In this document: positions 1-64,000 of the stretch, piece after piece
How the letters are laid out: the number at the start of each line of letters is the position of its first letter
How positions within the stretch are numbered: position 1 is the first letter of the stretch
Assembly (NCBI GenBank): GCA_000004985.1
Contig: GG738893.1
Direction: 5' to 3' (one strand)
DNA from: Naegleria gruberi
Taxonomy: Eukaryota
Length of the DNA stretch: 64,000 nt
Position numbers and translations under genes: made by a program
Notes under the pieces: model-generated
Seen by the model: only the letters and a program-made list of their open reading frames with translations
Database searches by the model: none
What the model was told of the DNA's origin: nothing

Positions 1-10
1 ACAAGTCAAA

Positions 11-1153
11 ATGAGGGTTTACACTTGTGGTGCAACACTTCATGTGACAGGTTCTGGTTCATTTTACAAAAAAATGTCTACAAGTCATTCAGTAGATCAC
101 TTTTCAATGTTGCCCTATGAAATTTTACAAATGATTTTGGCATTTGCTGTTGATCGGAAATTGTCGGATTGCAGTGCCATACAGTCACATGTGGAGTTTG
201 TGGCAAATTTTCAATCCTTGAGTAAGAAGATTAATGATTTGAAGGAGATGGCGGAATGTTTCAATGAATTTTGGTGGAATTTATTTAAGAGTTTTAGTTT
301 TGCAACTGAAAATTATTCAAACGGGAAGGAATTGGAGCAATTGAAAAGTAAATTGATAAAAAATCGAGAGCTCAGAAGGAAGATTTTACTTTTCCGATAT
401 GTTAAATACAAAACTCTATCGAATAATAATTCTCAACAACAAATGTTAATATTACTGGTAAGGGATTTTATATAGTTCAACATTTTCTTAAATGATAAAG
501 TTCTTGGAAGTGAAAGAGTAGGAAAATCATCCATTACAATATTCTTTGTAACAAATTTTGTAATTGATGATCATGAGTCATCGTTTGAGGATACCTATGT
601 TAAACAATTGAAAATAGACAGACTATCGGTCAAACTTGCAATTTTAGACACAAGTAAGTTGTTGAATATGTGAAATTTACACAATGAAATAGTTGAATCG
701 GATTATCATTATTTGAGAGAAACACATATTCTATATGCAGATGGTTTTGTCTTGATTTGCTCTGTGGATAACATAAAATCACTTGTGGGAATTCGAGAAC
801 AAGTTGCAAAAATTGTAAGAGTGAAAGATCTCGAAGTCAATAGCACTCCAATTGTGTTTGTAATTAACAAGATTGATTTATTACAAAATGACAATAGGAA
901 ACAAACAATCGATGAATTCAAAAAGGAAATTAATAATATAATCAAAGAGTATGACTTGGTGAATACAAGTACAATGCTGAGCAGTGTTAAAAGTGAACCA
1001 GAGAAAATTACTTTAATATTTGAGGAATTGGTAAAAAGACAAATTCTGCAAGGTGACAATATAGAAATTCTTAAAAATGTTGTAGAGAAAGATTGGTCAT
1101 ACATTCAGGAATGCAACAATACATTGAATAAGAAGAAGTGCTCATTAATGTAA
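11..1153 (+). CDS. F-box-like N-terminal region joined to a Ras-superfamily small GTPase domain with a degenerate G3 motif. Multi-exon: about 11..457, 476..653, 693..1153. May be 5' truncated at the window edge.
   Basis: The three ORF pieces share one frame (mod 3 = 2). The 11..475 ORF has an LPYEILQMIL F-box-like motif and a GTAAGG donor at 458. Frame 476..653 translates to VLGSERVGKSSITIFF...FEDTYVKQLKIDRLSVKLAILDT, which is the Ras G1 P-loop and switch I. A GTAAGT donor lies at 654 and an AG acceptor at 691-692. The 693..1153 piece gives ...YLRETHILYADGFVLICSVDN...FVINKIDLL, which has the NKxD G4 motif. DTIE stands where DTAGQ is expected. Confidence 0.45.
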
Positions 1154-1220
1154 TTGACTTGTGAATTTGTCATTTGGAAATTTAAGGATGATGTGAACAG
1201 GAAAATTATTTAAAGTTAAT

Positions 1221-3770
1221 TTAATCATCATTGCCAGCATACTTATTGTACACAGAACCCAGGAAGCTCTTTGGAATTTCCATTTTGTCCAGCCTTACAG
1301 GTTGTGGTTTGTTGTGAGGTCTGGAAAATGAAGAGCAACAAGCCCAAATAATATAACTAACTTGCACACTAAGCCATCTAGCATGTCCTCTGGAATCAAC
1401 ACATTCTGCCATTAATTCTTTTCTATTTCTATCAGAGCTGAACATTTTCATGAGAGAAGCTGAATCATTATTATTGGTGGATTTTAGATTTGAAGGAGGA
1501 AGATCAATACCTGGAATCTTTAAAGAATAGACATTGACTTCTGGGAGGTTAGGTAAGTGCTTATTAATTTGAGTTACAGCAAATCTGATAATGAAGAGAA
1601 GACCCAGTCTCGGGTATGTTGGGAATTCCACGTCTGGAATACCTTCCAACTTTTCTAATTCTTGTAAAATCTTTGGGATGTTAAATACTACATTATGTTG
1701 ACTGCTAATTGTAACATTTTCAACATCTTTCTTTTTGAAAGAAATAATGCATTGTTTCAAAGAATGAATAAGCTCCTTGAAGGTTAATGGTGGGATAAAT
1801 CCAACATCCATTGACATTCTCTCGTTTCTATTTGGCAGCTCAATAAGAGTCTTTTCAATAAGCATTAACAATGAAGGAATTGATATATCTAACGGAATGA
1901 CCATGTCTAGTTCATCAACATGACTTGAAATATACTCAAAGATCTTTAAAATAATGTTAGTCAGTGTCATACTACTAAAGTTAGGACACTCAATGTTTGG
2001 TTCATCCAATGTTTCAAACATCTCTGCAATAATTTCAAAAGCAGATGCAAAATTAGTTTCACCAAATCCTAAATCAATCTTCTTTTCGGTGAAATTCTTC
2101 ATAAAGAAGCATCTTGATGCAATTCTACACACTGAGGATGGTTTCTCAAATGCTTTCACACCAGGAAGCCACACTTTTGGATCTTGAACTCTATCAATCT
2201 TCTTGATTAAATGTTCAAATACCATAAACTTGGAAAGTTTGAATAAATTCTTCTTTAAAATCTTTGAGATTGCAATCTCAGTTTCCTTTTCCTTTTTTTG
2301 TGTCTTGATATTTGATTTTAAGAAGATACCATGTCGACCTTCTTCTGTATTGAATTGACCATAATAAATGGTTGAAAACATTGTATAGGGGAATCTTCTT
2401 GCTCTCTTGTATGAACTCTCTTTCTTTTTTGAATTGTATGCGAAAGTGTAGATTGCTTGATCTGTTAAACATAATAATCTTTCTTGGAATTGACCTCTGT
2501 GATTAATCTTATTTACTGTCCATCCATACTTGAATTCCTCAGCCTTCTTTGCTTGTATTCCTTCACTTTTTTCGTAATCTGCCCAATACTGATTGATACT
2601 CTCAATGCAGTTTTGTTTTTCTTCTTCTTTTAATTGGTAAAAGCTCTCAGAGTTTGAAATGATTTCTAATAAAGGATCCACGGTTTTAAAATTCAATGCA
2701 GCATAGTTTGTGAGATCCTTCATCAATTCAATAAGATCGTCTTGTTCCTGATTTGTTATCTGTTCTAATTTTACAAATTTCTTTCTCATCATTTCAAATT
2801 TACAAGCAATTCCAATAGCTTTTGAAATTTCTTTTGGAGAAACATGACCAATGTGATATCTATAAACACCATAAATATACAAGGTCTTTTTACAAATATA
2901 ACAAAAACCAGAATCTGGAGGTTTTGGTTTTCTATCATCTTCACTGTTTCTAAACACTATTGTATCAACGGCATCTGCAATTTCATTTGCTTCCAAGCCA
3001 TGTTCATGAGTTACAAGTCTGAAAGCACTGATTAGTGAAAGAATGGAATAACTACATTCCAGACTGCAAAAGTTACTTAGACAAAGGTCAACATTTCCTG
3101 CCTTTTCAAATGATTCCCAATCCACTTCAATCTTGAGGTCATAACTTGGAAGCAACATTTCACCCTTAATAGAATTTTGAGAAATTGAAATTGATCTTGT
3201 GATAAACTCTTGATAGTATTCTCTATTAACTCCTAGAAGAGAACCCAACTTTAACATGAAAGAATTACTGCCAACATCTCCCATAAGGGAAGGTCCTTCA
3301 TCAAATACAACAGCAATTTGTAAATTTCCATCAATAAGAGTTAATGTTGTAGAGTTAATATCAGATATTACCGAGTACTCTTCATCACATCGTTGATAAT
3401 CTAATCCATCAGCAACAAATAATGTCTCGTTCACCAGCTCTTCTTTCAAGAATGGTTTTGCTGCTACCGTTATCTTTTTAACCTTTTGAGCAAAGGATGT
3501 TCTTATATTCTCGTAATCTTCTCTCTGTAATAAAAACTCTATAACATCTAACAAGTGTCCGAGAATGAAAAAGCCATCCCAAACTTGAAGATGTTCCAGA
3601 GAATTTTCAAAGTTATTACTAAATTGTTTAATACTTGAAAAATTAACCTCTACATCTATCAGTTCTCCAATAAGGGACATAAGCTTGTCTTTAACAGCTG
3701 GTATAATCTCTCCCTTAATTTTATCCTCCATAATTTGAGCCTGAAGGTTAACTTTTACACTCATCTCCAA
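1221..3770 (-). CDS. Large hypothetical protein of 849 aa with no recognisable catalytic motif.
   Basis: Uninterrupted 2.55-kb ORF with coding-like codon usage. No confident family assignment could be made from motifs. Confidence 0.5.
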   Translation of the reverse strand: MEMSVKVNLQAQIMEDKIKGEIIPAVKDKLMSLIGELIDVEVNFSSIKQFSNNFENSLEHLQVWDGFFILGHLLDVIEFLLQREDYENIRTSFAQKVKKITVAAKPFLKEELVNETLFVADGLDYQRCDEEYSVISDINSTTLTLIDGNLQIAVVFDEGPSLMGDVGSNSFMLKLGSLLGVNREYYQEFITRSISISQNSIKGEMLLPSYDLKIEVDWESFEKAGNVDLCLSNFCSLECSYSILSLISAFRLVTHEHGLEANEIADAVDTIVFRNSEDDRKPKPPDSGFCYICKKTLYIYGVYRYHIGHVSPKEISKAIGIACKFEMMRKKFVKLEQITNQEQDDLIELMKDLTNYAALNFKTVDPLLEIISNSESFYQLKEEEKQNCIESINQYWADYEKSEGIQAKKAEEFKYGWTVNKINHRGQFQERLLCLTDQAIYTFAYNSKKKESSYKRARRFPYTMFSTIYYGQFNTEEGRHGIFLKSNIKTQKKEKETEIAISKILKKNLFKLSKFMVFEHLIKKIDRVQDPKVWLPGVKAFEKPSSVCRIASRCFFMKNFTEKKIDLGFGETNFASAFEIIAEMFETLDEPNIECPNFSSMTLTNIILKIFEYISSHVDELDMVIPLDISIPSLLMLIEKTLIELPNRNERMSMDVGFIPPLTFKELIHSLKQCIISFKKKDVENVTISSQHNVVFNIPKILQELEKLEGIPDVEFPTYPRLGLLFIIRFAVTQINKHLPNLPEVNVYSLKIPGIDLPPSNLKSTNNNDSASLMKMFSSDRNRKELMAECVDSRGHARWLSVQVSYIIWACCSSFSRPHNKPQPVRLDKMEIPKSFLGSVYNKYAGNDD

Positions 3771-4223
3771 TTCTTTTTAATTTTTTTGATGATGAAGAGA
3801 ATGGCCAATGATCACTCAAACTTGTTTTACTGTTCTTAAAAAGTCGACATGGTATTTGCTGCTCTCTCAAGAAATAGTAATCAACATGCCAAAACTCTAA
3901 AACTCTGCTATCATTTTTTCAATTCAAAGACCATTATTATTAAATAATAGTGCTTTATCAATAAGCTTTAGAATGGTTTTAAAGCATGTTAGTGAATTTG
4001 TCTTGCCTTAAAAAATAATATAAAATAATTCAAACCAGAATAAATTCTTCTGCTCTTAAAAAATATCATCGGAAGAGTGGTACCATTAATGATATATAAC
4101 AACTGATGAAGCAAATTGTGCCGCCTCAGGCGGAAAGTTAATATGTCGATAAACACTCTCATGACCTTTATTCTGATCTGTTTCTTTGATAATAAGATTA
4201 TCAAATAGAGTTTCAATATTGAT

Positions 4224-5729
4224 TTGAATTTTGATTTTTACATCCATCAAAAAATGAGAAGAAGCTTGTTATTGAGGAGAAAGAATGTTTGCTCTTCCGA
4301 ATTTAATTTAATGAAGAGTGCTATTACTTGCACTGCTACTTCTTCTAAAATGTCTTTCGGAACAAGCCAATACAATTTTGCAACAAGGAGAGTTATTGCT
4401 AATGGTGATAATACAGAGGATGAGTTGTCGAGAGAATTATCACCTCTCTATCCAAAAATTAAAACAACAAGATTATTTACACTTTTATATAGTGGACAAA
4501 TGTTTTCGGATTTGGCACTATCAGATGCAACCTTGCAACGAGTTAAAACAATTTTGAATGATTCTCTCTTCCTAGGAGTGGATAAACCAAGTCATAGATT
4601 TATTGATGAGGAAATTAAAACCAGAAGACAAAAAGTTCCAATAGTAACAATTATGGACTTGTTATCGTATGATGAAAAGGAAATTGCAGCTTTGGATAAT
4701 CAAATGCAAATATATCAACAAACAACTAAAGAGCTTGCACCTCAGGACAAATGGAATTATTGTGACGTTCTCATTAAGAAAATTAATCACTCACTGGAAA
4801 GCAATGAAATAAGACGTGTGGATCCACTTATGAAATTATTGACAAACATTTTGAAATCATTAGGAGTTGAATCACCAGAAGAACACCCAACAATTTGCTA
4901 TTTAATGAACAAAAGACTGCTTCACGATGCAGATAGAGAATTTTATAAGGCAAACGAAGAACTGTTGCAAACAATGAGGAGTATGCCAAAAGATGTTTTT
5001 GATAATGACAAAGATGTAAATAGAAAGAAGGTAGTCGACTCTGCAAAGGCAGAACAATTAGCAAAATTATTAATTGGAGATTTCAAATTTAAGAGGGCAA
5101 TTTACATGATGCAATTATCTGCAGAGGTTTACGATATTATATTGGAGAAGCACAGAGAGCACTTTACTCAAAAAGAAATTGAAATTATCAAATCAGATCG
5201 CGAAAGAAGATACTACTGTCTCATTCAGCTACATGCTTTTGTATCTTCTTTGGCAAGTGAATATGCTCATGTCTGTAGAAAAGACTCTAGGGAATATTAT
5301 GTAGATAATGGAAATGCTTTATATTTGCTAATGACTAGAGATTATTCAATTGATGCCAGGAAAGAAGGAAAGCTCAAGTCAGCTTTCAGAAAAGAAGCCA
5401 GTATTAATGCATTTGCTGTAACCAAGTATATTCGTCATTTGAAAAAGAAGTCACCAGAAATTGAGAAACGTTATCCAATGGTTAAAATTGTTGGACTCAA
5501 TGCTACCAGATCTCTATTACCACACAGATTTAGAAATCTTGCACTCGTACTTGTAGCATTGGGATTGATCTATTTATGCTATCTGATAGTTCTCTACATT
5601 TTGGATATTAGAAAAGCAGATAGAGAAATTGCAGAAGCAAAAGCTCAACGAAGACGAGAAATGATTGAAATTCTGAAACCTCAGACTGAAACTGAAAAAC
5701 AACTTTCAAATGATGACGATGAGTTTTAA
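4224..5729 (+). CDS. Hypothetical protein of 501 aa with one C-terminal transmembrane helix followed by a charged tail (tail-anchored-like).
   Basis: Long ORF. Hydrophobic stretch NLALVLVALGLIYLCYLIVLYIL near the C-terminus, followed by a K/E/R-rich tail. Confidence 0.45.
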   Translation: MNFDFYIHQKMRRSLLLRRKNVCSSEFNLMKSAITCTATSSKMSFGTSQYNFATRRVIANGDNTEDELSRELSPLYPKIKTTRLFTLLYSGQMFSDLALSDATLQRVKTILNDSLFLGVDKPSHRFIDEEIKTRRQKVPIVTIMDLLSYDEKEIAALDNQMQIYQQTTKELAPQDKWNYCDVLIKKINHSLESNEIRRVDPLMKLLTNILKSLGVESPEEHPTICYLMNKRLLHDADREFYKANEELLQTMRSMPKDVFDNDKDVNRKKVVDSAKAEQLAKLLIGDFKFKRAIYMMQLSAEVYDIILEKHREHFTQKEIEIIKSDRERRYYCLIQLHAFVSSLASEYAHVCRKDSREYYVDNGNALYLLMTRDYSIDARKEGKLKSAFRKEASINAFAVTKYIRHLKKKSPEIEKRYPMVKIVGLNATRSLLPHRFRNLALVLVALGLIYLCYLIVLYILDIRKADREIAEAKAQRRREMIEILKPQTETEKQLSNDDDEF

Positions 5730-5843
5730 ATAAATTTCAATTTCAAATTGTTTTTTATCACTAAACATGTTGCAACATCAATTTCCAACATGAAATAAAT
5801 ATTTGAAGTTGATTAATATAATAAATTCAGAAAACATAAAAAA

Positions 5844-8800
5844 ATGGTCAACATTAGCTCGGAGAAACTTCATCAAACACAACAAGATACTGAACATGTG
5901 AGAAATATTTGTATTATTGCTCACGTTGATCACGGAAAAACAACATTATCAGATTTTTTAATATCCAGTAATGGAATCATCAGTAGTAACTTGGCAGGAA
6001 AGATGAGATACATGGATAGTACAGCCTACGAACAAGAAAAGAGAATTACAATGAAAAGTAGTGCTATTAGTTTATTATATAAAGATAAAAACGATGAAAA
6101 TTCGGATGAATATATAATTAATTTAATCGATTCACCAGGGCACGTGGATTTTAGTAGTGAAGTGAGTACAGCAGCAAGACTTTCCGATGGATGTTTAGTG
6201 TTAGTGGATGTTGTTGAAGGTGTTTGTACACAAACAAAGACAGTTCTTGAACAAGCCTTCAGAGAAAATATTAAACCATGTCTAGTTTTAAATAAGATTG
6301 ATCGTTTGATACTTGAAAAACAAATGACACCAATGGAAGCTTACAAACAAATGTTACACATTTTACAACAAGTCAACGTATTATTGACAACTTTTGTTAC
6401 AGTTCAATTATTCAAGAAAATTAATGAACAAGATGAAAAGAAGGAAGATACAAAGGAAGAGGAAACAAAGGATCAATCAAAGCAACAATATGACAATGTT
6501 TTTGATGATAATGAAGTTGACAGTAATGACTTTTTCTCACCATCAAAGGGTAACGTTTTGTTTGCTAGTGCCTATGATGGTTGGGGATTTAGAATTAATG
6601 ATTTTAGTGAAATTTTCTCAAAGAAGATGGGTATGAATAAGAATACACTTCAACAAACACTTTGGGGTGATTTTTATTTGAATCCAAAGAAGAAAGCAAT
6701 CTCAAAAAAGCCAATCAAAGATGATCAACCAAATATGTTTGTTCAATTCATTTTGCAAAACATTTATAGTGCATACGATTGTTTACTGATTAATCGTGAT
6801 GAAGAAAAGATTAAGAAAATGATCCAAGCTTTAGATTTGAATTTATCTAAAGCATTCTTGTCAAAGAATGATCACAAGAGTCAGCTTAAAACATTGATGA
6901 ATCAATGGTTACCAATGTCTGATTCCATCTTATCTATGGTTGTTAGCAGGTTACCAAATCCAAAAGAAGCTCAAAAGGAAAGAGTCTTAGACCTTATTCC
7001 AGAATTAAAGACAATCAAGGATAAAACCAATGAAACTAAGAAATCAAACCAAGTCAATGCTGAAATTAGAACTCAAAGAAGAAAGCTGAAGAAGAATTTA
7101 ATGCAATGCGACAAGAGTGATAATGCTGAAGTGTTGATTTTCGTTTCAAAGATGTTCGAAGCTGATGAAATACCAACCCAAGGTGGTTCAGCAACTAAGA
7201 TAGATCAAATCCAACTTCAAAGAGAAAGATTGAGAAAACTCAGAGAAGAAAGATTAAAGCAAAAGGAGCTCGGAGAAACTTCCACAACAGAAACTGACTC
7301 TGCTCAACCTACTGAAGGTTCTGAATCAACAGAAACAAATGAAGAAAATAACCAAGAGAATGATACTGAAGCAAGCAAGCTTGTTGCTTTTTGTAGAATT
7401 TTCAGTGGTACAATCAGAGTTGGACAAACTTTGCATATTCTTGGCCCAAGATACAATGCTTCCAATCCTAATGAAGATCGTATCGAATTCAAGGTTGATA
7501 AGCTCTTCCTTTTGATGGGTAGAGGTCTGGAATGTGTTGATAGTGTGCCAGCTGGTAATATTTTCGGTTTGGGTGGTGTTGGTAAGCATATTTTGAAAAC
7601 TGCCACTATTTCATCAAGCACTCATTCACCAATCTTCTCGGCAATGTATGTCCAATCTATTCCTATTGTTAGATTTGCTATAGAACCACAAAATTTGATG
7701 GATATGCCAAAATTGGTTAAGGGTCTCAAACTCTTGAACCAAGCCGATCCATCTGTTGAAGTACTTGTACAAGAAACAGGTGAACATGTTATTGTCACTG
7801 CTGGAGAAGTCCATGCCGAAAGATGTATAAGAGATTTGAATGAAAGATTCGCCAAGGTTCCAATAACTGTTTCTCCACCACTTGTCAGTTTCAGAGAAAC
7901 TATTATTGAACAACAAAAGGAACCAGTAATAGCCTCTAAGAAAACTGGTAACAAGAGATGGACCATCAAGATTAAGGCTATTCCACTCCCTGAAAATATT
8001 GCCCACTACATCGATAAACATAAGGAAGATTTCAGAGCTTATTTCTCTAACGACTCTAGAAGAACATCCAAGTCTGTCTTTGTTACCTCTGAGGTTATTG
8101 ATGGATTGAAACAACAATTTATTGATGCAGGAAAGCAATGGGAAACTGAGTGGGATAATGTGTGGTGTTTAGGTCCAAGAAGAATTGGTCCAAATGTACT
8201 CTTGAATCACATTCCAGATTACAAAACACCAAACTTTGAACCTTTGCACAAACAAGTTGCTGACATGTTGGCAGAAAATGAAGACGAAGAAACAACAGCA
8301 ACAGAGGAACCAGTTGAAACATCTGAAAGAATAGAATCCCTTAAACAATTTGATCACAGTTTTATTTCAGGCTTCCAACTTGCTACAAACTCTGGTCCAT
8401 TGTGTGACGAACCAATGTATGGCGTTTGTTTCTGTATTGAAGATGTAGTTTTCGAAACTGAGGGAATTCATGACGAAGACTTTGGTGGTCCATTTACTGG
8501 ACAAATCATGAGTTCAATGAAGACTGCTTGTAGAAAATCCTTTGATAACAGTCAAAGAAGATTGGTAGAAGCCATGTACGATTGTGAAATTCAAGCTACC
8601 AATGAAAGTGTTGGTAGTGTTTGTGATGTTTTGAGAAGAAGAAGAGCCAAGATTTATTCAGATGATATGGAGGAAGGAAGTGGTCTCTTCATTATCAAAT
8701 GTCACTTGCCAGTTGCTGAAAGTTTTGGATTTTCAGAAGAATTAAGAACAAGAACAAGTGGTGCTGCTCAACCTCAAATTGCATTCTCACATTGGCAAAT

Positions 8801-8993
8801 TCTCGATGTGGATCCATTCTTTGTTCCAACCACTGAAGATGAGCTTGAAGAATGGGGAGAAAAGGGTCTTATCAATATTCCAAATATTGCCAAGCAATAT
8901 ATTGATGCTGTAAGAAAGAGAAAGGGTTTGATGCTTGACAAGAAGACTGTTGAATCTGCTGAAAAGCAAAGAAACTTATCAAAGAAGAAGTAA
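5844..8993 (+). CDS. EFL1: Elongation factor-like GTPase 1 (EFL1/Ria1), an EF-2 paralog involved in 60S ribosomal subunit maturation.
   Basis: 1049-aa intronless ORF. G1 motif AHVDHGKTTLSD, LINLIDSPGHVDFSSEV and NKIDRL are present. A long acidic insertion lies between the G domain and domain II, as in EFL1 but not eEF2. The C-terminal ...AVRKRKGL....AEKQRNLSKKK matches the EFL1 C-terminus. Confidence 0.85.
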   Translation: MVNISSEKLHQTQQDTEHVRNICIIAHVDHGKTTLSDFLISSNGIISSNLAGKMRYMDSTAYEQEKRITMKSSAISLLYKDKNDENSDEYIINLIDSPGHVDFSSEVSTAARLSDGCLVLVDVVEGVCTQTKTVLEQAFRENIKPCLVLNKIDRLILEKQMTPMEAYKQMLHILQQVNVLLTTFVTVQLFKKINEQDEKKEDTKEEETKDQSKQQYDNVFDDNEVDSNDFFSPSKGNVLFASAYDGWGFRINDFSEIFSKKMGMNKNTLQQTLWGDFYLNPKKKAISKKPIKDDQPNMFVQFILQNIYSAYDCLLINRDEEKIKKMIQALDLNLSKAFLSKNDHKSQLKTLMNQWLPMSDSILSMVVSRLPNPKEAQKERVLDLIPELKTIKDKTNETKKSNQVNAEIRTQRRKLKKNLMQCDKSDNAEVLIFVSKMFEADEIPTQGGSATKIDQIQLQRERLRKLREERLKQKELGETSTTETDSAQPTEGSESTETNEENNQENDTEASKLVAFCRIFSGTIRVGQTLHILGPRYNASNPNEDRIEFKVDKLFLLMGRGLECVDSVPAGNIFGLGGVGKHILKTATISSSTHSPIFSAMYVQSIPIVRFAIEPQNLMDMPKLVKGLKLLNQADPSVEVLVQETGEHVIVTAGEVHAERCIRDLNERFAKVPITVSPPLVSFRETIIEQQKEPVIASKKTGNKRWTIKIKAIPLPENIAHYIDKHKEDFRAYFSNDSRRTSKSVFVTSEVIDGLKQQFIDAGKQWETEWDNVWCLGPRRIGPNVLLNHIPDYKTPNFEPLHKQVADMLAENEDEETTATEEPVETSERIESLKQFDHSFISGFQLATNSGPLCDEPMYGVCFCIEDVVFETEGIHDEDFGGPFTGQIMSSMKTACRKSFDNSQRRLVEAMYDCEIQATNESVGSVCDVLRRRRAKIYSDDMEEGSGLFIIKCHLPVAESFGFSEELRTRTSGAAQPQIAFSHWQILDVDPFFVPTTEDELEEWGEKGLINIPNIAKQYIDAVRKRKGLMLDKKTVESAEKQRNLSKKK

Positions 8994-9152
8994 AATATCT
9001 TGCTGATCACCCTTATTTAAACTTTGAGTCAACAGTCACAAATCACTTGATTAATCCCAAGTTTTACGACGTTCAATTCAAGTTTCCCATTTATTGAACT
9101 TGTGAATTACTAAATGAGAGAAACCAAATTAGTATATTGTTTACAATCTTTA

Positions 9153-10631
9153 TTAATTAGTATATTCAAGTAAAGTATTAAAAACCCATCTAATAATTGT
9201 GTTTTTAATTATTACACTTTCGACTCCCAATGGTTGCGAGAGAGCATGTTTAATCTTTGCTTCTTTATCACCATTAAAACTAATTAGTGCGTCAATAATA
9301 TTTTCAAAATCACTTCCATAAATTTCAACAATCACAAGCCTGTTTTCGGATATTCCAATACACTCTTTCAATAAAACATGTATTTCGTCTTCTTTCCAAC
9401 ATTTTGGAGTTAATTTATCGAGAACAACATTACCAATTATTATCCTTCCTGAAGCTCTCTGTAATGCTGGAATATTTAAAACACTAGTAGAATATTGTGA
9501 AACAGTGTGCATTTGAGAGGATCCAATATTTGCAATATTTGATGATATATCTGAAAAAGGAGTATGTGAATATTCTAAAGTTTGTGGGGATGAATTATTT
9601 TGAAAGAATCCAGACTGAAAACAAATCATTTCTCTATACAAATCTTTCTTTTTCGTACAGTAATTATGAAATAGAGAATACAATTCATTGCTTAATAAAT
9701 TCTGCAAGCCCTTCTTAGACAGTAATAATACTTGAAAACCTCCTTTCTTCAATTGTAACCAAGACTCTGTTCCAACCCTTGACTTTGTGTAGCTTAATTT
9801 TCCATCGTCCTGTAAATAGCATGTTTCTGTTATTAGAAGTGATCCAGAATTATCAGCATTATTTTCAATGACTCTCTGCAATTCGTCTGAAAATCCCAGA
9901 ACTACCATTATTAATAAAAAGTGTAAATTATCTCCCTGTAATGATGGTTTTTCATCACAGCTATAGGTATTGGGTAGGAAATTTACCGCTTGATCGATTT
10001 CCTTTTGTAAAAGATCCTTAGTAAAATTCTTTTCAAACAATTCCACATCAAACAATAATAATTTTCTTAATAATTGAGATGAAGTTTTGTTCAAAGTTAT
10101 TAATATATCAAATCCAGTATTTGTTTCTCCACCAGGAATAGCAGCACAAAATTGATTTCCACTCATAGCGTCATCTAACACTGAAATAAATGATGTATAA
10201 CTAGTTTTTAGGTACTTTCCAAATCCCATCGTTTGGTAGTCGAACTTCTCAGTCGTACTTGTTGGTGAAAATCCAGGAATTAACTTATTATGTGTTTCAA
10301 AATTGGAAGGTAATTCTAAATTACTAAAAAAGGTATCTTTGAATATGCCACCACATAAATCCCCAAATAGAATAACTTCTCTTGTTTTTGTAAATGAGAT
10401 AACTAACATTTCAGCCAATAGATCAATGACCGATAATTCCAATGCCTTGGGAGCTTTGAGAACATTGTTATTGTTTTGCAATAATTGGTAACGAATTCCA
10501 CTGATAGGTGCTTTAAATTGTGCCAAGTTCTTTAAAATACTATCTTTCATTAGCTTGGGAATGATAATCTTGATGACATTATCTTCCAAAACTTGAAAAT
10601 GGAGTTTCAAATAAGGAATTATTTCAATCAA
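9153..10631 (-). CDS. Hypothetical protein of 492 aa.
   Basis: Uninterrupted ORF with coding-like composition. No family recognised. Confidence 0.45.
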   Translation of the reverse strand: MIEIIPYLKLHFQVLEDNVIKIIIPKLMKDSILKNLAQFKAPISGIRYQLLQNNNNVLKAPKALELSVIDLLAEMLVISFTKTREVILFGDLCGGIFKDTFFSNLELPSNFETHNKLIPGFSPTSTTEKFDYQTMGFGKYLKTSYTSFISVLDDAMSGNQFCAAIPGGETNTGFDILITLNKTSSQLLRKLLLFDVELFEKNFTKDLLQKEIDQAVNFLPNTYSCDEKPSLQGDNLHFLLIMVVLGFSDELQRVIENNADNSGSLLITETCYLQDDGKLSYTKSRVGTESWLQLKKGGFQVLLLSKKGLQNLLSNELYSLFHNYCTKKKDLYREMICFQSGFFQNNSSPQTLEYSHTPFSDISSNIANIGSSQMHTVSQYSTSVLNIPALQRASGRIIIGNVVLDKLTPKCWKEDEIHVLLKECIGISENRLVIVEIYGSDFENIIDALISFNGDKEAKIKHALSQPLGVESVIIKNTIIRWVFNTLLEYTN

Positions 10632-10647
10632 GTTTCTCCAACTCCTG

Positions 10648-11979
10648 TTAAAGTATATTTTCTAAAACTATTATTAAATCCATAACTAATATACTCACTG
10701 TTTGTAAGGGTATTGCAACATCAAAGGAATGGATAAAATATAATTGAGCCACTAAATTGGCTTCTTCTCTAGTCTTGATATTGATGGTTATATCACTTTG
10801 TTTTTGATCAGAATTTACAACAGCTTTACAAATTTTCTCTCTTGATGATAAATCATTCAAGTTGTACAATATGCTTTTGAATGCATTTTCCATTATTCTA
10901 GGAACAGTACCTGTATAATCCACAAGAATATCTATAAATTCCTCAATATCATTTAATCCTAACAACTTGAAAGCATCTAATAGTGAAATTTTGCATTCCC
11001 CTTTTTGCACAACACTTTGTTCAAGCAATATTTGAATAACTTCTTTTGTCATTGAGGACAAAAAGACAAGACAGTAATCAGAAGGTAAACTTCCTTTGAA
11101 TATTTGATTATTTTCTTGCAAAGCCAAATGTACTGGAATATGTCCACTAAATATAACAGTACTCCTAATGGGAGTAATAAGGTGAGTAACATCTGACCAT
11201 AATTCTTGAAACCGACTCAAATACAGATCATCACAACCTATCTTACATGTGTTCCATTTAGAATCTTTCAATTGTCCTTCAAAATCATTCAACAAAATTG
11301 CATCTACTTCATCAATAAATACTAAATATCCTTCAGGTAAGGATTCATCACTATTTAAAGCTTGAAATATTTGGCTTGCTGAATAATGCTCTTGATTTGT
11401 AATATTCTTCAATTTTTGGTGAAATCTTCGTCGTTGTTTTAAAAGTTCTGGTGGTGTGTTTTCTATTGCTTTTTGAATTAATTGGCATTCATAGGACCAA
11501 ACCACAAAATCAGCAATTTTTTGGCTCATACTTTCAATAGTTTGCCCTGAATAAAGAACTATGGGAAAATATCTAAAATCCAATTCAAATAACTGTAAGT
11601 CTCTAATCCATTTGTACTCCTCTTTCCATACGCCATATTTGAATTCATATACCTCTCTGAACCTTCTTACCAAACTCGTTTTACCAATTCCAAAAGTTTG
11701 AAATAGGGACACTAATTTACTATTGCTCAGAGACGAATGCTTATTGGAAGCTAAGGTATTAACGATTCGTTCAGCTTCTTTTTCACGATTTACAAATTTT
11801 AAACGTAACGTTGCGGTTGTGAGGTCTTTTGTTGCTATGCTCGTACCAATTTTGTTTGCACTATTCGTTGGCGAAGTAGGTTTGGAATTGGAAGAATTGT
11901 TGGATGTGGTGGCTTCTTGCTTGTTCTTTTTGTTGAGCATTTCGTGCTCTGCAAGTTTATCCAGTTTTCGTTTATGCAT
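10648..11979 (-). CDS. P-loop NTPase domain protein (AAA_16/ORC-Cdc6-like arrangement), 443 aa.
   Basis: FVNREKEAERI...FGIGKTSLVRRF carries a GxGKTS Walker A motif. A downstream Walker-B-like hhhhDE stretch is LVFIDEVDAIL. The N-terminus is S/T/N-rich and low-complexity. Confidence 0.5.
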   Translation of the reverse strand: MHKRKLDKLAEHEMLNKKNKQEATTSNNSSNSKPTSPTNSANKIGTSIATKDLTTATLRLKFVNREKEAERIVNTLASNKHSSLSNSKLVSLFQTFGIGKTSLVRRFREVYEFKYGVWKEEYKWIRDLQLFELDFRYFPIVLYSGQTIESMSQKIADFVVWSYECQLIQKAIENTPPELLKQRRRFHQKLKNITNQEHYSASQIFQALNSDESLPEGYLVFIDEVDAILLNDFEGQLKDSKWNTCKIGCDDLYLSRFQELWSDVTHLITPIRSTVIFSGHIPVHLALQENNQIFKGSLPSDYCLVFLSSMTKEVIQILLEQSVVQKGECKISLLDAFKLLGLNDIEEFIDILVDYTGTVPRIMENAFKSILYNLNDLSSREKICKAVVNSDQKQSDITINIKTREEANLVAQLYFIHSFDVAIPLQTVSILVMDLIIVLENIL

Positions 11980-12112
11980 TTTTTTTCGCTTAGTTTGCGT
12001 GTAATCCTCACAGTAATGGAATGGTAGCTTTCAATATTACTATTAGAATTAAGGTATTGCCTTAAAGTTTAGAAATTCTAGAAGTGTAAATTCATTCTTA
12101 TCAGGTAGTCCT

Positions 12113-13708
12113 TCAAATCTGTGAAATAGTACTTTGAGCCACATAAGTCTCTTTAAGAAAATTCTGGATTTTCTTCGATTTTTGTTTCAATCTTGTGAAC
12201 ACCTCTGTCAGAGTCAACAGTGTCTCACAAATCACCTGATCAAACAAGTTTTTTGGTGGACAATGATCAATACTACTCTTTTCACTGGCATACAATTTTG
12301 CCAAAATATCATTTCTCTTTGTAGGAAGTGAAGGAACATTCAACTCATTGAGAGCACCCTCACTGAGATAGTTTCCAACAATTTTCTTTGCTGAATTGGT
12401 AATCCTTTCTCTGTGTCTGGTCACAATATTAGTTTTGAGCAATTCATTCTCCTCTTTGTAATTGTAATAGCTCTGAACTTGTCTTTTGAAAGATTGAACA
12501 TCCTTGTAGAATAGAACACCTTCTGGACAATAGGATCTCCTTGAAAATTCCAATAAGAGTTTACACATCTCATCATTATTCAGGACAAGTTCAATTTCAC
12601 TCTCGAAAAGATTTTCTCCCTCAACAGAATCGTCTAAAATTGCCCTAATTACAGGAATTAGAACTGAAACAATTATTTCCACAAATCCTCCAATCATGAC
12701 TGAATAACTATAAGGAATGATATGAGTCAAGACTTGAGTTTCAAATACCTGAGAGCAAACAAAATAAACTATTGTGAGTAAACTCCTCAAAATTGCCAAC
12801 AGAATAGTTTCAACCTTAATAGAAAAAGTATCTCGATCAGATCTTAACGAAATCAACACAATCAGCACATCAATAGCAGAATAGAAAAACATTAAACTCG
12901 TCAATATGATACTCGGTAAATTAGTGATATAACATCCACTCACACTGAAAATACTTCCAGTTTTCATAAAGAAACGATTCGAAGCATAAAAATTGTCCTC
13001 CACAATTCCAACCAGAAACCAAACTACAATGTGAATCAATAAAACAAGTCCATAAATTCCAATAGAAAACCATAAACTTTCCATTTTCTGATTCCACCAA
13101 ATTAATCGTTGCAGAATTCGTTCATTCCAACCACTACACAGCACTGATTCATCACTTTCAGTTTTTCTCGAATCGATTGACATTCTGCTAACATCACTTC
13201 GAATTACAAACTTTTTTCGAAAATTAATTAGATAGTTCATGTAATGTTTCCATCCTCTCACAATTGAGGGCAAATTAATACAAGGACCCAACATGAAAAA
13301 CAACAAGGAATATAAGAAACAAGGAAATAAACTCCTTCCCACAACAAATCTCAAAGCACTCACGACATTGAAATAGAAATTTGTGCCCAACAATAATAAA
13401 CACAATGTAAATGACCTAGCTCTGATATGAGAGGATTTTCTCTTCCATATTAATCCAATGAGAGTAATGCAGAATATGGAAATATAACAGAATAGATAAA
13501 CTCCAGAAAATATTGGCATGACAATGGTATCAGGGCATTCCATGTTTAAAGTATTATTCGAATCTGATTGATACCTCAAATTAATGGGAAACCATGAAGG
13601 ACACTCTGAGTACGATAAGGATGTCCCATTGAGGTTGCTTTCCGTAATATTTTCATTTATGTTGTCAATAATTGAAAGCACAAGAAACTCTTCAATTGTT
13701 TGTTGCAT
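12113..13708 (-). CDS. Seven-transmembrane receptor fused to a C-terminal RGS domain (AtRGS1-like 7TM-RGS protein).
   Basis: Seven hydrophobic helices fall between residues about 60 and 350. The C-terminal segment DEMCKLLLEFSRRSYCPEGVLFYKDVQSFK...AKKIVGNYLSEGALNELNVP has RGS-box character. Confidence 0.6.
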   Translation of the reverse strand: MQQTIEEFLVLSIIDNINENITESNLNGTSLSYSECPSWFPINLRYQSDSNNTLNMECPDTIVMPIFSGVYLFCYISIFCITLIGLIWKRKSSHIRARSFTLCLLLLGTNFYFNVVSALRFVVGRSLFPCFLYSLLFFMLGPCINLPSIVRGWKHYMNYLINFRKKFVIRSDVSRMSIDSRKTESDESVLCSGWNERILQRLIWWNQKMESLWFSIGIYGLVLLIHIVVWFLVGIVEDNFYASNRFFMKTGSIFSVSGCYITNLPSIILTSLMFFYSAIDVLIVLISLRSDRDTFSIKVETILLAILRSLLTIVYFVCSQVFETQVLTHIIPYSYSVMIGGFVEIIVSVLIPVIRAILDDSVEGENLFESEIELVLNNDEMCKLLLEFSRRSYCPEGVLFYKDVQSFKRQVQSYYNYKEENELLKTNIVTRHRERITNSAKKIVGNYLSEGALNELNVPSLPTKRNDILAKLYASEKSSIDHCPPKNLFDQVICETLLTLTEVFTRLKQKSKKIQNFLKETYVAQSTISQI

Positions 13709-14422
13709 TCTTTTTGTTTTGAAGAGATAATAATCAAAGAAAATGATTGAGCATGATTGTTGTTTATTGATCCGAAAGTGACCAAAGAATAAAGTGGATT
13801 GGTTCTGATGGATTACGGCAATAATATTCTTATTCGAGAAAATTACGAACCGCTCAAACAGTTCTCAAAAATCTGTGTTAGATTGCAGTAATGGAAGAAT
13901 AAGAAAGACCTTTGGTTTGGTGCATGTTCTCTAGGCAGTGACTCTCTCAATTTATTGAGAGCATTTGAATCAGAACACTTATTAAATTTCTTGTGTTCAT
14001 CTTCGATATGAACGAAGAACTGGCTTCCTTCTTTTCTTTTGTCATCTCATCTCGTAACAGACACAGACCACCTTAGAGTGTTTGGAATAGGGAAGTGTTT
14101 CAGATTAGTTTGTTAGAAATTTCAAATGCAACATGGTAAGATAACCTACCCCCTAATTACTACGCTAAAGATGACAGAGGAACTCATTACAAAGTGTTGT
14201 TAACCAACACCTATTTATTATCTAGTTTCAAATATTTGGTAGTTGGAACACGTAAACAATTTACATCATTATTTGTTAAACCAGAGAGAACAAGCCTTTG
14301 CACACGGAAAATGAAAAATAAAATTAGATTTTGATCAAGTTCAACCTACAAGCAAAAATCATTGATGGCCTATAAATACACTACGCAGAGACACATCATC
14401 TTAAAAAAAATAAATCAAATAA

Positions 14423-16915
<2,493 letters not shown>

Positions 16916-17262
16916 TTCTGTTAAATAAAAAAAGTAAATATAATTCTTAAATAGGTCATAATTGTAATTTTCACTTCTCATTGTAAAAATTCTGTCTTGG
17001 ATCATACTAGAAATCACCATTTCAAACAAGAATTTTTAACAATAACAAGCTCAATTTTTATCTTAATAGAGCGAAGATCTGCACTTCCATACAATTTGTT
17101 TAAATTAATGATTGATGTGGAATGCTCAGAGAATTTTTGTTTCGAAATTTTCCAACATTATAAAAATATTTCAAATTATTGTGTAGTGATACAGCAGATT
17201 TTCATTTATTTACAAAATCAACTCTTCTAGAAAATCCTTAAATCTGTTCTTGCTAAGAAGAT

Positions 17263-18378
17263 TTACTTCTTATAGGTATCAACTTTCTTTGGTGGTTGAT
17301 AAACATCAACTTTGGAACAAACTCTTTCCTTCTTTGCGCAAATACTCTTATCAGCATGCTTTCTACAGACCTTCTTTCCACCAACAAAGTTATACTTGGC
17401 ACAGACCTTATAACCTTTAGATTTCTTAACACAAATCTTCTTATGAGATCTCTTGATACATCTTGCCTTCAAAGTCTTGTATTGAGTACAATATGGCTTG
17501 GCAGCATAATCACAACAGAACTTATCTTCTCTGAATGCCTTACAAACTCTAACCTTTTCTTTGAGATCACAGAATTTGCTTGGAGTCCACTTGGTACAGA
17601 ACTTGGCCTTTTCCTTCTTGATACAGAATTTGTTTCTAACAAATTTAACACACTTCTTTTCGTAACCAATCTTTTTGGCGAATTTGACATTTTCATATCT
17701 GGTACAGGTCTTTCTCTTGGCATAGGCAACACAAATGGTGTGATATTTCTTTTCCAAAATTTGCTTATAATAATGGTCAATCCAACCCTTATAATGTTTC
17801 TTACTAACTGGAACCCATTTTTGAACAGTTCTTGAGAGTTTCTTATACTTGGCACAATAGGAATGAACAGAATACTTGGCACATCTCTTCTTATGATAAT
17901 ACTTAATCTTTGGAACGTAGGTTTCTTCAACACATCTAGCCGAATGTCCATACTTTTTACAAATGAAATGATAAGCATACTCATCACATGCATTATTCTT
18001 TCCGTGATGTTTACACAATTCCTTCCATTCATACTTGGCACACATCTTGTGTTTAGTTACTTTAGTACAGAATTGTTTGTAACCATGACCCAAACAAATC
18101 TTTTCATTCTTACTATACTTATCACACTTGTGAAGTTTCTTATATTCTAAACATTTACCCTTTCCAACAAGTTTCCAATCGCAGCATTCCTTCTTGGTAC
18201 CAATCCATTCATAATCAACGCATTTACCTTGAATAGTTTTGTAATGAGTACACTTATTGTAACAATATTGTTGATGATCAGCGTAGGTATCAGTTGGCTT
18301 GTTACCCATGACAACAATGGCGGAGAGAGCAAGCAAAGTCAATCCGAGAAGGATTGGTTTGAGAATAGACTGTTTCAT
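17263..18378 (-). CDS. Secreted lysine/cysteine/tyrosine-rich repeat protein, 371 aa, with a signal peptide.
   Basis: N-terminal hydrophobic signal MKQSILKPILLGLTLLALSAIVVMG. The mature part is a tandem array of short C-x-K-Y/K-rich modules such as CAKYEWKELCKHHGKN and CVKFVRNKFCIKKEKAKFC. Codon bias is extreme (AAG, TGT, TAC, AAC, GGT). Confidence 0.6.
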   Translation of the reverse strand: MKQSILKPILLGLTLLALSAIVVMGNKPTDTYADHQQYCYNKCTHYKTIQGKCVDYEWIGTKKECCDWKLVGKGKCLEYKKLHKCDKYSKNEKICLGHGYKQFCTKVTKHKMCAKYEWKELCKHHGKNNACDEYAYHFICKKYGHSARCVEETYVPKIKYYHKKRCAKYSVHSYCAKYKKLSRTVQKWVPVSKKHYKGWIDHYYKQILEKKYHTICVAYAKRKTCTRYENVKFAKKIGYEKKCVKFVRNKFCIKKEKAKFCTKWTPSKFCDLKEKVRVCKAFREDKFCCDYAAKPYCTQYKTLKARCIKRSHKKICVKKSKGYKVCAKYNFVGGKKVCRKHADKSICAKKERVCSKVDVYQPPKKVDTYKK

Positions 18379-18589
18379 ATTGAGTCAATTAGAATCAATT
18401 AGTTTTTTTAATGTTTCGAATAGTTTAGAGACAAGGTTGAGATTTAAAGATTTTGAAACTGATTTCAGCAGTCAACCTTATTTGGACTAAGAGCCAAACC
18501 ATTATCAATCTAAACAAGTGATACAGGTCTAATCAACTATCTGACCCTGTTTCGTATATTAATCTATTGGGTTCATATTTAAAGTTGGA

Positions 18590-18790
18590 AATTTATTTGG
18601 AAAATGCATTGAATGAAACTTTACATTTTTGAAGATTTGGTTTCTAATGAGATGTTATTGTAATAAGAAATGTTTCGAGTAATTACATCTCATTAGAAAC
18701 CAAATACATTATCTAATGAGATGTTATTACTCTTATTGTAATAAATACTCGAATGAGATGTTATTACAATAAGAGTAATAAGAAATGTTT
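18590..18790. repeat. Nested inverted and direct repeat cluster (MITE-like or cis-regulatory module) immediately upstream of the 18822 gene.
   Basis: A perfect 19-bp inverted repeat TTGGTTTCTAATGAGATGT (18637-18655) / ACATCTCATTAGAAACCAA (18685-18703). Further TAATGAGATGTTATT copies lie at about 18712 and 18747. A direct repeat GTAATAAGAAATGTTTCGA occurs at about 18661 and 18772. An inverted pair TTACTCTTATTGTAATA / TATTACAATAAGAGTAA is also present. Confidence 0.55.
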
Positions 18791-18821
18791 CGAATGATTG
18801 TAAAGTTGAAACTTTAAAAAA

Positions 18822-20516
18822 ATGGAATCACCACTAAAGAAGAAGAAATTACATCATCACAATGATGAAGAAAATATTCAAATAATGAATGAACAAGATG
18901 ATGAAAATGTTAAAATAATATTATCAGATTCTTTATACGAAAGTAAACTATTCTCCAATTTACAAAATCAATTCGGAGGAAGAAAATTTAAAGAAATCCA
19001 ATCCGAACACACATATATTGATCACATTCGCTTCACACACGATGTTAAATGTATTCGAACTTGTCCAAAGAAGAAAAATTTACTCCTTCTCCACTATTCT
19101 AAAGAACTTTCCATTTATGATTTGGAAAGCAAACAAGAAATTAGAAACATTCACTTTAAAACAAGTGAAGATTTTGAAATTGATGATCAGGGAGATTTCA
19201 TCTATTACATTACTAAAGAAGATTATTTAACAAAATCTTCCTTATTAGACGAAAGAAGTAAATTAAACACAATTTGGGAAGAGAAGATTAATTATCAAAC
19301 TTTTATATTTTGTGAATCAAAGAATGAAATTTATGTAATTGATCATTTTAATACTGAATTTGTAATGATTCATGTATTGGATGTATCAAATGGGGAATTA
19401 ATTAGGGAAATTGTCTTTCCTATTATGAATTTGATTACTGAATGTGATGGTGGACATTTAACTCATGAAATTAATCAATTTTACTATGATGAAAATGGAG
19501 GAAGATTCTATCTAGCTTTTGAATCAGTTCTAGTTGATGATGAAGATTCAGACGATAAAACTATTCATTCTCTTTATGTATTTGAAGAAAAGATTGGTAA
19601 AACTAGTAAGATTCATATTAATTATTTAATTTCAATGATTGGAATTTTACAAGAGAACTATTTCTTTTGTTTAGATGAATGTAGAAATGTGCATATTTAT
19701 TCAAAGAATACAAATGAATTGAAAAATTCATTTACAATGAATAGTACTGCTCAATGTATTTATTTTGACATGTCAACCAATAGATTATTCCACAAAACAA
19801 CAAGATGTATTGAAATATTTCAATTAAATATTATAACAAAGAATGAGAGTTTTCCAATTAACAGAGAAATGTGTCAAGCTATCAAGAGATTGGGAGGCGA
19901 ATTTCCACAATATCTTTCACAACATCATCAAGTACCAAACACTGTAAATTTCTTGAGGAATATTAATTTCAGAAATACGATTTTGAAATTTGTTGACAAT
20001 GAAATTAAGGAACATTTCAGTTTAAAAGAATTACTATGTAATTCCAATATAGATAATGTGCCATGGGGATATTTAAAACAGCAAAAGTGTTGGTTATTTG
20101 TGATTTTTGAGGAGGTTTCGAATATCAATGACTTTCCAATTTACCTTTGCTCTAGTAAGGATCGACAAATACTGTCAAGAACATACACATTTTCAGAATT
20201 TCTCTCTAAATGTACACCAGTTGAACAAGTTTCAGTTTTAGAACAGGAATATCTCATTGATTTTCATAGTATCTATCAAAATTTATTACAAAAAGGTATC
20301 ATTCATCCACAAACACGTAAAATCGACCCTAACATTCTATTAGCCAAGTATAGAGAAATGGTTTGTAAAAATATTCACATAATCGAGTTGAGAAATCATT
20401 TTCAATACTCAACCATTAAATTGGAAAATACTGAATATACAAAGATGGATTTAATTGTGGCAGCTGAACGAATTTACTCTGATGCAACAATACCACAATC
20501 ATTTATTATTGAATAA
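18822..20516 (+). CDS. Hypothetical protein of 564 aa.
   Basis: Uninterrupted ORF starting in an AAAAAAATGG context. No family recognised. Confidence 0.5.
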   Translation: MESPLKKKKLHHHNDEENIQIMNEQDDENVKIILSDSLYESKLFSNLQNQFGGRKFKEIQSEHTYIDHIRFTHDVKCIRTCPKKKNLLLLHYSKELSIYDLESKQEIRNIHFKTSEDFEIDDQGDFIYYITKEDYLTKSSLLDERSKLNTIWEEKINYQTFIFCESKNEIYVIDHFNTEFVMIHVLDVSNGELIREIVFPIMNLITECDGGHLTHEINQFYYDENGGRFYLAFESVLVDDEDSDDKTIHSLYVFEEKIGKTSKIHINYLISMIGILQENYFFCLDECRNVHIYSKNTNELKNSFTMNSTAQCIYFDMSTNRLFHKTTRCIEIFQLNIITKNESFPINREMCQAIKRLGGEFPQYLSQHHQVPNTVNFLRNINFRNTILKFVDNEIKEHFSLKELLCNSNIDNVPWGYLKQQKCWLFVIFEEVSNINDFPIYLCSSKDRQILSRTYTFSEFLSKCTPVEQVSVLEQEYLIDFHSIYQNLLQKGIIHPQTRKIDPNILLAKYREMVCKNIHIIELRNHFQYSTIKLENTEYTKMDLIVAAERIYSDATIPQSFIIE

Positions 20517-20714
20517 ATAATTGATAATTGTAGACGAATCCACAATTCGAATTGAAATTAATATCTAGAAATGTTTATTGTAAAAACTCCAGTTGTACAT
20601 CAATCATAAAACGCAATATCAGCAACTGGAATGAGAAAGTGTTACATCAAGTAAACTTGTAAATTTAAGTTTAGAATAACTTTTGCATTTAGAGGTGGAG
20701 ATGAAACGTCTGGG

Positions 20715-22360
20715 TTGAGTGAACAACACAGAAAAAAAAATAGAATGCAATCCATTGATGCAGCAGTATCAATCGTGTTGGATAAAACACCATCCAGCCC
20801 AAATCTAAAACTAAAGTATGCCCAAGAATTAGAAATCAAAAAGAAACAATTCGAATATTTGCAAGATTTATCAGAATGTAAAAAGGAATGTATTCACTAT
20901 TTTATAGATGAATATCCCATTCCGTATCCTGATGATAGAAATTTCATATTAGAAATAGCCAAAAATAATCCTGAATCTATTGGAAAGTTACCTAAAGTTT
21001 ATTTGAACAATGTTGAATTTGTAAAGTTTTGTCTTGATAATGATTGTTGGGATTCGTGGACATCAATTCCAGAAGAATGTGAAGAATATATTGAATTGGT
21101 GAAAAAAGCTGTATTCAAGTATGCCAATATGTATGGCTCACTTTCTGAAAATGTCAAAAGTCAAATCGATCCAAAAGAAATGATTGAACATTGGATGCAC
21201 CTTCCTGATGTTAACCGTCAAACTATCCGATATTGCCAACAAGAACATTTGCAACATCTCGACAGACAAACACTCAAAGAATTTATTCAAAAAGATTTAA
21301 CACCAAATATTTCGCATCTCAATTTTCCAATGATAGAGAAATAGCTCTCTTACTAATCAAACAGAGAAGATACTTTGCCATTGAGATGAAATCTGATTTC
21401 AATTGGAAAGAAGATGAAGAAGCATTCGATGCCTTACTTTACTCAAAGAATAATTTAGAAATAGTTGGAAGAAAACCAGCTTATTATTCAGTATTGCAAT
21501 GTGCACCTCAATTCTTTGATGATAGAGAGTTTGTGATGAGAATTATCGATCATGATCCGAGTTCGTATTTAAAGTGCTCTGACAGATTGAAAAATGATAA
21601 GGAAATTGTACTGAAACTTCTTTCTAAAAATGGACAATTGATTGGTAATATTCCGCAATGTTTAAAGGATGACAGAGATATTATTAAGGCAACTCTATCG
21701 TCATATTCAGGATACTTTAATTATTTATCAGAAACTTTTAAAATGGATAGAGAATTAGTTTTAATTGCTTTGAGAGCACCTAAACCTTTTTTTGGAGCTC
21801 AAACAGTTGATAAGAGTTTTTACAATGATCCAGAAATAATAGACTTGATTATAAGATCAGGTTATATTGAAAAGATTGATGATTTTTCAGATTTCACAGT
21901 AGATCAAATTAAGGATTGTGTTGATTCCAATACTTATACGCCAGAGCTAAAAAATTACTTTAGAAATGCATCATTTTCTGATTGTCTGGAAGTTATAAAA
22001 CACAATCCAAGTAGTTGGACTTATTGGGATGGTTGTCAGGACTGTCCGTTCATAGATGAATTGGTTTTGACCTATATCCAACATTTGAATCCAGATTGGT
22101 ATTGTTTGCCTTACAGTTATCAATTCAAAAGCATTGAACAATTCAAGAATATTATTCGATATGATGTGAATGGTGAATTTTTACTTTGTAATGCACCAAA
22201 GGATGCATTGAATGATAGGGAAATTGCAATGCACTATGTAAAATGCCGTCCGAAAACTGTTTTTCCGGAATTAAGCCCAGAAATGCAATCTGATCCAATT
22301 ATTAGAAAGGAGGCAATCAAGAATGGATTATTGAATGCAAGCTTTATTCCATTGAAATAA
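20715..22360 (+). CDS. DUF4116-like repeat protein. The gene is split into two ORFs by an apparent +1/-1 frameshift near 21285-21300.
   Basis: About 10 tandem modules of around 30 aa end in ...DREIALLLIKQ, DREFVMRIIDHDPS, DKEIVLKLLSKNG, DRDIIKATLS and DRELVLIALRAP. Periodicity continues across the 20715..21344 and 21233..22360 ORFs, with a frame switch inside CAAAAAG. Confidence 0.5.
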
Positions 22361-22451
22361 TTATCAATTTATTGACCCTAATAATTGTGGTGTTGGTTGA
22401 ATAAATTTAAACAATACCAGTAGAATGATAATTCCATTATGAATACGATAA

Positions 22452-23483
22452 TTATTTAAATTTAGCTATGTATTTGGAGCGAGCAACCAACAATTCACCA
22501 CATGTTTCATCCAAACATATTCCAGAAACATCCTCATCAATTAAGTGCTCCATTACAATTTCCAAGTCACTCTTCCTTAAAACTAAAACTAGATTAGTAA
22601 GTGTACTAGTAAGGATGATATACTGTTTCGAAGAGTCATAAACCATTGCATAAAATCGAAATGGTTTTGGTAACTCTTTTGATTTGATAACTTTGAGTGA
22701 TGGTACTGATTTGTTTTCATCATCTATTTCATGTAATTCCAATTGATATAGAATAACCTCATCACCATATGGAATTATCACCTCATCACCAATCACTAAC
22801 AATGAAAATGCCCCATATTTAATTTTGGAATTGACACTTTCCTCATTTCCATTTTCACAATTAAATAAAGTTAAATAATCTGTAAAATTATCAACAACTA
22901 TCAAATATCGTTGTGAGTTTGTTTTGAAAATATCAATTCCAAATGCATTCACATTGGTTTCCTTACTCCACACAACACAATCTTCCCAACTACTACATCT
23001 CAATAATGGACCCAATCTAAACTTGACAATTTTAGTCTTTGTTGGCTCTTCACTATGATCCGTATAAATCAAATACAATTCATCATTCACATCATCCATT
23101 ACTGAAACTAGAGCACCATGAAAAGTTACTTCATGAATCAATGAATTACAATTTCTATCAAAAATTTCAAATTTCTCATAAGTAATAACTAAAATACAAT
23201 TGTACCGATATGAAATCTTAATATCCACATAATCTTCTGAATTGGGCAAGCCAATAGATCCAGAGTTTTTAAAATTATACGAAAATGGAACAATTCGTGG
23301 TTTTTTAAACATCTTCCGAAGCCATTCAAATTCTTTTGATATTAATTCTTGTGAGTGGCAGTGATGATCATCAATTTTCTCATCATGATCATTCGATTTG
23401 AAATCAATCAGAGAAACAATTACATTACATTCATCTTCAAACATTTTTTTTAAAATTAAATTGTAAATTCTGAAAACAACCAC
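22452..23483 (-). CDS. Hypothetical protein of 343 aa.
   Basis: Uninterrupted ORF. No family recognised. Confidence 0.45.
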   Translation of the reverse strand: MVVFRIYNLILKKMFEDECNVIVSLIDFKSNDHDEKIDDHHCHSQELISKEFEWLRKMFKKPRIVPFSYNFKNSGSIGLPNSEDYVDIKISYRYNCILVITYEKFEIFDRNCNSLIHEVTFHGALVSVMDDVNDELYLIYTDHSEEPTKTKIVKFRLGPLLRCSSWEDCVVWSKETNVNAFGIDIFKTNSQRYLIVVDNFTDYLTLFNCENGNEESVNSKIKYGAFSLLVIGDEVIIPYGDEVILYQLELHEIDDENKSVPSLKVIKSKELPKPFRFYAMVYDSSKQYIILTSTLTNLVLVLRKSDLEIVMEHLIDEDVSGICLDETCGELLVARSKYIAKFK

Positions 23484-23930
23484 ACAAATTATATCAGCAA
23501 TGTGTTGTTTCGTTCTTGCATCGAGTTCATTTTAGTGTATTGTTGCTGCTTTTCTTCTTATTACTTTCTCATATTTTATGAGAATTTTAAAAAAAAAAAT
23601 TTGATTTGCTAGCTCGGAAGTTCAAAATGCAATTTTGACAGGTAGGAAACCTCAGGTGTGAAGTGTTGCAATCATCACTGATGATATTGATTGTTTTAAT
23701 ATGAAAATCAAACAGTTGTGATGAAATTACATTGGAGAAACAGCACTATTATTTTTTTAAATTCACAACAGCAAGGAATTTTGAGGTGGTTGTCATCATT
23801 GATGATTTACTTTTTAAATAGAAAAGATGAAGATACCATCTTTTCAGAATATAAATTAGGCATTTGTAGGAAGATTATTAGGTATAAAAATAAGGAAAAC
23901 TCAGTGAGGAAAAATAATTGGAAACAAAAT

Positions 23931-24011
23931 TGCAGAAGGTGGGATTTGAACCCACGAAGCTTGCGCAGTAGAACTTGAGTCTACCCCCTTTGACCACTCG
24001 GGAACCCCTGC
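23931..24011 (-). tRNA. tRNA-Leu, anticodon CAA.
   Basis: Minus-strand cloverleaf with acceptor GCAGGGG/CTTCTGC (two G-U pairs) and D-arm CCCG..GGGG. The anticodon stem GTAGA/TCTAC carries loop CTCAAGT (anticodon CAA). A long variable arm is present. The T-arm is GTGGG-TTCAAAT-CCCAC and the discriminator is A. Confidence 0.85.
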
Positions 24012-24215
24012 TTACATTAACACTTTTAAAATCAATTTTATGTTGTTAAATCTCGCTGCAACAAAGGCAATTACTTTTAGGTTCGTGTTTGGTGAACGTA
24101 CCAATGATCTCATTGTTATAAATGGCTAATTTCCTTCATCTAATTGATAAGTTCATTACAATTTATGCGATTTGTGACATTAGATTAGATCTGTCTTTAC
24201 TCAACACTTAAAAAA

Positions 24216-25401
24216 ATGTTTAAACGTTATCTCTCTATCTTCCTTCTCTCACTGTTCATTCTCCACCTGTGCTATGCATGTAATCCACCTAAAATTGGTG
24301 GGTGTTATATTTTCCCTCCAAATGATGAATGGAATCGTGACATTTCCAATGATCCAATTGACTATATGAGTTCCTGTTATATCGCCAAATATTCAGGTAA
24401 TTTGAAGGCAGATTTTAGCGGACCATACTTTGATGGTACACAAACCGTAAGTGCAGGAATTCCTTATAATACTGTAAAGGGAAATTCTGTTAGTAAGGTT
24501 ACAATTAAATTTTCTGCTGATGGCGCTCCAGATGAATCAGATTTCACATCAGCACCAATTCCATTGAATAGTAAGATTGAAGGAGGTTCTGATAAGTAAG
24601 TAGTTCTTAATATTGGATTGATAATATCTTATCAATATTTAATTTGAAATAGACACGTGTTAGTTTTGGACACAGATAATTGTATTCTTTATGAAATGTT
24701 TGGATCTGTTGCAGGAAGTGATTCTTGGACATGTGGATCAAATGCAAAATTTGATTTAAATCAAAGAAATGCCAGTATGTTTCGTTATCCAAATGAATTA
24801 TCAGTTACCTCAGCAGATGCTGCTGGTTTACCAATTTTCCCTGGTTTGATGAAATATTCAGAAGTTGCTGCTGGTAATATCACTCATGCAGTTCGCTTCA
24901 CACTTCCAACTGCTCAAAGAGCTTACATTCCTCCAGCAAAACATTATGGTTCCAAAGGATGCCTCCTATCTTCCGTATGGAGCTAGATTCAGATTGAAAG
25001 CTTCATTTGATTTATCTTCATATACTGGTCAATCATTGGTTATTTTGAAGGCATTGAAAAAGTATGGAATGATTTTTGCGGATCAAGGTTCAAGTTATTT
25101 CATTAGTGGAGAACCAAATGATAAGTGGGATAGTGATGATTTGAATCAATTGAAAAAAGTTCCATCAACTGCATTCGAAATGGTGAGAAGAACTGGAAAG
25201 ATTGTTAGAGATTGGACCACTGCAACAGATTCCTGTAATGGACAGTCAACTGAATTGATTTATACTCCCAATTACGTTTGTAGTGGAAATTATACTAATG
25301 TAAATAATGGAAAATCAGTTTCTGGAGCTAGCCATCTTTCAATTACTCATATTATTTCATTATTGATTATTGTTGCTGTTGCTGTTGGTTTAATTATGTA
25401 A
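24216..25401 (+). CDS. Secreted, probably GPI-anchored protein of unknown family. Structure is exon 24216..24595, a 57-nt intron 24596..24652, and a second exon with an apparent frameshift near 24950-24965.
   Basis: Signal peptide MFKRYLSIFLLSLFILHLCYA. A GTAAGT donor lies at 24596 and the acceptor is TAG at 24650-24652, keeping the frame. The reading frame moves from 24657..24986 to 24865..25401 with no intron signals; an extra G in AAAGGATGCC is suspected. The C-terminal hydrophobic tail LLIIVAVAVGLIM follows a small-residue omega-like region. Confidence 0.5.
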
Positions 25402-25443
25402 CAATAAATATTTAAATGAATTAAAAAAAACTTGGTTTAATAT

Positions 25444-26893
25444 TTACATTTTAGAGACTGGTTCAAGTTGTAAAGTGGTATTTTCCAAAACAGTATTATC
25501 AGCAATAATAGACTTGCTCTTTGCTATCAGTGTAACCTTTCCTTTGAGAACAACGTTCTTTCCAAAAACAACATGACCACGGACATCGAGTTCAGTAAGT
25601 TCCTTAATATCTGGTACACCATTGCTAAAGTTTGAAAGATAGTCTCCAACCTTCTTATAATAACTATCATCAAGATTAATAATTGGAGCTTCTTCAGTGC
25701 TAGACTTTTCCAAGCAATAACCCTCAGAGAGATTATATAAATTAGATTGGACTAACATGAGATCAGAACATTTCTTAACAGGTAAGAAACGAGATCTAGG
25801 GACTTCAATACCGAGTGACTTATTGAAAACTTGAATAGCAGCACCAGCAGCTGTTTCCAATTGAATAATCTTGACACCATCCACTTCCTTCTCGTTATTA
25901 ATAATTTCAACCTTTCTCTTTAATTCTTCCAATTGAGTTTCAATGGATGGAAGACGAATCCATAAATTGTTGGTATTGAAAATCTTGAACTTTTCGATTG
26001 ATTCAAAATCTTTAACGTGGTGTTTTGGAACTTGAGCAAGTTCTAATAATTTAACAGCCTTTCCATCATAATTGATCAAAGTACCTCCTTTAACGTCAGC
26101 CATAGTTTTCTTAGTGACCTCCATACAAAAATCGACTTGATTTTCAGTGAGATACTTCAAAACTCTAAGATCAACTGTAGCACCTAAATTGTCAATATTA
26201 GAAAGGAAAATATATTCTTTTCCTTCTTGTTTGAATTGATTATATAATGGTGATTGGAAGAATGAGCTATAAAAGTCACCGTGACCTGGTGGATACCAAG
26301 CTTCCTTATTGGAATCACTTGGAATATCAGATGGTAATGGAAGTAGTGATTCCTTGATAATTCTTGGAAATTGATTTTGTTCGAAACATTCAATTCTAAC
26401 TTTAACATTGGCATACTTTGGGGCAGTGATAATCTTCTTTGAATCTTCTGAAGTATTGAATGAATTCATTAAAACCAAAGGAACGTCAACGTTGTATTTG
26501 CTGTTCAAAAACTGAAAAGTTTAGAAATAGGCAAAATTAAATACTTACTTGAATTTGTTTGATAGTGAGATCGAGGAAAGTATCTTCCTCTCGGACTTGA
26601 ATGACTGATTTTGGACCAGTGCAACCCATGGTAGTTCCCAAACCACCATTTAATTTAATAACAATTAATTTAGATAAAAGTGATTGAATTGCTTCATCGG
26701 AAGTGTCGTCAGCGAGTGAATCGTATGGTTTGACGTCTTCCTCAGAAGGTGTTCTAATCTTTTCCCAATCGATTTGTGATTGATCCTTTTCATTGACAAA
26801 TCTATTGAACAAGATTAAAAAGTCTTGCATTTGTTGAGCAAAGTGTTCCTTTCCGTTAGACTTTTCAATAAGTTGTTGTACAGCTTGTTCCAT
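25444..26893 (-). CDS. UGP: UTP--glucose-1-phosphate uridylyltransferase (UDP-glucose pyrophosphorylase). Two exons, 26893..26549 and 26511..25444, with a 37-nt intron 26512..26548.
   Basis: LNGGLGTTMGCTGPKS nucleotide-binding loop and VPLVLMNSFNT are present. The C-terminal left-handed beta-helix region ...VRGHVVFGKNVVLKGKVTLIA is present. The intron is GTAAGTATTTAATTTTGCCTATTTCTAAACTTTTCAG, and the junction restores ...KQIQ|FLNSKYNVDVPLVLMNSF. Confidence 0.9.
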
Positions 26894-27713
26894 TTTACTA
26901 TTGGTAAGTTGATGATGATTTGGTGACGATGTATTTTGCGGATTAGTTAGTAGTGATGATGTGTGGCTTGCCAAATAATACAAGAATATTACTGGTTGTT
27001 GTTTTTGTCTGTTTGTTTATCGTTGATTTTTTTGTGTTGTGTTTTTTAGGCTTTGAAAATTTACTTGCCAACAAAAGCTTGCCAGGGAATTTTCGGTTGG
27101 AATTTTGAAGGCCGAAGTAGAAAATCAAGGCGAATCTTCAAAACTGACCTAAAAAGTGCCCATGAGTTGTAAACCAAGAATGAGTCATAATCTGAATGGT
27201 CAATAGCATTTAAAAAGGTTTGTTTATTAATATTTATATTTTAAAGAACCAAGATGGACAATTGAGGTTTTGGAAATTGATGTTATTTGGGAAGATATTT
27301 TCTATGAATATTTAGGGAAAATTTACAATATGAAAAGATGCGGCATCTTTGAATAATATGTATTACAATATTGTTGGGATAGGAGTATGATGAGAACCAA
27401 TGACAAGATCAATTGTATTTCCTCATTTTTAAAATTGTGAACGATTTATTGAAAGAAATAGATCTATCTACTCATTATTCATTTTAACAACTGTGAATCA
27501 AAGGCAGTTATGGGATACTGCGCAGAAAAAATAAGAGAATGAAATGACAAAACAGGCTTAAGGGAAACATGAATAAATTCTCTTGAATTAGGATCTATGA
27601 GGGTATTAAGATTAATACAGAACTCCCCTACAACTATTCACTATTTACGAAATAAATAATCAAAAAAATTTTACCTTCATTTTTTTAAAATTAAAATTTT
27701 TTGAATTAAAAAA

Positions 27714-29043
27714 ATGCATAAACTTATCCACTCTAATACTCGCTTGCTGAAGGCTGTTTCCTCTCAACAATGTGCCTTCTCTACATCCGTTTTGCGATTC
27801 CAAAAGGCTGTTGAAGGTTCCGTTCCAACCAAGCCAGTCCAAACACCAAGCACTAGTGAAGAATTAGTCAAGGATATTTTGAATAATAACGCTGTAGGAA
27901 AAATTGCTGAAGCTGTTGAATCCTACGAAAAACTCAAGAAGATGAATAAGAATATTGAATTGAAAACTTTGAACACTATTTTGAGTTCGTTCGCTTCTAA
28001 AAATCTTCTTTTCAAATGGTTTAAACCATACAAAGATTATGTGGATATGTATGTTGAAGCTGGTAAATTCAGACCAAAGGAAGTACGTATTTAAATATTA
28101 TTCCGAAATTCTAAAACAACACAACAACAAAATATAGAGATTAGAGGAAGCTAAGAGAGTTTTTGATGATATTTACAAGTACCACCAACAACCTGATATT
28201 GTCTCTTATAATGCTTTGATGAAGGTACAACTTTCTACGGATGACGTTTTGAATGTTTTTGATACTTTCAATCAATTACAATCTTCTGGAGTTACTCAAT
28301 CACCATTATACAGAGAACAATTGTTGACCACATTCGGTACACTTTTGAGAGCTTGTTCTATGCTTGAACAAACACAATTAGCTGAAGAAATTTACTTCTT
28401 TGCTCTCCAAGAACTCATCAAGGATAGATTGGCAACATCACACGAAAAGCCATGGAAATTATCTGATAGTGTTTCATATTTAACATTGTGTAATACTATG
28501 TTGGATGTTTATGCTGAAGCTCGTGATCCATTTGCTTTCAACTTTTTCGATCAAATGGTTGCTAATTCTTCAGCAGCTCACTACTCGAATCAAAACATTG
28601 AAAAATCTCGTTATAAGAGATCACCAAAGTTGTTGGGTTCTCTCAATGGAATTACATTCAATACTTATGCTAAGGCTTGTTTATTTTTGGATCAAAGAAT
28701 TAGACTTGTTGAAATGGCTGAAAGAATGAGAGTTGAAGGTGTTCTTCAATCTGAATTGAGTCAACCTGTTAGACTTGAAATTAAGCATGCCCTTGAAACT
28801 TATACTGAACAATTCCACAAACAACATAGATCTGAATTATTACCAGAAGGTCCACACGATTTGATTGCTTCTGATCTTTTCTACGATTTGAGAGATTTCC
28901 TCATTATTGATCCAGATGAAGAAGATAATGCTGCTTGGGGTAGAGAAGTTGATACTCGTGACTTTAAGTTTATGAAATTCTTGAAGCCAACTCAAGATTT
29001 GTACAAGATTGATTTAGGTGATTCTTTCAAAGAACGTAAATAA
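27714..29043 (+). CDS. PPR/TPR-like helical repeat protein with an N-terminal mitochondrial presequence. Two exons, 27714..28082 and 28138..29043, with a 55-nt intron 28083..28137.
   Basis: The N-terminus MHKLIHSNTRLLKAVSSQQCAFSTSVLRF resembles a mitochondrial targeting sequence. The donor is GTACGT at 28083 and the acceptor is TATAG at 28133-28137. The junction gives ...FRPKE|RLEEAKRVFDDIYKYHQQPDIVSYNALMK, a PPR-type xxVSYNALM motif. Confidence 0.55.
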
Positions 29044-29252
29044 ATAAGAGATATTAAGTCATTCACCCACATTCATGTGGTATGGGCCTGACATTTCTTT
29101 ACTGGAACCAAATTGTCACAACCAAAATAATAGATTTGATTAGTTGTTGTGTTAATGTGTCAATTTTATTCCTTTCCTCGTCACATAAAAATACGCTGTC
29201 TAATCCCTCTCGTCCATCTGTCATCAGTTATTTATTATTTCATTAAATAAAA

Positions 29253-32200
29253 ATGAGGTTCTTTAATCGTGGTGGAAAGAAGGACGATAAAAACAAGAAC
29301 AACGGTTCTACAACCACAACACCAGATAATAGCAGTGGTACCACTACTACAAATGGAGGTCGTTCTGGTTCTACCACTCAAACACCTCCAATTTCAACTG
29401 GAATACAAGATTCAACAGTGAGTGGTAGTCCTACTTCAATGACTCCAACCTCCACTGGTATGATGAATATGAATAATGGTTCTAGTTGGTTCTGGTTCTT
29501 CTTCTTCAAATGGTGGAGAAAATTCACCAGCTACAGTAGCAGTAGTAGAAGGCTCTGGTGTCAATGTAAAATCACTCATCACCAAGACCTTGACCTCTCT
29601 ACAGGAAATTTGGGATATTCACGGAGAGTTTTTGACTGTAACAGCAGATGAAGAAGATACTAAACAAAAACTTTCAAAATTGACAAAATCAGAAATTAGA
29701 AAACACATTGATTTATTAATTGGTAAGAGAGAAGAGTGGAGTTCTGAGAGTGATGAAGCTTTTGCCTATCGATACAATATTAGAAAGGCTCACGTTATGA
29801 GTGAAAACAAATCTATAGAAAGAGGTGATTTACTTCCACCTGTTTATTTAACCTCTGATACTACTTTTGATCCGAGTATTAAATTCTTTTGTAAAGTAAA
29901 TTTAGTTGGAGGTAAGTTTAGAATATTTAGATTAGTTTATATTCATGAATGATTTATATCAATACTATATATTGTATTATAATAACAATACTATTATTTG
30001 ACTACTGATGGTTGAATGAACTTGTTTGATGCTTGTCTTGTTGACATTATCTCCCATTCATTGAACATCTCGGCTCACCTCATCAAATCATTAATTGGTT
30101 TACATTCGTATATATATATTTAATTGTAACATTTTATACATTCTCTCATCGAATTTCTTATTCGACTATTCATAATAATATAATAACAATAACAACAACA
30201 ACATTAACTGTCTATATAACTTTTATGTAGACAATTTCCAAAGAATGGTTGATTGTGAACCATATTCCTCTGCTGACGATTTTGCCGAGTTGTTTATTAA
30301 CAAGATTAACAAGTCACATCTCTTGAATAGAAGAAAGGAAGACGTAAGTAAATTATAACTGCAATTCTCTCTGAACATCATCATTACTAATAACAACAAC
30401 AATATCATCAATAATATTATCATCAAATTTCATAGTGGATTTTTAAAGCTACTGGTACATCTGAATATATTTATGGTAATCAAAGAATGATTGATTTTGA
30501 AGTGATTAGAAGATGTTTGAAACGTGGTATTAATCGTGTCCAACTAAACCTCATGGACAAGGAAACTGTCTTGAAAGAATTGGATCCATATGATATGAAT
30601 TTGAGGACAACTGAATATGATTTTGATTTTAAGAGAACTCCAAGATATTCCATGGATGATCATGAAAGATTCAAAAAGATTCAAAAAGATATTAGAGGAA
30701 ACAAGAAGCACATCTTTTTGCATTACAATAGATTCAAAGGAGTGCAAACATATAGTAGTTATACAGAAGATGAATTTTCTAAAAACAGCTCTTCAACAAT
30801 TTTGGATGACGATGAATGGATTAGTAAGATTGATCAAACTGATAATAATCACAATTTGACACAAGCAAATCTCACAATGAGAGATTCTTTATTCAGGACT
30901 GAAGAATTAATTAGAGATAAGAAGGCATTCACATTGTGGGATATTCATCGTCCATTCCGTCTTAAAATTGTTGGACTTGATAATATTCCACTCTCAGAAG
31001 ATAGAGCTATTTACATTACTGCTCAAGTTTTTTTAGGTGGAATGCCGTTGACAAATTGTCGTATTACAAAGTGTGTAATCCAAAATAGAAATCCACGCTT
31101 TAATCAATATATTACCTTCCCTGAATTGTACATTTCTGAACTCCCTCGAGAAGCTAAAATTTGCATTACAGCTTTTAGCAAACCATACGTCCAAAATGAT
31201 CCACACTTAATTGTATCAAATAGATCACCAACCATTCAAGATATGACAAAACTTGCTAGTAGTACCATCAAGAAGGGTGTTATTACTGGTAATGAAACAC
31301 TCCAAATTAATACAGCAAATACTCAACTTCAACTAGGAACATCTCCATCAATGATTTCAAATCCAACTGAAATTATTGATATTGATCAATCTTCAGCTGC
31401 TTCTTCCAGTTTCTTGAACGGAGATGAAGAAGATATTCTCGAACATGAACAAGAACAAGGAGAAGGTGGTAAAAAATCCAAGAAGGATAAGACAAATGTT
31501 CCTGTAGCTGGTATGAATTTCCAATTATTCAACTTTTGTGGAACTCTCAAACAAGGTGTTTATTGTCTCAAAGTGGAACCAAATAGAGAAGCCAAACCAA
31601 TCATGACAAGTGGTGAATCTAAGGATAGCAAGATTTCAATGACTTTCAGTTTGGACGAATATCTGTTACCTATTGTTTATCCTGATGATGAAGATAGTTT
31701 CTCTTCTATAGTCACTACAGATCAAACTAATACTTCTTTCTCTGACACTCTCAACAGTCTTAAACAAACAAAGGACCAATTGACAAGATCACTTTCAACA
31801 ACTGAAGGTGGAATGTCATTCAATCCTCTTACTCAACCAAGAAAAACTCAAATTCAAAACACAGGAGAACAATCAAAACCAGTTGCTCCAAATAGATTCA
31901 AGAAGCATTTACCAGAAATATTTATCAAGAGATTTGAAGAATATGTTGCCAAGAAGAATAGTGAAAGTTTACCTCCAGGTATTGCTGAAAAGAAATTAGA
32001 AAAAGTTTTGAATTATGATCCACTCAAGACACTCAACTCTGAAGAACGTTGGTTGTGTTTCCTCAATAGAGACAAACTTATTGCCAAACCAAAGGCTCTC
32101 TCCAAGTTCTTGCTTTCTGTACCTTGGAAGTTCCCTGAAGCAAGATTGATTGCCAAGGAATATTTGGCCAAGTGGAATGCTATTGAACCAATAGATGCAT

Positions 32201-33591
32201 TGGAATTGTTGGATCACAACTTTGGAGCCAGTTTTATTAGAGAATATTCGATAGGACGACTTAACCAACTCTCAGATCAACAACTTTGTAACTATCTTCT
32301 TCAATTGGTTCAAACCTTGAAATATGAAAGTTATCATGACTCTTCACTTGCTAGATTCTTACTCCAACGTGGTTTGAGATCACCAAATATTATTGGTCAC
32401 ATTCTCTTTTGGCATTTGAAGGCAGAAATGTATGTACCATCTATTAGAGAAAGACACGGTTTGATTTTGGAAGAATATTTGAGAAATTGTGGCTCTCACC
32501 GTATCGCCCTGTTGCAACAAACAGGTGTACTTCATCAATTGAATGTAATTGCTGAGGGTGTTAAAATAATAGATAAGGAAGAATGTAAAGAATATGTTAA
32601 GACATGTTTAGCAGAACTTAAACATCCACCAAAATTCAAATTGCCACTCTCACCTCGTATGGAAGTTAAGGGAATTGAAGTTGATAGATGTCGTGTCATG
32701 AGCAGTAAGAAGAAACCTCTTTGGTTGGTATTCCAAAATGCAGATGCAACTGGTGACCCAATTCAAGTCATGTTCAAGGCAGGTGACGATCTGAGACAGG
32801 ATTTGCTGACACTTCAAATTCTTTCTATTATGGATCAATTGTGGAAGAAGAAAGGTCTGGATCTTCACATGAACCCATATGGTTGTATTTGTACAGGAGA
32901 TCAACAAGGTTTTATTGAAATTGTCGTTGACAGTGACACTGTTGCTAATATTACTGCTGGTGATACAGGAGGTATTTCAGGAGGTATTAAGGCTTTTACA
33001 AGTGCACCTCTTGAAATTTGGTTGTTAAAGAATAATGGTGGAGTTATTACTTCACCAGATTATGAGAAAGCTGTACAAAACTTTGCATTATCATGTGCTG
33101 GATACTGTGCTGCCACATATGTTTTAGGTATTGGTGATAGACACAATGATAATATTATGTTAACTAGAAAAGGTGATTTATTCCACATTGACTTTGGTCA
33201 CTTCCTTGGTAACTTTAAATCCTATAAGGGTATTTATAAGAGAGAAACTACACCATTCGTTTTTACTCCAATGTATGCCCAAGTTATGAAATCTTTTGAT
33301 TCTGAAAATAAGGGAAAATGTTATTATTCCACTTTTGAAGAGAAGGTTATAGCTGCTTATCAAATTTTGAGAGAAAATGGACATCTGATAATGAATCTTT
33401 TCCTTCTCATGTTGGCTACTGGTATTCCAGAATTAACTTCAGTTTCTGATATCAAATGGCTGCGTGATTGTTTGGTTCTTGATAAGTCACCAGAAGAGGC
33501 TGAACAACACTTTAGAGATAAGATTACAAAGGCTCTTGCAAACACAAAATCCCAATTCAACGACTTTGTCCACATTGTAAAACATAAATAA
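29253..33591 (+). CDS. Phosphatidylinositol 3-kinase, class I-like catalytic subunit, multi-exon. There is an S/T-rich N-terminal extension and an apparent frameshift near 29484. Exons end at about 29918 and 30342; the main exon is about 30434..33591.
   Basis: The catalytic domain has GDRHNDNIMLTRKGDLFHIDFGHFLGNFK (catalytic and activation loops) and GDDLRQDLLTLQ upstream. A helical PIK domain and a C2-like region lie upstream. An N-terminal Ras-binding-like region spans two upstream exons: GTAAGT at 29919 and ATGTAG at 30228, then GTAAGT at 30343 and TTCATAG at 30433. The frame switches inside a GGTTCT-repeat at about 29480. Confidence 0.85.
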
Positions 33592-33674
33592 ATATAACCA
33601 TTTAAATGTTATGTTCTCAGCCACAAAACTCCCACCAAGTTGTCTCAAACTATTCGTTAACATATTCAAAAAAA

Positions 33675-36171
33675 ATGTCAAGATACTCAACACAACCTAC
33701 CATGCAACGTGGTGCTTCATCTAATAAGGTTGAGGATTTTGAAGATATGTTAGACATGGATCCTTATGATTTGGACGAGAATGTTAAATCACTTCTCGTT
33801 GCCGAAAAACTTGAGGAACAATATCAACGTAAGTTTTCGAAGGCTTGATAGTATTTATTTTAACTGACAATTTCTTCTTCATCAAATAGATTCATTTCAA
33901 AACATTGCTCAAATGAGACAAGCTATTGAGGAGGAGGATAGGAAACGGGAGAAAGTAGTGCAAAGGCAAAAGGAGCCAGAGCCGGAAAAGTATTATGATA
34001 GTGAGGGTGATGACGAATTAGAAATAATGGAGAGTGATGATCATGTTACAAAGTAAGTTGAATTACATTAATTATTAATTAATGTTACAAGTCAATTGGA
34101 GTTTACATTAGATGATATACCATTTCCTGCAAATCAAGATAATATTCCTATTCATGAAAGATTACTAAATTTCGGATCAAGCCTTTCATTAAAACATCAG
34201 TTGATGAAAAAAGCTAAGGATGAGAAGGAAAGTGAAACACAAACACCACACATTACTGAATTTGCAAAGCAAATGAAAAGAAAAGGAGCTATTGAGAATA
34301 GATTGCTTCAATCTAGGGATGAACTGAATGCAAGACTTGATGAATTGAGAATGGAAAAAGAGAAAAAAGAACTAGAGGAGCTACGAGGTCCAAAGATCAA
34401 TAAGAGATCTAAAGAATTGAAAAGAGATGAACCAGCATACGATAGGTTACTAGGATACAGAGAACAAACTCTTGCTAAAAGAGAAATGATAAAGAATCTA
34501 CTCGAAGAAAAGAAACAACAGGAAATAACAATGAAACCACAAATTAACAAAAAGTCTCAAAAGTTGAGAAGAGATATTGATGCTATTCAACAATGGGAAA
34601 AGGAGAAAAATCTGAAAACAGAACAATTGAGAAATGAAATCAAGAAACAAGAAATCGAGCAATTGCAACAGCCGAAAATTAATCCAATCAGTGAAAAATT
34701 AGCAGCACAAATGGACAGGGGTCAAGATGTAGGAGATTATTTGATACAAAGATATGAGAAAAAGAAAATGGAAAGAGAAATTAGGAATAAGATTGAAAAA
34801 GAAAAGGAAACAAAAGAAGCTAAACCTCATATTTCAGTCCATTCTGCAAATTTGGAAAGACAGGGGGTTGTGTTTGATAGATTATATATTGACAGTTTAG
34901 AAAAGGAAAATAAGAGAAGAGAAATGTTGGAGCAAATAGAAAACAAGATTAATAATAATATTGATCCTCAAACAGGAACACCTCTTTACAATCCTATCAT
35001 TAATGCTAGATCTGCTTTAATGGCTAGAAGAGAACCTGTAGAAGATGTGTTGTTAAAAAAACGAGAAGAAGCAGAAAGAAAGAAGATGGCTTTAGCAGAT
35101 AGGGAAAAGAAAGAATTAGAAGCTCAAGGAGGGAAAGTTGGAGCCTACAGCCGTCTTTTAGTTGAAATACTAGAAAAGAGAACCAACACAAATACTATGG
35201 ATCGTCTTACCAGAGTTCCAAAGAAGCCAGAACCTACTGTCATAACTCAAACATATTCTTTTAAACCAGCTATTAATCAAAATTCAAGAGAAATAGACAA
35301 ATATAGAAATCAAGGTACTCCTCGTCAAGAAGTGTTATTAAGGAAAGGATATGAATACGAGCAGCACAAGAAAGAAATTGAGCAAAGGATCAAGGAAGTT
35401 GAAATGTCTCATTCACCAAAAAAGAAGCCTAAAACTCCTAATGGACATTCTCTAGCAGATAGATCATTAGATTGGGCAAAAAGAAAAGATTTAAAGCTCG
35501 AATCTGAACGAAAAATGAGAGAAGCAAAAGAATCTGAAGAATGCACCTTCAAACCCAATGTAAAACGACTTGATGTCAGTAACATTGCACCTTGTGAATC
35601 TCATTTCAGGACAAAGGAGGAGGAAAATAGTTATCTCATTGCAATGAAAAAGCAGGAGAGTGTAAAGAAGCTCAATAATTCCAAGACAGAAGATATAAAA
35701 CCCAAAGGGGGTTATTCACAGAATAAGAAGGATCCAGTGCCAAAGTCAATCAGACCAAAGAGCAGAGGGTCAGTGGATTTAAGAACCTCAACCAAATCAG
35801 TCAACCCTATTTCAAATCAACACCCTATTAACACTGATATTGATCGTAGGACACAGAATACAAGATATGATGAAATGGAGGATAGTGAAATTATGGACAA
35901 TGAAAACATCTATGACGAAGAAGAAGTGGATCCTGAAATGGAATTTGAACAGTTGAGGAGACTTGTTCAACATGATAAATCCACTACTCAAGGATATTCA
36001 AATAATTTCAAAAACTCTCCACCTTTAAATATTTCAGATTTATTAGATTCTGAAAAAACCATGAATGAGCTGTATAGGTTATCAAATGAGCTTGATTATG
36101 ATGATATGAATAGGATGACCCCAGAAGCTTATGATCTTATCACGAACATGATTAGAAACTCTAGAAAATAA
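33675..36171 (+). CDS. K/E-rich coiled-coil protein with repeated F-K-P-x-I-N-x-x-S-x-x-L motifs. Three exons: about 33675..33827, 33890..34053, 34092..36171.
   Basis: Introns carry GTAAGT donors at 33828 and 34054, with acceptors AAATAG at about 33889 and TTACAAG at about 34091. Motif copies: GPKINKRSKELKRD, KPQINKKSQKLRRD, QPKINPISEKLAAQ, KPHISVHSANLERQ, SFKPAINQNSREID and TFKPNVKRLD. Confidence 0.5.
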
Positions 36172-36295
36172 AGTGTATTTTAGCTAGGAATCAATTTGCG
36201 CGCCAATTCAAATTACAAAAAAAAATAGGTATATGTCTACTGAACAAAACGGTATGTACTGGTTTTCATCATCATTCTCAATTTAATAACAAGCC

Positions 36296-36767
36296 ATGTC
36301 AAACGGAGACGATTCTAAGAGTATTTTTGTCGGAGCCAGTTTGCAAACAACAAACAATCAATTAGTAAAATGTAAGTCATCATGATAGCAAAATATTCAT
36401 CATCTCCGTCATCTGAAATAATATTTATTATCATTATTTAGGCATCGAGGAATTAAGATTGAGGAGAGATGAAGTTACCAGACAAATAATAAAGGAAGAG
36501 GAAGAGAAAAATAGGATACAAAACGAATTGAGAGTACTTTCGGAGAAGCTAAATCGCCTCAATGATGGTCTAAGTAGAAAGCTCCAAGCTAAGCAAGAAT
36601 ACGAACGAACATTACAAGAAACAGAAGCAGCATATAATAAGGTATGTTATTTTGTAAATTAATGATTTTAATTGTGATCATTAAAAAAGATTTTGGAAAG
36701 TTCTCAGACACTGCTTCATGTATTGAAAAGAGAAAGTGCAAGTCTTTCGAAGAAAGTTGGACAATAA
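36296..36767 (+). CDS. SSNA1: SSNA1/DIP13 (NA14) homolog, a 117-aa coiled-coil microtubule/basal-body protein. Three exons: 36296..36371, 36442..36641, 36690..36767.
   Basis: The spliced product is [117 protein letters not shown]. It aligns along its length with SSNA1/DIP13 ([11 protein letters not shown]...[21 protein letters not shown]). The introns are 70 nt (GTAAGT..TTTAG) and 48 nt (GTATGT..AAAAG). Confidence 0.75.
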
Positions 36768-36884
36768 TACCATTAAATACAATTGTAAATTATATAAAAT
36801 TTCATTATCCTAGTTATCTAATTTCTAGTAATCATAATAATTGATTTTGTAATTTCAATTAGTTGATTCATCTTTTGCTCTTAA

Positions 36885-39287
36885 ATGGGCTCAAGTTGTT
36901 TAGGGGAAATAAAAAAGGCGAAAAAAATGAACAAGTTTAACAAAAGGCTTGGCGGGCTCAAGAGTCTTTTGCACTTGTTGAACAACAAGAAATCTTCATC
37001 ATCATCACTTGCTCGCCTCTATAGTATTAGTTTTTCAATAGTAAAAGGATCTCCACTATCCGTATTCAATCAGGAAACTGGCTCTTACCAGGAGACCCCA
37101 ATTTTCTCTGTACAAAGAAATAATACAGCAAAGCCTACCGAAGTGGCAACTAAACAAACAATCAACTTGACAAAATATGGTTCACATCATGAACACAACA
37201 AAATTAAAGGAATTAAACCTATTCCTATACAAACAAGGAAGGAAAATATCGAGTCTTCGAATGCTTTTATTGCTTCTTCTGCAAGAATTTTGCTCAACAA
37301 TAGAAAGTTCGAGGATGTCATCAATTTAATCAAAAGTTCTTGTCCTAAAGATGAGAATGGTGATTTGGATATAAAAACAATAGCTTCACAGGAAGCTGGT
37401 ACCGAAGTATTATTAAAATTACATCAAGCGTATGCAGCAATGAAAAATTTGGAAGAAATGAAAAAAATTATACAACACATAACAAATCCTTTAATGTACA
37501 ACAAATTTCAAGGTGAAATTATCAAACATCATGCTGCAACTGATAATCATGTTGAGGCTTTAAAATTATTGGGGAATATGGCTTATATTCCTTATTGGAA
37601 TTTGATTTTCTTGGGCGTAACCAAATTGGTAGTTTACCGAATACCAGAGTCAACCCATGAAATTATTACTTTTTTAAATCAATACATCGAGAACCACAAA
37701 CATGAAATCAATAACACTATTTCAGAGCCCAGTCAACATTTAAAGGATTTACCAGCAAATTATTCTATCAAGGATGTAATTATTAGGATTAGAAAATTCT
37801 TTGACGGTACAGGTTATGAATTGGATAGAGTAAGATTTGCGCTAATGACAATAGAGGCATTGTCTTTATTGGAGGATTTTGGAACAATGGAAATTTTGTT
37901 TAATATATTAATTGATAAGAATGAAAATAATGCTGATGTGTTATCTAAACTTAAAGGAATAATGATGCACAGCCTTATTTCTCTGGGAAGATATGAGGAT
38001 GCTCTGTCTGTATTTTTTGATATCAAAACTCCTCCAAATATTAGAACCTATGAAAAGCTAATGCACGTATATATTGGCATTGGCCATTACGATTTTGCAA
38101 TCTACTTGTGTGAAACATATGTAAAAAATCCAACAACAGAAATTTATGTTTTATTGATCAAAGCTCATATTTTGAAAGGAAATATTGAAAAAGCAGAGTA
38201 TATTTTAAGAGATGTTATTGAAAATTCAAAACTTACTGATGATTCTCAGATAGTAATGAAAACTTTGCTCATGAGTGCCTATGCTGAGGCTGGTATGATT
38301 CAGCAAGTTCAAAAATTATTTGATTCAATTGAAAAACCGGATGCAAGATGTTATAACGAGTTGATGAAAGCTTATTGTCATATTGGTGACACTAAGAGAG
38401 TTAAAGAGATTTTCCAATCAGTTCCATCTAAAGATGCTGTCAGTTTCTTGTATTTATTAGATGGTTTAGCTATTGATGGAGATTCATCTACCGCTTTGAA
38501 ATTCTATAATTTAATACCAAATCCCAACCATATCCATGCAGATGCAGTGGTGAGAGCTTTACTGGCAGATACAAAGAGTGGATTAGATGGAGCTCTAAAT
38601 TTCTTTAACAAACTAAGAAATCCTTCAATATTGACTAGAAAGAGAATATTAGGAGCCATTTCTAAAGCAGGTGATTTGGAAAACGCTTTGAGTTTTTTCA
38701 AAACTATACCAAATCCTGATACAGAATGCTTTGGTCTATTGTTGAGAACATTTTTCTATACCCAAGAGCGTTATTTAAGCCGTGCTGAGGAATTTTTCAG
38801 TAGAATACCAAATCCAGATGCACAATGTTATGCCAGTATGATTAGTATTTATGGAAGATCTGGAAGATTAGATTTGGCTGAAAAAATGTTACATCAATAT
38901 CCATCTCCTTCAACACTTATTGCATTCTTTTATGCCTATTTTTCAAATAATCCAAAAGAGTCTTTCTGGGAAAAGTATGAAACACTTGAAAAACTTTATC
39001 CACGTTGTTTTGATAAGCCAGTTTATTTAGCATCTATTAAGGAAGCTGTTAAATATAAGAAAAAAAAACAAAGTATAGCTTTATTCAGAATTTATTTACA
39101 AAAAGTTCAAAACAAACAAACTAGGGATCTTTTAGGTTTGCTTTTGTTTATTGCAAAAGAAAGTTCATATCGGGAAAATGAGACTTTAACTAAAGAGATT
39201 ATTGATGCTGTTCCAAATTGCATTGCAACACCAAATACTTTGGGACAAATCAAGGAAATTGCTTTTGAAATTGAACAATTAATATAA
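36885..39287 (+). CDS. PPR-like (pentatricopeptide-type) helical repeat protein, 800 aa, probably organellar.
   Basis: Repeated units of about 35 aa with PPR-like signatures (ARCYNELMKAYCHIGD, IRTYEKLMHVYIGIGHYD, AQCYASMISIYGRSGRLD). The N-terminus is basic and hydroxylated. Confidence 0.55.
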   Translation: MGSSCLGEIKKAKKMNKFNKRLGGLKSLLHLLNNKKSSSSSLARLYSISFSIVKGSPLSVFNQETGSYQETPIFSVQRNNTAKPTEVATKQTINLTKYGSHHEHNKIKGIKPIPIQTRKENIESSNAFIASSARILLNNRKFEDVINLIKSSCPKDENGDLDIKTIASQEAGTEVLLKLHQAYAAMKNLEEMKKIIQHITNPLMYNKFQGEIIKHHAATDNHVEALKLLGNMAYIPYWNLIFLGVTKLVVYRIPESTHEIITFLNQYIENHKHEINNTISEPSQHLKDLPANYSIKDVIIRIRKFFDGTGYELDRVRFALMTIEALSLLEDFGTMEILFNILIDKNENNADVLSKLKGIMMHSLISLGRYEDALSVFFDIKTPPNIRTYEKLMHVYIGIGHYDFAIYLCETYVKNPTTEIYVLLIKAHILKGNIEKAEYILRDVIENSKLTDDSQIVMKTLLMSAYAEAGMIQQVQKLFDSIEKPDARCYNELMKAYCHIGDTKRVKEIFQSVPSKDAVSFLYLLDGLAIDGDSSTALKFYNLIPNPNHIHADAVVRALLADTKSGLDGALNFFNKLRNPSILTRKRILGAISKAGDLENALSFFKTIPNPDTECFGLLLRTFFYTQERYLSRAEEFFSRIPNPDAQCYASMISIYGRSGRLDLAEKMLHQYPSPSTLIAFFYAYFSNNPKESFWEKYETLEKLYPRCFDKPVYLASIKEAVKYKKKKQSIALFRIYLQKVQNKQTRDLLGLLLFIAKESSYRENETLTKEIIDAVPNCIATPNTLGQIKEIAFEIEQLI

Positions 39288-39288
39288 T

Positions 39289-39869
39289 TTATTGTTTAAA
39301 TGCTTCTGGATTCTTTTCCATTAAATCTTTCAAAAGTTGATTTTTGGCAGATTCTTCAGATGATGGCAATCCAAGTTGCTTTTGTCTTTGGTCAAACATC
39401 ATCTTTTCAACAGTTGATCTAGTTTCAGGATCTAAATCTGAGAGTTTAGATGTTTCTGGTTCAATTTTCTTTGTATCAATTTCTTGTTCACCTTCCAAAA
39501 TTTTGCTCCACCATTGCATTGTGTTGACCTTTTGTAAGGTAATAATAACTTCCTTCTTATCTTCAATTTGCCAGAAACAATCATCTGGTACAACTTTTTC
39601 AGCAAGTTTTCCCTATTGAACGATTATTGTTGTGATGATGAAATTAATTGATCAAATTTAATTCCGATAATCATCAAATTGCTACCACTTACATCCAAAA
39701 TAGGTTCAGCTCCCTTCAAACCAACTTTCAATTGATTAGCTTTAATATCAATATCCATTTGCTTTCCGATGGTTCCTTGTGGAACTGGGATGGTAATTGT
39801 TACTTCCGAAAGTGTTTGGATGAAAGAATACTTTTCGTAATTGCCTCCGTTTCCTCTGTTTGGGTTCAT
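39289..39869 (-). CDS. nudC: NudC-like CS-domain protein (nuclear distribution protein C family, short form). Two exons, 39869..39693 and 39612..39289, with an 80-nt intron.
   Basis: Exon 1 reads NYEKYSFIQTLSEVTITIPVP...LKVGLKGAEPILD. Exon 2 reads GKLAEKVVPDDCFWQIEDKKEVIITLQKVNTMQWWSKILEGEQEIDTKKIEPETSKLSDLDPETRSTVEKMMFDQRQKQLGLPSSEE. This is colinear with the NudC CS domain and C-terminal tail ([37 protein letters not shown]). Confidence 0.75.
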
Positions 39870-39974
39870 TTTTTTTATTAATATTTGTTTGACATTTTCC
39901 GTTTAGTTTTGATATTTACAATTTGTTTTTTATTACCTTTTGGTTTTTAATAAATAATATGAAATTAAGGTTCA

Positions 39975-40327
39975 TTATTCCTCAAATGGATCTGACTTGT
40001 TTGCAGTCTTTGCTTGGACAGCCATTTGTGCAGCTTCCTTTTCCATTTCTTCAATCTTTTGCAATGTTATCGATTTGAGTGGCATGATTTTAGGTTTACT
40101 CAATATCTCACTCAATGTACTCTTTTCCGAATAAACAAGACCAGCCTTTGCAATGACTTCCGTTATTCCGACAGTTTCTTGTTCCTATTTTATCAATCCA
40201 AACAATAATACATTGAAATCATCAATTATAATACAATCACAATGAATCCCGATGAATCATCACACAACAATAATAGTTCATACAACAACACTCAACCATC
40301 CAAATCACCTACCTTATTGTTCACCAT
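39975..40327 (-). CDS. Small hypothetical protein of 73 aa. Two exons, ATGGTGAACAATAAG|GTAGGT ... ATAG|GAACAAGAA....
   Basis: AAAAAAATGG start context. A 15-nt first exon is followed by an intron of about 120 nt. The second exon encodes EQETVGITEVIAKAGLVYSEKSTLSEILSKPKIMPLKSITLQKIEEMEKEAAQMAVQAKTANKSDPFEE and ends in TAA. Confidence 0.3.
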
Positions 40328-40462
40328 TTTTTTAAGGAGTTTTTGCGCCAACTGTAAAATTGTAAAAATATTTGGAGGTAAATTTTTTGATTCTTTTAAG
40401 ACTTATTTTCAATGGACATCAAAAGAAGAATCATGATTTACGAAAGTGAAATGTAATATTTG

Positions 40463-42161
40463 TTATTTACATAATCTAAATGAAATAATTTCCTCAATAA
40501 AACTCTGTTTGAAATTTGTGTTATCATCAGCAGATACATCAAGATCAATATCTTGATTAGTTTGTGGTTTAGTGTTCGAATAGTTGACTAGATATTCACA
40601 TCCTTTAAAATATTCATGTTCTAAAGCTTGTTGAGTTGTGATTCGAGTATCTGGATTCCAAGTTAACATTTTCCTCAATAGATCTGCCTCATCTGGTTTA
40701 AATTTCGAACACATTTCCTCAAGGAATGGCTTCTTTCCATCATAATCTTTGGAATCTATTTTTGAGTGAAAGTATTTTGTTGAATTTTCAGTTCCTTTCA
40801 CATCCTCATTATTTGGATATCCTAGAATTTCGCAAAACTTTTGTAAATGATTCAGAACTTATCATGTCAATCAATATATATTTGAAGAATTAATACATAC
40901 TACCATTCACTCTAAATAATTCCTTGTGCATGAAATATCCATGTTCCAAACATAACATTTCAAAGAATATACATCCAATGGAAAATACATCTATGGCTGT
41001 TGTCTGTTGATGATATTGTACTAGAATTACTTCAAATTATTATACTATTAGAATATCCAATAAATACTTACACACAACCTCAGGAGGTCTATAATATCTG
41101 AAACAAACATATGAACTTCCCTTTTCTGTTTGCTGTTTTTTAGAAAGTCCAAAGTCTGCCAATACTACTCGATCACCATCCACCAGTAAATTTTCTGGCT
41201 TTAAATCTCTAATATGAGTACAATAATAGTAAGACTGATTAGTGTTCATTAAAGCTTACCTATGAATAATTCCAAAATTATGCATATGATTCAATCCACA
41301 TAATATTTGACACATTATATTCCTACAAACATCAGATGAAATTTGTTCCTGAAGTATCCTAGTGGTTGACATGAAATTTGCCAAAGTTCCATCCTTCATA
41401 TATTCAATAACAATGTACAAATCCTCAGAATCATTTGAAAAATCCACAAATAATGAAGCAGATGGTGAATAAAATGATTCATCCTCCGTTGAGAAATTAC
41501 AAGGAGATGAATCAAACCTAACTTTTTCAATATTTGGACTTGATTGATTTCCTGTAATGTACATGTCAATTAATTTTACAACCTTTTAAAGCAATATAAA
41601 TTTAAATTCCAACTCACTCTAAATCACATACATTTGGATGACCATTCAATAGTTTCATAATTTTGACTTCCCTTAACAGATGTTTTCTGTGTCTCTCCGA
41701 AAATACATCAATAATCTTTTTAATAGCTACAGGACATTCCAATTCACTATCAAATGCTTTAAACTATCATTTCCGATACGTTATTTCCAATAATCATTCC
41801 AATAATGAATTTTTGAATAATATTAAAAACTCACAACAACTGAAAAACTTCCTAATCCTAAAGCTCGGACTAAATCTCCTTGAAATTCTGGTAAATATTT
41901 CTCTGGAAGATATAATGTAGATTCATAATTTCCCTTGTATTTAATAAATCTTGTAAGCCTTCCGCTATTAAATAAATTTTTCCTTTCCTCTGAATAATGA
42001 TCGGAATGTAATTTGGGTGAATCTATTTGTATTGTTAAAGATGATCGTTTTCTTTCCAAATTACTAGTCGTTGGACTTTTATTCAATATTGTTGTTGTAT
42101 CCTCATCATGATGATCGGTTTGTTGTTTGTTAGAGGTAACCTCATTTAGTACATTCGACAT
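40463..42161 (-). CDS. CMGC-group Ser/Thr protein kinase (CDK/MAPK-like), with at least 5 exons.
   Basis: Exon ORFs on the minus strand: 41823..42161 carries LGLGSFSVV, the glycine loop. 41256..41564 carries HxxGIIHR. 41040..41249 carries DLKPENLLV and ADFGLS, followed by YRPPEV. 40463..40801 carries ALEHEYFKG. Short AT-rich introns with GTAAGT-type donors lie between them. Confidence 0.7.
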
Positions 42162-42233
42162 TTTTTTTTAGAATTTAGAATGCCCGCCCAAGTCAACTAC
42201 AAAAAGATCAATTCAATTTAGTACAAGAACACT

Positions 42234-43655
42234 TTACATGTTTTCTCCTTCTTCTGCATCACTATTTGTTTCAATTTCAAGATGTGTTAATTGTTTCATT
42301 TGACTTAAATAATCAGCTCCCTCTGTACCAATATTATTGTAACTAATATCAAGATCTGTCAATTGTTTCAATTCACTAATATACTTTGCTCCCTCATTAC
42401 CAATATTATTGTATTGAATTTTAAGCATTGTCAATTCTTTCAAGTTACTAATATGTTTTGCTCCTTCAGCACCAATACCATTGTAACCAATTTGGAGAAT
42501 TGTTAACTTGTTCAATTCACTTAAATATTTTGCTCCTTCATCACCAATCTCAGTGTAGCTCACATAAATACTTGTTAGATTTTTCAATTCACTTAAATGT
42601 TTTGCACCTTCATTACCAATACGATTGTCACCAATAAAAAGAACTGTTAAATTTTTCAATTCACTTAAATATTTTGCTCCTTCATCACTAATTAATCTAT
42701 TCCCTTGCATATAAAGCTTTGTCAATTCTTTCATGGTACTGATATGTTTTGCTCCTTCATCATCAATATCATTGTTCTCAATAAAAAGATTTGTCAATTG
42801 CTTCATTTCACTTATATATTTTGCTCCTTCTGAACGAATCAAGCTATCACTAATGTAAAGATGTGTTAATTGTTTCATTTCACTGATATATTGAGCTCCT
42901 TTATCACCAAGGCTACTATAACTGATATTAAGAACTTGTAATTGATTCAATTCACTAATATATTTTGCTCCTTCTGTACCAATATTATTGGACTCAATAT
43001 CAAGAGTTGTCAATTGTTTCAAGTCACTTATGTATTTTGCTCCCTCTGTACCAATATTATTGTAACTAATATCAAGATCTGTCAATTGCTTCAATTCACT
43101 AATATACTTTGCTCCTTCTACACCAATATCATTTTCACTAATATTGAGATATGTCAAGTTTTTCAATTCTCTTAAAAATTTTGCTCCTTCTGTACCAATA
43201 TTATTGGCATTAACATAAAGATTAGTTAATTGTTTCATTTCACTAACATGTTTTGCTCCTTCTACACCAATACCATTTTCATTAGTAGTACCCTCAATAT
43301 TGTCATCAATTTCAAGACTTGTAACATGTTTCATCAATGCAAAAACTTTAAAATCAAACGCATCAGTCCTTCTCTCAAATTCAAGTGTTGAAATATTTGC
43401 TAAAAACTGTCCTTGTGGTGGTTTCATTGTATTTTCACATCTTAAAAAAACTTTTGACCTTTCGGATATGACAGCAAACCACTGTTTGGAAACAAGTGCA
43501 CAATTTACCATAAATTGAAAGTCAGAGTTGAAACTTAAAATTTCAAAGAGTACATCATCATAAAATAGGTTAGGCTTGTGTTTTGGTGATTTGTTGGTAT
43601 CAACCATGTGATGATTTTCACCAATCACTTCTTCAGGCATTTTTATTTCATCCAT
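42234..43655 (-). CDS. F-box / RNI-type leucine-rich-repeat protein (FBXL-like SCF substrate adaptor), 473 aa.
   Basis: The N-terminus DDVLFEILSFNSDFQFMVNCALVSKQWFAVIS matches the F-box consensus. About 14 highly regular 24-aa repeats N-N-I-G-x-E-G-A-K-Y-I-S-E-L-K-Q-L-T-x-L-x-I-S follow. Repeat DNA is similar enough to produce mirror ORFs on the opposite strand. Confidence 0.7.
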   Translation of the reverse strand: MDEIKMPEEVIGENHHMVDTNKSPKHKPNLFYDDVLFEILSFNSDFQFMVNCALVSKQWFAVISERSKVFLRCENTMKPPQGQFLANISTLEFERRTDAFDFKVFALMKHVTSLEIDDNIEGTTNENGIGVEGAKHVSEMKQLTNLYVNANNIGTEGAKFLRELKNLTYLNISENDIGVEGAKYISELKQLTDLDISYNNIGTEGAKYISDLKQLTTLDIESNNIGTEGAKYISELNQLQVLNISYSSLGDKGAQYISEMKQLTHLYISDSLIRSEGAKYISEMKQLTNLFIENNDIDDEGAKHISTMKELTKLYMQGNRLISDEGAKYLSELKNLTVLFIGDNRIGNEGAKHLSELKNLTSIYVSYTEIGDEGAKYLSELNKLTILQIGYNGIGAEGAKHISNLKELTMLKIQYNNIGNEGAKYISELKQLTDLDISYNNIGTEGADYLSQMKQLTHLEIETNSDAEEGENM

Positions 43656-43987
43656 TATTCACATGCTAAATATGAAACACTATTTATTTAAGATGTGAGA
43701 AGTGTTACTCTCCATCATTTTTGTAAAATATATTTGGACATGTTGAAAATATCAGGGTATTTGCATGACAATCATTGTAACACATGATGGATAAATTGTG
43801 TTTTGATTGTTACATTATTTGGAGGTTTAACATCTTGGAAAACCGTAGATGATAAGGAAGATCACTCACTTTCATTCAAATGGAGGTTGTGAATAAGATT
43901 GGACTGTATTTAATTAATAAAACTTGTAATTAATAAAGTAAATTGAACAAATAAAAGTGAAAGGTTAGTAAAAATTCAAAAGATGTT

Positions 43988-44860
43988 TTATTCTGCAATA
44001 TTCTTTTTCAACCAAGTAATAATATTTGTCAAGCAAGTATCCAAATTCATGGCAGAACTATCGTGTTCATCTTTGATAGTTTCGAACATTGTCTTTTCTT
44101 CAAGAGTTAAAGACATTTCTTCGAAACTCTTGTAAGAAAACTTTTGGATGTGTTTCTTATCTACTTTTGCTTCGAACAAATTTTGAATTGTATAGACCTT
44201 TGGAAGTGGGTCTAATTTTTCTTCATTTTCAATAATTACATTACAATCATAAAAGTGTCTGATATATCTGTCTAGAGGAATATCAGTAACTTTTCTTCGT
44301 TTGACAATTGCATCCATTTTCTCTAATAATGTTTCCAATGGATGAACACAATCAATTTCAATCTTTGGACACTTATTTAATTGGTGGATTACTGATCTGA
44401 CATCTCGTGTAACTACACAATTATGTTCATCTAAACCAATGTCAATATAAATCTCACCACCTTCCAAATTTCTAACTTGGGATTCAAATTTTACCAGAAA
44501 TACACAAGTTTCACATTCAGTGTCTAATTCGTTTTTAATTTTCTCAACGACAACAAAAGGAATTAGTCTCTTTGTGTGTTCAAACACGGCGGCAAAGTAC
44601 TTTTCTCTTTCTTTCTTGTTTTGTGGCATGTGATACTTTAACTCTAAATCCATGAAATTGTTCTTTTTTGGAATTAGTTTTAGATCCATATCCTTGGATT
44701 GTCTGTTGGATATGTGAAATACCTTAGAGAGAGTAGAGCCACCTTTGTAGATTACATCAAACTTTCGAGATAGCCAGTAGAGAATGTGGCTTCTCCAGTA
44801 ATCAAGTTCTAAATCATACAATTGTTTTGACATATCAACAAAATCACTACTTGCTGACAT
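43988..44860 (-). CDS. Nucleotidyltransferase of the AbiEii/AbiGii (DUF1814) toxin family, 290 aa, intronless.
   Basis: Pol-beta-type NTase signature VIYKGGSTLSKVFHISNRQSKDMDL, compared with the family consensus KGGTAL...R.SEDID. The size is typical of AbiEii. Codon usage and GC match the surrounding host genes. No cognate antitoxin-like ORF is adjacent. Confidence 0.5.
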   Translation of the reverse strand: MSASSDFVDMSKQLYDLELDYWRSHILYWLSRKFDVIYKGGSTLSKVFHISNRQSKDMDLKLIPKKNNFMDLELKYHMPQNKKEREKYFAAVFEHTKRLIPFVVVEKIKNELDTECETCVFLVKFESQVRNLEGGEIYIDIGLDEHNCVVTRDVRSVIHQLNKCPKIEIDCVHPLETLLEKMDAIVKRRKVTDIPLDRYIRHFYDCNVIIENEEKLDPLPKVYTIQNLFEAKVDKKHIQKFSYKSFEEMSLTLEEKTMFETIKDEHDSSAMNLDTCLTNIITWLKKNIAE

Positions 44861-45828
44861 TTTTTTTGTTGATGATTAGTTTTTATTCGAAATGACTTGG
44901 TGATGTGGACATTCTATGGGAAGAGACACAAATTACTGTTACAAGTGGGGAGGAGGGGTAAAAATCTTACTTTTAATTTAGGGGTGTTGGCTAGGAAATT
45001 ACGAAATAATTGGGGGGTAAAAACATTATTTATTTAATTATTTCTTAACTAATTCTTCAAATTGTGATTTCTTTGGTACTCCACGTTTCTAATTCTATAG
45101 TGGTTCTTCTTCTTGTTCCAATTCCTTCTCTTGTTAAACCTATGGAATTATAGTTGCTGGGAAAGTCTTCTTAACTTTTTCTTTGGTTATTTTTGTCCGT
45201 ATGTGGTGAAGTATAAACCATTGTATTGTGCTGGTTGTTGTTGATTAATCTTCCTTTCTATTTACAAAAGTGTCTTCTAAGGTAATGAATCATCAGTTTG
45301 TACCAATGGTTATCCTTAATTAATTTCTTGATGGTAATTGCTGTAGGAATTCATGAAGTGAAGGTAAGGCGTGTTATTGTTGTTGTGGAAACATTTGGAA
45401 GTGCGTGCTTTGTTTTGGTAGAGGGTTAGTTGTATTGAGGTTTTTTTAAAATATTTTTTTACTTTTATTAAGCTAGCTTTTACAATAAAGAAAAATCAAG
45501 CAAGCTGAAAGCGAAGCTTGGTTTTTCTTAAAATTTTAATAAAATTACATTACACACGAGTGGGGTGGAGAAAATATTATTTTACATACGAGTGGGGTCA
45601 AAACGAAGGACCGTAATTAATGTCTCTTCCCTATTGCATCAAACTGGCTTTTAGAACGTTAGTACTTTTCAATAGCTCAAACATTACAATAAATTGTTAA
45701 ATTTTACTATCCTTTCCTTTCTGGTATTATATATCGAAATTATGAGAACTGTGATCAATAACATAAATTAATAAATGAAGAGGAATTAACCGTTTGGCGC
45801 CTTTTTTAAAAATTCAAATTACGAAAAA

Positions 45829-47650
45829 ATGAAACAAAGACCAACACCTCAAATTCACGATTTATTGAATTCACCTCCACTAACAATAAAACCCCTCAGA
45901 AAAAGCAATAAATCCCTTGATGAAGATGAGAGGTTGTATCATAGTTATTCCGATAGAAAATTAAGACAAAGCATCGGAAAGACAATGGTTGAACTCAGCA
46001 GCCAGAGCAGGGATGTTTCTTCAAGTACCCAAAAAAGACCATCATCTGCAATGAGTGCAAGCATTGTATCACTTCAAGGACCTACACTTGCATCAACAGG
46101 ACAATTCATAATGACTGATTCTGTTCAGTCAACTAAGGGTTATAAATCCCAAGAGGAAGCCAAAATGGAAGATGAATATATCAAGAACTTACAAAAACAA
46201 ATAGGTTTACTTTCTACAGAGCTTCAGTTGCAAAGAAAGATGAATGATGAAACTGAGAAAAAGCTTCATGAAAAAACTGAACCAATTGAGGATCCAATTC
46301 TTACTATTAAGAAAAAGTTTGCTGAGAAGGATGAAAATTATAATCAATTCATTGAAAAATTCAAACAAGAAATTGCTGATAGAGAATCAAAGGTTTGTTT
46401 AATAGAAATTGCTTCTTAACACTTTGAAGATTGTGAAATTGAAAGAAAAATACAAAAAGTGGAAAGATAAGAATTTGAAAGAACGAGAACATTCCAAGTT
46501 GGAAATTCGTACCCTACATGAGAAGTACGTACCAGAGGTCATTAAATTGGAAAAGCAAATTGATATGGTTAATTTGAGAGTTAAACAAGAAACAAAAGAG
46601 AATGAAAGAAAGAATGATGACATTAAAAGTTTCTTGAAAGAAATTGGAGAAATTTCAAAGAAGGTTGAATTTATTCAAATGCAAAAAGACCAAGCAGAAA
46701 AACAACTTCAACCATTAATGGATGAACTGAATATAGTAAAGAAGGAATTACTAAGTTATAATTCTAATAGAGATAAAGATAAAAACGAGATTGAATCTTT
46801 GAAGGGAAGACTGTCAAAATATGAAAAGGAATGGGAGGATGCTCTTCATAACTTGAAGAAAAAAGATTTGGAGACAAAACAGCTTCAATTAGATAACGAA
46901 CTCGTTGCTACAGAAAGAGACAAACTGAAAGAACAAGTGAAAACTCTTAAGGAGAAAAATAATGAACAAGAAACTCAAATTGCAAAACTCCAGACAAAAT
47001 TAAACGAAACACAATGGGATCTTACAAGAGTAAAGGTTAATTATGAGAATTTGTTCAAAGAGAAAACAAATCAAGAAAAAGAAAATGATAAGGCACAAAC
47101 AGAATATAAGGACAATAAGATCAAATATGAAGAAATGAAAAGACAATTCAAGGAAATTCAAGATAAGTTACAAAAGAAGGAGGAAGAGCTTAAATCTTTC
47201 CTCCACACTCAATTTGAAGCTCTTAAACTTAAAAATTCTCAGCTTGAAGAAGCTCTTAGAGAACTCTCCAAAAAAAATGAAGAAATTAGAATTGATAACA
47301 AGAAGATTCAAGAAGAAAATGATAATCTTCAAAGGAATAACAAATTATTTGAGGATGAAAAAGAGCAATATGAGAAGAATGAAATTCAAAGAAAGATTCT
47401 AATCAAGAAACTCAAAAATCAACTCAAACTAAGTCTTGCAGTACAAAATGTGGACAGACAAAACCTTTCTACATTGATGAATTCAAATGTAAATGTTGCC
47501 CAATCAATCAAACAACTTATGGACATTATGAAAGAAAGCAAAGATATTTTAGCTGAAGAAAAGGAAGCAGAAACAATGCCAAATTCTAAACCTCCAAGAC
47601 CTGAAAGTTCATTTGAAGCCTGGGTTTCCAATGGTAAGAAACAAAGGTAA
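45829..47650 (+). CDS. Long K/E-rich coiled-coil protein of about 600 aa. Two exons, 45829..46392 and 46430..47650, with a 37-nt intron.
   Basis: GTTTGT donor at 46393 and TTTGAAG acceptor ending at 46429. The frame moves from 1 to 2, as expected for a 37-nt intron. Heptad-rich sequence runs throughout. Confidence 0.55.
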
Positions 47651-47743
47651 TTAACTGTGTTTACGGAGGTAATTATTTAAGAGACTCAACACAGTTATCG
47701 AAATTATGGATTAAGAGTATGATTGTAAACTAATCCAAAAAAA

Positions 47744-48526
47744 ATGTCTAGATTGCAAATTAATATAACTGGATTCGGACCATTTGCTGGAGTGAAGGAA
47801 AATCCAACTACTTTGATCATATCAAAATTAAAAGATTGTGAATTTTGCCAAGTTCCTATCACTTATAATATTGTTGAAACATCAATGAAAGGAGTTGATG
47901 AATATTTTGGAAATCAAGATGGAAATTCCGATCTGACTAGAATTTATATTCATTTAGGAGTGAGTGGAAATACAATCATGTATGAAATTGAAGAGAGAGG
48001 AAAAAACGAAAAATCATTTAGAGTTCCTGATGAGCAAGGAGAAGCTCCTCAAAAAGAACCAATTAATAATAATTTATGTATTGATAATTATTTAAATTGT
48101 AAATTAAACGTGGATCAGTTAGTTGAGGAAGTGAATGAACATCTTGAAAATTGTAAAACTCATATTCCACTCTCGGATTTAGTATTAGATTCTGCAAATG
48201 ATAAGATTAAATATTCTCTAATTGTAAAATCTACAAAAGATGCCATTTCAGAACAAGAAGATATCAGAAAATTGGAAGATTATACATCTAATTTGGAAAA
48301 ATGTGTTTCTTTAATAACTAAAAATGGAAGTTTTTGCAAAAAATCAAATAATGCTGGATTATTTATTTGTAATTATTGTTACTATTCATCACTACATCAT
48401 ACTCAACCCAAACATAATTGTTATAGCCTTTTCATTCATGTACCTCCACATGATTTAATTAATATTGATAATCAAATTGAATTTGTAAAGGCTCTTGTCC
48501 ATTGCATTGTCAAACAACTCTCCTAA
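47744..48526 (+). CDS. Pyroglutamyl-peptidase I (pyrrolidone-carboxylate peptidase, family C15).
   Basis: INITGFGPFAGVKENPT (N-terminal PCP motif), GLFICNYCYYSSL (catalytic Cys region) and HVPP (catalytic His). Length 260 aa. Confidence 0.8.
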   Translation: MSRLQINITGFGPFAGVKENPTTLIISKLKDCEFCQVPITYNIVETSMKGVDEYFGNQDGNSDLTRIYIHLGVSGNTIMYEIEERGKNEKSFRVPDEQGEAPQKEPINNNLCIDNYLNCKLNVDQLVEEVNEHLENCKTHIPLSDLVLDSANDKIKYSLIVKSTKDAISEQEDIRKLEDYTSNLEKCVSLITKNGSFCKKSNNAGLFICNYCYYSSLHHTQPKHNCYSLFIHVPPHDLINIDNQIEFVKALVHCIVKQLS

Positions 48527-48681
48527 TCGTCTCGAACAAATGTATAATACCCTACCTAATATTATCGTTTCTATTATTCCACCAGCCTTGTTATCATCAC
48601 ATGACAATTCATTATTTAATAAAAATTAAAAAACAATTAAAAAATTCCTAAAGTCTTTTTAGTCTTCATCATAAATGAAAG

Positions 48682-50545
48682 ATGCATCAGCAGTCGAATA
48701 ACAACCATTCACAGCAGCCAACGATCAATCAAACAAGTGGCGGCTCTGGTCATCAACAAAATAAGAAGAAGAATAGATTTGAATCATCAGGTGGTCCTAG
48801 ATTTACAAATGTTGTAGTTACTACAAGTCCTGCTTTTTATTCATTAAATCATCCTTCAAATACTACATCATCATCATCCAATCAACAACAACAAGGAGTT
48901 GGTTCATCAAATGGAGGAAATTCCCTCATGATGACTGGTGGTAATTCTTCTGTTTTATCATCAAGTGGTTCCAATAATAATAATAGCAGCAATACAATGA
49001 ACAATAATCAACCTAAAAGCAAGCCTTATAAAAGTCTTGTCTCTAAACCCGTTGTTCAAATCAAAGGAACACCACAAATATTGGCAAAGAAACCAAGTAC
49101 AGCTGAATCATCATCAAATTTATCTAATAATAATACTATCAGCAACACTCCTGTTGGCAATACACCAAATCAACCTACTATACTACAAAAGAATCCATCA
49201 GAGCCTTCCTCTAGAAGAATTAATCAACATTTACAACCAGAAATTAGTCAAAACTTTACCAGTGGTTCATCACCAACTACTCTAAATACTGGTAGTTTAC
49301 CTCTTACAACTGTAAAATCATCATTGGATGAAAATATTAACAAGCAAGACTCTCCACAAACAACAAATGGTTCTTCTAATGTTGAAAAGAAGAAGGCTTC
49401 TATTGAAATGGTTCCATTGTCTTTTGATAAAAAGTGCTTGAATTTAATTCAAGAAAATTCATCTGGAATGTATAATACAATCCTTGAACTTCAATCAAAT
49501 CAAAACTTACAAGCCATGTCAAATTTATTTCCTAATGATAAGCAAGTTTCTACAGAAAGTAATAATTATTCTGTTATCGGAGTTATTGGAAAACAAGGAA
49601 GTGGAAAATCTAAAATTTTAAACTCATTGATTGGAAGTGGAGCTGAAATTTTCCCACAAGAAGATTTGGAATGTTTTTTGGATTGCAAATACAAAACTAG
49701 TGGTATTGATATCTATAGAACATCAGAACAACAAATCTTTATCGACACTCAACCATTATTTTCATCACAAATTCAACATTCCTTTAATGGAATGAGTATG
49801 AATTCTCTTATGAAACCATTTGAAACATCAGTTGAAGCTGTATCAATTGCTGCCTTGGAAAGTTTTATTGATATTACAAGTTTACAAATTGCATTGTTTG
49901 TATTTAGTGTTTGTCATGTTGTACTTGTAGTAGTTGATCATCAAGCAGATTCACTTGAACAATTTAAAATGTATCAATTCATTCAAACTATTAGAATGTT
50001 ACAACAAGGTGTTCCAACAATTTCACAATGTGGAAAGAGTTCTTCTCAACAAAAACCAACTCTAGAAGGTCATGTTCCAGAAGTTATTTTTGTTTACAAT
50101 AAGGTTAGCCCAACAGATATGAGTGAATTGAATATTAAACATACAGAAAGTTTATTGGAAAGCTACTTTACAAGTACAAGCTTTAGAAAGAATGGATTTA
50201 TTCATCCACATATGTGGCACCATCAATTTAAGAAGAATGACATTGTCAATTTCTTTATGATTCCAATGGAATCTTCAAAGGTACGAATTTTAACAATTGT
50301 GTTATTAATAATTCATCTCTCAATATTTCATTAATATTAAATTAATATAGATTAAGGATGAATACAAGGATTCTATCAATTTATTAAGAAAAGGAATTCA
50401 AAATATGCCAAAACCAAACTTGAAGAAAATGTCTCAAAATGAATGGTTTGGAAATTCTGTTAGAAACTTTGAAGTTATCAAAAAGAGTTACTTTTTACAA
50501 GAATATATTAGAAAGATTACAAGTAGCATGTCCATTCACAATTAG
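48682..50545 (+). CDS. P-loop NTPase-domain protein with a Q/N/S-rich N-terminal region (SMG9-like arrangement; family assignment tentative). Two exons, 48682..50280 and 50351..50545.
   Basis: Walker A VIGVIGKQGSGKSKILNSLIG. GTACGA donor at 50281 and ATATAG acceptor ending at 50350 (70-nt intron). The frame moves from 1 to 2. Confidence 0.45.
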
Positions 50546-50822
50546 GAAAACAATATTGATTTATTGAAAAAACAATTGAACACATTTGAGTATTACAAAA
50601 CATTTTGATTTTTGAAAATTGAAGAATTGAAAAATTCAACAAATTAAAATCACAATTTGAAACTCACAATTTATACATGTGAAGAATAAACATTTTATGG
50701 AAGAACCTAATTCATGTTTTTTCAAGTTGCATTGTCCATATCATTAAATGATACTAAAAAGGCATGAAAATATCAAATGACCTTTCGAATAAAAAATTAA
50801 GTGATTCTTTCATAATTGAAAT

Positions 50823-53131
50823 GTGATTCTACTTGAAAAAAAAATGTCATTTCATCACAACAATGATGGGAGAGATCCGACCAATCATCACCATCCAGAA
50901 AAACAAGAGCAACCAACATCAACATCATCATCATCTCGACTACGCCAAGAAATTCCATCACTAAACTTAACTGAAATTAATAATATTTTTCCAACAACAT
51001 TAACAACAATAACGGAAAACAGTACAATTCATCAATTATCAATAACAAGTTCTGACAATAACAGTTTTGAAGAACCATCAACATCAACTACAACATTAAA
51101 TAGTTGTTCTAATAATAATAATAATATTTCTAATAATAGTAATTCTGATAATAATAATGAAAATATAAATTATAAAGAATTATATGAAAAGGAAGTTGAA
51201 AAGAATAAATTATTAACAACTCAACTTGCTATAATAAATTTACAAAAACAAGATGAATTTGAAATTATTAAAATTATTGAAAATGAATTAAATGATAAAA
51301 TTAATTTAAATTTTATTAAATTTAAATTAAATCAATTAAAAAATTTAAATCAAGAACAAGTATTTACAAATGATTCAATTTTAAACGATTATTCTAAACA
51401 TGAATTAACTAAATTTGAAAATGAAATTTATAAATCTATTGATAAACATCCAATTATAGAAAAAATGACAAAATTAGAAAGTGAAATTAATTTTTTAAAA
51501 TATTCATTAAAATATTCAAATAATTGTTCATCATGTACTGAAAAACAAGAATATTCAGCTAAAATAATACAAAAAGCATTTCGTTCATTTCGTATAAGAA
51601 ATCGAATGAAAATAATTTTTCCCAAATATGACATTATTTCACAACGTAATTCACTAATTAGTGAAATAGTTCAAACAGAACAAACCTATGTTAAATCTTT
51701 AACACTAGTTCAAAGACTATATATAGATCCATTAAAAAATTCAGATTTAACAGATACAATGAGATTTAATTTAACAATTTCACAAATTCAAAAAATATTT
51801 AATAATTTATCAACAATTTTATCAATGCATCGAATTTTCTTGATAAATTTAGAACAAAAATTGAAAGAATGGCCAAATGTTTTTATTGGTGAAAGTTTTA
51901 TGAATCAATCTTTCTTTTTCCTTTTTTATGTTGAATATATAAATGGTTATAATGAATCTTCAAATACTTTGAGAGAATTGAGATTGAAAAATAGGGAATT
52001 TTTAACATTTTTAAATGAAACTAAAAAACATAAGGAATGTAAAGGTTTATCACTTGAATCTTTTTTAATTTTACCAATTCAAAGGTTTGTTTTTTTTTAA
52101 ATACTTTCATTACAATAATATTTAAATACTAACATTACAATAATATTACAATAATATTTAAATACTTTTATTACAATAATATTAAAATAGATTACCAAGA
52201 TATAAATTACTATTAAAAGGAGTATTGAAACATACATTACCTGATCATACAGATTATCAAAATTTAAAATCTGCCTATAATAGAATAAGTGCCATCAATA
52301 ATGCAATTAATTCTAAAAAGAAGGAACATGAAACTTATTTAATTATCAACAAAATGTTCAATGAAATGAAAATATTTTCAGTTCAACAAGATTATCATTT
52401 GTAAAGTATANNNNNNNNNNNNNNNNNNNNNNNNNNNNNNNNNNNNNNNNNNNNNNNNNNNNNNNNNNNNNNNNNNNNNNNNNNNNNNNNNNNNNNNNNN
52501 NNNNNNNNNNNNNNNNNNNNNNNNNNNNNNNNNNNNNNNNNNNNNNNNNNNNNNNNNNNNNNNNNNNNNNNNNNNNNNNNNNNNNNNNNNNNNNNNNNNN
52601 NNNNNNNNNNNNNNNNNNNNNNNNNNNNNNNNNNNNNNNNNNNNNNNNNNNNNNNNNNNNNNNNNNNNNNNNNNNNNNNNNNNNNNNNNNNNNNNNNNNN
52701 NNNNNNNNNNNNNNNNNNNNNNNNNNNNNNNNNNNNNNNNNNNTTATATTGAACAGGAGGGTGTTATTCATGCTTTATCATTTGAGAGAGAATCACCAAT
52801 TGCCAATACTCACATTGATTGGTCAAAGAAACTCTACAAACAACTTCATTTAACTAAGGAAGATGAACAAATTAATAATGTTAAACAATTTGAAATGAGA
52901 GAAATTTTGAGAATTTGTGATCAGGTATTTCACAAATTTAGTACAACCTCCTCATTGAACAAATTGGAATCAACAGTTTTTGAAGAACCTTCACCTAGAA
53001 ATTCAATGATGAAAACTCTTTCATTCCTCAAGAAATCACCTTCACTCACTGCTGTTAAACATACAGAAGATGAAGAACATGAAGTTAAGAAATTAATTGA
53101 TACCATACAAGTTAATACTGAACATTTTTAA
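50823..53131 (+). CDS. Rho guanine-nucleotide exchange factor (IQ motif + DH domain + probable PH domain). The gene spans the assembly gap and has at least one intron (about 52087..52198).
   Basis: The N-terminus is N/S-rich. The IQ-like motif is AKIIQKAFRSFRIRNRMK. The DH domain starts LISEIVQTEQTYVKSLTLVQRLYIDPL. The end of the DH domain continues after the intron as LPIQR|ITKIKLLLKGVLKHTLPDHTDYQNLKSAYNRI, the classic PRYxLLLKELLKHT. The downstream ORF after the gap (52744..53131) is in the same orientation. Confidence 0.6.
52391..52743. other. Assembly gap (353 N).
   Basis: Run of n characters. It interrupts the RhoGEF gene. Confidence 0.99.
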
Positions 53132-53231
53132 CTAATTCAATTGAATTAAAAGATTATTTAATAAAATAATTTTAAATTTATTTATTTCAAAAAAACATAA
53201 AATATTCTCAATATTCTCAATATTATTATTA

Positions 53232-55870
53232 TTAAATAGTCAATTTCATTTCATTAATTTCTTGTTCACGTTGTTCCTTCAAACCATGAATTGATTCCAA
53301 AGCAAAAGGTGGGAAATAAGCATAACTAAATTTATCTTGTAATTGATTATTAAAAATTGATAATTCCTCATCTTGACTATAAAAAGTGGAATGAATTAAT
53401 TGATTATTATTTGAATCTAATGGATTAAATTTAGTCTTGTAATGAATATTCCAATATAAAGCATAAACAATTGATAAAATTAATAATAAACACATTAAAA
53501 ATAAATGAATAAAAGTAACATCTCCTGATTTGGCAAAGAATAACATGACATAAAATTGAGCAAATATTATACAAAAGAATGTCATTTGTACAATTAATTT
53601 GTTACGTTCTCTATAGGAAGTAATATCAGGTGATAATTTGTAACGTGCTTTATCATTTTTAGAACATAATCTTGAAATATTATATCTATCAATTAAATGT
53701 TTTACAATAAAATAGAAAAATCCAATTGGTAAAATTAATGGAACAAAAACTGAAAATGTTAAAATAATTCCAAAGAATGCAATCATATAACCATATTCTA
53801 ATGGTAAATCAAATTCACTAATTTTAGTTGCATTTTCCTTTTCCTCTTCAGTTACACTTTTAAATCTCAAATAAAAATAAATAATTAAATCTTTTAATCT
53901 AATCATATCAACAAAACATCCTAATAAAGAATATTGAATTGTATAATTAATAAAGAATGCACCTGATTGTGGTAAAAATAAATAATCAAATAAAGCTTGC
54001 CAATTTGAATCACCTGATCCACTAACTGAATGACTAAATTGTTCAAAATATCTAATAACACCATCTAATGAAGTTAATAATAAAACTGGAAGTATTAATG
54101 TTGATAAAACAACATAAATAAATAATCTTAATAAATAAACACTTGATTCTTCTGAATAGGATTTATATTTTTCAAATCTAGTTAATAGTGGTATAATCAT
54201 TGGTAATAATTGTGCAATAATAAATAATAATAATGTTGGTAAATAGTGAAATAAAATATCACCTGTATATCCACTTGCTTCTTTAATTTGATTAAATGCT
54301 TTAGCTGCTTGTGGAATACGATTAGCAATTGATTGAATAGATGAAACAATTGCCAATGGACTTGTAAAAAATAATAAGAAAAATACTAATAGTAAATTTA
54401 CAATTGCAACTCTAAATGTTCTTTGATTTTTAGATAATGAAAAATTTGACCAATTTAAATCTTGTGGTTCAAATGTTTTCTTTTCAATACGAAATTCAAT
54501 TAAATCATTTGAATCATTTGAATCATTGATACAAGTAGTAGTAGTATATTAGTAGTAGGAGTAGTATTATCATTCATCATATTATTATTCAATTTAAATA
54601 ATTTTAAACCAGTTTCATCCATTGCTTTACATTTAGATGCATCTTGAATTGATTTAAAAATAACATGTCCATATCCAGTTGATTTTGGTTGATTTTTAAA
54701 AGTTTCTTCCCATTCCATAATTAAATGTTCTAATTTTACTTTCTTTTCATTCCAATAATTTAAAGCATCAACTCTTTCAATAATTTTAGAACAACATTTA
54801 CCTTTTTTGGATGATTCGAATAATTTAATTAATTTAACATGTTTGTTTGTTTGATTTTGAACATATTCATAATGTTTAATTTGTTCAATTGAATTTTCAA
54901 AAGATTCTTGTAATTCAATTCTTTCACTTGTATCATGAATTAAACGACATGAATAAATGTTTAAATTTGGAAATATAGATTCAACTGATTTTCTAAATTT
55001 AGTATTATCAGTAATTTGAATTGGAATATCTTTTAATAAAACACTATAATTACTAATCATATTTAAAGTACTATTTGAATCATTTTCAAATCCATCCATA
55101 TTTATATATTGATTAACAAATTTAGAATTAACAAATCTATACATTAAATAAAATATTAAAATTGAAAATAAATAAAATAAAATAACATGTGCATATAATC
55201 TATCTGTTAATGATAATACCATATTAACACTTGTCTTGTATAAAAATGAATCAGTTTCAATATTTGTACTATTTTGATTCTTTGAAATTACATTTAAATT
55301 ATTCATTGTATTAGAATTACTAATTTGTCCTGTTAAATGTAATGGTAATAATACTGATAATCCAATTAATGTAAATAATCCTGTAAATAATATCATTTGA
55401 TGTGAATACCATAAATAAACACTAACTTCATGTCCATACAATTTACCAATTCTTTCATATTCACTTTCAAATATTAAAAATTGATAAATTCTTTTAAAGA
55501 ATCTTTTAAATACATTTCTTTCATTCTTATCATCATTTATATTAGTATTACCACTTCCAATATTATTATTAGTATTATTAATATTAAAATTATTATTGGA
55601 TGATGATGATTTTTTACGTTTCCATAAACGTAAATTTCTCAAACAACAAAATAAAATCAACAAGCCTAAAACAAAAACACAACCATCAAGAATTAAAATA
55701 AAACTAACACCGGAATGATTAGTTTGTAATTGTAAAGCATAATTAGTTTCATTGATACTTGATGATGATGCTGATGCACCACCACCATCGGCACCAATGG
55801 CCAATAATGATGATGATAAAATACCACCGCCACCAACAGCTATTGGTGATGACGTCATTTTAATGATCAA
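53232..55870 (-). CDS. OSCA/TMEM63/CSC1-family mechanosensitive (calcium-permeable) channel. An apparent frameshift or short intron lies at about 54360-54560 inside an ACT/AAT repeat.
   Basis: 54500..55870 encodes N-terminal TM helices plus a cytosolic domain (YLWYSHQMILFTGLFTLIGLSVLLPL, RLYAHVILFYLF). 53232..54356 encodes the 7TM C-terminal block (RSN1_7TM-like: LLPMIIPLLTRFE, YLLRLFIYVVL, FFINYTIQYSLLGC). The two ORFs are collinear. Confidence 0.65.
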
Positions 55871-56934
55871 ATTTGTTGTGTCTAGTCTTCAAGTAATTAT
55901 ATTAGTGCAAACTTTAATGATGATCAAAAAAGCAGGCAGTGGAGAAGGAGGATCAGTTATATTACTACTGCTTCTTTGATTATTTTTTTGTTAATGATAT
56001 TGATGATTGTGGATGAATATGATAATTGCGTTTGTAATTTTTGAAATTAGTTTTTGAGAACTACAGTTTAGTTTCGAACTGTAGATGAAATTTTCGAATA
56101 ACTGTAGTTCAAATGTATAAAATTTCAAGTTACTACATGTTTTGTAAGAATGTAATGGACTCCATTCACTCAACCTGCAAAATCATAACCATTCTATAAA
56201 AGTACAAATTTAAGATTGTAGGCTCTCTATTGCAATGTTCTGCATTTCTACATTTTCATCCAATTAAATATCAAAAGACTCTAACGCATTCCATTGTCCG
56301 CTCAATTACTCCAACACTAACTATTGAGGACACCCCAAATATTCCCAATTTAGTAGAACTCTTTCTCCAGTAACAATGCAACATGATGAACTCAATTATT
56401 GTGCGTGATGATGTATTTTAAACATGTACTGTTTGTAGCATCAAGAGAGGAACATTGTTTCATATGAATGGACAACGGAATTGCATCATTATGAACCATC
56501 ATTATAAAATCTTTCCATCTTGCTGATTCGCAAAATATCTTAGTTATATCTTCTCAGTCACTATATTGATTACCAACATTAAAATTTTCCTTAAATATTT
56601 TCCATCTTGTTGTGGAGAGAAAGAGCGATGGGTGGTAGCTAGGCTTGGGTTGGTTGCATTGTTTTTTTGGCTATGTGTTGAGGATGGTTGAAAACGTAAC
56701 AAGCCTTGTTGAAAATCTTCAAAAAAAAAGAAACAACAACTACCCACTCACAACAATAGAGTTACTGCTATTGAACATAACCAGTTGCACTTTTGGTAAT
56801 TTTTTAAATCCTCATTTGTACATATTTACGAATAGACATATTGGGGAAGGACCATTTTGCATTTCACTTAGTAAATACAACAACACTGCAACACTAATTA
56901 TAATACATCTATATATTGAATATTTTGAATAAGA

Positions 56935-59315
56935 ATGAGAATATTATCGAGGTGGTCACCTTATTATTATCAATCAAATGATAAACCTAAATATAAAGTT
57001 AATGGACATTGGATGTTAATTAAAACAATAGTATTAATACTATTATCTATATCAATATATTATATTACAAAACATTTTATAATAGATTCAAATCAATCAA
57101 CAATTACTGGAAATACATTAACTACTGAAAACAATTATTATTCATCATTAACACATCATACACAATTTCATTCACAATATATGAATGAAACTATTACAGA
57201 AAATGAACCATCATCGAATGATAATACTAAAATTTGTAATTTAATTGCAAGTTATGAATTGGATCAATGTCAATTTGCTATGGATAATTGTAATGCACCA
57301 ATGGGTGGATTTTTAAATTATATTTTTATTAGATATTGTACTTTTAAACAGTTAGAACCTTTATTTTATATTTGTTCTTTATTTTGGGTTATTTTCTTAT
57401 TTTACATGTTAACATGTAAGTTTATATATATACTAGTATTTAAATTGAGTATTTTATGTTAAATATTATTGGAATTACTATATATATAGCAACTGCTGAG
57501 GATTTCTTTTGTCCAAGTTTAGCTGAAATTTCAAGAATATTAAGATTACCACCAGATGTTGCTGGTGTTACTTTCCTAGCCTTGGGAAATTCATCACCAG
57601 GTATGTTTTTAATTAATACTATTAATAACTTTACACTTAATGATTTAACTATTATTAAATATATAGATATATTTTCTATATTAGCAGGTATATTTTCTGG
57701 ATCATCTGGATTTGGATTAGGTGAACCAATTGGAAGTGGATTTGTTTGTGTTTCAGTTTTAATTGCAATTGTTTCATTTGTAGTTAAAGATGCAACAGTT
57801 TCAGCATTTCCATTTTTGAGAGATGTTATTACTTATTTAATTGGTGTTTTATTTGTATTTTTAATTGTTATATTTCAGGGTTCAATTAATTTATGGCAAA
57901 GTATTACATTTCTAGTTATTTACTTTTTATATGTTTCATTTGTAATTGGTTGTAAATTTTACAATGATTACAAAAATAGAAAGAAGAAAAATCAACAAGA
58001 AGATCAACAAGATAAAGATGATGCAAACGAGGAAGAAGAAGAATCTAATTCAAGTGGATGGTTAGAAGGAAAGAAACCAATATTACAATGTAAGAATATT
58101 GATGAAATTCCTGAAAATGTTAAAAAACAATTGAAATCCAAATTGTTTTATGGAGCTGTTTATAATCCTAAATTTGGAGTTGCTTATTTATCTAATGAAC
58201 CTATTAATACTATTCCAAAAGGATGTTGTACTGAAAGGACACCTCTCAATAGAAAATCATCTTTACAAGAAGAAGATAATTCTATTAATAATATTGAAAT
58301 GAATGGATCAATTATCATTGAAAATCACTTTACAATTAATACATCATCAAATGATAATCAAGATTTGATTCACTGTCATGAACATGATCATCATCATTTC
58401 AGATTTTCATCATTTAAAGAAATAATTTCAACTAAATATCAAGAATTTATTGAATGGATTGAGTGGAATGAAAAATCCAAATTAGATAAGATATTCTTTA
58501 TAATAGAAGCACCTTCAATTCTAGCTAGAAATTTAACAATTCCAAAGGCAGATCCAAATGATTGGAGTAAATTATTTGCCATTCTATGTCCAATATTCAT
58601 TCCACCATTTACTTTATTTACAATTGGATATATTTCATTGAATATTCCAGGTAGTGAATTTCCAATTTGGGTATTAGGATCAATGTGTGGTTTATTCATT
58701 TCAATTTTAATTCATTTTACATCAAAGAAATGTAGAAAACCATTTTATCACATAATATTTGTAATTAGTTCATTCATCATGTCAATTTTATGGATTTTTA
58801 CAATTGCCAATGAATTGGTGAATGTTTTAAATTCATTTGGTATTTTATGGAGTATTAGTGATTCTGTATTATCTATTGTTTTATCAATTGGTAATACCTT
58901 CTCAGATATGGCTGCTGATTTGGCTGGTATGTTTATTTTTTTTAATACTTTTTTAACATGTTTACAATATTTTACAATATTTAACAATACTATTTAAATA
59001 GTTGCAAGACAAGGTTATGTTGAAATGGCAGTTGCTGCTGCATATGCAGCACAAGGAATGAGTTTATTAATTGGATTAGGTATTGCTACAACTGCTAATT
59101 TTGTCATGACTCGTAAACCATTTGAAATTGAATTTTCACCAACTTTAATTGTTACTTTTATATTTTTATTGGCAACTTTAATTTCATCTTTAATTGTTAT
59201 TCCAATTGCCAAATTTAAAGCTCCTAAAATATTTGGATTATTTTTATTGACTATATATCTTGTATATTTGGTTATTACAATATTAATTGAATTTAAAATT
59301 TTATTAAATCATTAA
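56935..59315 (+). CDS. Cation/Ca2+ exchanger of the CaCA superfamily (CCX/NCLX/NCKX-like), with at least 4 exons.
   Basis: Alpha-1 repeat GVTFLALGNSSP after a 70-nt intron (57423..57492). A second intron lies at 57600..57684. Alpha-2 repeat SIVLSIGNTFSDMAADLA, then the intron 58925..59005 (GTATGT...AATAG). The final exon has the terminal TM helices and ends at 59315. Confidence 0.65.
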
Positions 59316-59366
59316 AATTTAATTTATTTTTATTTATTTATTAATTTAAATTGTTTTTATTTTACA

Positions 59367-60806
59367 TTAAATTGAACATTTTCTTGAAATGACATGAGTT
59401 TGACATGTTGAAACAATTTTTGAAATCCAATTATTAACTCTCTCCTTATTATTACCCCAATCAGAATAACCATATTTACACCTACTATAAATAGCAATTG
59501 TACTTTTTTGAATTGAAGATTGAACTGATAATAATTGAATTGTAATATAATCAGGATATTCTTGAAATTTTGTTTTTTGTAAAAAAGTAAATAAATTAAT
59601 ATCATCATTTCTGCATAACATTTCAACACCTTCCTCATATGGTAATACTTCTGATAATAAAATTTCTTTTAATTCTAAAATGGAAATACTATTAAAAATA
59701 GGTGAAAATTGTTCTCTAATTGGAACATTACATTGAAATAATTGTACAGTATTATTTGATTGTTGGACAATAAATGAATCTATATTTGGATAAATTAAAT
59801 ACCAATTTGGTGAATTTGTTACTTTTAATTCATTAAAATGTAAAATATTAAAATTAGAAAATTGATAAAATAATAAATTAACATTTTTAAAACAATGTTC
59901 TTTACAAACATGATTAAATTTTCCAATGGTTAATAAAAATTGACCTAAATGTAATGCTAATTTAGCAATTGGAATATCATTTAAATTACTAAATTTGGAA
60001 AGTAATATTTCTTGTAAAAGTAAAAATGCTTCCTGCCCATCGAAACATTGTTCAAATACATAATTTTTACAAGTCTTATTTTGTAATTTAATTCCTTGTT
60101 TAAAATATTGATAAATATTTTCTACATCTTGATTTGAAAATTTTTTAAAAATTACATTATTACTTATATAGTCATTTCCAAATTCATGAATAAATTTATA
60201 ATCACTATTTGGACATCTTTGTAATAATATTGATTGTTCAGTACATTGTAATTTACTATATTTATGTGGACTTGAATTTCCAATTATGGAATTATTATTT
60301 ATATTATTATTAGAATTATTAATAGGAGTCATACAGGATTGACAAGATTGATTATTTTGAGATTGTACAAGTTGTGAAAGAGAAGGAAAAGCATTTGGAT
60401 CACTTAATATAGTATTTAGTGTTGGATTATTAGAAATTAAATTTCCATTATTAGTAATTGTATTATTATTATTAGATTGTTTCAAATAAGATTGATGATA
60501 CTGTTGTTGTTGTTGCTGAGATTGAAATTGATTACCAATCAATGCATAATATCCACTATTATTACAACAAGTATTTTCAGAATTATTACTACTTGTGGAT
60601 GTTCCACCAGTAGTACTTGAAATATTACTACCACTACTATTACTAATATTACAATTATTGTTAGGAGTACCACCAGTACTAGATAACATTAATTGTTGTT
60701 GCTGTTGTTGTTGTTGATGTAAATAGATTTGTTGTTGCTGTTGTTGTTGTTGAGTAAGCATAATAGGTTGATTCTTTTTGAGTTGGTAAAATGTCTGAAT
60801 TGACAC
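59367..60806 (-). CDS. DEP-domain protein with a poly-Q/N-rich N-terminus, 479 aa.
   Basis: DEP-like segment FSNQDVENIYQYFKQGIKLQNKTCKNYVFEQCFDGQEAFLLLQEIL. The N-terminal third is Q8/N-rich low complexity. Confidence 0.5.
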   Translation of the reverse strand: MSIQTFYQLKKNQPIMLTQQQQQQQQIYLHQQQQQQQQLMLSSTGGTPNNNCNISNSSGSNISSTTGGTSTSSNNSENTCCNNSGYYALIGNQFQSQQQQQQYHQSYLKQSNNNNTITNNGNLISNNPTLNTILSDPNAFPSLSQLVQSQNNQSCQSCMTPINNSNNNINNNSIIGNSSPHKYSKLQCTEQSILLQRCPNSDYKFIHEFGNDYISNNVIFKKFSNQDVENIYQYFKQGIKLQNKTCKNYVFEQCFDGQEAFLLLQEILLSKFSNLNDIPIAKLALHLGQFLLTIGKFNHVCKEHCFKNVNLLFYQFSNFNILHFNELKVTNSPNWYLIYPNIDSFIVQQSNNTVQLFQCNVPIREQFSPIFNSISILELKEILLSEVLPYEEGVEMLCRNDDINLFTFLQKTKFQEYPDYITIQLLSVQSSIQKSTIAIYSRCKYGYSDWGNNKERVNNWISKIVSTCQTHVISRKCSI

Positions 60807-61225
60807 ATGAGAGAGTGTAATGCGGTCAAATTTAATGTTTTGGAGGAGGAATTACTTAACGAATCGCCGATTAATATTATATTGGATTTGTTGTCACAGC
60901 TGTGGTATTGATGATAGAGTTCAAATATTTGGATATTTCAATCCTTTCGTCGGGAATATAACCTTATTACAACTCTTTTTATTGTTGACTATGTCTTTCG
61001 TTGTGATGATGATACTTAATGAGGGAGGAGGAGATACAGAGGTGGTAGTGGTGATAATCGAATGGTTAAATGAGTTCAGAGTTTGTGTGGACATGATCAA
61101 AACCTTAATCGGCGATCATCAAAAGGCGAAAAACATGTTGATGATTTAAACATTCTCCACTACCTCCTTCTTCTTTCCAATAAATTTATTTTCCAATATA
61201 AATGTAATAACACAGACATTAAATC

Positions 61226-61546
61226 TTATTCTTCATCATTGGAAATGGATGGAACTCTTGGAGTCTTTTTAATGATAACTTTTGGTATTTGTTTCTTTTC
61301 CATTCCAAGTAATTCTCTAACAATTTTAAATCTAATTAAAAAGTAATGAAGTAAAATGTACCATCCTCCAACAATAACTACTAATGATGCTAATAACATG
61401 AATAATCTATATAATATTGGATGATTATTTGTATCATTTTGTTCCGATGGTGATGGCGTTGAACCCATAACAACATTCATTATCATCACCAACATCATTA
61501 TAAATACTAATATTTGTGATGTTCCTTTCAAGAATAGTTTGATCAT
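61226..61546 (-). CDS. Small two-TM membrane protein of 106 aa (hypothetical).
   Basis: Two hydrophobic helices (ILVFIMMLVMIMNVVMG and LFMLLASLVVIVGGWYILL) followed by a basic tail. Confidence 0.3.
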   Translation of the reverse strand: MIKLFLKGTSQILVFIMMLVMIMNVVMGSTPSPSEQNDTNNHPILYRLFMLLASLVVIVGGWYILLHYFLIRFKIVRELLGMEKKQIPKVIIKKTPRVPSISNDEE

Positions 61547-61726
61547 TTTTTTAAAGGCTTTGAACGTGTTGCTTTGATTGTTGGTGAAGACTTGTCATTG
61601 GAATTGCACGTTTTTAGAATAACAGTAACAATACAAAAAATTAATAATTTATAATTAGATTAGGTTTTTTCATACTCATTCAAAGTATGATATTTACATT
61701 GATTAGAGAGAGAGAGAGGGATTTTG

Positions 61727-62025
61727 TTATTTTTGTTCTTTTGCTTGTTTGGCAGCAATCTTTTGTTGGAGTTTTTGGGCATCTCTTTCTTTACGTTGGA
61801 GAGGAGTTAAACCATCTTCATCTCTTCCCTTTTCCTTTTGTTTTCTGGATTGAGCACGTTGACGGTCAATATCACGTTGATTACCACCTTTAAATTTTAA
61901 TTACCATTTGATGATCATGTTGATGTTATATATTTGTTGTTAGTATCGATAAGTTGTTGTTGTGTTGGTAAGTTGTGTTATGAATGTCGGTATTGTGGTG
62001 CATGAACTCGAAACTTACGAGACAT
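61727..62025 (-). CDS. SERF: SERF/4F5-family small EDRK-rich protein, 56 aa. Two exons, 62025..62019 (ATGTCTC) and 61887..61727, with a 131-nt intron.
   Basis: The spliced product is MSRGNQRDIDRQRAQSRKQKEKGRDEDGLTPLQRKERDAQKLQQKIAAKQAKEQK, matching the SERF N-terminal MxRGNQR(D/E)LxRQ consensus. The donor is GTAAGT directly after ATGTCTC and the acceptor is TTTAAAG. Confidence 0.65.
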
Positions 62026-62192
62026 GATGAGTGAGGTGTTGTTGTTTTATTTTTTATTAAATTTATTTCCATTACAAAAAGGCTGACGAACTACAATCGC
62101 ACTTGGTAATCATTTCTCAAACGAGACCTGTAAATTCATCAATCTTGTTTAGGGTAAAGGTACTAATTCATGAATTCTTTGAATATGAAAAT

Positions 62193-63991
62193 TTATTTTT
62201 GATAAATTAAAGTTCTAATAGTACGTGGTGGAACATCAATTTGAGCATGATATAAATGATTATCCTGATCAATTAAATTGAAAGATAAAATACTTTCTTG
62301 TTGATTTTGAACAATGGTAATAATCTTATTATCAGGTGTTTGGAATGAAGTAATTAAAGTTTGATCATTTACAGGTCTAAACATGTGAATTCTCTTTGAA
62401 TCTTGTGTTAAATATTTAGAGAAATGACCCATAAAATAATAAGTTGGTTGAATGTGAATTTCCTGAGTTCTATTATCAGCAATAATAGGAGCATCACACC
62501 AATTTTGTAAATGATTTGGACCACCTTGCCAATCTAAAATACAATTCCAATCAGTCCATCCACTTGCATAATTATTTAAATCATTAATAATATCAAATCC
62601 ATATTTTTCACCACGTGTCCAATTACCCAATGAAACACCAGGTCCCCAACATGCTTCAGTTGCTAATAAGAATTTTTCTTTATCAACTTGATGAGCACGT
62701 GATAGATTTTCATATTCACCATCAACATACCAATGGAATGCCATACCATCTACATATTTACTTGCTTCTGGATCTGAATAAATTGTTGATGCCCATTTTT
62801 CAACAGAATCTCTATTATGATCAAATATCATGATTTTCAAATTTGGATGATCTCTTCTCATTCTAGGTCCTAAATGATTTTTAATAAAATCTCTTTGATA
62901 TTCAGGTGTATAACAACAAGCATCCCATGGTCTATTTTTAATAAATATATTATTGAAAATTAAATATTATTGTAATTGAATATTATTAAATATTTAATAA
63001 ATATATTATTGTAATTAAATATTATTAAATATTATAAAAAAAATACATACGCAGCAAATTCAGGTTCATTTTGAATAGTTAAACCCCAAATTCTATCAAT
63101 ACCTTCATTTTGATAGGCAGTAACAAATTTAGAAAAGTGCAATGCCCATGAATCTAAAATATTTGTAGCATTAATTAAACCATTTGGTTGATTTGAACCA
63201 TTCATTTCATGATTATATTTCATCCTATATATATATTTATTTTAATATATTAAAATAATTAAATAAATAAATAAAATATTAAAATAAATAAATTAAATAA
63301 AATATTAAAATATTAAATATTAAATAAATATTGAAACATACCAAGCAGGTGGAGACCAAGGTGATAAAAATATTTTAAAAGATTCACCATTTTTAGGATA
63401 ATTTAATTTAACTTGATTTAAAACTCTTTTAATTAAAGGTAAAGTAAATATTTTATCTCTTCTAATATTAAAATTAGTTAATTGATAATCATTTTCAACA
63501 TCATCACAACTATAATTATCTAAACTAAAATCACATGAATTCATATGAATTCTAGCAGTAGTATAATTTAATCCTTTAGAAGTCCAATATAAACTTAGAA
63601 TTTCATTTCTAATTTGTTCATTCATTGTTGCAAATGTAAATGCAGAGGCTTCAGTTAAAGCACAACCAAATCCAATAATTGATTGATATTTAATAGATGA
63701 ATCTAATTTAAATGTTTTTAAATTTGGTTTAATATTACTATTAGGAATCCATTGAATTGGTTGATTTAATAATTTTAATCTATCACCTGTATATAATGAT
63801 GATTGTACAACTGAAATACTTGAAATTATTTTACCATTCATATTAATACTATTAATTTTATTATTATTATTATTAATAGTAATACTACTATGAATAGTAC
63901 TAATTAAATAACTCAACACTACTAATAAAACAATCATCACATTCTTAGAATGAAGATGAAGTTTGTTACCATGTTGTGGTTGTTGTTGCAT
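62193..63991 (-). CDS. Glycoside hydrolase family 30 (glucosylceramidase-like) protein, secreted, with at least 3 exons. Introns lie at about 63224..63330 and 62935..63050.
   Basis: Signal peptide with N-rich linker, then GFGCALTEASAF, LSPWSPPAWY and TIQNEPEF (the NEP acid/base motif). The C-terminal beta-sandwich region is present. The introns are almost pure A/T with GTATGT/GTAAGT-type donors. Confidence 0.7.
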
Positions 63992-64000
63992 TTTTTAAAA

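What the first reader, a model, noticed from the sequence alone, without database searches (positions are those of the whole stretch)
17263..18378. Highly expressed-looking secreted Lys/Cys/Tyr-rich tandem-module protein of unknown family
The protein has a signal peptide followed by about 25 short modules built on C-x(2-4)-K-Y/K patterns, and is very basic. Codon usage is the most biased in the window (AAG, TGT, TAC, AAC, GGT), comparable to CDC48, which suggests high expression. No known domain was recognised. Candidates are a structural wall, cyst or spore-coat protein, an adhesive, or an antimicrobial-like polypeptide. Mirror ORFs on both strands (17296..17835, 17469..18041) reflect the internal repetition.
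Basis: seen in the sequence. Interest (0 to 1): 0.55.

Follow-up and report, generated by a model that had tools for sequence, protein, structure and literature searches.

The report
Naegleria secreted lysine-rich cysteine-ladder protein
This is a real gene of the amoeba Naegleria gruberi for a secreted, extremely basic protein with a cysteine every nine residues, and the mirror-image layout of those cysteines suggests one very long hairpin rod tied by about fifteen disulfide rungs, a shape with no solved counterpart and an unknown, probably structural, function.

Summary
The ORF is real. It is 100% identical to the uncharacterised N. gruberi protein NAEGRDRAFT_71888 (XP_002673141.1).

What the protein looks like:
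- It has a signal peptide and 32 cysteines, and its composition is 22% Lys, 8.6% Tyr and 8.6% Cys. Net charge of the mature protein is about +64.
- It has no Pfam, PDB-sequence or fold match.
- The family is tiny. Only 21 hits were found in 1.84 billion representatives: several paralogues in each of three Naegleria species, plus a few environmental sequences.

What is new here:
- The modules are nonapeptides, C-x-K-[YFW]-x-K-x-K-[FI].
- The cysteine positions are mirror-symmetric about residue 196 (i + j = 392), and the irregular gaps are mirrored too.
- A paralogue subfamily has Pro-rich insertions on both arms at the same mirrored interval, and it gains cysteines on both arms together.
- AlphaFold gave the same giant two-strand hairpin for two paralogues. 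Confidence was modest, and the model register is 2-3 residues off the Cys-Cys register.

Best reading: a disulfide-laddered beta-ribbon rod about 50 nm long, with "VDTYKPPK" motifs at its open end, used as a cross-linked extracellular material such as cyst wall or matrix. The topology is inferred. The function is a guess.

The codon-bias claim is only partly right.

The parts
17263..18378 (-). Complete intronless CDS (371 codons plus TAA stop at 17263-17265) of NAEGRDRAFT_71888
   Evidence: ORF list. 371/371 identity to XP_002673141.1.
18304..18378 (-). Residues 1-25: predicted signal peptide (MKQSILK, hydrophobic core PILLGLTLLALSAIVVM, probable cleavage VMG|NKP)
   Evidence: Read from the sequence. 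Homologues have the same n/h/c layout ending in VMA|N, VLA|N or VSA|D. AF2 models it as helix 6-24. SignalP was not run.
18265..18303 (-). Residues 26-38: N-terminal tail with one 'KPTDTY' (D-x-Y) motif
   Evidence: D30 and Y32 are nearly invariant.
17854..18264 (-). Residues 39-175: N-arm of the ladder, 16 Cys. Gaps outward from the centre are 9, 17, 9x6, 10, 9, 10, 13, 10, 4. Units are of the type C-x-K-Y-x-x-x-x-x.
   Evidence: All rung cysteines are invariant in 10 homologues.
17734..17853 (-). Residues 176-215: tip region between C175 and C216, with conserved W188, V191, G198, D201 and Y203. Paralogues carry extra Cys at 182/184 and 208/212.
   Evidence: AF2 places the turn at 195-199.
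17317..17733 (-). Residues 216-354: C-arm of the ladder, 16 Cys. Gaps outward from the centre are 9, 18, 9x6, 10, 9, 10, 12, 9, 7, mirroring the N-arm. Units are of the type C-x-K-x-x-x-K-K-F.
17266..17316 (-). Residues 355-371: C-terminal tail 'SKVDVYQPPKKVDTYKK', i.e. two copies of the (K)VD(T/V)Y(K/Q)PPK motif. Homologues have about 1-5 copies or none (four in NAEGRDRAFT_74241, none in the distant P0021).

Best explanation
The gene encodes a member of a small protein family. Every named member is from Naegleria; the few environmental relatives come from unidentified organisms. After the signal peptide is removed, the 346-residue mature chain is proposed to fold back on itself near residue 196. 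The N-arm (C39-C175) then runs antiparallel to the C-arm (C216-C354), and each cysteine pairs with its mirror partner (C175-C216, C166-C225, C149-C243 ... C66-C326, C53-C338, C43-C347, C39-C354). That gives about 15 disulfide rungs, one every nine residues. The result would be a stiff, strongly cationic two-stranded beta-ribbon, about 50 nm long if fully extended. The N- and C-terminal D-x-Y / 'VDTYKPPK' motifs would sit together at the open end. One or two extra cysteines in CC doublets would remain free for bonds between molecules.

I propose that such rods are secreted in bulk and built into an insoluble extracellular material. The cyst wall is the most likely destination, otherwise a surface or matrix layer. 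They would be held there by charge (Lys), by intermolecular disulfides, and possibly by Tyr/Lys cross-links at the tail motifs.

Shown: the gene, the family, the composition, the 9-residue period, the mirror symmetry, and the absence of known homologues or folds.
Inferred: the hairpin topology and the disulfide map.
Guessed: the destination and the cross-linking chemistry.
For: Gene and family:
- 100% identity to an annotated N. gruberi protein.
- At least 7 paralogues in N. gruberi, and orthologous subfamilies in N. fowleri and N. lovaniensis.
- There are no indels at all across residues 60-335 in 7 proteins at 55-89% identity. All rung Cys are invariant.

Mirror symmetry:
- 10 exact Cys pairs sum to one constant, against 6.2 expected from shuffled gap order (P = 0.0024). 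For three other members P = 0.001, 0.0006 and 0.03.
- Direct-repeat symmetry is not significant (P = 0.1-0.8).
- The most distant homologue, P0021 (29% identity), gives 17 consecutive outside-in pairs with sums of 327-332.

Correlated change on the two arms:
- Subfamily B expands window interval 140-149 from 9 to 15-17 residues, and its mirror interval 243-252 from 9 to 21 residues. Both insertions are Pro/D-x-Y-rich.
- The same subfamily gains a Cys in both the 17-residue and the 18-residue 'missing rung' gaps.
- Cys 182/184 and Cys 208/212 are present together or absent together.

AlphaFold:
- The window protein gives strands 92-194 and 200-303, with all outer strand breaks mirrored (pLDDT 70-87 in the strands).
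- The 41%-identical P0018 independently gives strands 172-210/239-278 and 90-154/302-366. The breaks fall exactly at the tip and at the two mirrored insertions.
- Foldseek finds only long beta-hairpins, and none is significant.

Other support:
- Beta character: the strongest Lys/Arg periodicity is 2.0 residues.
- Extracellular, oxidising destination: a signal peptide, no other hydrophobic segment, and 32 conserved Cys.
- Abundance: codon bias near that of CDC48.
- Four gene-sized contigs of one metagenome lack the intron that N. gruberi genes of the same subfamily carry, so they look like transcripts.
- Analogy: protist wall proteins with regularly spaced Cys (COWPs) and Tyr-cross-linked wall proteins are established (PMC4514997).
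Against: - In both AF2 runs only 1 of 5 models was reasonable (mean pLDDT 66 and 55, pTM about 0.2), and the alignment had only 10 sequences.
- The strand-pair sums in the window model are 394-395, not 392. As built, the model therefore does not put Cys opposite Cys. Cross-strand hydrophobic matches also peak at 394.
- No charge or aromatic complementarity appears at register 392.
- A 9-residue (odd) rung spacing would alternate hydrogen-bonded and non-hydrogen-bonded pair sites in a flat ribbon. Cross-strand disulfides normally use only the latter (general knowledge). Bulges or a non-canonical conformation would be needed.
- Subfamily C (NAEGRDRAFT_67458) shows no significant mirror symmetry (P = 0.40).
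- The correlated Cys and indel events number only three or four, and the homologous proteins are not independent tests.
- Mirror symmetry fits an antiparallel dimer equally well.
- There is no expression, localisation or biochemical evidence for any family member. The cyst-wall assignment rests on analogy only.
Confidence: 0.42

Rival explanations
1. Same protein, different fold. The nonapeptides form a beta-solenoid (18 residues per coil, with disulfides bracing the core as in Tenebrio antifreeze protein), or a string of small local C-x8-C loops. The two halves do not pair with each other.
For: A strict short period with one Cys per unit is what disulfide-braced solenoids show (general knowledge). 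The AF2 register does not place mirror cysteines opposite each other. AF2 confidence is modest. The odd spacing is awkward for a flat ladder.
Against: Neither model explains why the irregular gaps (10-9-10, 12/13, 17/18) are mirrored (P about 0.001-0.002). Neither explains why insertions and Cys gains occur on both arms at mirrored places. Inserting one Cys into each arm more than 60 residues apart would re-pair every cysteine in between under sequential pairing. AF2 never produced a solenoid.
Confidence: 0.25
2. It is a cationic antimicrobial or bacteria-binding effector. A giant analogue of disulfide-stapled beta-hairpin peptides is delivered to phagosomes or secreted onto prey bacteria, where its net charge of about +64 binds and disrupts anionic envelopes.
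For: Net charge is +64 to +88 across the Naegleria members. The predicted structure is a disulfide-stapled hairpin. The organism is a bacterivore, and codon bias is compatible with high expression. Cationic disulfide-cyclised hairpins are an established antimicrobial class (PMC13001179).
Against: That class is 11-25 residues long and Arg-enriched (PMC13001179). This protein is 346 residues with K:R = 83:12. There is no amphipathic segregation: disulfides and side chains alternate faces every unit. Length is rigidly conserved, and the D-x-Y/KPP tail repeats vary in copy number; both look structural rather than lytic. The distant homologues are much less basic (+30), so charge is not the conserved feature.
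Confidence: 0.18
3. It is a surface adhesive or coacervate component. Lys/Tyr(/Cys)-rich rods with mussel-foot-protein-like K-P-P-Y tails glue the amoeba or cyst to substrates.
For: Composition is K 22%, Y 9%, C 9%, with tandem 'VDTYKPPK' tails. This resembles mussel mfp-1 decapeptides and mfp-6 composition, and plant PPVYK proline-rich proteins (from memory, not tested).
Against: There is no homology and no evidence of DOPA or hydroxyproline. The tails are a small fraction of the protein and are absent from the distant homologue P0021. The resemblance is compositional only.
Confidence: 0.1
4. It is a precursor that is cut at its many dibasic sites into short bioactive peptides.
For: KK, KR and RK pairs are frequent. 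Naegleria is known to release several pore-forming peptides from one precursor (from memory).
Against: The units are not near-identical copies. The mirror-symmetric long-range pattern and the invariant length argue for one folded entity. No spacer/peptide alternation is visible.
Confidence: 0.04

Closest known systems
Disulfide-stapled cationic beta-hairpin antimicrobial peptides (protegrin, tachyplesin, theta-defensin 'cystine ladder'; PMC13001179)
   Same: A single antiparallel hairpin tied by cross-strand disulfide rungs, with a strong positive charge.
   Different: Those peptides are 11-25 residues with 1-4 disulfides and are Arg-rich. This protein is 346 residues with about 15 proposed rungs spaced 9 residues apart, and is Lys-rich with K:R = 7:1. 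There is no sequence relationship, and membrane activity is untested.
Apicomplexan oocyst wall proteins (COWP / TgOWP / EnOWP; PMC4514997)
   Same: Secreted multigene families of protist wall proteins with regularly spaced, conserved cysteines thought to form stabilising disulfides.
   Different: [quoted passage not shown] They are not Lys-rich and show no reported mirror symmetry. No Pfam or HMM similarity was found. A wall location is unproven for the Naegleria family.
Tenebrio molitor antifreeze protein (disulfide-braced beta-helix of 12-residue repeats; from memory)
   Same: A very short Cys-containing repeat gives a regular, disulfide-braced, all-beta rod.
Tyr/Lys(/Cys)-rich cross-linked extracellular proteins: mussel foot proteins mfp-1 and mfp-6, plant proline-rich proteins (PPVYK) and extensins, Eimeria GAM proteins (dityrosine; PMC4514997 for the last, the others from memory)
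   Same: Lys + Tyr (+ Cys) rich composition, with tandem K-P-P / Tyr motifs in flexible tails, as in proteins cured by Tyr-based cross-links.
   Different: The resemblance is in composition and motif only. There is no homology and no evidence of DOPA, dityrosine or hydroxyproline here. The bulk of the protein is the Cys ladder, which those proteins lack.

Membership tests
Naegleria NAEGRDRAFT_71888-like family (unnamed, uncharacterised) | Full-length collinear homology with conserved Cys framework | tested here: met
   100% identical to XP_002673141.1. 49-89% identity to N. gruberi, N. fowleri and N. lovaniensis paralogues, with all rung Cys invariant.
Any Pfam Cys-rich domain (EGF-like, granulin, follistatin/Kazal, chitin-binding, etc.) | Score above the gathering threshold for the family HMM | tested here: not met
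   hmmscan against Pfam-A at E <= 10 gave only DUF3624 at 13.1 bits, against a cut-off of 27. Homologues P0018, P0021 and P0029 also have no hits.
Granulin | 12-Cys motif with four CC doublets (C-x5-6-C-x5-CC-x8-CC-x6-CC-x5-CC-x4-C-x5-6-C; motif quoted from memory) | tested here: not met
   There are only two CC doublets in 32 Cys, and the spacing is dominated by single Cys every 9 residues.
Beta-hairpin antimicrobial peptides | Length 11-25 aa, a single hairpin, Arg enriched over Lys (PMC13001179) | tested here: not met
   The mature length is 346 aa, with K 83 against R 12. Only the hairpin-plus-disulfide principle is shared, and that is inferred, not shown.
Beta-hairpin antimicrobial peptides | Membrane-disruptive or antimicrobial activity | not testable with these tools
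   Requires an assay with the protein.
COWP-type oocyst wall proteins | [quoted passage not shown] | tested here: not met
   No six-Cys super-repeat: the unit is one Cys per 9 residues. No apicomplexan protein appears among the 21 profile hits in 1.84 billion representatives.
Cyst-wall structural protein (functional class) | Expression during encystment and presence in purified walls | not testable with these tools
   No paper or supplement held in the library mentions any family member. Trypsin would leave only 11 peptides of 7 residues or more, so proteomic absence would not be informative.
Solved protein folds (PDB) | Significant structural match of the predicted model | tested here: not met

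The most novel reading that the evidence does not exclude
The family represents a protein architecture not seen before. One continuous two-stranded beta-ribbon of about 150 residue pairs is stapled by about 15 evenly spaced (9-residue) disulfide rungs, making a polycationic rod about 50 nm long. Its cross-linking or adhesive motifs lie at the open end, and in paralogues also at internal loops and the tip. The ladder behaves as an autonomous domain: in the distant homologue P0021 it is the C-terminal domain of a larger secreted protein. It could be a major, so far overlooked, structural element of the Naegleria cyst wall or surface.
Probability: 0.3. Interest if true: 0.75.

Novelty: new variant of a known kind. 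Interest (0 to 1): 0.55.

Why it matters
If the disulfide ladder is real, it is a new way to build a long, rigid extracellular rod from a very simple nonapeptide code. That would interest both structural biology and protein design.

The family is conserved in the brain-eating amoeba N. fowleri (FDP41_004030, FDP41_003065). It is secreted, and no relative was found outside Naegleria and a few environmental sequences. If it turns out to be a cyst-wall or surface component, it would be a candidate Naegleria-specific marker or target. The molecular make-up of Naegleria cyst walls appears essentially undescribed; no cyst-wall proteome was found in the library searched.

The work also shows that the gene currently annotated only as 'predicted protein' belongs to a coherent family with at least three conserved subfamilies.

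Tried and rejected
- The word-index and exhaustive profile searches and the metagenome scan found no relative outside Naegleria-like sequences. Two weak hits (P0035, P0036) are low-complexity 'HQFCGALTP'-type repeats, judged spurious. P0031 shares only the 9-residue Cys period.
- Literature and supplement searches for locus tags, UniProt and RefSeq accessions found nothing. The single text hit for 'D2VSC2' is an unrelated pine paper.
- Exact-sequence contig look-ups found nothing on record.
- The DNA tandem-repeat search was negative, so recent repeat expansion is rejected as the source of the periodicity.
- A test for cross-strand charge or aromatic complementarity at the Cys register showed no signal.
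- A tandem duplication of the two halves is rejected: direct-offset symmetry is not significant.
- An inverted DNA duplication cannot produce a mirrored protein pattern.
- The idea that the overlapping ORFs (17296-17835 +, 17469-18041 -) are genes or reflect repeats is rejected.

Full report
**1. What is there**

The ORF at 17263..18378 on the minus strand encodes 371 residues. It is identical over its full length to N. gruberi NAEGRDRAFT_71888 / XP_002673141.1 / D2VSC2, annotated only as 'predicted protein'. At least the part of the window around this gene is therefore Naegleria gruberi NEG-M. The gene sits between CDC48 (14438-16915, +) and a 564-aa ORF (18822-20516, +).

The protein starts with a typical signal-peptide layout: MKQSILK, then 17 hydrophobic residues, then VMG|NKP. 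All homologues share this layout. It has no other hydrophobic segment.

Composition is K 22.4%, Y 8.6% and C 8.6% (32 Cys), with pI about 9.7. Net charge of the mature chain is +64, and there are no N-glycosylation sequons.

**2.

The signal peptide, the basicity, the Cys/Lys/Tyr modularity and the absence of a known domain are confirmed. Pfam gives nothing above threshold, and there is no PDB sequence hit.

The module description needs correcting. The cysteines follow a strict nonapeptide period. Seventeen Cys pairs lie exactly 9 residues apart, against 2.8 +/- 1.5 (maximum 10) in 20,000 shuffles. The consensus is C-x-K-[YFW]-x-K-x-K-[FI].

Codon bias is real but overstated:
- ENC is 31.3 against 28.9 for CDC48, and GC3 is 0.37, the highest in the window.
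- AAG 57/83, TTC 8/10, GGT 10/15 and TGT 28/32 fit the claim.
- TAC is only 7/32 and AAC 3/8.

There is no tandem repeat at the DNA level. The periodicity is therefore old and maintained at the protein level. The overlapping 'mirror ORFs' are side effects of a stop-poor codon composition.

**3. The family**

The word-index search, the profile search and an exhaustive HMM search of 1.84 billion cluster representatives found only 21 proteins. The named members are:
- N. gruberi: 71888, 74241, 64508, 48501, 66117, 67458, and the probably mis-fused model 76199.
- N. fowleri: FDP41_004030 and FDP41_003065.
- N. lovaniensis: C9374_012983/013759, C9374_000273 and C9374_009239.

A few environmental sequences complete the set. 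At least three subfamilies (A/A', B and C) are shared between Naegleria species, so the paralogues are old.

Seven A/A' proteins at 55-89% identity show no indel at all across residues 60-335. Every rung cysteine is invariant.

The most distant relative is P0021/P0037, at 29% identity and collinear over the whole ladder. There the ladder is the C-terminal domain of a 713-742-aa secreted protein. That protein is far less Lys-rich and has no tail repeats. The conserved entity is therefore the Cys framework, not the charge.

**4. The main new observation: mirror symmetry**

The cysteine positions are symmetric about residue 196.
- i + j = 392 for 66/326, 76/316, 85/307, 95/297, 104/288, 113/279, 122/270, 131/261, 140/252 and 149/243.
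- i + j = 391 for 166/225, 175/216 and 53/338.

A perfectly periodic array is trivially symmetric, but here the irregular gaps are mirrored as well. Reading outward from the centre:
- N-arm: 9, 17, 9x6, 10, 9, 10, 13, 10, 4.
- C-arm: 9, 18, 9x6, 10, 9, 10, 12, 9, 7.

Against shuffles of gap order, the number of exact mirror pairs is significant. P = 0.0024 for the window protein. P = 0.001, 0.0006, 0.03 and 0.03 for four other members, and 0.08 for NAEGRDRAFT_66117. The best direct (tandem-duplication) offset is never significant. These proteins are homologous, so the tests are not independent.

The subfamily differences are more telling:
- Subfamily B (66117, C9374_009239, P0008) carries Pro- and D-x-Y-rich insertions in window interval 140-149 (9 expands to 15-17 residues) and in interval 243-252 (9 expands to 21 residues). 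These two intervals are exact mirror partners.
- Subfamily B also has a cysteine inside both the 17-residue and the 18-residue gaps, where subfamily A lacks one on both arms.
- Cys 182/184 and Cys 208/212 near the tip are present together (A', B) or absent together (A).
- P0021, which lacks CC doublets in its outer part, gives 17 consecutive outside-in pairs with sums of 327-332.

A tandem or inverted DNA duplication cannot produce a mirrored protein pattern. Selection on two antiparallel, paired arms can.

**5. Structure prediction**

AlphaFold2 on the window protein (10-sequence alignment) gave one usable model out of five, with mean pLDDT 66, pLDDT 70-87 in the core and pTM 0.21. It has two uninterrupted strands, 92-194 and 200-303. 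Every outer strand break on one arm is mirrored on the other.

A second run used the 41%-identical subfamily-B protein P0018. It gave strands 172-210/239-278 and 90-154/302-366. The breaks fall at the tip loop and at the two mirrored insertions. The topology is therefore reproduced.

The strongest Lys/Arg periodicity is 2.0 residues, as expected for beta strands.

**6. Caveats on the structure**

- The strand-pair sums in the window model are 394-395, not 392. As built, the model does not place mirror cysteines opposite each other.
- Cross-strand hydrophobic matches peak at 394, and there is no charge or aromatic complementarity at 392. AF2 probably zipped the chain from the conserved YKGW turn without the bulge needed near the tip.
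- A 9-residue (odd) rung spacing would alternate hydrogen-bonded and non-hydrogen-bonded sites in a flat ribbon. Bulges or strong twist are required. A two-stranded ribbon twisting about 180 degrees per 9 residues would make the period natural, but that is my inference from general knowledge.
- Subfamily C shows no significant symmetry (P = 0.40).
- Mirror symmetry also fits an antiparallel dimer or a domain-swapped polymer.

I therefore treat the arm-to-arm pairing as the best-supported topology, at roughly 55%. The exact register and conformation remain open.

**7. Other anatomy**

Under mirror pairing, subfamily A has two cysteines left over: C65 and C289, each part of a CC doublet and about 38 residues apart along the rod. 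Subfamilies A' and B have odd Cys counts (35 and 37). The position of the CC doublet differs between subfamilies. A spare thiol next to a rung is thus a recurrent feature and suggests bonds between molecules.

D-x-Y motifs lie mostly outside the regular 9-residue ladder:
- In the window protein: the N-terminal KPTDTY, two C-terminal VD(V/T)Y(Q/K)PPK copies, D201-H-Y in the tip, and two within ladder units (D86-K-Y and D132-E-Y).
- In NAEGRDRAFT_74241 there are four tail copies.
- In subfamily B they also occupy the internal insertions and the tip loop.
- In subfamily C they occupy the N-terminus and the tip.

In a hairpin, the N- and C-terminal motifs come together at the open end.

**8. Function**

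Nothing is known experimentally. No paper or held supplement mentions any member. Trypsin would leave only 11 peptides of 7 residues or more, so standard proteomics could easily miss it.

Four gene-sized contigs from one metagenome encode uninterrupted A'-type proteins. By contrast, the A'-type reads P0009, P0010 and P0012 (source organisms not named) run through what looks like an intron after LCLGHG, and the N. gruberi model NAEGRDRAFT_48501 lacks 'GYKQ' at that spot. The contigs are therefore probably transcripts.

My best guess (about 40%) is a bulk extracellular structural protein of the cyst wall or a surface matrix. The reasons are:
- secretion and a disulfide framework;
- rigidly conserved length;
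- a multigene family with conserved subfamilies;
- tail motifs that vary in copy number and resemble Tyr/Lys cross-linking motifs;
- spare thiols;
- codon bias;
- the precedent of regularly spaced-Cys and Tyr-cross-linked wall proteins in other protists (PMC4514997).

Rivals are a cationic bacteria-binding or antimicrobial effector, an adhesive, and a peptide precursor. The antimicrobial class it would resemble is 11-25 residues long and Arg-rich, unlike this protein (PMC13001179).

**9. Novelty and verdict**

The gene is already in the databases but is uncharacterised. The family matches no known domain or solved fold.

In principle it resembles known disulfide-stapled cationic hairpins and periodic-Cys wall proteins, but at a very different scale and with a unique nonapeptide, mirror-symmetric design. 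I rate it a new variant of a known kind.

There is about a 30% chance that it is a truly new rod-like architecture.

Interest is 0.55.

Noticed in passing
window 50400-64000: GC drops sharply to 0.16-0.26, against about 0.31 upstream. ORFs there have GC3 of 0.07-0.13, against 0.20-0.37 elsewhere, and start with poly-Q/N-rich stretches. They are still ordinary eukaryotic genes: RhoGEF, an RSN1/OSCA-type channel split by an intron, a Na/Ca exchanger, a DEP protein, and a GH30 glycosidase split into two ORFs. This is either an AT-rich compositional domain or an assembly or concatenation join.
   Followed up: partly
window 18635-18800: The divergent intergenic region lies between the target gene and ORF 18822-20516. 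It holds four copies of AATGAGATGTTATTAC (one inverted; 0.17 expected by chance) inside nested inverted repeats of up to 31 nt. The motif occurs nowhere else in the window. It could be a promoter element or a small foldback/MITE-like insertion.
   Followed up: partly
P0031 (ENA protein, 2774 aa; not in the window): A huge protein carries many nonapeptide repeats of the type 'SSTCFDYATLxAC / SSFITSSTC'. It has the same one-Cys-per-9-residues period but otherwise unrelated sequence and no Pfam domain. The 9-residue Cys period may be a more general structural solution.
   Followed up: no
L001-L004 (JGI metagenome Ga0115593, contigs of 1.0-1.3 kb): Four gene-sized contigs from one sample encode relatives of the family. 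The three checked (L002-L004) carry full-length, uninterrupted subfamily-A' proteins. A'-type reads P0009, P0010 and P0012 show what looks like an intron after LCLGHG, so these contigs look like transcripts of an environmental Naegleria.
   Followed up: partly
N. gruberi gene models NAEGRDRAFT_76199 (P0028) and NAEGRDRAFT_48501 (P0011): 76199 fuses SAM and PB1 domains to a ladder C-arm. 48501 lacks 'GYKQ' at the intron position. Both look like annotation errors.
   Followed up: no
P0021 / P0037 residues 1-375 (environmental homologue): The N-terminal half, upstream of the ladder domain, consists of about 45-residue 'CP.G.K...C..C' modules with no Pfam match. This is another uncharacterised Cys-rich repeat attached to the open end of the ladder.
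   Followed up: no

Follow-up and report, generated by a model that had tools for sequence, protein, structure and literature searches.

The stretch of DNA analysed here (64,000 nucleotides of contig GG738893.1 from the NEG-M genome assembly of Naegleria gruberi, in the following called the window) contains what is very probably the single-copy SSNA1 (DIP13/NA14) gene of this organism, whose product would be a coiled-coil, self-assembling basal-body component that is made at flagellate differentiation. This three-exon gene had been proposed in a preliminary description of the window, and its coordinates, exon count and product length proved to be exact (Table 1). Gene structure, orthology and the single-helix prediction presented below are results obtained directly on the gene and its product. 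The joined exons comprise 354 nt that are translated into 117 amino acids, and an exhaustive threading search of the locus revealed only one GT-AG model that gives the deposited 117-aa protein. In the mechanical list of open reading frames (ORFs) the three exons appear as fragments of 29, 67 and 24 aa, none of them called a gene, and each fragment ends at an in-frame stop codon within the adjoining intron. Retention of intron 1 leads to a stop at 36383-36385 and intron 2 contains an in-frame stop at 36660-36662. This means that the ORF track could not report a gene here and that an unspliced reading yields a truncated, non-functional product. The ATG at 36296 is favoured as start codon since the orthologue of N. 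lovaniensis likewise begins with MSNG. An upstream mini-exon of 19 nt (ATG at 36233, followed by an intron GTATGT...AAG of 42 nt at 36252-36293) that would add MSTEQNA in frame is probably based on a chance GT-AG pair; it was rejected because the resulting 124-aa product is absent from the protein collection searched and because of the mentioned start of the N. lovaniensis orthologue.

Table 1. Positions of the SSNA1 gene, its exons and introns, and further genes and proteins of Naegleria gruberi.
Feature	Position	Strand	Description
EFC40317.1	5844-8990		exact N. gruberi protein; same contig
EFC40319.1	18822-20513		exact N. gruberi protein; same contig
K/E-rich protein	33675-36171		798 aa; annotated "predicted protein"
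SSNA1 full CDS, start codon to stop codon	36296-36767	+	three exons, two GT-AG introns
SSNA1 exon 1	36296-36371 (76 nt)	+	ATG, N-terminal 25 codons and base 1 of Cys26
SSNA1 intron 1	36372-36441 (70 nt)	+	GTAAGT...TTTAG, phase 1; predicted to split the invariant Cys codon in LVKC/IEEL
SSNA1 exon 2	36442-36641 (200 nt)	+	central coiled-coil, ends ...ETEAAYNK
SSNA1 intron 2	36642-36689 (48 nt)	+	GTATGT...AAAAG, phase 0; between AAYNK and ILESSQ
SSNA1 exon 3	36690-36767 (75 nt + TAA)	+	most conserved block; C-terminal segment
NudC	39869-39693 + 39612-39289	-	two exons, 166 aa; CS domain
BBIP1/BBIP10/BBS18	39975-40327	-	two exons, 74 aa; 3.2 kb downstream of SSNA1
BBIP1 main exon	40184-39975	-	
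BBIP1 proposed first exon (MVNNK)	40327-40313	-	donor GTAGGT; ends N-K like Willaertia
EFC40402.1	43991-44860	-	N. gruberi protein

The same exon structure is found in other genera of Heterolobosea. In Willaertia magna and Acrasis kona each deposited protein was threaded through the DNA of its orthologous locus, and exactly one GT-AG solution exists in each of the three genomes (N. gruberi included). Both intron positions and phases are common to all three (phase 1 in LV(K/Q)C/IEEL and phase 0 between AAY(N/S)K and ILESSQ) and the middle exon has a length of exactly 200 nt in each of them. The lengths of introns 1 and 2 amount to 70 and 48 nt in N. gruberi, 39 and 43 nt in Willaertia, and 37 and 41 nt in Acrasis; diverging intron sequences and lengths at fixed positions are expected of real introns. 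The gene model is thus unique and supported by conserved exon structure, with splice junctions that are predicted with comparative support. On the protein level the orthologues of Willaertia magna (ABK040_010779), Acrasis kona (named "Ssna1") and N. lovaniensis (C9374_004414) exhibit 72-83% identity to N. gruberi SSNA1, from which the heterolobosean orthologues differ in their N-terminal lengths.

The preliminary description regarded the gene as unannotated. This is true of the prokaryote-style ORF track, which presents fragments only, but not of GenBank, RefSeq and UniProt, since an identical model is deposited there and has been listed as SSNA1 in the literature. The spliced 117-aa product matches with 100% identity, along its entire length, the N. 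gruberi entry XP_002673069.1 / EFC40325.1 / UniProt D2VSD1 (locus name NAEGRDRAFT_71898) that is labelled "hypothetical protein" in all three databases, and in UniRef the orthologue from N. lovaniensis goes by the name "Sjoegren syndrome nuclear autoantigen 1". As jgi_71898 it was assigned to Naegleria SSNA1 by Kennard et al. 2024 (Data S1; bioRxiv 10.1101/2024.01.08.573270) by means of reciprocal BLASTP with human and Chlamydomonas baits. Gene model, protein and family assignment are therefore already public and no novelty is claimed for them. Chiefly as a matter of quality control, the result shows that a small multi-exon eukaryotic gene missed by a prokaryote-style ORF track can be recovered by reading the sequence, and that the biology of the organism was inferred correctly from it. 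That Naegleria gruberi passes through a flagellate stage has been common knowledge for over a century. A flagellate or centriole-bearing stage had indeed been anticipated in the preliminary description, and the source is an amoeboflagellate that assembles its basal bodies de novo (PMC4819266).

Family membership was examined by several searches. The tblastn comparison that had been recommended for this region was run on the whole window with platypus SSNA1 and the DIP13 proteins of Ectocarpus and Vitrella, and this locus was the sole match. The E values were 1e-30 to 4e-32 for exons 2-3, and a stretch of 14 aa in exon 1 matched with E = 0.008-0.02. All further matches in the window had E > 0.5. 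At E <= 1e-3 the spliced product has 760 database homologues, and among the matches listed all homologues (the identical N. gruberi protein included) carry the precomputed annotation PF27720, i.e. SSNA1. Pfam membership of the Naegleria protein rests on this precomputed annotation, since the library that was scanned contains no SSNA1 model; hmmscan of the 117-aa product against it gave sub-threshold coiled-coil matches only (Golgin_A5, Spc7; E 0.009-1) and no other Pfam family above threshold. A size of 117 aa without another domain fits the length of about 105-125 aa given for the SSNA1 family. The family profile recognized C. elegans SSNA-1 (PDB 9dsm, E = 1e-6) as the sole solved structure at E <= 0.01, and in a PDB search with the 117-aa product the coiled-coils of vimentin and NKP1 appeared at E ~0.06-0.3.

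Such generic hits, both those of the Pfam scan and those to vimentin and NKP1, are what speaks for a chance resemblance, in which K/E/L/Q-rich heptads draw spurious matches and the three fragments constitute no real gene. This explanation is refuted by homologue search, alignment and conserved exon structure, and its probability is negligible. Hundreds of proteins of about 111 aa share 60-83% identity with the Naegleria product over 85-100% of the length, the SSNA1 alignment contains long invariant motifs of non-heptad kind, the exon structure is kept in two other genera, no second match in the window is better than E = 0.5, and an identical gene model is deposited. The alignment mentioned comprises the sequences of Naegleria, Willaertia, Acrasis, platypus, sturgeon, Ectocarpus, Vitrella, Diacronema, Durusdinium and Palpitomonas, with identities to the Naegleria protein of 60-79%. 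It is colinear along the length of SSNA1, as had been demanded of the spliced product, with 60-63% identity to SSNA1 of platypus and sturgeon as well as to DIP13 of Ectocarpus, Vitrella, Durusdinium and Palpitomonas. The 44 invariant columns lie mainly in an N-terminal block (G13, A14, L16, Q17, N20, N21, L23, V24, C26, I27, E28, L30) and a C-terminal block (T82, E85-L101, V103, L104, K105, E107). Spliced, the three exons encode an SSNA1/DIP13 orthologue that is colinear over its full length and possesses each sequence-level feature of the family.

AlphaFold2 predicts one uninterrupted helix from residue 4 to residue 116 with a mean pLDDT of 93.5. A single heptad register extends over residues 13-112, and its a and d positions are occupied by L/I/V/M/F/Y/W to 66% compared with 27% overall, a value reached in none of 5000 shuffles. 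Naegleria SSNA1 is thus predicted to be essentially one long α-helix with an unbroken heptad repeat. Human SSNA1 has a similar size to the Naegleria protein, whose prediction is likewise a single helix, and in vertebrate SSNA1 (platypus and sturgeon stand in for human) the helical part is colinear with the Naegleria protein at 61% identity and shows the same invariant motifs. If compared to human SSNA1 the Naegleria protein has eight additional N-terminal residues (MSNGDDSK), and the C-terminal disordered tail is nearly absent. In the human protein an intrinsically disordered region follows after residue 104 of 119 (bioRxiv 10.1101/2025.04.28.648957); past this position there are only five residues (KKVGQ) in Naegleria versus about 15 in human SSNA1 (1-119). 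The product of exon 3 is the counterpart of the C-terminal segment that the human and C. elegans proteins need in order to oligomerise. It includes S97, which is invariant in the alignment and aligns with human S89.

Algal and protist DIP13 (Ectocarpus, Vitrella and Diacronema, "deflagellation-inducible protein, 13 kDa") with 60-63% identity to Naegleria SSNA1 is a single coiled-coil of about 111 aa and occurs in flagellated organisms like Naegleria. In Chlamydomonas and Phytophthora DIP13 marks basal bodies. The acidic pair in the CIE-D-L motif of algal DIP13 corresponds to E-E in three heterolobosean and two vertebrate sequences, and the algal C-terminal KKK corresponds to KKV in Naegleria SSNA1. 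Those lysines and the acidic pair were reportedly mutated by Basnet et al. 2018 to block branching and fibril formation in CrSSNA1. The C. elegans protein (9dsm) can be aligned without gaps to the Naegleria protein over 88 residues, and Naegleria L30 and L100, both invariant in the alignment, then match L19 and L89 of the worm junction core. The worm sequence is very divergent, reaching in a single-sequence comparison with the Naegleria protein an E value of only 0.004; also to the mouse and Chlamydomonas proteins it is only about 24-26% identical (PMC12350680). Four worm residues of importance for microtubule binding or for the junction, namely R18 (microtubule binding), Y15, Y97 and Y105, are not conserved and are replaced by E29, C26, S108 and G116, respectively, in Naegleria. 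This means that junction details and any microtubule contact cannot be transferred from the worm protein.

What can be said on assembly and cellular role is drawn from homologues that were studied in Chlamydomonas, Trypanosoma, Toxoplasma, C. elegans and human. The worm protein SSNA-1 consists of helices that associate in pairs as an antiparallel coiled-coil, and a C-terminal overhang of 16 residues enters the next dimer to give a triple-stranded junction by which head-to-tail fibrils are built (PMC12350680). In human SSNA1 the exchange S89D or truncation to residues 1-90 reduces the protein to a dimer and abolishes oligomerisation (bioRxiv 10.1101/2025.04.28.648957). By analogy, two Naegleria SSNA1 helices would pair as an antiparallel coiled-coil dimer, whose conserved C-terminal segment may overhang and form a triple-helix junction by packing on the N-terminal end of the dimer that follows, so that dimers joined head-to-tail could grow into fibrils. 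[quoted passage not shown] Its recruitment is brought about by C2CD3, and the protein in turn is required for recruitment of LRRCC1, timely removal of CP110 and ciliogenesis (bioRxiv 10.1101/2025.04.28.648957). Loss of C. elegans SSNA-1, or loss of its self-assembly, lowers embryonic viability, and worms without this protein show multipolar spindles and fragmented centrioles; a role in centriole stability has been described (PMC12350680; PMC12704290). The family is present in lineages with centrioles or cilia and absent from non-ciliated species, so that the general retention of SSNA1 in ciliated lineages, on which the preliminary description relied, is stated in the literature as well (PMC4914967).

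Following these homologues Naegleria SSNA1 is expected to serve as a structural constituent of centrioles and of basal bodies, with the distal lumen in human cells as model. Naegleria amoebae have neither centrioles nor cytoplasmic microtubules, their mitotic spindle is acentriolar, and two basal bodies are formed de novo at differentiation. Since the amoebae lack centrioles, synthesis of SSNA1 is placed at the differentiation from amoeba to flagellate, where the protein would be synthesised and incorporated as the two basal bodies arise. There it may contribute to the stability or organisation of the distal centriole and favour assembly of the flagellum. The literature search revealed no localisation data for Naegleria SSNA1. 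Concerning its name, the term "basal-body/centriole microtubule protein" used in the preliminary description is appropriate in its first part, whereas the microtubule part is under debate, as it is disputed for the untagged protein whether SSNA1 binds microtubules at all (bioRxiv 10.1101/2025.04.28.648957 against; PMC12350680 for). For this reason "centriole/basal-body protein" is the safer designation.

A true SSNA1 orthologue could also act mainly outside the basal body, for example in the acentriolar spindle, in cytokinesis or as a stabiliser or brancher of microtubules that is expressed in amoebae. When SSNA1 is depleted in C. elegans, Chlamydomonas or human cells, spindles become multipolar or cells multinucleate (PMC12350680), in Toxoplasma tachyzoites the protein is found at the apical and basal complexes and not at centrosomes (PMC4914967), and Naegleria epsilon- and eta-tubulin, CPC1 and PF16 are up-regulated also in mitosis. 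We nevertheless consider a main role of this kind very improbable: the phyletic spread of the family tracks centrioles and cilia (PMC4914967), human SSNA1 is restricted to centrioles and basal bodies and is dispensable for division (bioRxiv 10.1101/2025.04.28.648957), and most genes of the Naegleria microtubule networks are process-specific. Slightly more probable, though still unlikely, is that the protein is produced and active in amoebae devoid of centrioles or during mitosis; this would amount to a centriole-independent microtubule role. If this were true, Naegleria would offer a clean test of the dispute on microtubule binding. Since its two microtubule systems are apart genetically and in time, the Naegleria gene could settle whether SSNA1 is a binder or brancher of the microtubule lattice or belongs to the centriole lumen as a component of non-microtubule kind. 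The preferred reading is still that of a basal-body protein made during differentiation.

The genomic neighbourhood of SSNA1 is compact, with 124 nt separating it from the upstream gene and 117 nt from the downstream gene. The gene order CDC48, UDP-glucose pyrophosphorylase (UDPGP), SSNA1, a large ORF, NudC and BBIP10 is common to N. gruberi and Willaertia, and the large ORF between SSNA1 and NudC is PPR-like in N. gruberi. The two genomes differ in that about 9.4 kb, containing PI3K and K/E-rich genes among others, lie between UDPGP and SSNA1 in N. gruberi, whereas the latter two genes are adjacent in Willaertia. Locus tags of N. lovaniensis (004411 for BBIP10, 004414 for SSNA1 and 004415 for the homologue of the K/E-rich protein) indicate the same order. 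The K/E-rich protein encoded upstream had been put forward as a candidate for association with microtubules. Its gene is real and annotated, but no domain can be recognised in the protein (no Pfam domain was found), and it has only nine homologues, all unnamed, five of which are attributed to heterolobosean species, the N. gruberi entry included; as nothing was found to support the suggestion, it was dismissed. The protein contains five K/Q/N-P-x-I-N/S-x-x-S repeats.

A survey for BBS genes, likewise recommended in the preliminary description, was accomplished in part and yielded one subunit of the BBSome, BBIP1/BBS18, in the immediate vicinity of SSNA1. Its product matches PF14777 with E = 3.1e-12 (46.3 bits at a gathering cut-off of 26) and chain 0 of PDB 6vbu ("Bardet-Biedl syndrome 18 protein") with E = 4.3e-8. 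All of its 63 homologues carry PF14777 and they include proteins of N. fowleri, N. lovaniensis, Willaertia and Acrasis; the alignment comprised BBIP1 of Naegleria, Willaertia, Acrasis and Diplonema. Other conceivable first exons (MNYYCC..., MVECCCMNYYCC...) were rejected in favour of MVNNK/EQ... because they have the weaker donor GTGATG and do not resemble the orthologues. No N. gruberi entry is present among the 63 homologues and no candidate full-length product in the protein collection searched. BBIP1/BBS18 therefore appears to be unannotated and missing from the public protein set of N. gruberi, which affects tables that record the BBSome subunits of eukaryotes as present or absent. Ciliary genes that are very small and split by introns are easily lost: SSNA1 with 117 aa was captured but remained "hypothetical", and BBIP1/BBS18 with 74 aa was seemingly not captured.

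The presence of NudC in the window, also noticed in the preliminary description, could be confirmed. The gene product exhibits a Pfam CS domain (E = 5.5e-9) and is closest to the NudC structures of mouse (PDB 1wfi, E = 7e-30) and human (3qor, E = 9e-25), compared with only E = 1e-9 for NUDCD2. The gene is NudC proper rather than another CS protein, and the position of its intron is common to N. gruberi and Willaertia.

The gene order in the window between positions 14438 and 40327 is conserved in the orthologous locus of Willaertia magna (JBEGDK010000059.1), and the order common to Naegleria and Willaertia is CDC48 - UDPGP (UDP-glucose pyrophosphorylase) - SSNA1 - large ORF - NudC - BBIP10. 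The two loci differ in the interval between UDPGP and SSNA1, where N. gruberi contains about 9.4 kb of extra sequence (roughly 26.9-36.3 kb) that includes both a PI3K gene and the K/E-rich gene. SSNA1, NudC and BBIP1, three small genes related to microtubules or cilia, lie at most 4 kb apart in both Naegleria and Willaertia, an arrangement that may reflect no more than general synteny.

Features of the window besides SSNA1
Feature	Position	Strand	Structure or product	Remarks
PI3K gene	30487-33591
K/E-rich "predicted protein" (P0126)	33675-36171	+	798 aa
Pentatricopeptide-repeat (PPR) protein	36885-39287	+	800 aa, single exon	PF01535, E = 1.6e-20
NudC orthologue	39289-39869	minus	166 aa; exons 39869-39693 + 39612-39289
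BBIP1/BBS18/BBIP10, BBSome subunit	39975-40327	minus	two exons, about 74 aa
BBIP1, proposed exon 1	40327-40313	minus		similarity only
BBIP1, exon 2	40184-39975	minus
AbiEii nucleotidyltransferase toxin-domain ORF	43988-44860	minus	290 aa, single exon	PF08843, E = 8e-19
RSN1/PHM7-type (OSCA/TMEM63-like) channel gene	within 52001-56000	minus	multi-exon

The BBIP1 product matches Pfam PF14777 (E = 3e-12) with the cut-off exceeded, as well as BBS18 of the structure PDB 6vbu (E = 4e-8). Its first exon is a putative one, placed by comparison of sequences. Annotated orthologues are found in N. fowleri, N. lovaniensis, Willaertia and Acrasis, and no N. gruberi protein is present among the 63 BBIP1 homologues. 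This means that the public N. gruberi gene set may lack BBIP1.

The neighboring NudC product comprises a CS domain and the conserved C-terminal tail and matches the mouse NudC structure 1wfi (E = 7e-30), and the intron of its gene occupies the same position in Willaertia. The exact model of this protein was not found in the protein collection searched; thus the deposited model, if there is any, differs from the one presented here.

On the 3' side of SSNA1 the PPR gene starts 117 nt after the stop codon. The Willaertia counterpart of its product is longer (880 aa) and shows weak similarity to the N. gruberi protein. On the 5' side an additional SSNA1 mini-exon within 36233-36295 (+ strand) was considered: it would begin with the ATG at 36233, and the 42-nt GTATGT...AAG interval behind it would on paper be spliced out in frame, so that the N-terminus is extended by MSTEQNA. 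This candidate finds support neither in databases nor in orthologues and is probably due to chance. The SSNA1 orthologue of N. lovaniensis (P0121) is tagged twice, as C9374_004414 and as C9374_011216, on two contigs, which suggests a duplication either of the gene or of the assembly region in this species.

No Pfam domain was found in the deposited K/E-rich protein P0126, which contains five copies of a K/Q/N-P-x-I-N/S-x-x-S motif at a spacing of 45-91 residues. It has only nine homologues, which are for the most part heterolobosean (Naegleria, Willaertia, Percolomonas).

Further downstream the AbiEii ORF, whose N. gruberi annotation reads "predicted protein" (NAEGRDRAFT_51880), encodes a domain of bacterial type and is a candidate for horizontal transfer from bacteria to a eukaryote. 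The region 52001-56000, where the channel gene is located, has a G+C content of 21% compared with 31% for the whole window.

Follow-up and report, generated by a model that had tools for sequence, protein, structure and literature searches.

An AbiEii/MenT-family nucleotidyltransferase gene without an adjoining antitoxin gene on a nuclear scaffold of Naegleria gruberi

The inheritance of bacterial defense genes by eukaryotes is an active question, in which cGAS/CD-NTase, viperin, and Argonaute have been cited as examples. The locus described here raises it in a particular form, namely, how a gene of a bacterial toxin family came to stand among the genes of N. gruberi and what its product could do there without the usual antitoxin partner. 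The gene lies in a window of 64 kb (the whole stretch of DNA that was analyzed), and its product is an exact match to N. gruberi XP_002673146.1 (NAEGRDRAFT_51880; UniProt D2VSD5), labeled "predicted protein" in the record; a literature search found no paper mentioning the protein or its locus. The features of the locus are collected in Table 1.

Table 1. Coordinates of the nucleotidyltransferase (NTase) gene, its motifs, and its surroundings in the window
Feature	Position	Strand	Remarks
NTase CDS	43988..44860	-	complete, intronless, 290 aa + stop; AbiEii/MenT-family nucleotidyltransferase
Motifs I + II, residues 39-60, KGGSTLSKVFHISNRQSKDMDL	44681..44746	-	15-sequence alignment
D140 codon, IYIDIG	44441..44443	-	third acidic Pol-beta active-site residue; alignment
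Motif III, K181-R188 (KMDAIVKR)	44297..44320	-	within the conserved HPLETLLEKMDAIVKR helix; alignment
Motif IV region, R201-D205 (RHFYD)	44246..44260	-	version of the '+DxxD' pentad; alignment
F-box/LRR gene	42234-43655	-	co-oriented with the NTase gene
Spacer, 332 bp	43656..43987		NTase stop codon to start of F-box/LRR gene
Non-coding spacer, 968 bp	44861..45828		no ORF of at least 50 aa
MITE-like insertion, 714 bp	44918..45631		22-nt inverted repeats GGGAAGAGACAC/TnAATTAC...
Coiled-coil gene, 196-aa ORF	45829-46419	+	divergent from the NTase gene; no Pfam match

Family identity and catalytic residues

The profile search against Pfam PF08843 (AbiEii), which the earlier note on this DNA had asked for, gave a match of 69 bits (E value, 7.9e-19), far above the gathering cutoff of 22.5 bits, in one stretch from residue 39 to residue 266 (profile positions 18 to 223 of 238), and 12 PADLOC AbiEii models also match the protein, the best with an E value of 1.8e-23. 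The family signal is far above chance, and the two results confirm the assignment to the AbiEii/DUF1814 nucleotidyltransferases made in that note. In the ORF listing of the window, the reading frame has an ATG start and 290 unbroken codons, and the claimed lack of introns is supported by the single uninterrupted profile match and by a compact AF2 model (pLDDT, 89). This model presents the two-lobed MenT/AbiEii fold, with a Pol-beta NTase core and a C-terminal helical domain, and its best matches in structure comparison are MenT3 and MenT4. The N terminus is acidic and, judged by eye from the sequence, has no obvious signal peptide. No paralogues of the gene were found within the 64-kb window.

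The Pol-beta NTase signature that had been claimed, KGGSTLSKVFHISNRQSKDMDL, was located in the region of motifs I and II, which comprise G40, G41, R53, S55, D57, and D59. In the 15-sequence alignment, the columns of K39, G40, G41, R53, S55, and D57 are invariant. We take D57 and D59 to be the metal-binding residues; the D59 column is Asp in most rows, with Arg in P0003 and Asn in P0013. The arrangement Y38-K39-G40-G41, R53, and D57-M-D59, in which a stretch of 15 residues separates G41 from D57, agrees in the alignment with the family definition, i.e., motif I, hG[G/S], and motif II, R...DhD, separated by a long spacer of ~15 residues (Dy et al. 2014, PMC3985639). Furthermore, the invariant S55 lies two residues ahead of the first catalytic Asp in R53-Q-S55-K-D57, in the position of the phospho-acceptors T65 of AbiEii and S78 of MenT3 (bioRxiv 10.64898/2026.01.19.700257). 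By its position, S55 is a candidate phospho-acceptor, which would fit a type VII-style regulation.

The third acidic residue, D140, occupies the alignment column in which bacterial relatives have Glu (LLEVG) and is invariant across the eukaryote-like set described below; it would be equivalent to E146 of MenT3/TglT. Entries for a TglT E146Q mutant are on record. Motif III of the family reads KLxAaxxR, and K173A/R180A in AbiEii led to loss of toxicity (PMC3985639); the Naegleria protein presents the Lys in a hydrophobic helix followed by the Arg, with Ile at the aromatic position, and P174, T177, and K181 are invariant in the alignment around this motif. In the motif IV region, compared with the '+DxxD' acidic pentad defined in the same paper, the protein retains the basic residue and the final Asp and has His for the first Asp; R201, H202, and D205 are nearly invariant in the subfamily, whose bacterial members read RHYED. 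The protein thus presents G40, G41, R53, S55, D57, D59, D140, K181, R188, R201, and D205. Apart from D59, D140, and R188, all of them lie in columns of the 15-sequence alignment that are invariant or nearly so, and, with the motif IV residues placed tentatively, the set matches positions at which mutation makes AbiEii non-toxic (PMC3985639), together with the phospho-acceptor position. Judged from its sequence, the N. gruberi gene is intact and nuclear and belongs to the AbiEii/MenT family of bacterial abortive-infection toxin enzymes, and the predicted protein is full-length and probably catalytically competent.

Compared with the AbiEii toxins themselves (Lactococcus lactis pNP40; Streptococcus agalactiae SAG1285; PF08843, COG2253), the Naegleria protein is a member of their Pfam family, with a score above the threshold, and shares hG[GS], R-x-[ST]-x-D-x-D, the K...R helix, and the size (290 against ~300 residues), with a variant and tentatively equated C-terminal acidic motif. 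Both are made of a single NTase domain and a helical domain. Different from AbiEii, however, its gene is eukaryotic, nuclear, and monocistronic, with no AbiEi in the window, its motif II has S-K-D in place of S-E-D, its motif IV is RHFYD, and no bacterial member is more than ~28% identical to it. MenT3/TglT (Rv1045), MenT4 (Rv2826c), and MenT1 (Rv0078A) of M. tuberculosis, which are tRNA acceptor-stem nucleotidyltransferase toxins, show 7 to 16% identity to it in structural alignments and, unlike it, share operons with their MenA antitoxins. The label "type IV" that had been attached to the family is now disputed, since a 2026 preprint reclassifies AbiE as type VII (bioRxiv 10.64898/2026.01.19.700257).

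The earlier note had also drawn an analogy with signaling NTases. An enzyme of the cGAS/CD-NTase/OAS kind, making a nucleotide second messenger, would share with the Naegleria protein the Pol-beta NTase core only, and an OAS-like alarmone was raised as one possibility for AbiEii (Dy et al. 2014, PMC3985639); however, there was no Mab-21/CD-NTase profile match or close structural match, so that the analogy is not supported and we consider a signaling enzyme very improbable.

Genomic setting and search for an antitoxin gene

The host scaffold spans 337 kb and is populated by eukaryotic genes. As had been stated, the gene lies between an F-box/LRR gene and a gene-free region of 1 kb, part of which is occupied by a MITE-like element. 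The element belongs to the context and not to the gene, starting 58 bp upstream of the NTase ATG; its inverted repeat (I5) is 86% complementary, and the window contains exactly two copies of its terminal 19-mer, oppositely oriented, where 0.06 would be expected by chance. The shorter spacer presumably holds the 3'UTR, the poly(A) site, and the next promoter, and the longer one, in which no Rfam families were found, presumably holds the promoter, shared with the divergent coiled-coil gene. The other flanking genes are eukaryotic as well (PPR, RhoGEF, OSCA/RSN1 channel, and Na/Ca exchanger). The OSCA/RSN1 channel gene is split by a gap of ~143 nt; the sole assembly gap of the window is at 52411-52743, and none lies between the NTase gene and its neighbors.

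Host-like GC content and codon usage, which had been claimed, were borne out by a GC of 0.32, a GC3 of 0.296 (0.08 to 0.37 in 25 other ORFs of the window), and a CAI-like index, computed against the pooled codon usage of the window, of 0.66 (rank 9/25), compared with 0.18 to 0.48 for bacterial relatives. Together with the eukaryotic flanks and the absence of a gap beside the gene, the host-like codons support integration in a eukaryotic nuclear scaffold. Bacterial contamination or a chimeric assembly could be suspected from the overwhelmingly bacterial distribution of the family; nevertheless, the F-box/LRR gene is 332 bp away and the coiled-coil gene 968 bp away with no N gap, the scaffold is full of eukaryotic genes, the composition is that of the host and unlike that of the bacterial homologues, there is no operon partner, and the best bacterial identity is only ~28%. 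This explanation is effectively refuted, and the probability we leave to it is close to nil.

The usual pairing of the toxin gene with an AbiEi antitoxin gene holds in 65/65 bacterial relatives, where a co-directional gene of ~195 aa abuts or overlaps the toxin gene; these partner genes match the PADLOC AbiEi model PDLC02234 with E values of 1e-56 to 1e-83. In N. gruberi, the claimed absence of a partner was confirmed across the whole 64-kb window in six frames, in which two profiles, the first made from the 65 bacterial partners and the second with two eukaryote-like partners added, found no AbiEi-like sequence (best E values, 0.66 and 2.2; true partners, taken as a yardstick, score 3e-19 or lower). 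Neither tblastn, phmmer, nor a stop-tolerant six-frame scan of 43600-46500 found an AbiEi remnant upstream of the NTase gene, and the 968-bp spacer holds no head-to-head AbiEi-like gene where the analogy with the relatives L001 and L088 (see below) would put one. The divergent 196-aa ORF was considered as a candidate AbiEi and rejected: its size fits, but it has no Pfam or profile match. An AbiE system has its cognate AbiEi (COG5340) immediately upstream in the same operon, and no such gene is present in the window; the Naegleria gene thus falls within the toxin family without being part of an AbiE system, "orphan" being here a statement on the 64-kb window and not on the whole N. gruberi genome.

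Eukaryote-like relatives and bacterial background

The subfamily comprises more than 7,000 clusters at 90% identity, and every named match among the best 120 listed is bacterial, in line with the earlier description of the family as overwhelmingly prokaryotic. Since the family is overwhelmingly bacterial, a horizontal origin is the sensible reading. An isolated recent transfer, however, does not agree with the closest relatives, which are eukaryote-like, one of them with an intron. In particular, the nearest relatives of the Naegleria protein are not bacterial but four low-GC environmental genes, and P0002 and P0003 are its best non-self matches in a set of 1.84 billion representatives. The clade shares the motif II signature R-x-S-[K/L]-D and YI[RK]H[YF]YD, two features that even bacterial members of the AT-rich type lack, keeping RFSEDxD, and identities inside the clade are 20 to 31%. 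Neighbor-joining bootstrap support for the clade is 69 to 83% and drops to 11 to 30% after Dayhoff-6 recoding, so that we report it as moderately supported only. The possibility that compositional attraction produced the clade is partly addressed by the AT-rich-type bacterial members lacking the signatures, yet the recoding erases the support.

The relative L089 has a 34-nt GTGAGT..TAG intron inside motif I, of apparently spliceosomal type (GT..AG), and its removal restores the motif. Two others, L001 (P0003 with a 165-aa neighbor) and L088 (P0092 with a 190-aa neighbor), are the toxins closest to the Naegleria one, with common signature residues and a low GC (33 to 38%), and, unlike the Naegleria window, they keep a divergent AbiEi C-terminal-domain gene, set head-to-head with the toxin gene across spacers of ~494 and ~396 bp. 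The two partners match a profile built for this analysis with E values of 1.5e-13 and 1.1e-08; for the PADLOC AbiEi model, the E values are 1e-08 and 3.6e-05, the matches covering model positions 66/74-189 of 191, i.e., they hold the neutralizing domain of AbiEi without the DNA-binding wHTH. A poly-T tract opens L001; the partner transcript may have its poly(A) tail there, but non-A sequence follows, and the observation is suggestive only. Two metagenome scans for further clade members with context found none, the collection seemingly being without the JGI metatranscriptome contigs of the relatives.

The description of the gene as solitary holds for the window, and two relatives keep an AbiEi-domain gene head-to-head, which makes secondary loss the probable cause of the solitary state. 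From the non-bacterial nearest relatives, the L089 intron, and the head-to-head partners lacking the wHTH, we infer an old bacterial AbiE module naturalized in protists, of which Naegleria would retain the toxin alone; the gene appears to belong to a small, undescribed group in microbial eukaryotes, some members of which have a rearranged antidote adjoining. The closest bacterial sequences, at 24 to 29% identity, come from metagenome-assembled genomes (MAGs) of Holophagales, Bdellovibrionota, Myxococcota, Anaeromyxobacter, and Planctomycetota, and we claim no donor lineage because no sister group is resolved in the neighbor-joining tree. A giant-virus or phage vector was also considered and rejected for want of evidence: a scan of IMG/VR with the clade patterns found no relative, and a BFVD fold search gave only weak matches to Ac18 and poly(A)-polymerase-like proteins (TM, 0.3).

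Several of the environmental relatives look damaged, with A-run frameshifts in L087 and L089 and, in P0003, an in-frame TAG and the loss of the second motif II Asp, which fits decay as well as sequencing error. This damage bears on the possibility that the Naegleria gene is an evolutionary relic, i.e., an acquired toxin gene that lost its antitoxin, is now scarcely or not at all expressed, and is on its way to becoming a pseudogene, its intact ORF being functionless. The missing partner gene and the MITE-like element close upstream of the ATG would suit such a relic, as would the fact that no orthologue appeared in other Naegleria or heterolobosean proteomes within the protein collections searched. 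On the other hand, the 290-codon ORF is intact in a genome of 32% GC, where stops arise easily, all catalytic and family-specific residues are retained, the AF2 model is well folded, and codon usage is fully ameliorated, which indicates long residence without decay. We regard a relic as unlikely.

The novelty claimed for a PF08843 protein in a eukaryote is reduced by precedents. PF08843 proteins have been reported as an expanded orthogroup in the filamentous fungus Colletotrichum siamense JDA-12 (PMC13468701); compared by description only, they share the Pfam domain with the Naegleria protein, and 11 of them are predicted to be secreted, different from the latter with its lack of an obvious signal peptide. 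Fungal Pb27 (Paracoccidioides brasiliensis, PDB 5uvd) is a solved DUF1814-superfamily structure (bioRxiv 10.64898/2026.01.19.700257) and, like JHP933 of Helicobacter pylori (4ok0), a solitary NTase-like protein, shorter (218 to 225 residues) than the Naegleria one. These two poorly understood proteins could serve as models for a repurposed, non-toxic enzyme, in which the DUF1814 scaffold would have taken a new substrate, for example a small molecule or antibiotic (as ANT(2'')-Ia or LnuA do), a protein, or a particular RNA to be tailed, in a housekeeping or detoxifying role needing no antitoxin. However, the Naegleria sequence lies inside the bona fide AbiE toxin subfamily, whose bacterial members all have AbiEi, and outside the Pb27/JHP933 and ANT groups: a profile search of PDB sequences from the subfamily detected neither Pb27 nor JHP933 and found only MenT4, weakly, in addition to the structural matches to MenT3 and MenT4. 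Moreover, the S55 phospho-acceptor position and the toxin motifs are kept, and the relatives keep an adjoining antitoxin domain, which argues that the protein needed neutralizing after its entry into eukaryotes. A repurposed enzyme seems to us quite unlikely.

Proposed activity and its meaning

The explanation to which we give somewhat better than even credence is that the nuclear Naegleria gene encodes a probably competent AbiEii/MenT-type NTase derived from an old bacterial AbiE module. This toxin-antitoxin module would have entered a microbial eukaryote long ago and, in the uncultured relatives, would have been rebuilt for eukaryotic expression, with the toxin head-to-head with the neutralizing C-terminal AbiEi domain only and the bacterial wHTH repressor domain dropped; in N. 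gruberi, the antitoxin gene would no longer adjoin the toxin gene, leaving the toxin alone. By homology to MenT1/3/4 and S. agalactiae AbiEii, Mg2+ would be bound by D57, D59, and D140, and the nucleoside triphosphate (NTP) held by G40/G41, R53, K181/R188, and D205.

The mechanism described for the family is the extension of tRNA 3'-CCA ends, with neutralization by antitoxin-induced auto-phosphorylation of MenT1/3 and AbiEii (bioRxiv 10.64898/2026.01.19.700257). By analogy, the Naegleria enzyme may add nucleotides to tRNA 3'-CCA ends or to another RNA 3' end, and this addition would block aminoacylation and lead to translation arrest. Without AbiEi, restraint could come from low or inducible transcription or from phosphorylation of S55, and the most plausible use would be that of a translation-arrest effector triggered by infection or stress. 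Because an unrestrained MenT-like toxin should harm its host, the intact orphan gene may also mean that the protein is harmless in Naegleria, e.g., by having a different substrate.

It is possible to hypothesize further that AbiE, which ranks among the most abundant anti-phage systems of bacteria, has a eukaryotic branch in protists, with intron-bearing toxins and wHTH-less head-to-head antitoxins, working as a nuclear-encoded, tRNA-targeting abortive-infection or stress switch. The Naegleria toxin, alone and controlled by the host, either by inducible transcription or by phosphorylation of S55, would then serve innate immunity as an effector directed at giant viruses or intracellular bacteria; we put this forward as a tentative and, on balance, doubtful extension.

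Since N. gruberi is grown in the laboratory, the Naegleria locus offers a concrete, culturable starting point for the question of inherited bacterial defense genes, in the form of an intact gene for a predicted AbiEii/MenT-type enzyme, and the environmental loci suggest a route from a bacterial toxin-antitoxin operon to eukaryotic expression, with divergent genes, an intron, the repressor lost, and the neutralizer kept. If inert, the gene would be a clean, datable case of the amelioration of a bacterial toxin gene. If active, the Naegleria protein would be a eukaryotic toxin that modifies tRNA 3' ends, and the question would become how the cell lives with it without its antitoxin.

A family member in eukaryotic surroundings

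The ORF that the earlier note had described as an AbiEii-type nucleotidyltransferase (NTase) gene lies exactly where it was placed, opens with ATG and carries the quoted signature string KGGSTLSKVFHISNRQSKDMDL at protein residues 39-60. Its product has the same sequence as Naegleria gruberi XP_002673146.1 (EFC40402.1; NAEGRDRAFT_51880; UniProt D2VSD5), annotated only as "predicted protein" on a 337-kb scaffold, and our literature search found no paper naming any of these entries. The proposed family assignment held up: in a profile search the protein matched Pfam PF08843 (AbiEii) at E 7.9e-19 and 69 bits, above the 22.5-bit cutoff, in a single stretch (residues 39-266, profile positions 18-223 of 238), and it also matched 12 PADLOC AbiEii models, PDLC02289 being the top one (E 1.8e-23, residues 17-269). 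The NCBIfam search gave no relevant match. The AlphaFold2 model, built from a 15-sequence alignment, was confident (mean pLDDT 89, pTM 0.87), and Foldseek placed MenT4 and TglT/MenT3 as its top matches in the PDB. We are highly confident of the AbiEii identity of the gene.

Since the protein already bears the AbiEii label in public databases (precomputed Pfam), an expansion of PF08843 has been reported for Colletotrichum siamense (PMC13468701), and the structure of Pb27, a eukaryotic member of the family or superfamily, has been solved, an AbiEii domain in a eukaryote is not in itself new.

Contamination, which would make the gene bacterial, is excluded by its eukaryotic neighbours (see table) and by the distance of the sole N run in the window, and retains scarcely any probability. 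Codon usage, too, is host-like rather than bacterial, as had been claimed: GC (0.32) and GC3 (0.296) fall inside the range of the 25 other window ORFs, and the leave-one-out, CAI-like codon index is 0.66 (rank 9 of 25) versus 0.18-0.48 for bacterial homologues on the same scale. The same flanks, GC3 and codon index exclude a recent transfer.

GC3 is 0.20-0.37 in ORFs up to ~47.6 kb and 0.08-0.12 in those from 50823 on (RhoGEF, OSCA/RSN1, Na/Ca exchanger and 59367-60806). This sharp compositional break, with bulk GC down to 16-26% and genes still eukaryotic, could reflect a domain resembling an isochore, or else a join in the scaffold. The F-box/LRR gene looks like an ordinary repeat-protein gene, with 11 in-register copies of a 24-residue (72-nt) LRR_6-type repeat at 60-77% DNA identity.

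Features of the window, of two environmental contigs and of the Naegleria protein
Feature	Located on	Position	Strand	Remark
tRNA-Leu(CAA)	window	23931-24011	-	sole tRNA gene
PPR protein	window	36885-39287		eukaryotic flank
F-box/LRR	window	42234-43655		eukaryotic flank
LRR_6-type repeats	window	42169-43335		
AbiEii-type NTase ORF	window	43988-44860	-	290 aa, ATG start
MITE-like element, 714 bp	window	44918-45631		starts 58 bp upstream of NTase start codon
Pyroglutamyl peptidase	window	47744-48526		eukaryotic flank
Compositional break	window	50500-64000		
RhoGEF	window	50823-52100		eukaryotic flank
N run	window	52411-52743		
OSCA/RSN1 channel	window	53232-55870		eukaryotic flank; two ORFs separated by ~143 nt
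Na/Ca exchanger	window	57456-58997		eukaryotic flank
AbiEi C-terminal-domain ORF	contig L001	94-591	-	head-to-head with toxin gene, spacer ~494 bp
AbiEi C-terminal-domain ORF	contig L088	576-1148	-	head-to-head with toxin gene, spacer ~396 bp
Motif I	protein	G40 G41		by comparison with S. agalactiae AbiEii
Motif II	protein	R53...D57-M-D59		spacer 15 residues, as in AbiEii family
Motif III	protein	K181...R188		by comparison with S. agalactiae AbiEii
Motif IV	protein	R201-H-F-Y-D205		variant form typical of the subfamily

Active site and candidate mechanism

Columns that are invariant across the 15 aligned sequences include D20-Y21-W22, K39-G40-G41, R53, S55, D57, R85, F89, P174, T177 and K181, with H173, A184, R201, H202 and D205 among those at least 90% conserved. 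The motifs were assigned by reference to published mutants of S. agalactiae AbiEii (PMC3985639), and D140 (IYIDIG) aligned with the third acidic residue. S55 occupies the phospho-acceptor position, that of T65 in AbiEii and S78 in MenT3, whose antitoxin-induced auto-phosphorylation inactivates the toxin (bioRxiv 10.64898/2026.01.19.700257). Nothing in the sequence suggests that the enzyme has been inactivated, and we regard a silent relic heading to decay as unlikely.

The preprint just cited reports that the MenT toxins, like AbiEii, prevent aminoacylation by extending the tRNA 3'-CCA with further nucleotides and that AbiEii prefers UTP over CTP, and it moves AbiE from type IV to type VII. 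As regards mechanism and ALTERNATIVES, the package that we favour, with some reserve, is an AbiEii/MenT-type NTase that was acquired long ago and became naturalised, is probably active and has lost its antitoxin neighbour. Such an enzyme may extend tRNA or RNA 3' ends, which would cause translation arrest; it could be restrained by expression level or S55 phosphorylation and deployed on infection or stress. A non-toxic enzyme acting on some new substrate, in the manner of Pb27, JHP933 or ANT, appears somewhat less probable even than the relic, and a cGAS-like signalling enzyme very improbable.

Eukaryote-like relatives

In an exhaustive phmmer run against 1.84 billion representatives, the Naegleria protein (P0001) had 109 matches at E <= 1e-3, none between 100% and 38% identity, and indexed searches gave no other named eukaryote; it follows that the annotated Naegleria proteomes in the collections searched hold no orthologue. 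The best matches, P0002 and P0003, are environmental proteins, as are P0021 and P0092 (JGI samples 3300030740, 3300030741, 3300030743 and 3300047677), all from contigs of 31-38% GC that are short and possibly error-prone. Motif II has the form R-x-S-[K/L]-D in P0001, P0002, P0003 and P0092 and RYSVDCD in P0021; YI[RK]H[YF]YD and HPxETL occur in most of the five sequences, and RFSEDxD is kept even in Lys/Asn/Ile-rich bacterial members. In crude neighbour-joining trees, bootstrap support was 83% and 69% for P0001 with P0002 and P0003, 82% once P0092 joined and 73% for all five, falling to 11-30% under Dayhoff-6 recoding. Identities within this clade are only 20-31%. On this and the tree support together, we judge the grouping credible without being firmly established.

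Direct eukaryotic evidence for the relatives is read in contig L089, which encodes P0021. Its reading frame is broken inside motif I by a 34-nt segment (130-163) reading GTGAGTAAGT...GATGTAG, whose excision regains ...LLDYWRAHALYYIQQKFKIYLKGGYTLS...; this is a GTGAGT...TAG spliceosomal-type intron, unspliced in the contig, which splits the motif I codons between KG and GYTLS. At the 3' end of the contig, TAA TAA TAA is followed by a 14-nt 3'UTR and an A-run.

The AbiEii-like transcripts of contigs L087 (~690-705) and L089 (~621-628, an A8 run) each need a one-base A-run correction to regain the C-terminal half; the Lys-rich site, directly behind motif III, is homologous in the two. Sequencing or assembly error, decay, recoding or slippage may be responsible. 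In P0003, a TAG falls in frame seven codons past the sole upstream ATG, in the part encoding the conserved N-terminal helix (MKKERFN*LVQKVAAQ; ~1062-1090 of contig L001, same sequence on L002); the gene itself stops with TAA, and motif II, KDIRI, has lost the second Asp. The TAG could mean that the source organism has reassigned this stop codon or that the gene is a pseudogene; together with the lost Asp, it may reflect assembly error, decay or recoding.

The antitoxin partner

From GTDB genomes we retrieved 80 loci encoding bacterial members of the subfamily (including Myxococcota, Bdellovibrionota, Planctomycetota, Holophagales, many Proteobacteria and Bacteroidota). All 65 analysable loci carry a co-directional ORF of ~195 aa abutting or overlapping the toxin start, usually by 4 or 8 nt. 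These partners give weak Pfam matches (AbiEi_4, AbiEi_3_N or DUF6088) and are covered end to end by the PADLOC AbiEi model PDLC02234 (E 1e-56 to 1e-83). As the earlier note had maintained, the Naegleria gene has no such neighbour: run against all six frames of the full window, the 65-partner profile found no AbiEi partner (best E 0.66, versus 2.9e-19 for the poorest-scoring true partner), an extended profile including the L001/L088 type found none in the window, and tblastn, phmmer and a stop-tolerant scan of 43600-46500 detected no AbiEi remnant. The NTase gene is solitary across at least 64 kb, and 44861-45828, the expected site of a head-to-head partner, is non-coding.

The MITE-like element upstream of the gene ends in 22-nt inverted repeats (44918-44939 and 45610-45631, 86% complementary) and has subterminal repeats containing GGGGT/ACCCC; its terminal 19-mer occurs in the window only at those two ends (0.06 expected by chance).

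Different from the overlapping co-directional operon of the 65 bacterial loci, contigs L001 (P0003) and L088 (P0092) carry a divergent head-to-head pair. Their partner ORFs match the bacterial-partner profile (E 1.5e-13 and 1.1e-08, respectively) over positions ~69-193 only, and PDLC02234 at E 1e-08 (positions 74-188 of 191) and 3.6e-05 (66-189 of 191). The absent N-terminal third is the winged-helix (wHTH) domain. As the match is limited to the C-terminal part, at least two relatives have a divergent two-gene AbiE whose antitoxin is devoid of the bacterial DNA-binding domain. In bacteria, the AbiEi winged-helix domain is required for operon auto-repression, and the C-terminal domain is sufficient for toxin neutralisation (Dy et al., PMC3985639).

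Given these relatives and the non-coding site, the simplest reading is that the partner was lost in the Naegleria lineage. As far as our searches reach, novelty lies in a protist protein that falls in the canonical toxin subfamily and, judging by its sequence, keeps all catalytic residues intact; in the small eukaryote-like clade around it, one member being intron-bearing; in the head-to-head pairing with a wHTH-less AbiEi domain; and in the orphan state of the Naegleria gene over the 64-kb window. Loss of the wHTH domain is what would be expected after each gene had come under a eukaryotic promoter of its own.

Follow-up and report, generated by a model that had tools for sequence, protein, structure and literature searches.

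Does the abrupt fall in GC content near 50.5 kb of this stretch of Naegleria gruberi DNA mark the edge of a chromosomal domain, a join between unrelated sequences, or a property of the genes that lie beyond it? The stretch (64,000 nucleotides, referred to as the window) was followed from the size and position of the step to the classes of site that carry it, its possible causes, and the origin of the AT-rich side.

The compositional step and the gene map

A preliminary description had placed an abrupt shift at ~50.5 kb, with GC falling from ~35% to ~20%. A significant change-point was located there, at ~50.2-50.9 kb (maximum-likelihood single change-point, 50,220-50,300; log-likelihood gain, ~145); however, the measured change was from 32.4% GC on the left to 24.9% on the right, and only the bodies of the AT-extreme genes were at 21-26%. 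The step was also present in 1-kb windows, the check proposed with that description: mean GC was 0.324 ± 0.024 (left) and 0.248 ± 0.036 (right; Mann-Whitney p = 1e-6). GC below 0.20 was found in 0 of 1005 left and 37 of 252 right 300-nt windows, and 200-nt minima in the gene bodies reached 13.5%. On the other hand, the right side was not evenly AT-rich, and contained patches of 31-34% GC at 55.9-56.9 kb and 60.8-62.2 kb. No telomere-like repeat arrays were found in the 64-kb window.

The break lies 1.5-2.2 kb upstream of the N gap, in contiguous sequence, as had been noted, whereas the gap itself starts at 52411 and not at 52391. The features are as follows.

47744..48526, + strand: pyroglutamyl peptidase (Peptidase_C15), NAEGRDRAFT_71905; identity with the Naegleria proteins of 100% (N. 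gruberi), 49% (N. lovaniensis) and 44% (N. fowleri)
48682..50546, + strand: SMG9-like gene (PF10220 Smg8_Smg9, E = 1.6e-5, above the curated cutoff)
50220..50920: boundary zone; it opens at the change-point, takes in the SMG9 stop (50546) and the RhoGEF ATG (50846), and closes with the collapse of GC3 near RhoGEF codon 25
50846..53130, + strand: AT-extreme gene 1, RhoGEF with IQ motif and DH domain (PF00621, E = 6.5e-32)
52411..52743: scaffold gap of 333 N within the RhoGEF gene, the sole N run
53232..55858, - strand: AT-extreme gene 2, CSC1/OSCA-like channel (Pfam RSN1_TM, PHM7_cyt, RSN1_7TM)
55871..56934: divergent promoter spacer between the CSC1 and Na/Ca exchanger genes, of normal composition (31.5% GC)
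56935..59315, + strand: AT-extreme gene 3, Na+/Ca2+ exchanger family (PF01699, E = 2.6e-19)
59367..60761, - strand: AT-extreme gene 4, DEP-domain protein (PF00610, E = 9e-7, below the curated cutoff)
60807..62192: normal-GC patch (32-34% GC) holding two small conserved genes
61226..61546, - strand: DUF4750-family small membrane protein (PF15938, E = 1.4e-6, above the cutoff)
61727..62025, - strand: SERF-like small gene (PF04419, E = 1.4e-7)
62193..63991, - strand: AT-extreme gene 5, GH30 glucosylceramidase (PF02055 and PF17189)

The peptidase gene (GC3, 0.15; tblastx match colinear with L001 10079-11086) was the last with a detectable N. lovaniensis orthologue, and its low GC3 is not evidence of a gradient because that of the orthologue is also relatively low. 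The composition of the SMG9-like gene was intermediate (GC3, 0.19; GC4, 0.09); its N-terminal half was rich in N, Q and S, and it had an intron at 50281-50350 (70 nt, 17% GC). A RhoGEF gene had been reported at 50823, and the ORF at this position indeed carries the RhoGEF/DH domain. This gene (GC3, 0.09) had an intron at 52085-52190 (106 nt, 11% GC, with tandem 36-nt units), a second intron starting at ~52400 and extending into the N gap, and a last exon 3' of the gap (52745-53130) with a GC3 of 0.21. The CSC1/OSCA-like gene (GC3, 0.09-0.10) had an intron at 54480-54532 (22.6% GC). The public model NAEGRDRAFT_71908 (322 aa) spans just the C-terminal part of this gene, and P0007 was 100% identical across 86% of the 374-aa CSC1 ORF.

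The Na+/Ca2+ exchanger gene had introns at 57416-57489 (15% GC) and 58927-59001 (13% GC) and a last exon at 59002-59315 (GC3, 0.077), while the DEP-domain gene (GC3, 0.09) encoded two Q8 runs and N-rich tracts. The SERF-like gene was modeled as exon 1 (62019-62025), an intron of 131 nt (61888-62018; GTAAGT...TACTAAC...AG, 30.5% GC) and exon 2 (61727-61887). The GH30 gene consisted of three exons (63342-63991, 63051-63224 and 62193-62931), separated by introns at 63225-63341 (3% GC) and 62932-63050 (6% GC); its NEP and TEA motifs, presumably catalytic as in other GH30 enzymes, were retained. The end of the window (64 kb) falls inside this gene.

Silent-site composition of the AT-extreme genes and their surroundings

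GC3 was 0.097 ± 0.017 in the right CDS and 0.259 ± 0.028 in the left CDS (p = 6e-7), and A/T-ending codons prevailed on the right, in agreement with the AAT/AAA/TTA-dominated coding sequence first described; the silent sites of the RhoGEF, CSC1, Na/Ca exchanger, DEP and GH30 genes were at just 6-9% GC. The left/right GC odds ratio was 3.46 at four-fold sites (GC of 0.18 on the left and 0.06 on the right), 4.58 for C-ending and 3.90 for G-ending two-fold codons, and 1.03 at codon position 2, i.e., no change. Codon fractions were lower on the right than on the left for TTC (.14 vs.39), CAC (.12 vs.44) and AAG (.14 vs.45). Since intron interiors (0.23 on the left, 0.07-0.08 on the right) gave an odds ratio of 3.91, similar to those of the four-fold and two-fold sites, translational codon-usage bias was rejected as the cause. 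The drop in GC odds was about four-fold and uniform over every silent-site class.

In spite of this shift, the protein composition of GH30 was unaffected: FYMINK/GARP was.338/.190 in the window copy and.339/.204 in its N. gruberi paralogue, at a GC3 of 0.07-0.13 and 0.21-0.28, respectively. The AT shift had no consistent pattern of strand asymmetry. Strand-asymmetric transcription-associated mutagenesis, for which depletion of C on the coding strand with T>A and G>C skews was the criterion, was rejected, since C (0.054) exceeded G (0.017) in the right introns, and A exceeded T and C exceeded G at four-fold sites.

In each gene, the affected span began near codon 25 and continued to the 3' end, with the 3' tail and most introns also shifted. 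GC3 fell from 0.23 to 0.06 past the first 25 codons of the AT-extreme genes, the 600 nt upstream of starts had the same composition on the left and right, and 3' intergenic tails of 51 and 101 nt were at 3.9% and 9.9% GC. The non-coding evidence on the right comprises six introns with 448 interior nt, several with internal tandem duplications, because of which their sites are not independent. Five of these introns were at 3-15% GC, in agreement with the nearly pure A/T first described, and the sixth, the short CSC1 intron, was at 22.6%. Exons exceeded introns in GC on both sides (left, 0.33 vs 0.23-0.24; right, 0.24 vs 0.07-0.10), and an A[AT]ATAG style of 3' splice site was common to both.

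Runs of at least three N were found 11 times per 2,995 aa on the right and three times per 10,928 aa on the left. The description of long N and Q runs was thus correct as to enrichment but not as to length (longest, N5 and Q8); the left-flanking SMG9-like gene (48682-50546) already has N runs, and this and the peptidase gene together contained five per 816 aa.

No GC drop was found in the spacers or the neighboring small genes. Promoter-type spacers were at 0.320 (left) and 0.305 (right), with an odds ratio of 0.93 (CI, 0.84-1.04). The SERF-like and DUF4750 genes, which sit among the AT-extreme genes, are housekeeping-type small genes with normal N. gruberi composition: the interior of the SERF-like intron was at 32% GC (AT-extreme genes, 8.3%; p = 2e-13), and DUF4750 had a fraction of C-ending two-fold codons of 0.24 and a GC3 of 0.22 that sets it apart from the AT-extreme genes (p = 9e-5). 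Because promoters and interleaved small genes stay normal, what looks like a GC step is the point at which a cluster of AT-extreme transcription units begins.

Possible causes of the AT shift

The best explanation, which we hold only tentatively, is that the transcription units of rarely used native genes have specifically relaxed to a mutational equilibrium biased toward AT. The five AT-extreme genes would be facultative and seldom transcribed, as their codon usage and gene types suggest, and their silent sites may have relaxed to a putative, strongly AT-biased equilibrium of N. gruberi, where GC-raising forces active elsewhere fail to act. Candidates for these forces are GC-biased repair or gene conversion coupled to transcription or recombination, together with selection that favors C- or G-ending two-fold codons. 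Once the DNA has become AT-rich, slippage could then add N and Q runs and lengthen introns via tandem duplication, and clustering would reflect facultative, lineage-specific genes being neighbors. The low codon adaptation on the right (TTC, CAC, AAG) is consistent with relaxation; however, the spacers (30% GC) and the SERF-like intron are far above the proposed equilibrium, and the CSC1 intron and the last RhoGEF exon (GC3, 0.21) also count against it. The AT-rich stretch is visible over ~13 kb only.

A broader reading, in which a gene-body process drives a distinct class of N. gruberi transcription units to ~6-8% GC at silent sites, is doubtful. Context-independent cytosine methylation followed by deamination would be one candidate process; another would be that facultatively silent genes lack the GC-biased repair that is linked to transcription or recombination.

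A regional domain starting at ~50.5 kb (isochore-like, with low recombination or low gBGC, or late-replicating), in which all neutral DNA is AT-shifted, is improbable. Five consecutive large genes were hit, with the intermediate SMG9-like gene at the edge, and a ~four-fold change in GC odds in all silent classes is expected from an altered mutation or fixation bias. However, the promoter-type spacers inside the region were unchanged, the normal SERF-like intron and DUF4750 gene lie between AT-extreme genes, and GC3 changes within ~25 codons of each start codon. Among the readings offered at the outset, a distinct silent-site regime thus stood, with GC odds 3.5-4.6-fold lower, while a regional domain did not fit the unchanged spacers. 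In vertebrate isochores, intergenic DNA and all genes of a domain shift together, and yeast chromosomes show regional variation in GC3. The locus resembles such GC3 domains in its abrupt within-chromosome change in silent-site GC over several consecutive genes and in the equal relative effect on different silent-site classes, but differs in that promoter spacers, a neighbor's intron and two interleaved genes are unshifted. A true isochore was rejected: the boundary shift is significant, but homogeneity across spacers and genes fails.

Chromatin-targeted hypermutation, in which heterochromatic gene bodies with CX methylation would lose C by 5mC deamination (C -> T) on both strands, is unlikely. 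RIP produces AT-rich blocks in fungi, e.g., Leptosphaeria maculans and Neurospora, which likewise form sharp-edged AT-rich stretches beside normal-GC DNA. A RIP-type region was rejected here because the fungal dinucleotide indices were unshifted (TpA/ApT, 0.75 right vs 0.66 left; (CpA+TpG)/(ApC+GpT), 1.55 vs 1.52) and the ORFs were intact; NEP and TEA were also kept, and protein composition was unchanged. The transcription-unit-specific, sharp-edged effect and its lack of consistent strand asymmetry are consistent with hypermutation, as is the CpG observed/expected ratio (0.24 in the right CDS vs 0.39 in the left CDS and 0.65 in spacers). In N. gruberi, repressive cytosine methylation of TEs and silent genes is found in every dinucleotide context; it covers 447 regions, and the 112 methylated genes are mostly silent (PMC12344493). 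This gene- or region-specific DNA-level state, with no CpG preference and in the same organism, could in principle cause a context-independent loss of C. However, only 0.6% of genes are methylated (genome-wide methylation, 0.28%; PMC12344493), a link between methylation and composition is not reported, and the H3K9me3/H3K27me3 state is reported on TEs and not on repressed genes (bioRxiv 10.1101/2025.03.17.643675).

Selection on the transcript is also unlikely: AU-rich coding sequence would be favored for post-transcriptional control (low stability, regulated translation), and introns would then become even AT-richer, preserving the exon-intron contrast for splicing. In trypanosomatids, codon GC3 governs the mRNA level. 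Such selection would account for the targeting of transcription units with promoters and neighboring genes spared, for the uniformity over codon classes with unchanged GH30 protein composition, and for the exon-intron difference kept on both sides. Nevertheless, the introns and 3' tails shift as strongly as the codons, the first 25 codons are spared, and per-site selection is expected to be very weak in weakly expressed genes.

Origin of the AT-rich side and implications

The whole window is N. gruberi nuclear DNA. Both sides carry genes 100% identical to N. gruberi proteins of one 337,165-bp scaffold, and public locus tags are consecutive over the boundary (NAEGRDRAFT_71905 to 71908). An independent strain contig (L005), with 99.1% identity over 45683-49451, reaches into the SMG9-like gene and ends before the boundary; exact look-ups of right-side ORFs gave no match. 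A:T preferences were almost the same on the left and right:.44/.44 (Gly),.70/.70 (Pro),.29/.29 (Val),.52/.49 (Thr) and.71/.71 (AGA). In a neighbor-joining tree of GH30, the only large right-side gene placed phylogenetically, the window copy and the N. gruberi paralogue were sisters (bootstrap, 88) inside a heterolobosean clade that also held Willaertia magna (bootstrap, 99), and an intron position after 'NEPEFAA' was common to the window copy and the paralogue, but absent from W. magna. GH30 is thus of native origin.

Horizontal acquisition or introgression of a multi-gene block that has not been ameliorated, from a Willaertia-like heterolobosean, a giant virus or a mobile element, is very unlikely. 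The right gene bodies are similar to those of W. magna (GC3, 0.12-0.16; locus GC, 25.8%), a Naegleria orthologue of CSC1 was sought and not found, and the sole relative found for this gene (33% identity) was on an AT-rich contig (26.5% GC). However, GH30 joined the N. gruberi paralogue rather than W. magna, and the spacers, which in a transferred block would be AT-rich as in W. magna, are at 31-34% GC, with native small genes interleaved. No relatives turned up when viral contigs were scanned with the NCX, CSC1 and DEP genes, and the right-side genes have spliceosomal introns and, in Pfam, cellular domains only, with no integrase, capsid or transposase domain. The left arm of chromosome C of Lachancea kluyveri (~1 Mb) is GC-richer, uniformly in coding and non-coding DNA, which has been attributed to introgression and altered recombination. 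That arm and the N. gruberi cluster, both from unicellular eukaryotes, share a sharp intrachromosomal boundary and a strong effect on third positions of codons; on the other hand, the deviation is here AT-ward and gene-by-gene, and the sole phylogenetically placed gene is native.

The genomes of Dictyostelium and W. magna are AT-rich throughout, with N/Q homopolymer runs, and dictyostelid intergenic DNA is much more AT-rich than the exons. With Dictyostelium and W. magna, the right genes share a GC3 of ~0.1, AAT/AAA/TTA codons, N and Q runs and AT-rich introns; they differ in that the AT-extreme bodies lie within spacers of 31-34% GC (13-23% in W. magna) and have the A:T preferences of the left side. 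That the right side is a contaminant from a Dictyostelium-like amoeba or a mis-joined unrelated piece is barely credible: the N gap, the ~25% GC with N/Q runs, the best word-index matches of the RhoGEF DH domain to Dictyostelium proteins (36-38% identity) and the absence of a match to the N. lovaniensis locus right of 48.6 kb may be cited for it, but the break is ahead of the gap and not at the join, GH30 is sister to the N. gruberi paralogue with an intron position in common, the right spacers and two small genes are of N. gruberi type, and the A:T preferences are equal. This domain alone had its best matches in Dictyostelium, and the identity of 38%, an ordinary value, falls in the usual conserved DH motifs. 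Because left-side micro-synteny with N. lovaniensis was also poor, the missing right-side match means little, and a possible mis-join of two native pieces at the gap would leave the composition unexplained. The scaffolding join of unrelated regions first considered was thus not upheld, given the contiguous shift, the native GH30, the matching codon preferences and the consecutive locus tags, and a contaminant, viral or Dictyostelium origin was rejected on the native GH30 sister, the A:T preferences and the lack of viral relatives in the NCX, CSC1 and DEP scans.

Variation in GC within a genome is usually treated as a regional phenomenon (isochores, introgressed arms and RIP blocks), whereas the deviating unit here is a single transcription unit, with no effect on promoters and interleaved genes at a distance of a few hundred bases. 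The AT-rich region is not contamination, and composition-based filters for contamination or HGT may mishandle such genes, as may gene finders whose training sets consist of typical genes; the public model of CSC1 appears to be C-terminal only. If the pattern is genome-wide, a class of Naegleria genes that are probably facultative or silent could be recognized by a simple marker in their sequence. It would also offer a natural system in which mutation bias can be told apart from GC-biased repair and from effects of chromatin, and this in a free-living discoban with existing methylome, histone-mark and RNA-seq data. If the gene-body process holds true, base composition would be a heritable read-out of long-term gene activity or chromatin state, and the AT-extreme genes would expose the raw mutational equilibrium of N. 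gruberi.

Position and size of the compositional step

GC content in 1-kb windows was 0.27-0.38 before 50 kb and mostly 0.19-0.31 beyond 51 kb; the value of 0.158 at 52-53 kb is due solely to counting the 333 gap N in the denominator. The left and right sides (the window before and after the step) differed in the GC of their 1-kb windows (p = 1e-6), a single change-point model placed the break at 50,220-50,300 (log-likelihood gain, ~145), and less than 20% GC was found in 0 of 1005 left and 37 of 252 right 300-nt windows. The sole N run in the window was located at 52411-52743 (333 N), 20 bases downstream of the start assigned to it in the preliminary description (52391). The change-point, window statistics, and N-run position together indicated that the step is genuine and is separated from the gap by 1.5-2.2 kb of contiguous sequence, confirming both the abrupt shift and its location upstream of the gap as previously described. 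On the other hand, the drop from ~35 to ~20% GC had been overestimated: whole-side values were 32.4% (1-50500) and 24.9% (50501-64000). The long N and Q runs ascribed to the right side were enriched there, but were short (longest, N5 and Q8).

Genes and sequence classes affected by the step

Right-side genes were identified by Pfam, and the gene models were then refined.

Features of the window
48682-50546, plus strand: SMG9-like gene, directly left of the step
50846-53130, plus strand: RhoGEF gene (Pfam), spanning the gap
53232-55858, minus strand: CSC1/OSCA-like channel gene (Pfam)
56935-59315, plus strand: Na/Ca exchanger gene (Pfam)
59367-60761, minus strand: DEP-domain protein gene (Pfam)
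61226-61546, minus strand: DUF4750 gene, small and conserved, between the DEP and GH30 genes
61727-62025, minus strand: SERF-like gene (PF04419, E = 1.4e-7), small, two exons, between the DEP and GH30 genes
62193-63991, minus strand: GH30 glucosylceramidase gene (Pfam)
52096-52189, 62939-63045, 63242-63336, and 58961-58989: tandem duplications in introns of AT-extreme genes
23931-24011, minus strand: tRNA-Leu(CAA), left side, in a divergent spacer

GC3 was 0.259 ± 0.028 in 20 left-side ORFs and 0.097 ± 0.017 in eight right-side ORFs, with ranges that did not overlap.

GC of sequence classes: left; right; left/right ratio of GC odds (95% CI)
Four-fold sites: 0.181; 0.060; 3.46 (2.57-4.67)
C-ending two-fold codons: 0.243; 0.066; 4.58 (3.57-5.89)
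G-ending two-fold codons: 0.278; 0.090; 3.90 (2.83-5.39)
Intron interiors: 0.229; 0.071; 3.91 (2.57-5.95)
Promoter-type spacers: 0.305; 0.320; 0.93 (0.84-1.04)
Codon position 2: 0.309; 0.303; 1.03 (0.95-1.13)

The right-side value for intron interiors rose to 0.083 once the short CSC1 intron was included. The 600 nt 5' of start codons had equal GC on both sides, and right-side GC3 was 0.23 over codons 1-25 but fell to ~0.06 thereafter (0.31 to ~0.25 on the left); the 3' tails of AT-extreme genes (RhoGEF, CSC1/OSCA-like, Na/Ca exchanger, DEP, and GH30) contained 3.9 and 9.9% GC. The SERF-like intron had 30.5% GC despite AT-extreme neighbours on both sides (p = 2e-13 against their introns), and the GC3 of DUF4750 was 0.22 (p = 9e-5). 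The step marks the border of five clustered transcription units, in which the GC odds of silent sites are reduced uniformly and roughly four-fold, while promoters, codon position 2, and the interleaved genes are unaffected. Since the SERF-like intron and DUF4750 are normal among AT-extreme genes, the deviating unit is the individual transcription unit. Of the interpretations in the preliminary description, a different mutational regime was thus supported for silent sites, but a domain boundary was not, and a true regional compositional domain, which would have included these two genes, is unlikely.

The SERF-like gene consists of a 7-nt exon 1 (ATGTCTC), a 131-nt intron (GTAAGT...TACTAAC...AG), and a 161-nt exon 2; its product (55 aa) begins MSRGNQRDIDRQRAQ, and it was absent from ORF lists because of the tiny first exon. 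The public CSC1/OSCA-like protein XP_002673147 (322 aa) matched the C-terminal 7TM ORF only; the upstream ORF at 54533-55858 (RSN1_TM and PHM7_cyt) appears to lie outside this model, which is therefore probably truncated. Rfam and ARAGORN scans of the window gave tRNA-Leu(CAA) as the sole match. At 42201-43367 (minus strand), a 72-nt unit (24 aa) is repeated ~14 times, with 70-73% matches and a higher-order period of 216 nt; the array sits inside a 473-aa ORF (42234-43655) encoding a repeat protein unassigned to a family.

The exon after the gap (52745-53130, plus strand; 127 aa, GC3 of 0.21, 31% GC) may be a part of RhoGEF, depending on the unsequenced gap; the RhoGEF exons before the gap are much more AT-rich (GC3 of 0.03-0.12). 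A PH domain was sought in this exon to validate the scaffold join, but the exon gave no Pfam match of any kind. Two native regions may have been mis-joined at the gap, but this would leave the composition unexplained.

Possible causes of the AT-extreme composition

A plausible, although tentative, explanation is that the AT-extreme genes are facultative and seldom transcribed, and that, with no GC-favouring forces acting on these genes, their silent sites may have relaxed towards a mutational equilibrium with a strong AT bias. These forces would be activity-linked GC-biased repair or conversion together with selection for C/G-ending two-fold codons; slippage would afterwards have added N/Q runs and expanded introns. 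The introns of AT-extreme genes were mostly 74-119 nt in length (37-80 nt for confident left-side introns), and partly consisted of short units duplicated in tandem (10-39 nt, 2-7 copies), which points to slippage. A TACTAAC-like branch-point motif is located inside the duplicated unit of a RhoGEF intron.

Gene-body methylation followed by deamination appears rather improbable. The observed/expected ratio of CpG was 0.39 in left CDS, 0.24 in right CDS, and 0.65 in spacers on both sides; depletion was stronger in CDS than in spacers on either side, and was strongest in right CDS. Cytosine methylation in N. gruberi is sparse and context-independent, and occurs on 112 genes, most of them silent, as well as on TEs (PMC12344493), and a heterochromatin state has been reported for TEs, not for repressed genes (10.1101/2025.03.17.643675). 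RIP-type dinucleotide indices were unchanged between the two sides, with no RIP signal, and strand skews did not fit transcription-coupled deamination. Selection for AU-rich transcripts is about as improbable as methylation.

Left-side four-fold GC (0.18) and intron GC (0.23) were also under spacer GC (0.30); gene bodies of N. gruberi are generally more AT-rich than promoters, which is unusual for an AT-rich protist. A promoter motif common to both sides (AACTGTAG / ACTACAGTT) was rejected as merely a local triplet: the palindromic ACTACAGTT / AACTGTAG occurs three times within 50 nt at 56060-56108, in the divergent promoter of the CSC1 and Na/Ca exchanger genes, with no enrichment in other parts of the window (4 matches against 1.8 expected). 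Within the searchable literature, which did not include the genome paper, no account of compositional domains, isochores, or gBGC in Naegleria came to light.

Native origin and linkage

The region is native N. gruberi DNA. The A:T preference among A/T-ending synonymous codons on the right side matched that on the left, and the 3' splice-site style A[AT]ATAG was common to both. When the GH30 C-terminal exon was used as the query of a sensitive search, the best match was Willaertia magna (55%), followed by a cluster with a paralogue from a different N. gruberi scaffold (60%). In a neighbour-joining tree (296 columns, 100 bootstraps), the window copy grouped with this paralogue (bootstrap of 88), and both with W. 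magna (99); the intron after 'NEPEFAA' was also present in the paralogue and absent from W. magna. GC3 was 0.07-0.13 in the window copy versus 0.21-0.28 in the paralogue copy of an independent N. gruberi-type strain (Logan contig L003, run ERR1078381), the DNA of which was normal in composition (32% GC overall); FYMINK/GARP content was equal in the window GH30 and the paralogue, indicating that the shift is essentially synonymous.

A Willaertia-like origin was rejected: W. magna is AT-rich throughout (GC3 of 0.12-0.16, spacers of 0.13-0.23), whereas the window region is a mosaic, and the tree places the window GH30 with the N. gruberi paralogue. A word-index search with the concatenated right-side proteins yielded only Dictyostelium, animal, and fungal DH-domain matches and none from Naegleria; the DH domain (36-38% with Dictyostelium) aligned across those motifs that DH domains commonly conserve. 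A Dictyostelium origin was rejected on the basis of the GH30 tree, the composition of spacers, and the A:T preferences of codons, and a viral origin because scans of viral contigs with three right-side genes gave no relatives. A transferred block is very unlikely. For the CSC1 gene, a relative (33% identity) was found only on an 11.3-kb contig (L004, Logan ERR14790941; 26.5% GC, GC3 of 0.09-0.21) from an AT-rich eukaryote.

A single 337,165-bp scaffold carries the N. gruberi 'predicted proteins' to which ORFs on both sides were 100% identical. A contaminant or chimera is the least credible alternative. The peptidase gene (47744-48526) and CSC1 fragment correspond to NAEGRDRAFT_71905 and NAEGRDRAFT_71908, respectively, and therefore have two annotated genes between them; given this consecutive run of locus tags, the lack of Naegleria matches in the word-index search does not show that the right-side genes are unannotated. 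A metagenome contig of the independent strain (L005; ENA ERZ929261, also run ERR1078381) had the same gene order and 99.1% identity over 45683-49451 (17 mismatches and 8 gap openings in 3.8 kb); it ends within the low-complexity part of SMG9.

In a synteny comparison with N. lovaniensis (locus PYSW02000048.1:206507-227607 against 25.5-29 kb and 47.7-48.5 kb of the window), the peptidase gene was the only one in a colinear position: PPR and UDPGP were displaced by 20 kb, and SMG9 was not orthologous to the neighbouring gene. PPR and UDPGP (74-79% aa identity between the species) lie next to each other in N. gruberi as in N. lovaniensis, and their distance from the peptidase gene is ~4 kb in N. 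lovaniensis versus ~20 kb in N. gruberi, indicating that micro-synteny is heavily rearranged. Since micro-synteny is poor to the left and to the right of the boundary, this comparison carries little weight. GC3 of the N. gruberi genes was 0.10-0.16 below that of their N. lovaniensis orthologues.

The N. gruberi-type strain of ERR1078381 could provide polymorphism data and independent linkage. In this window, intragenomic compositional heterogeneity occurs at the scale of the transcription unit.
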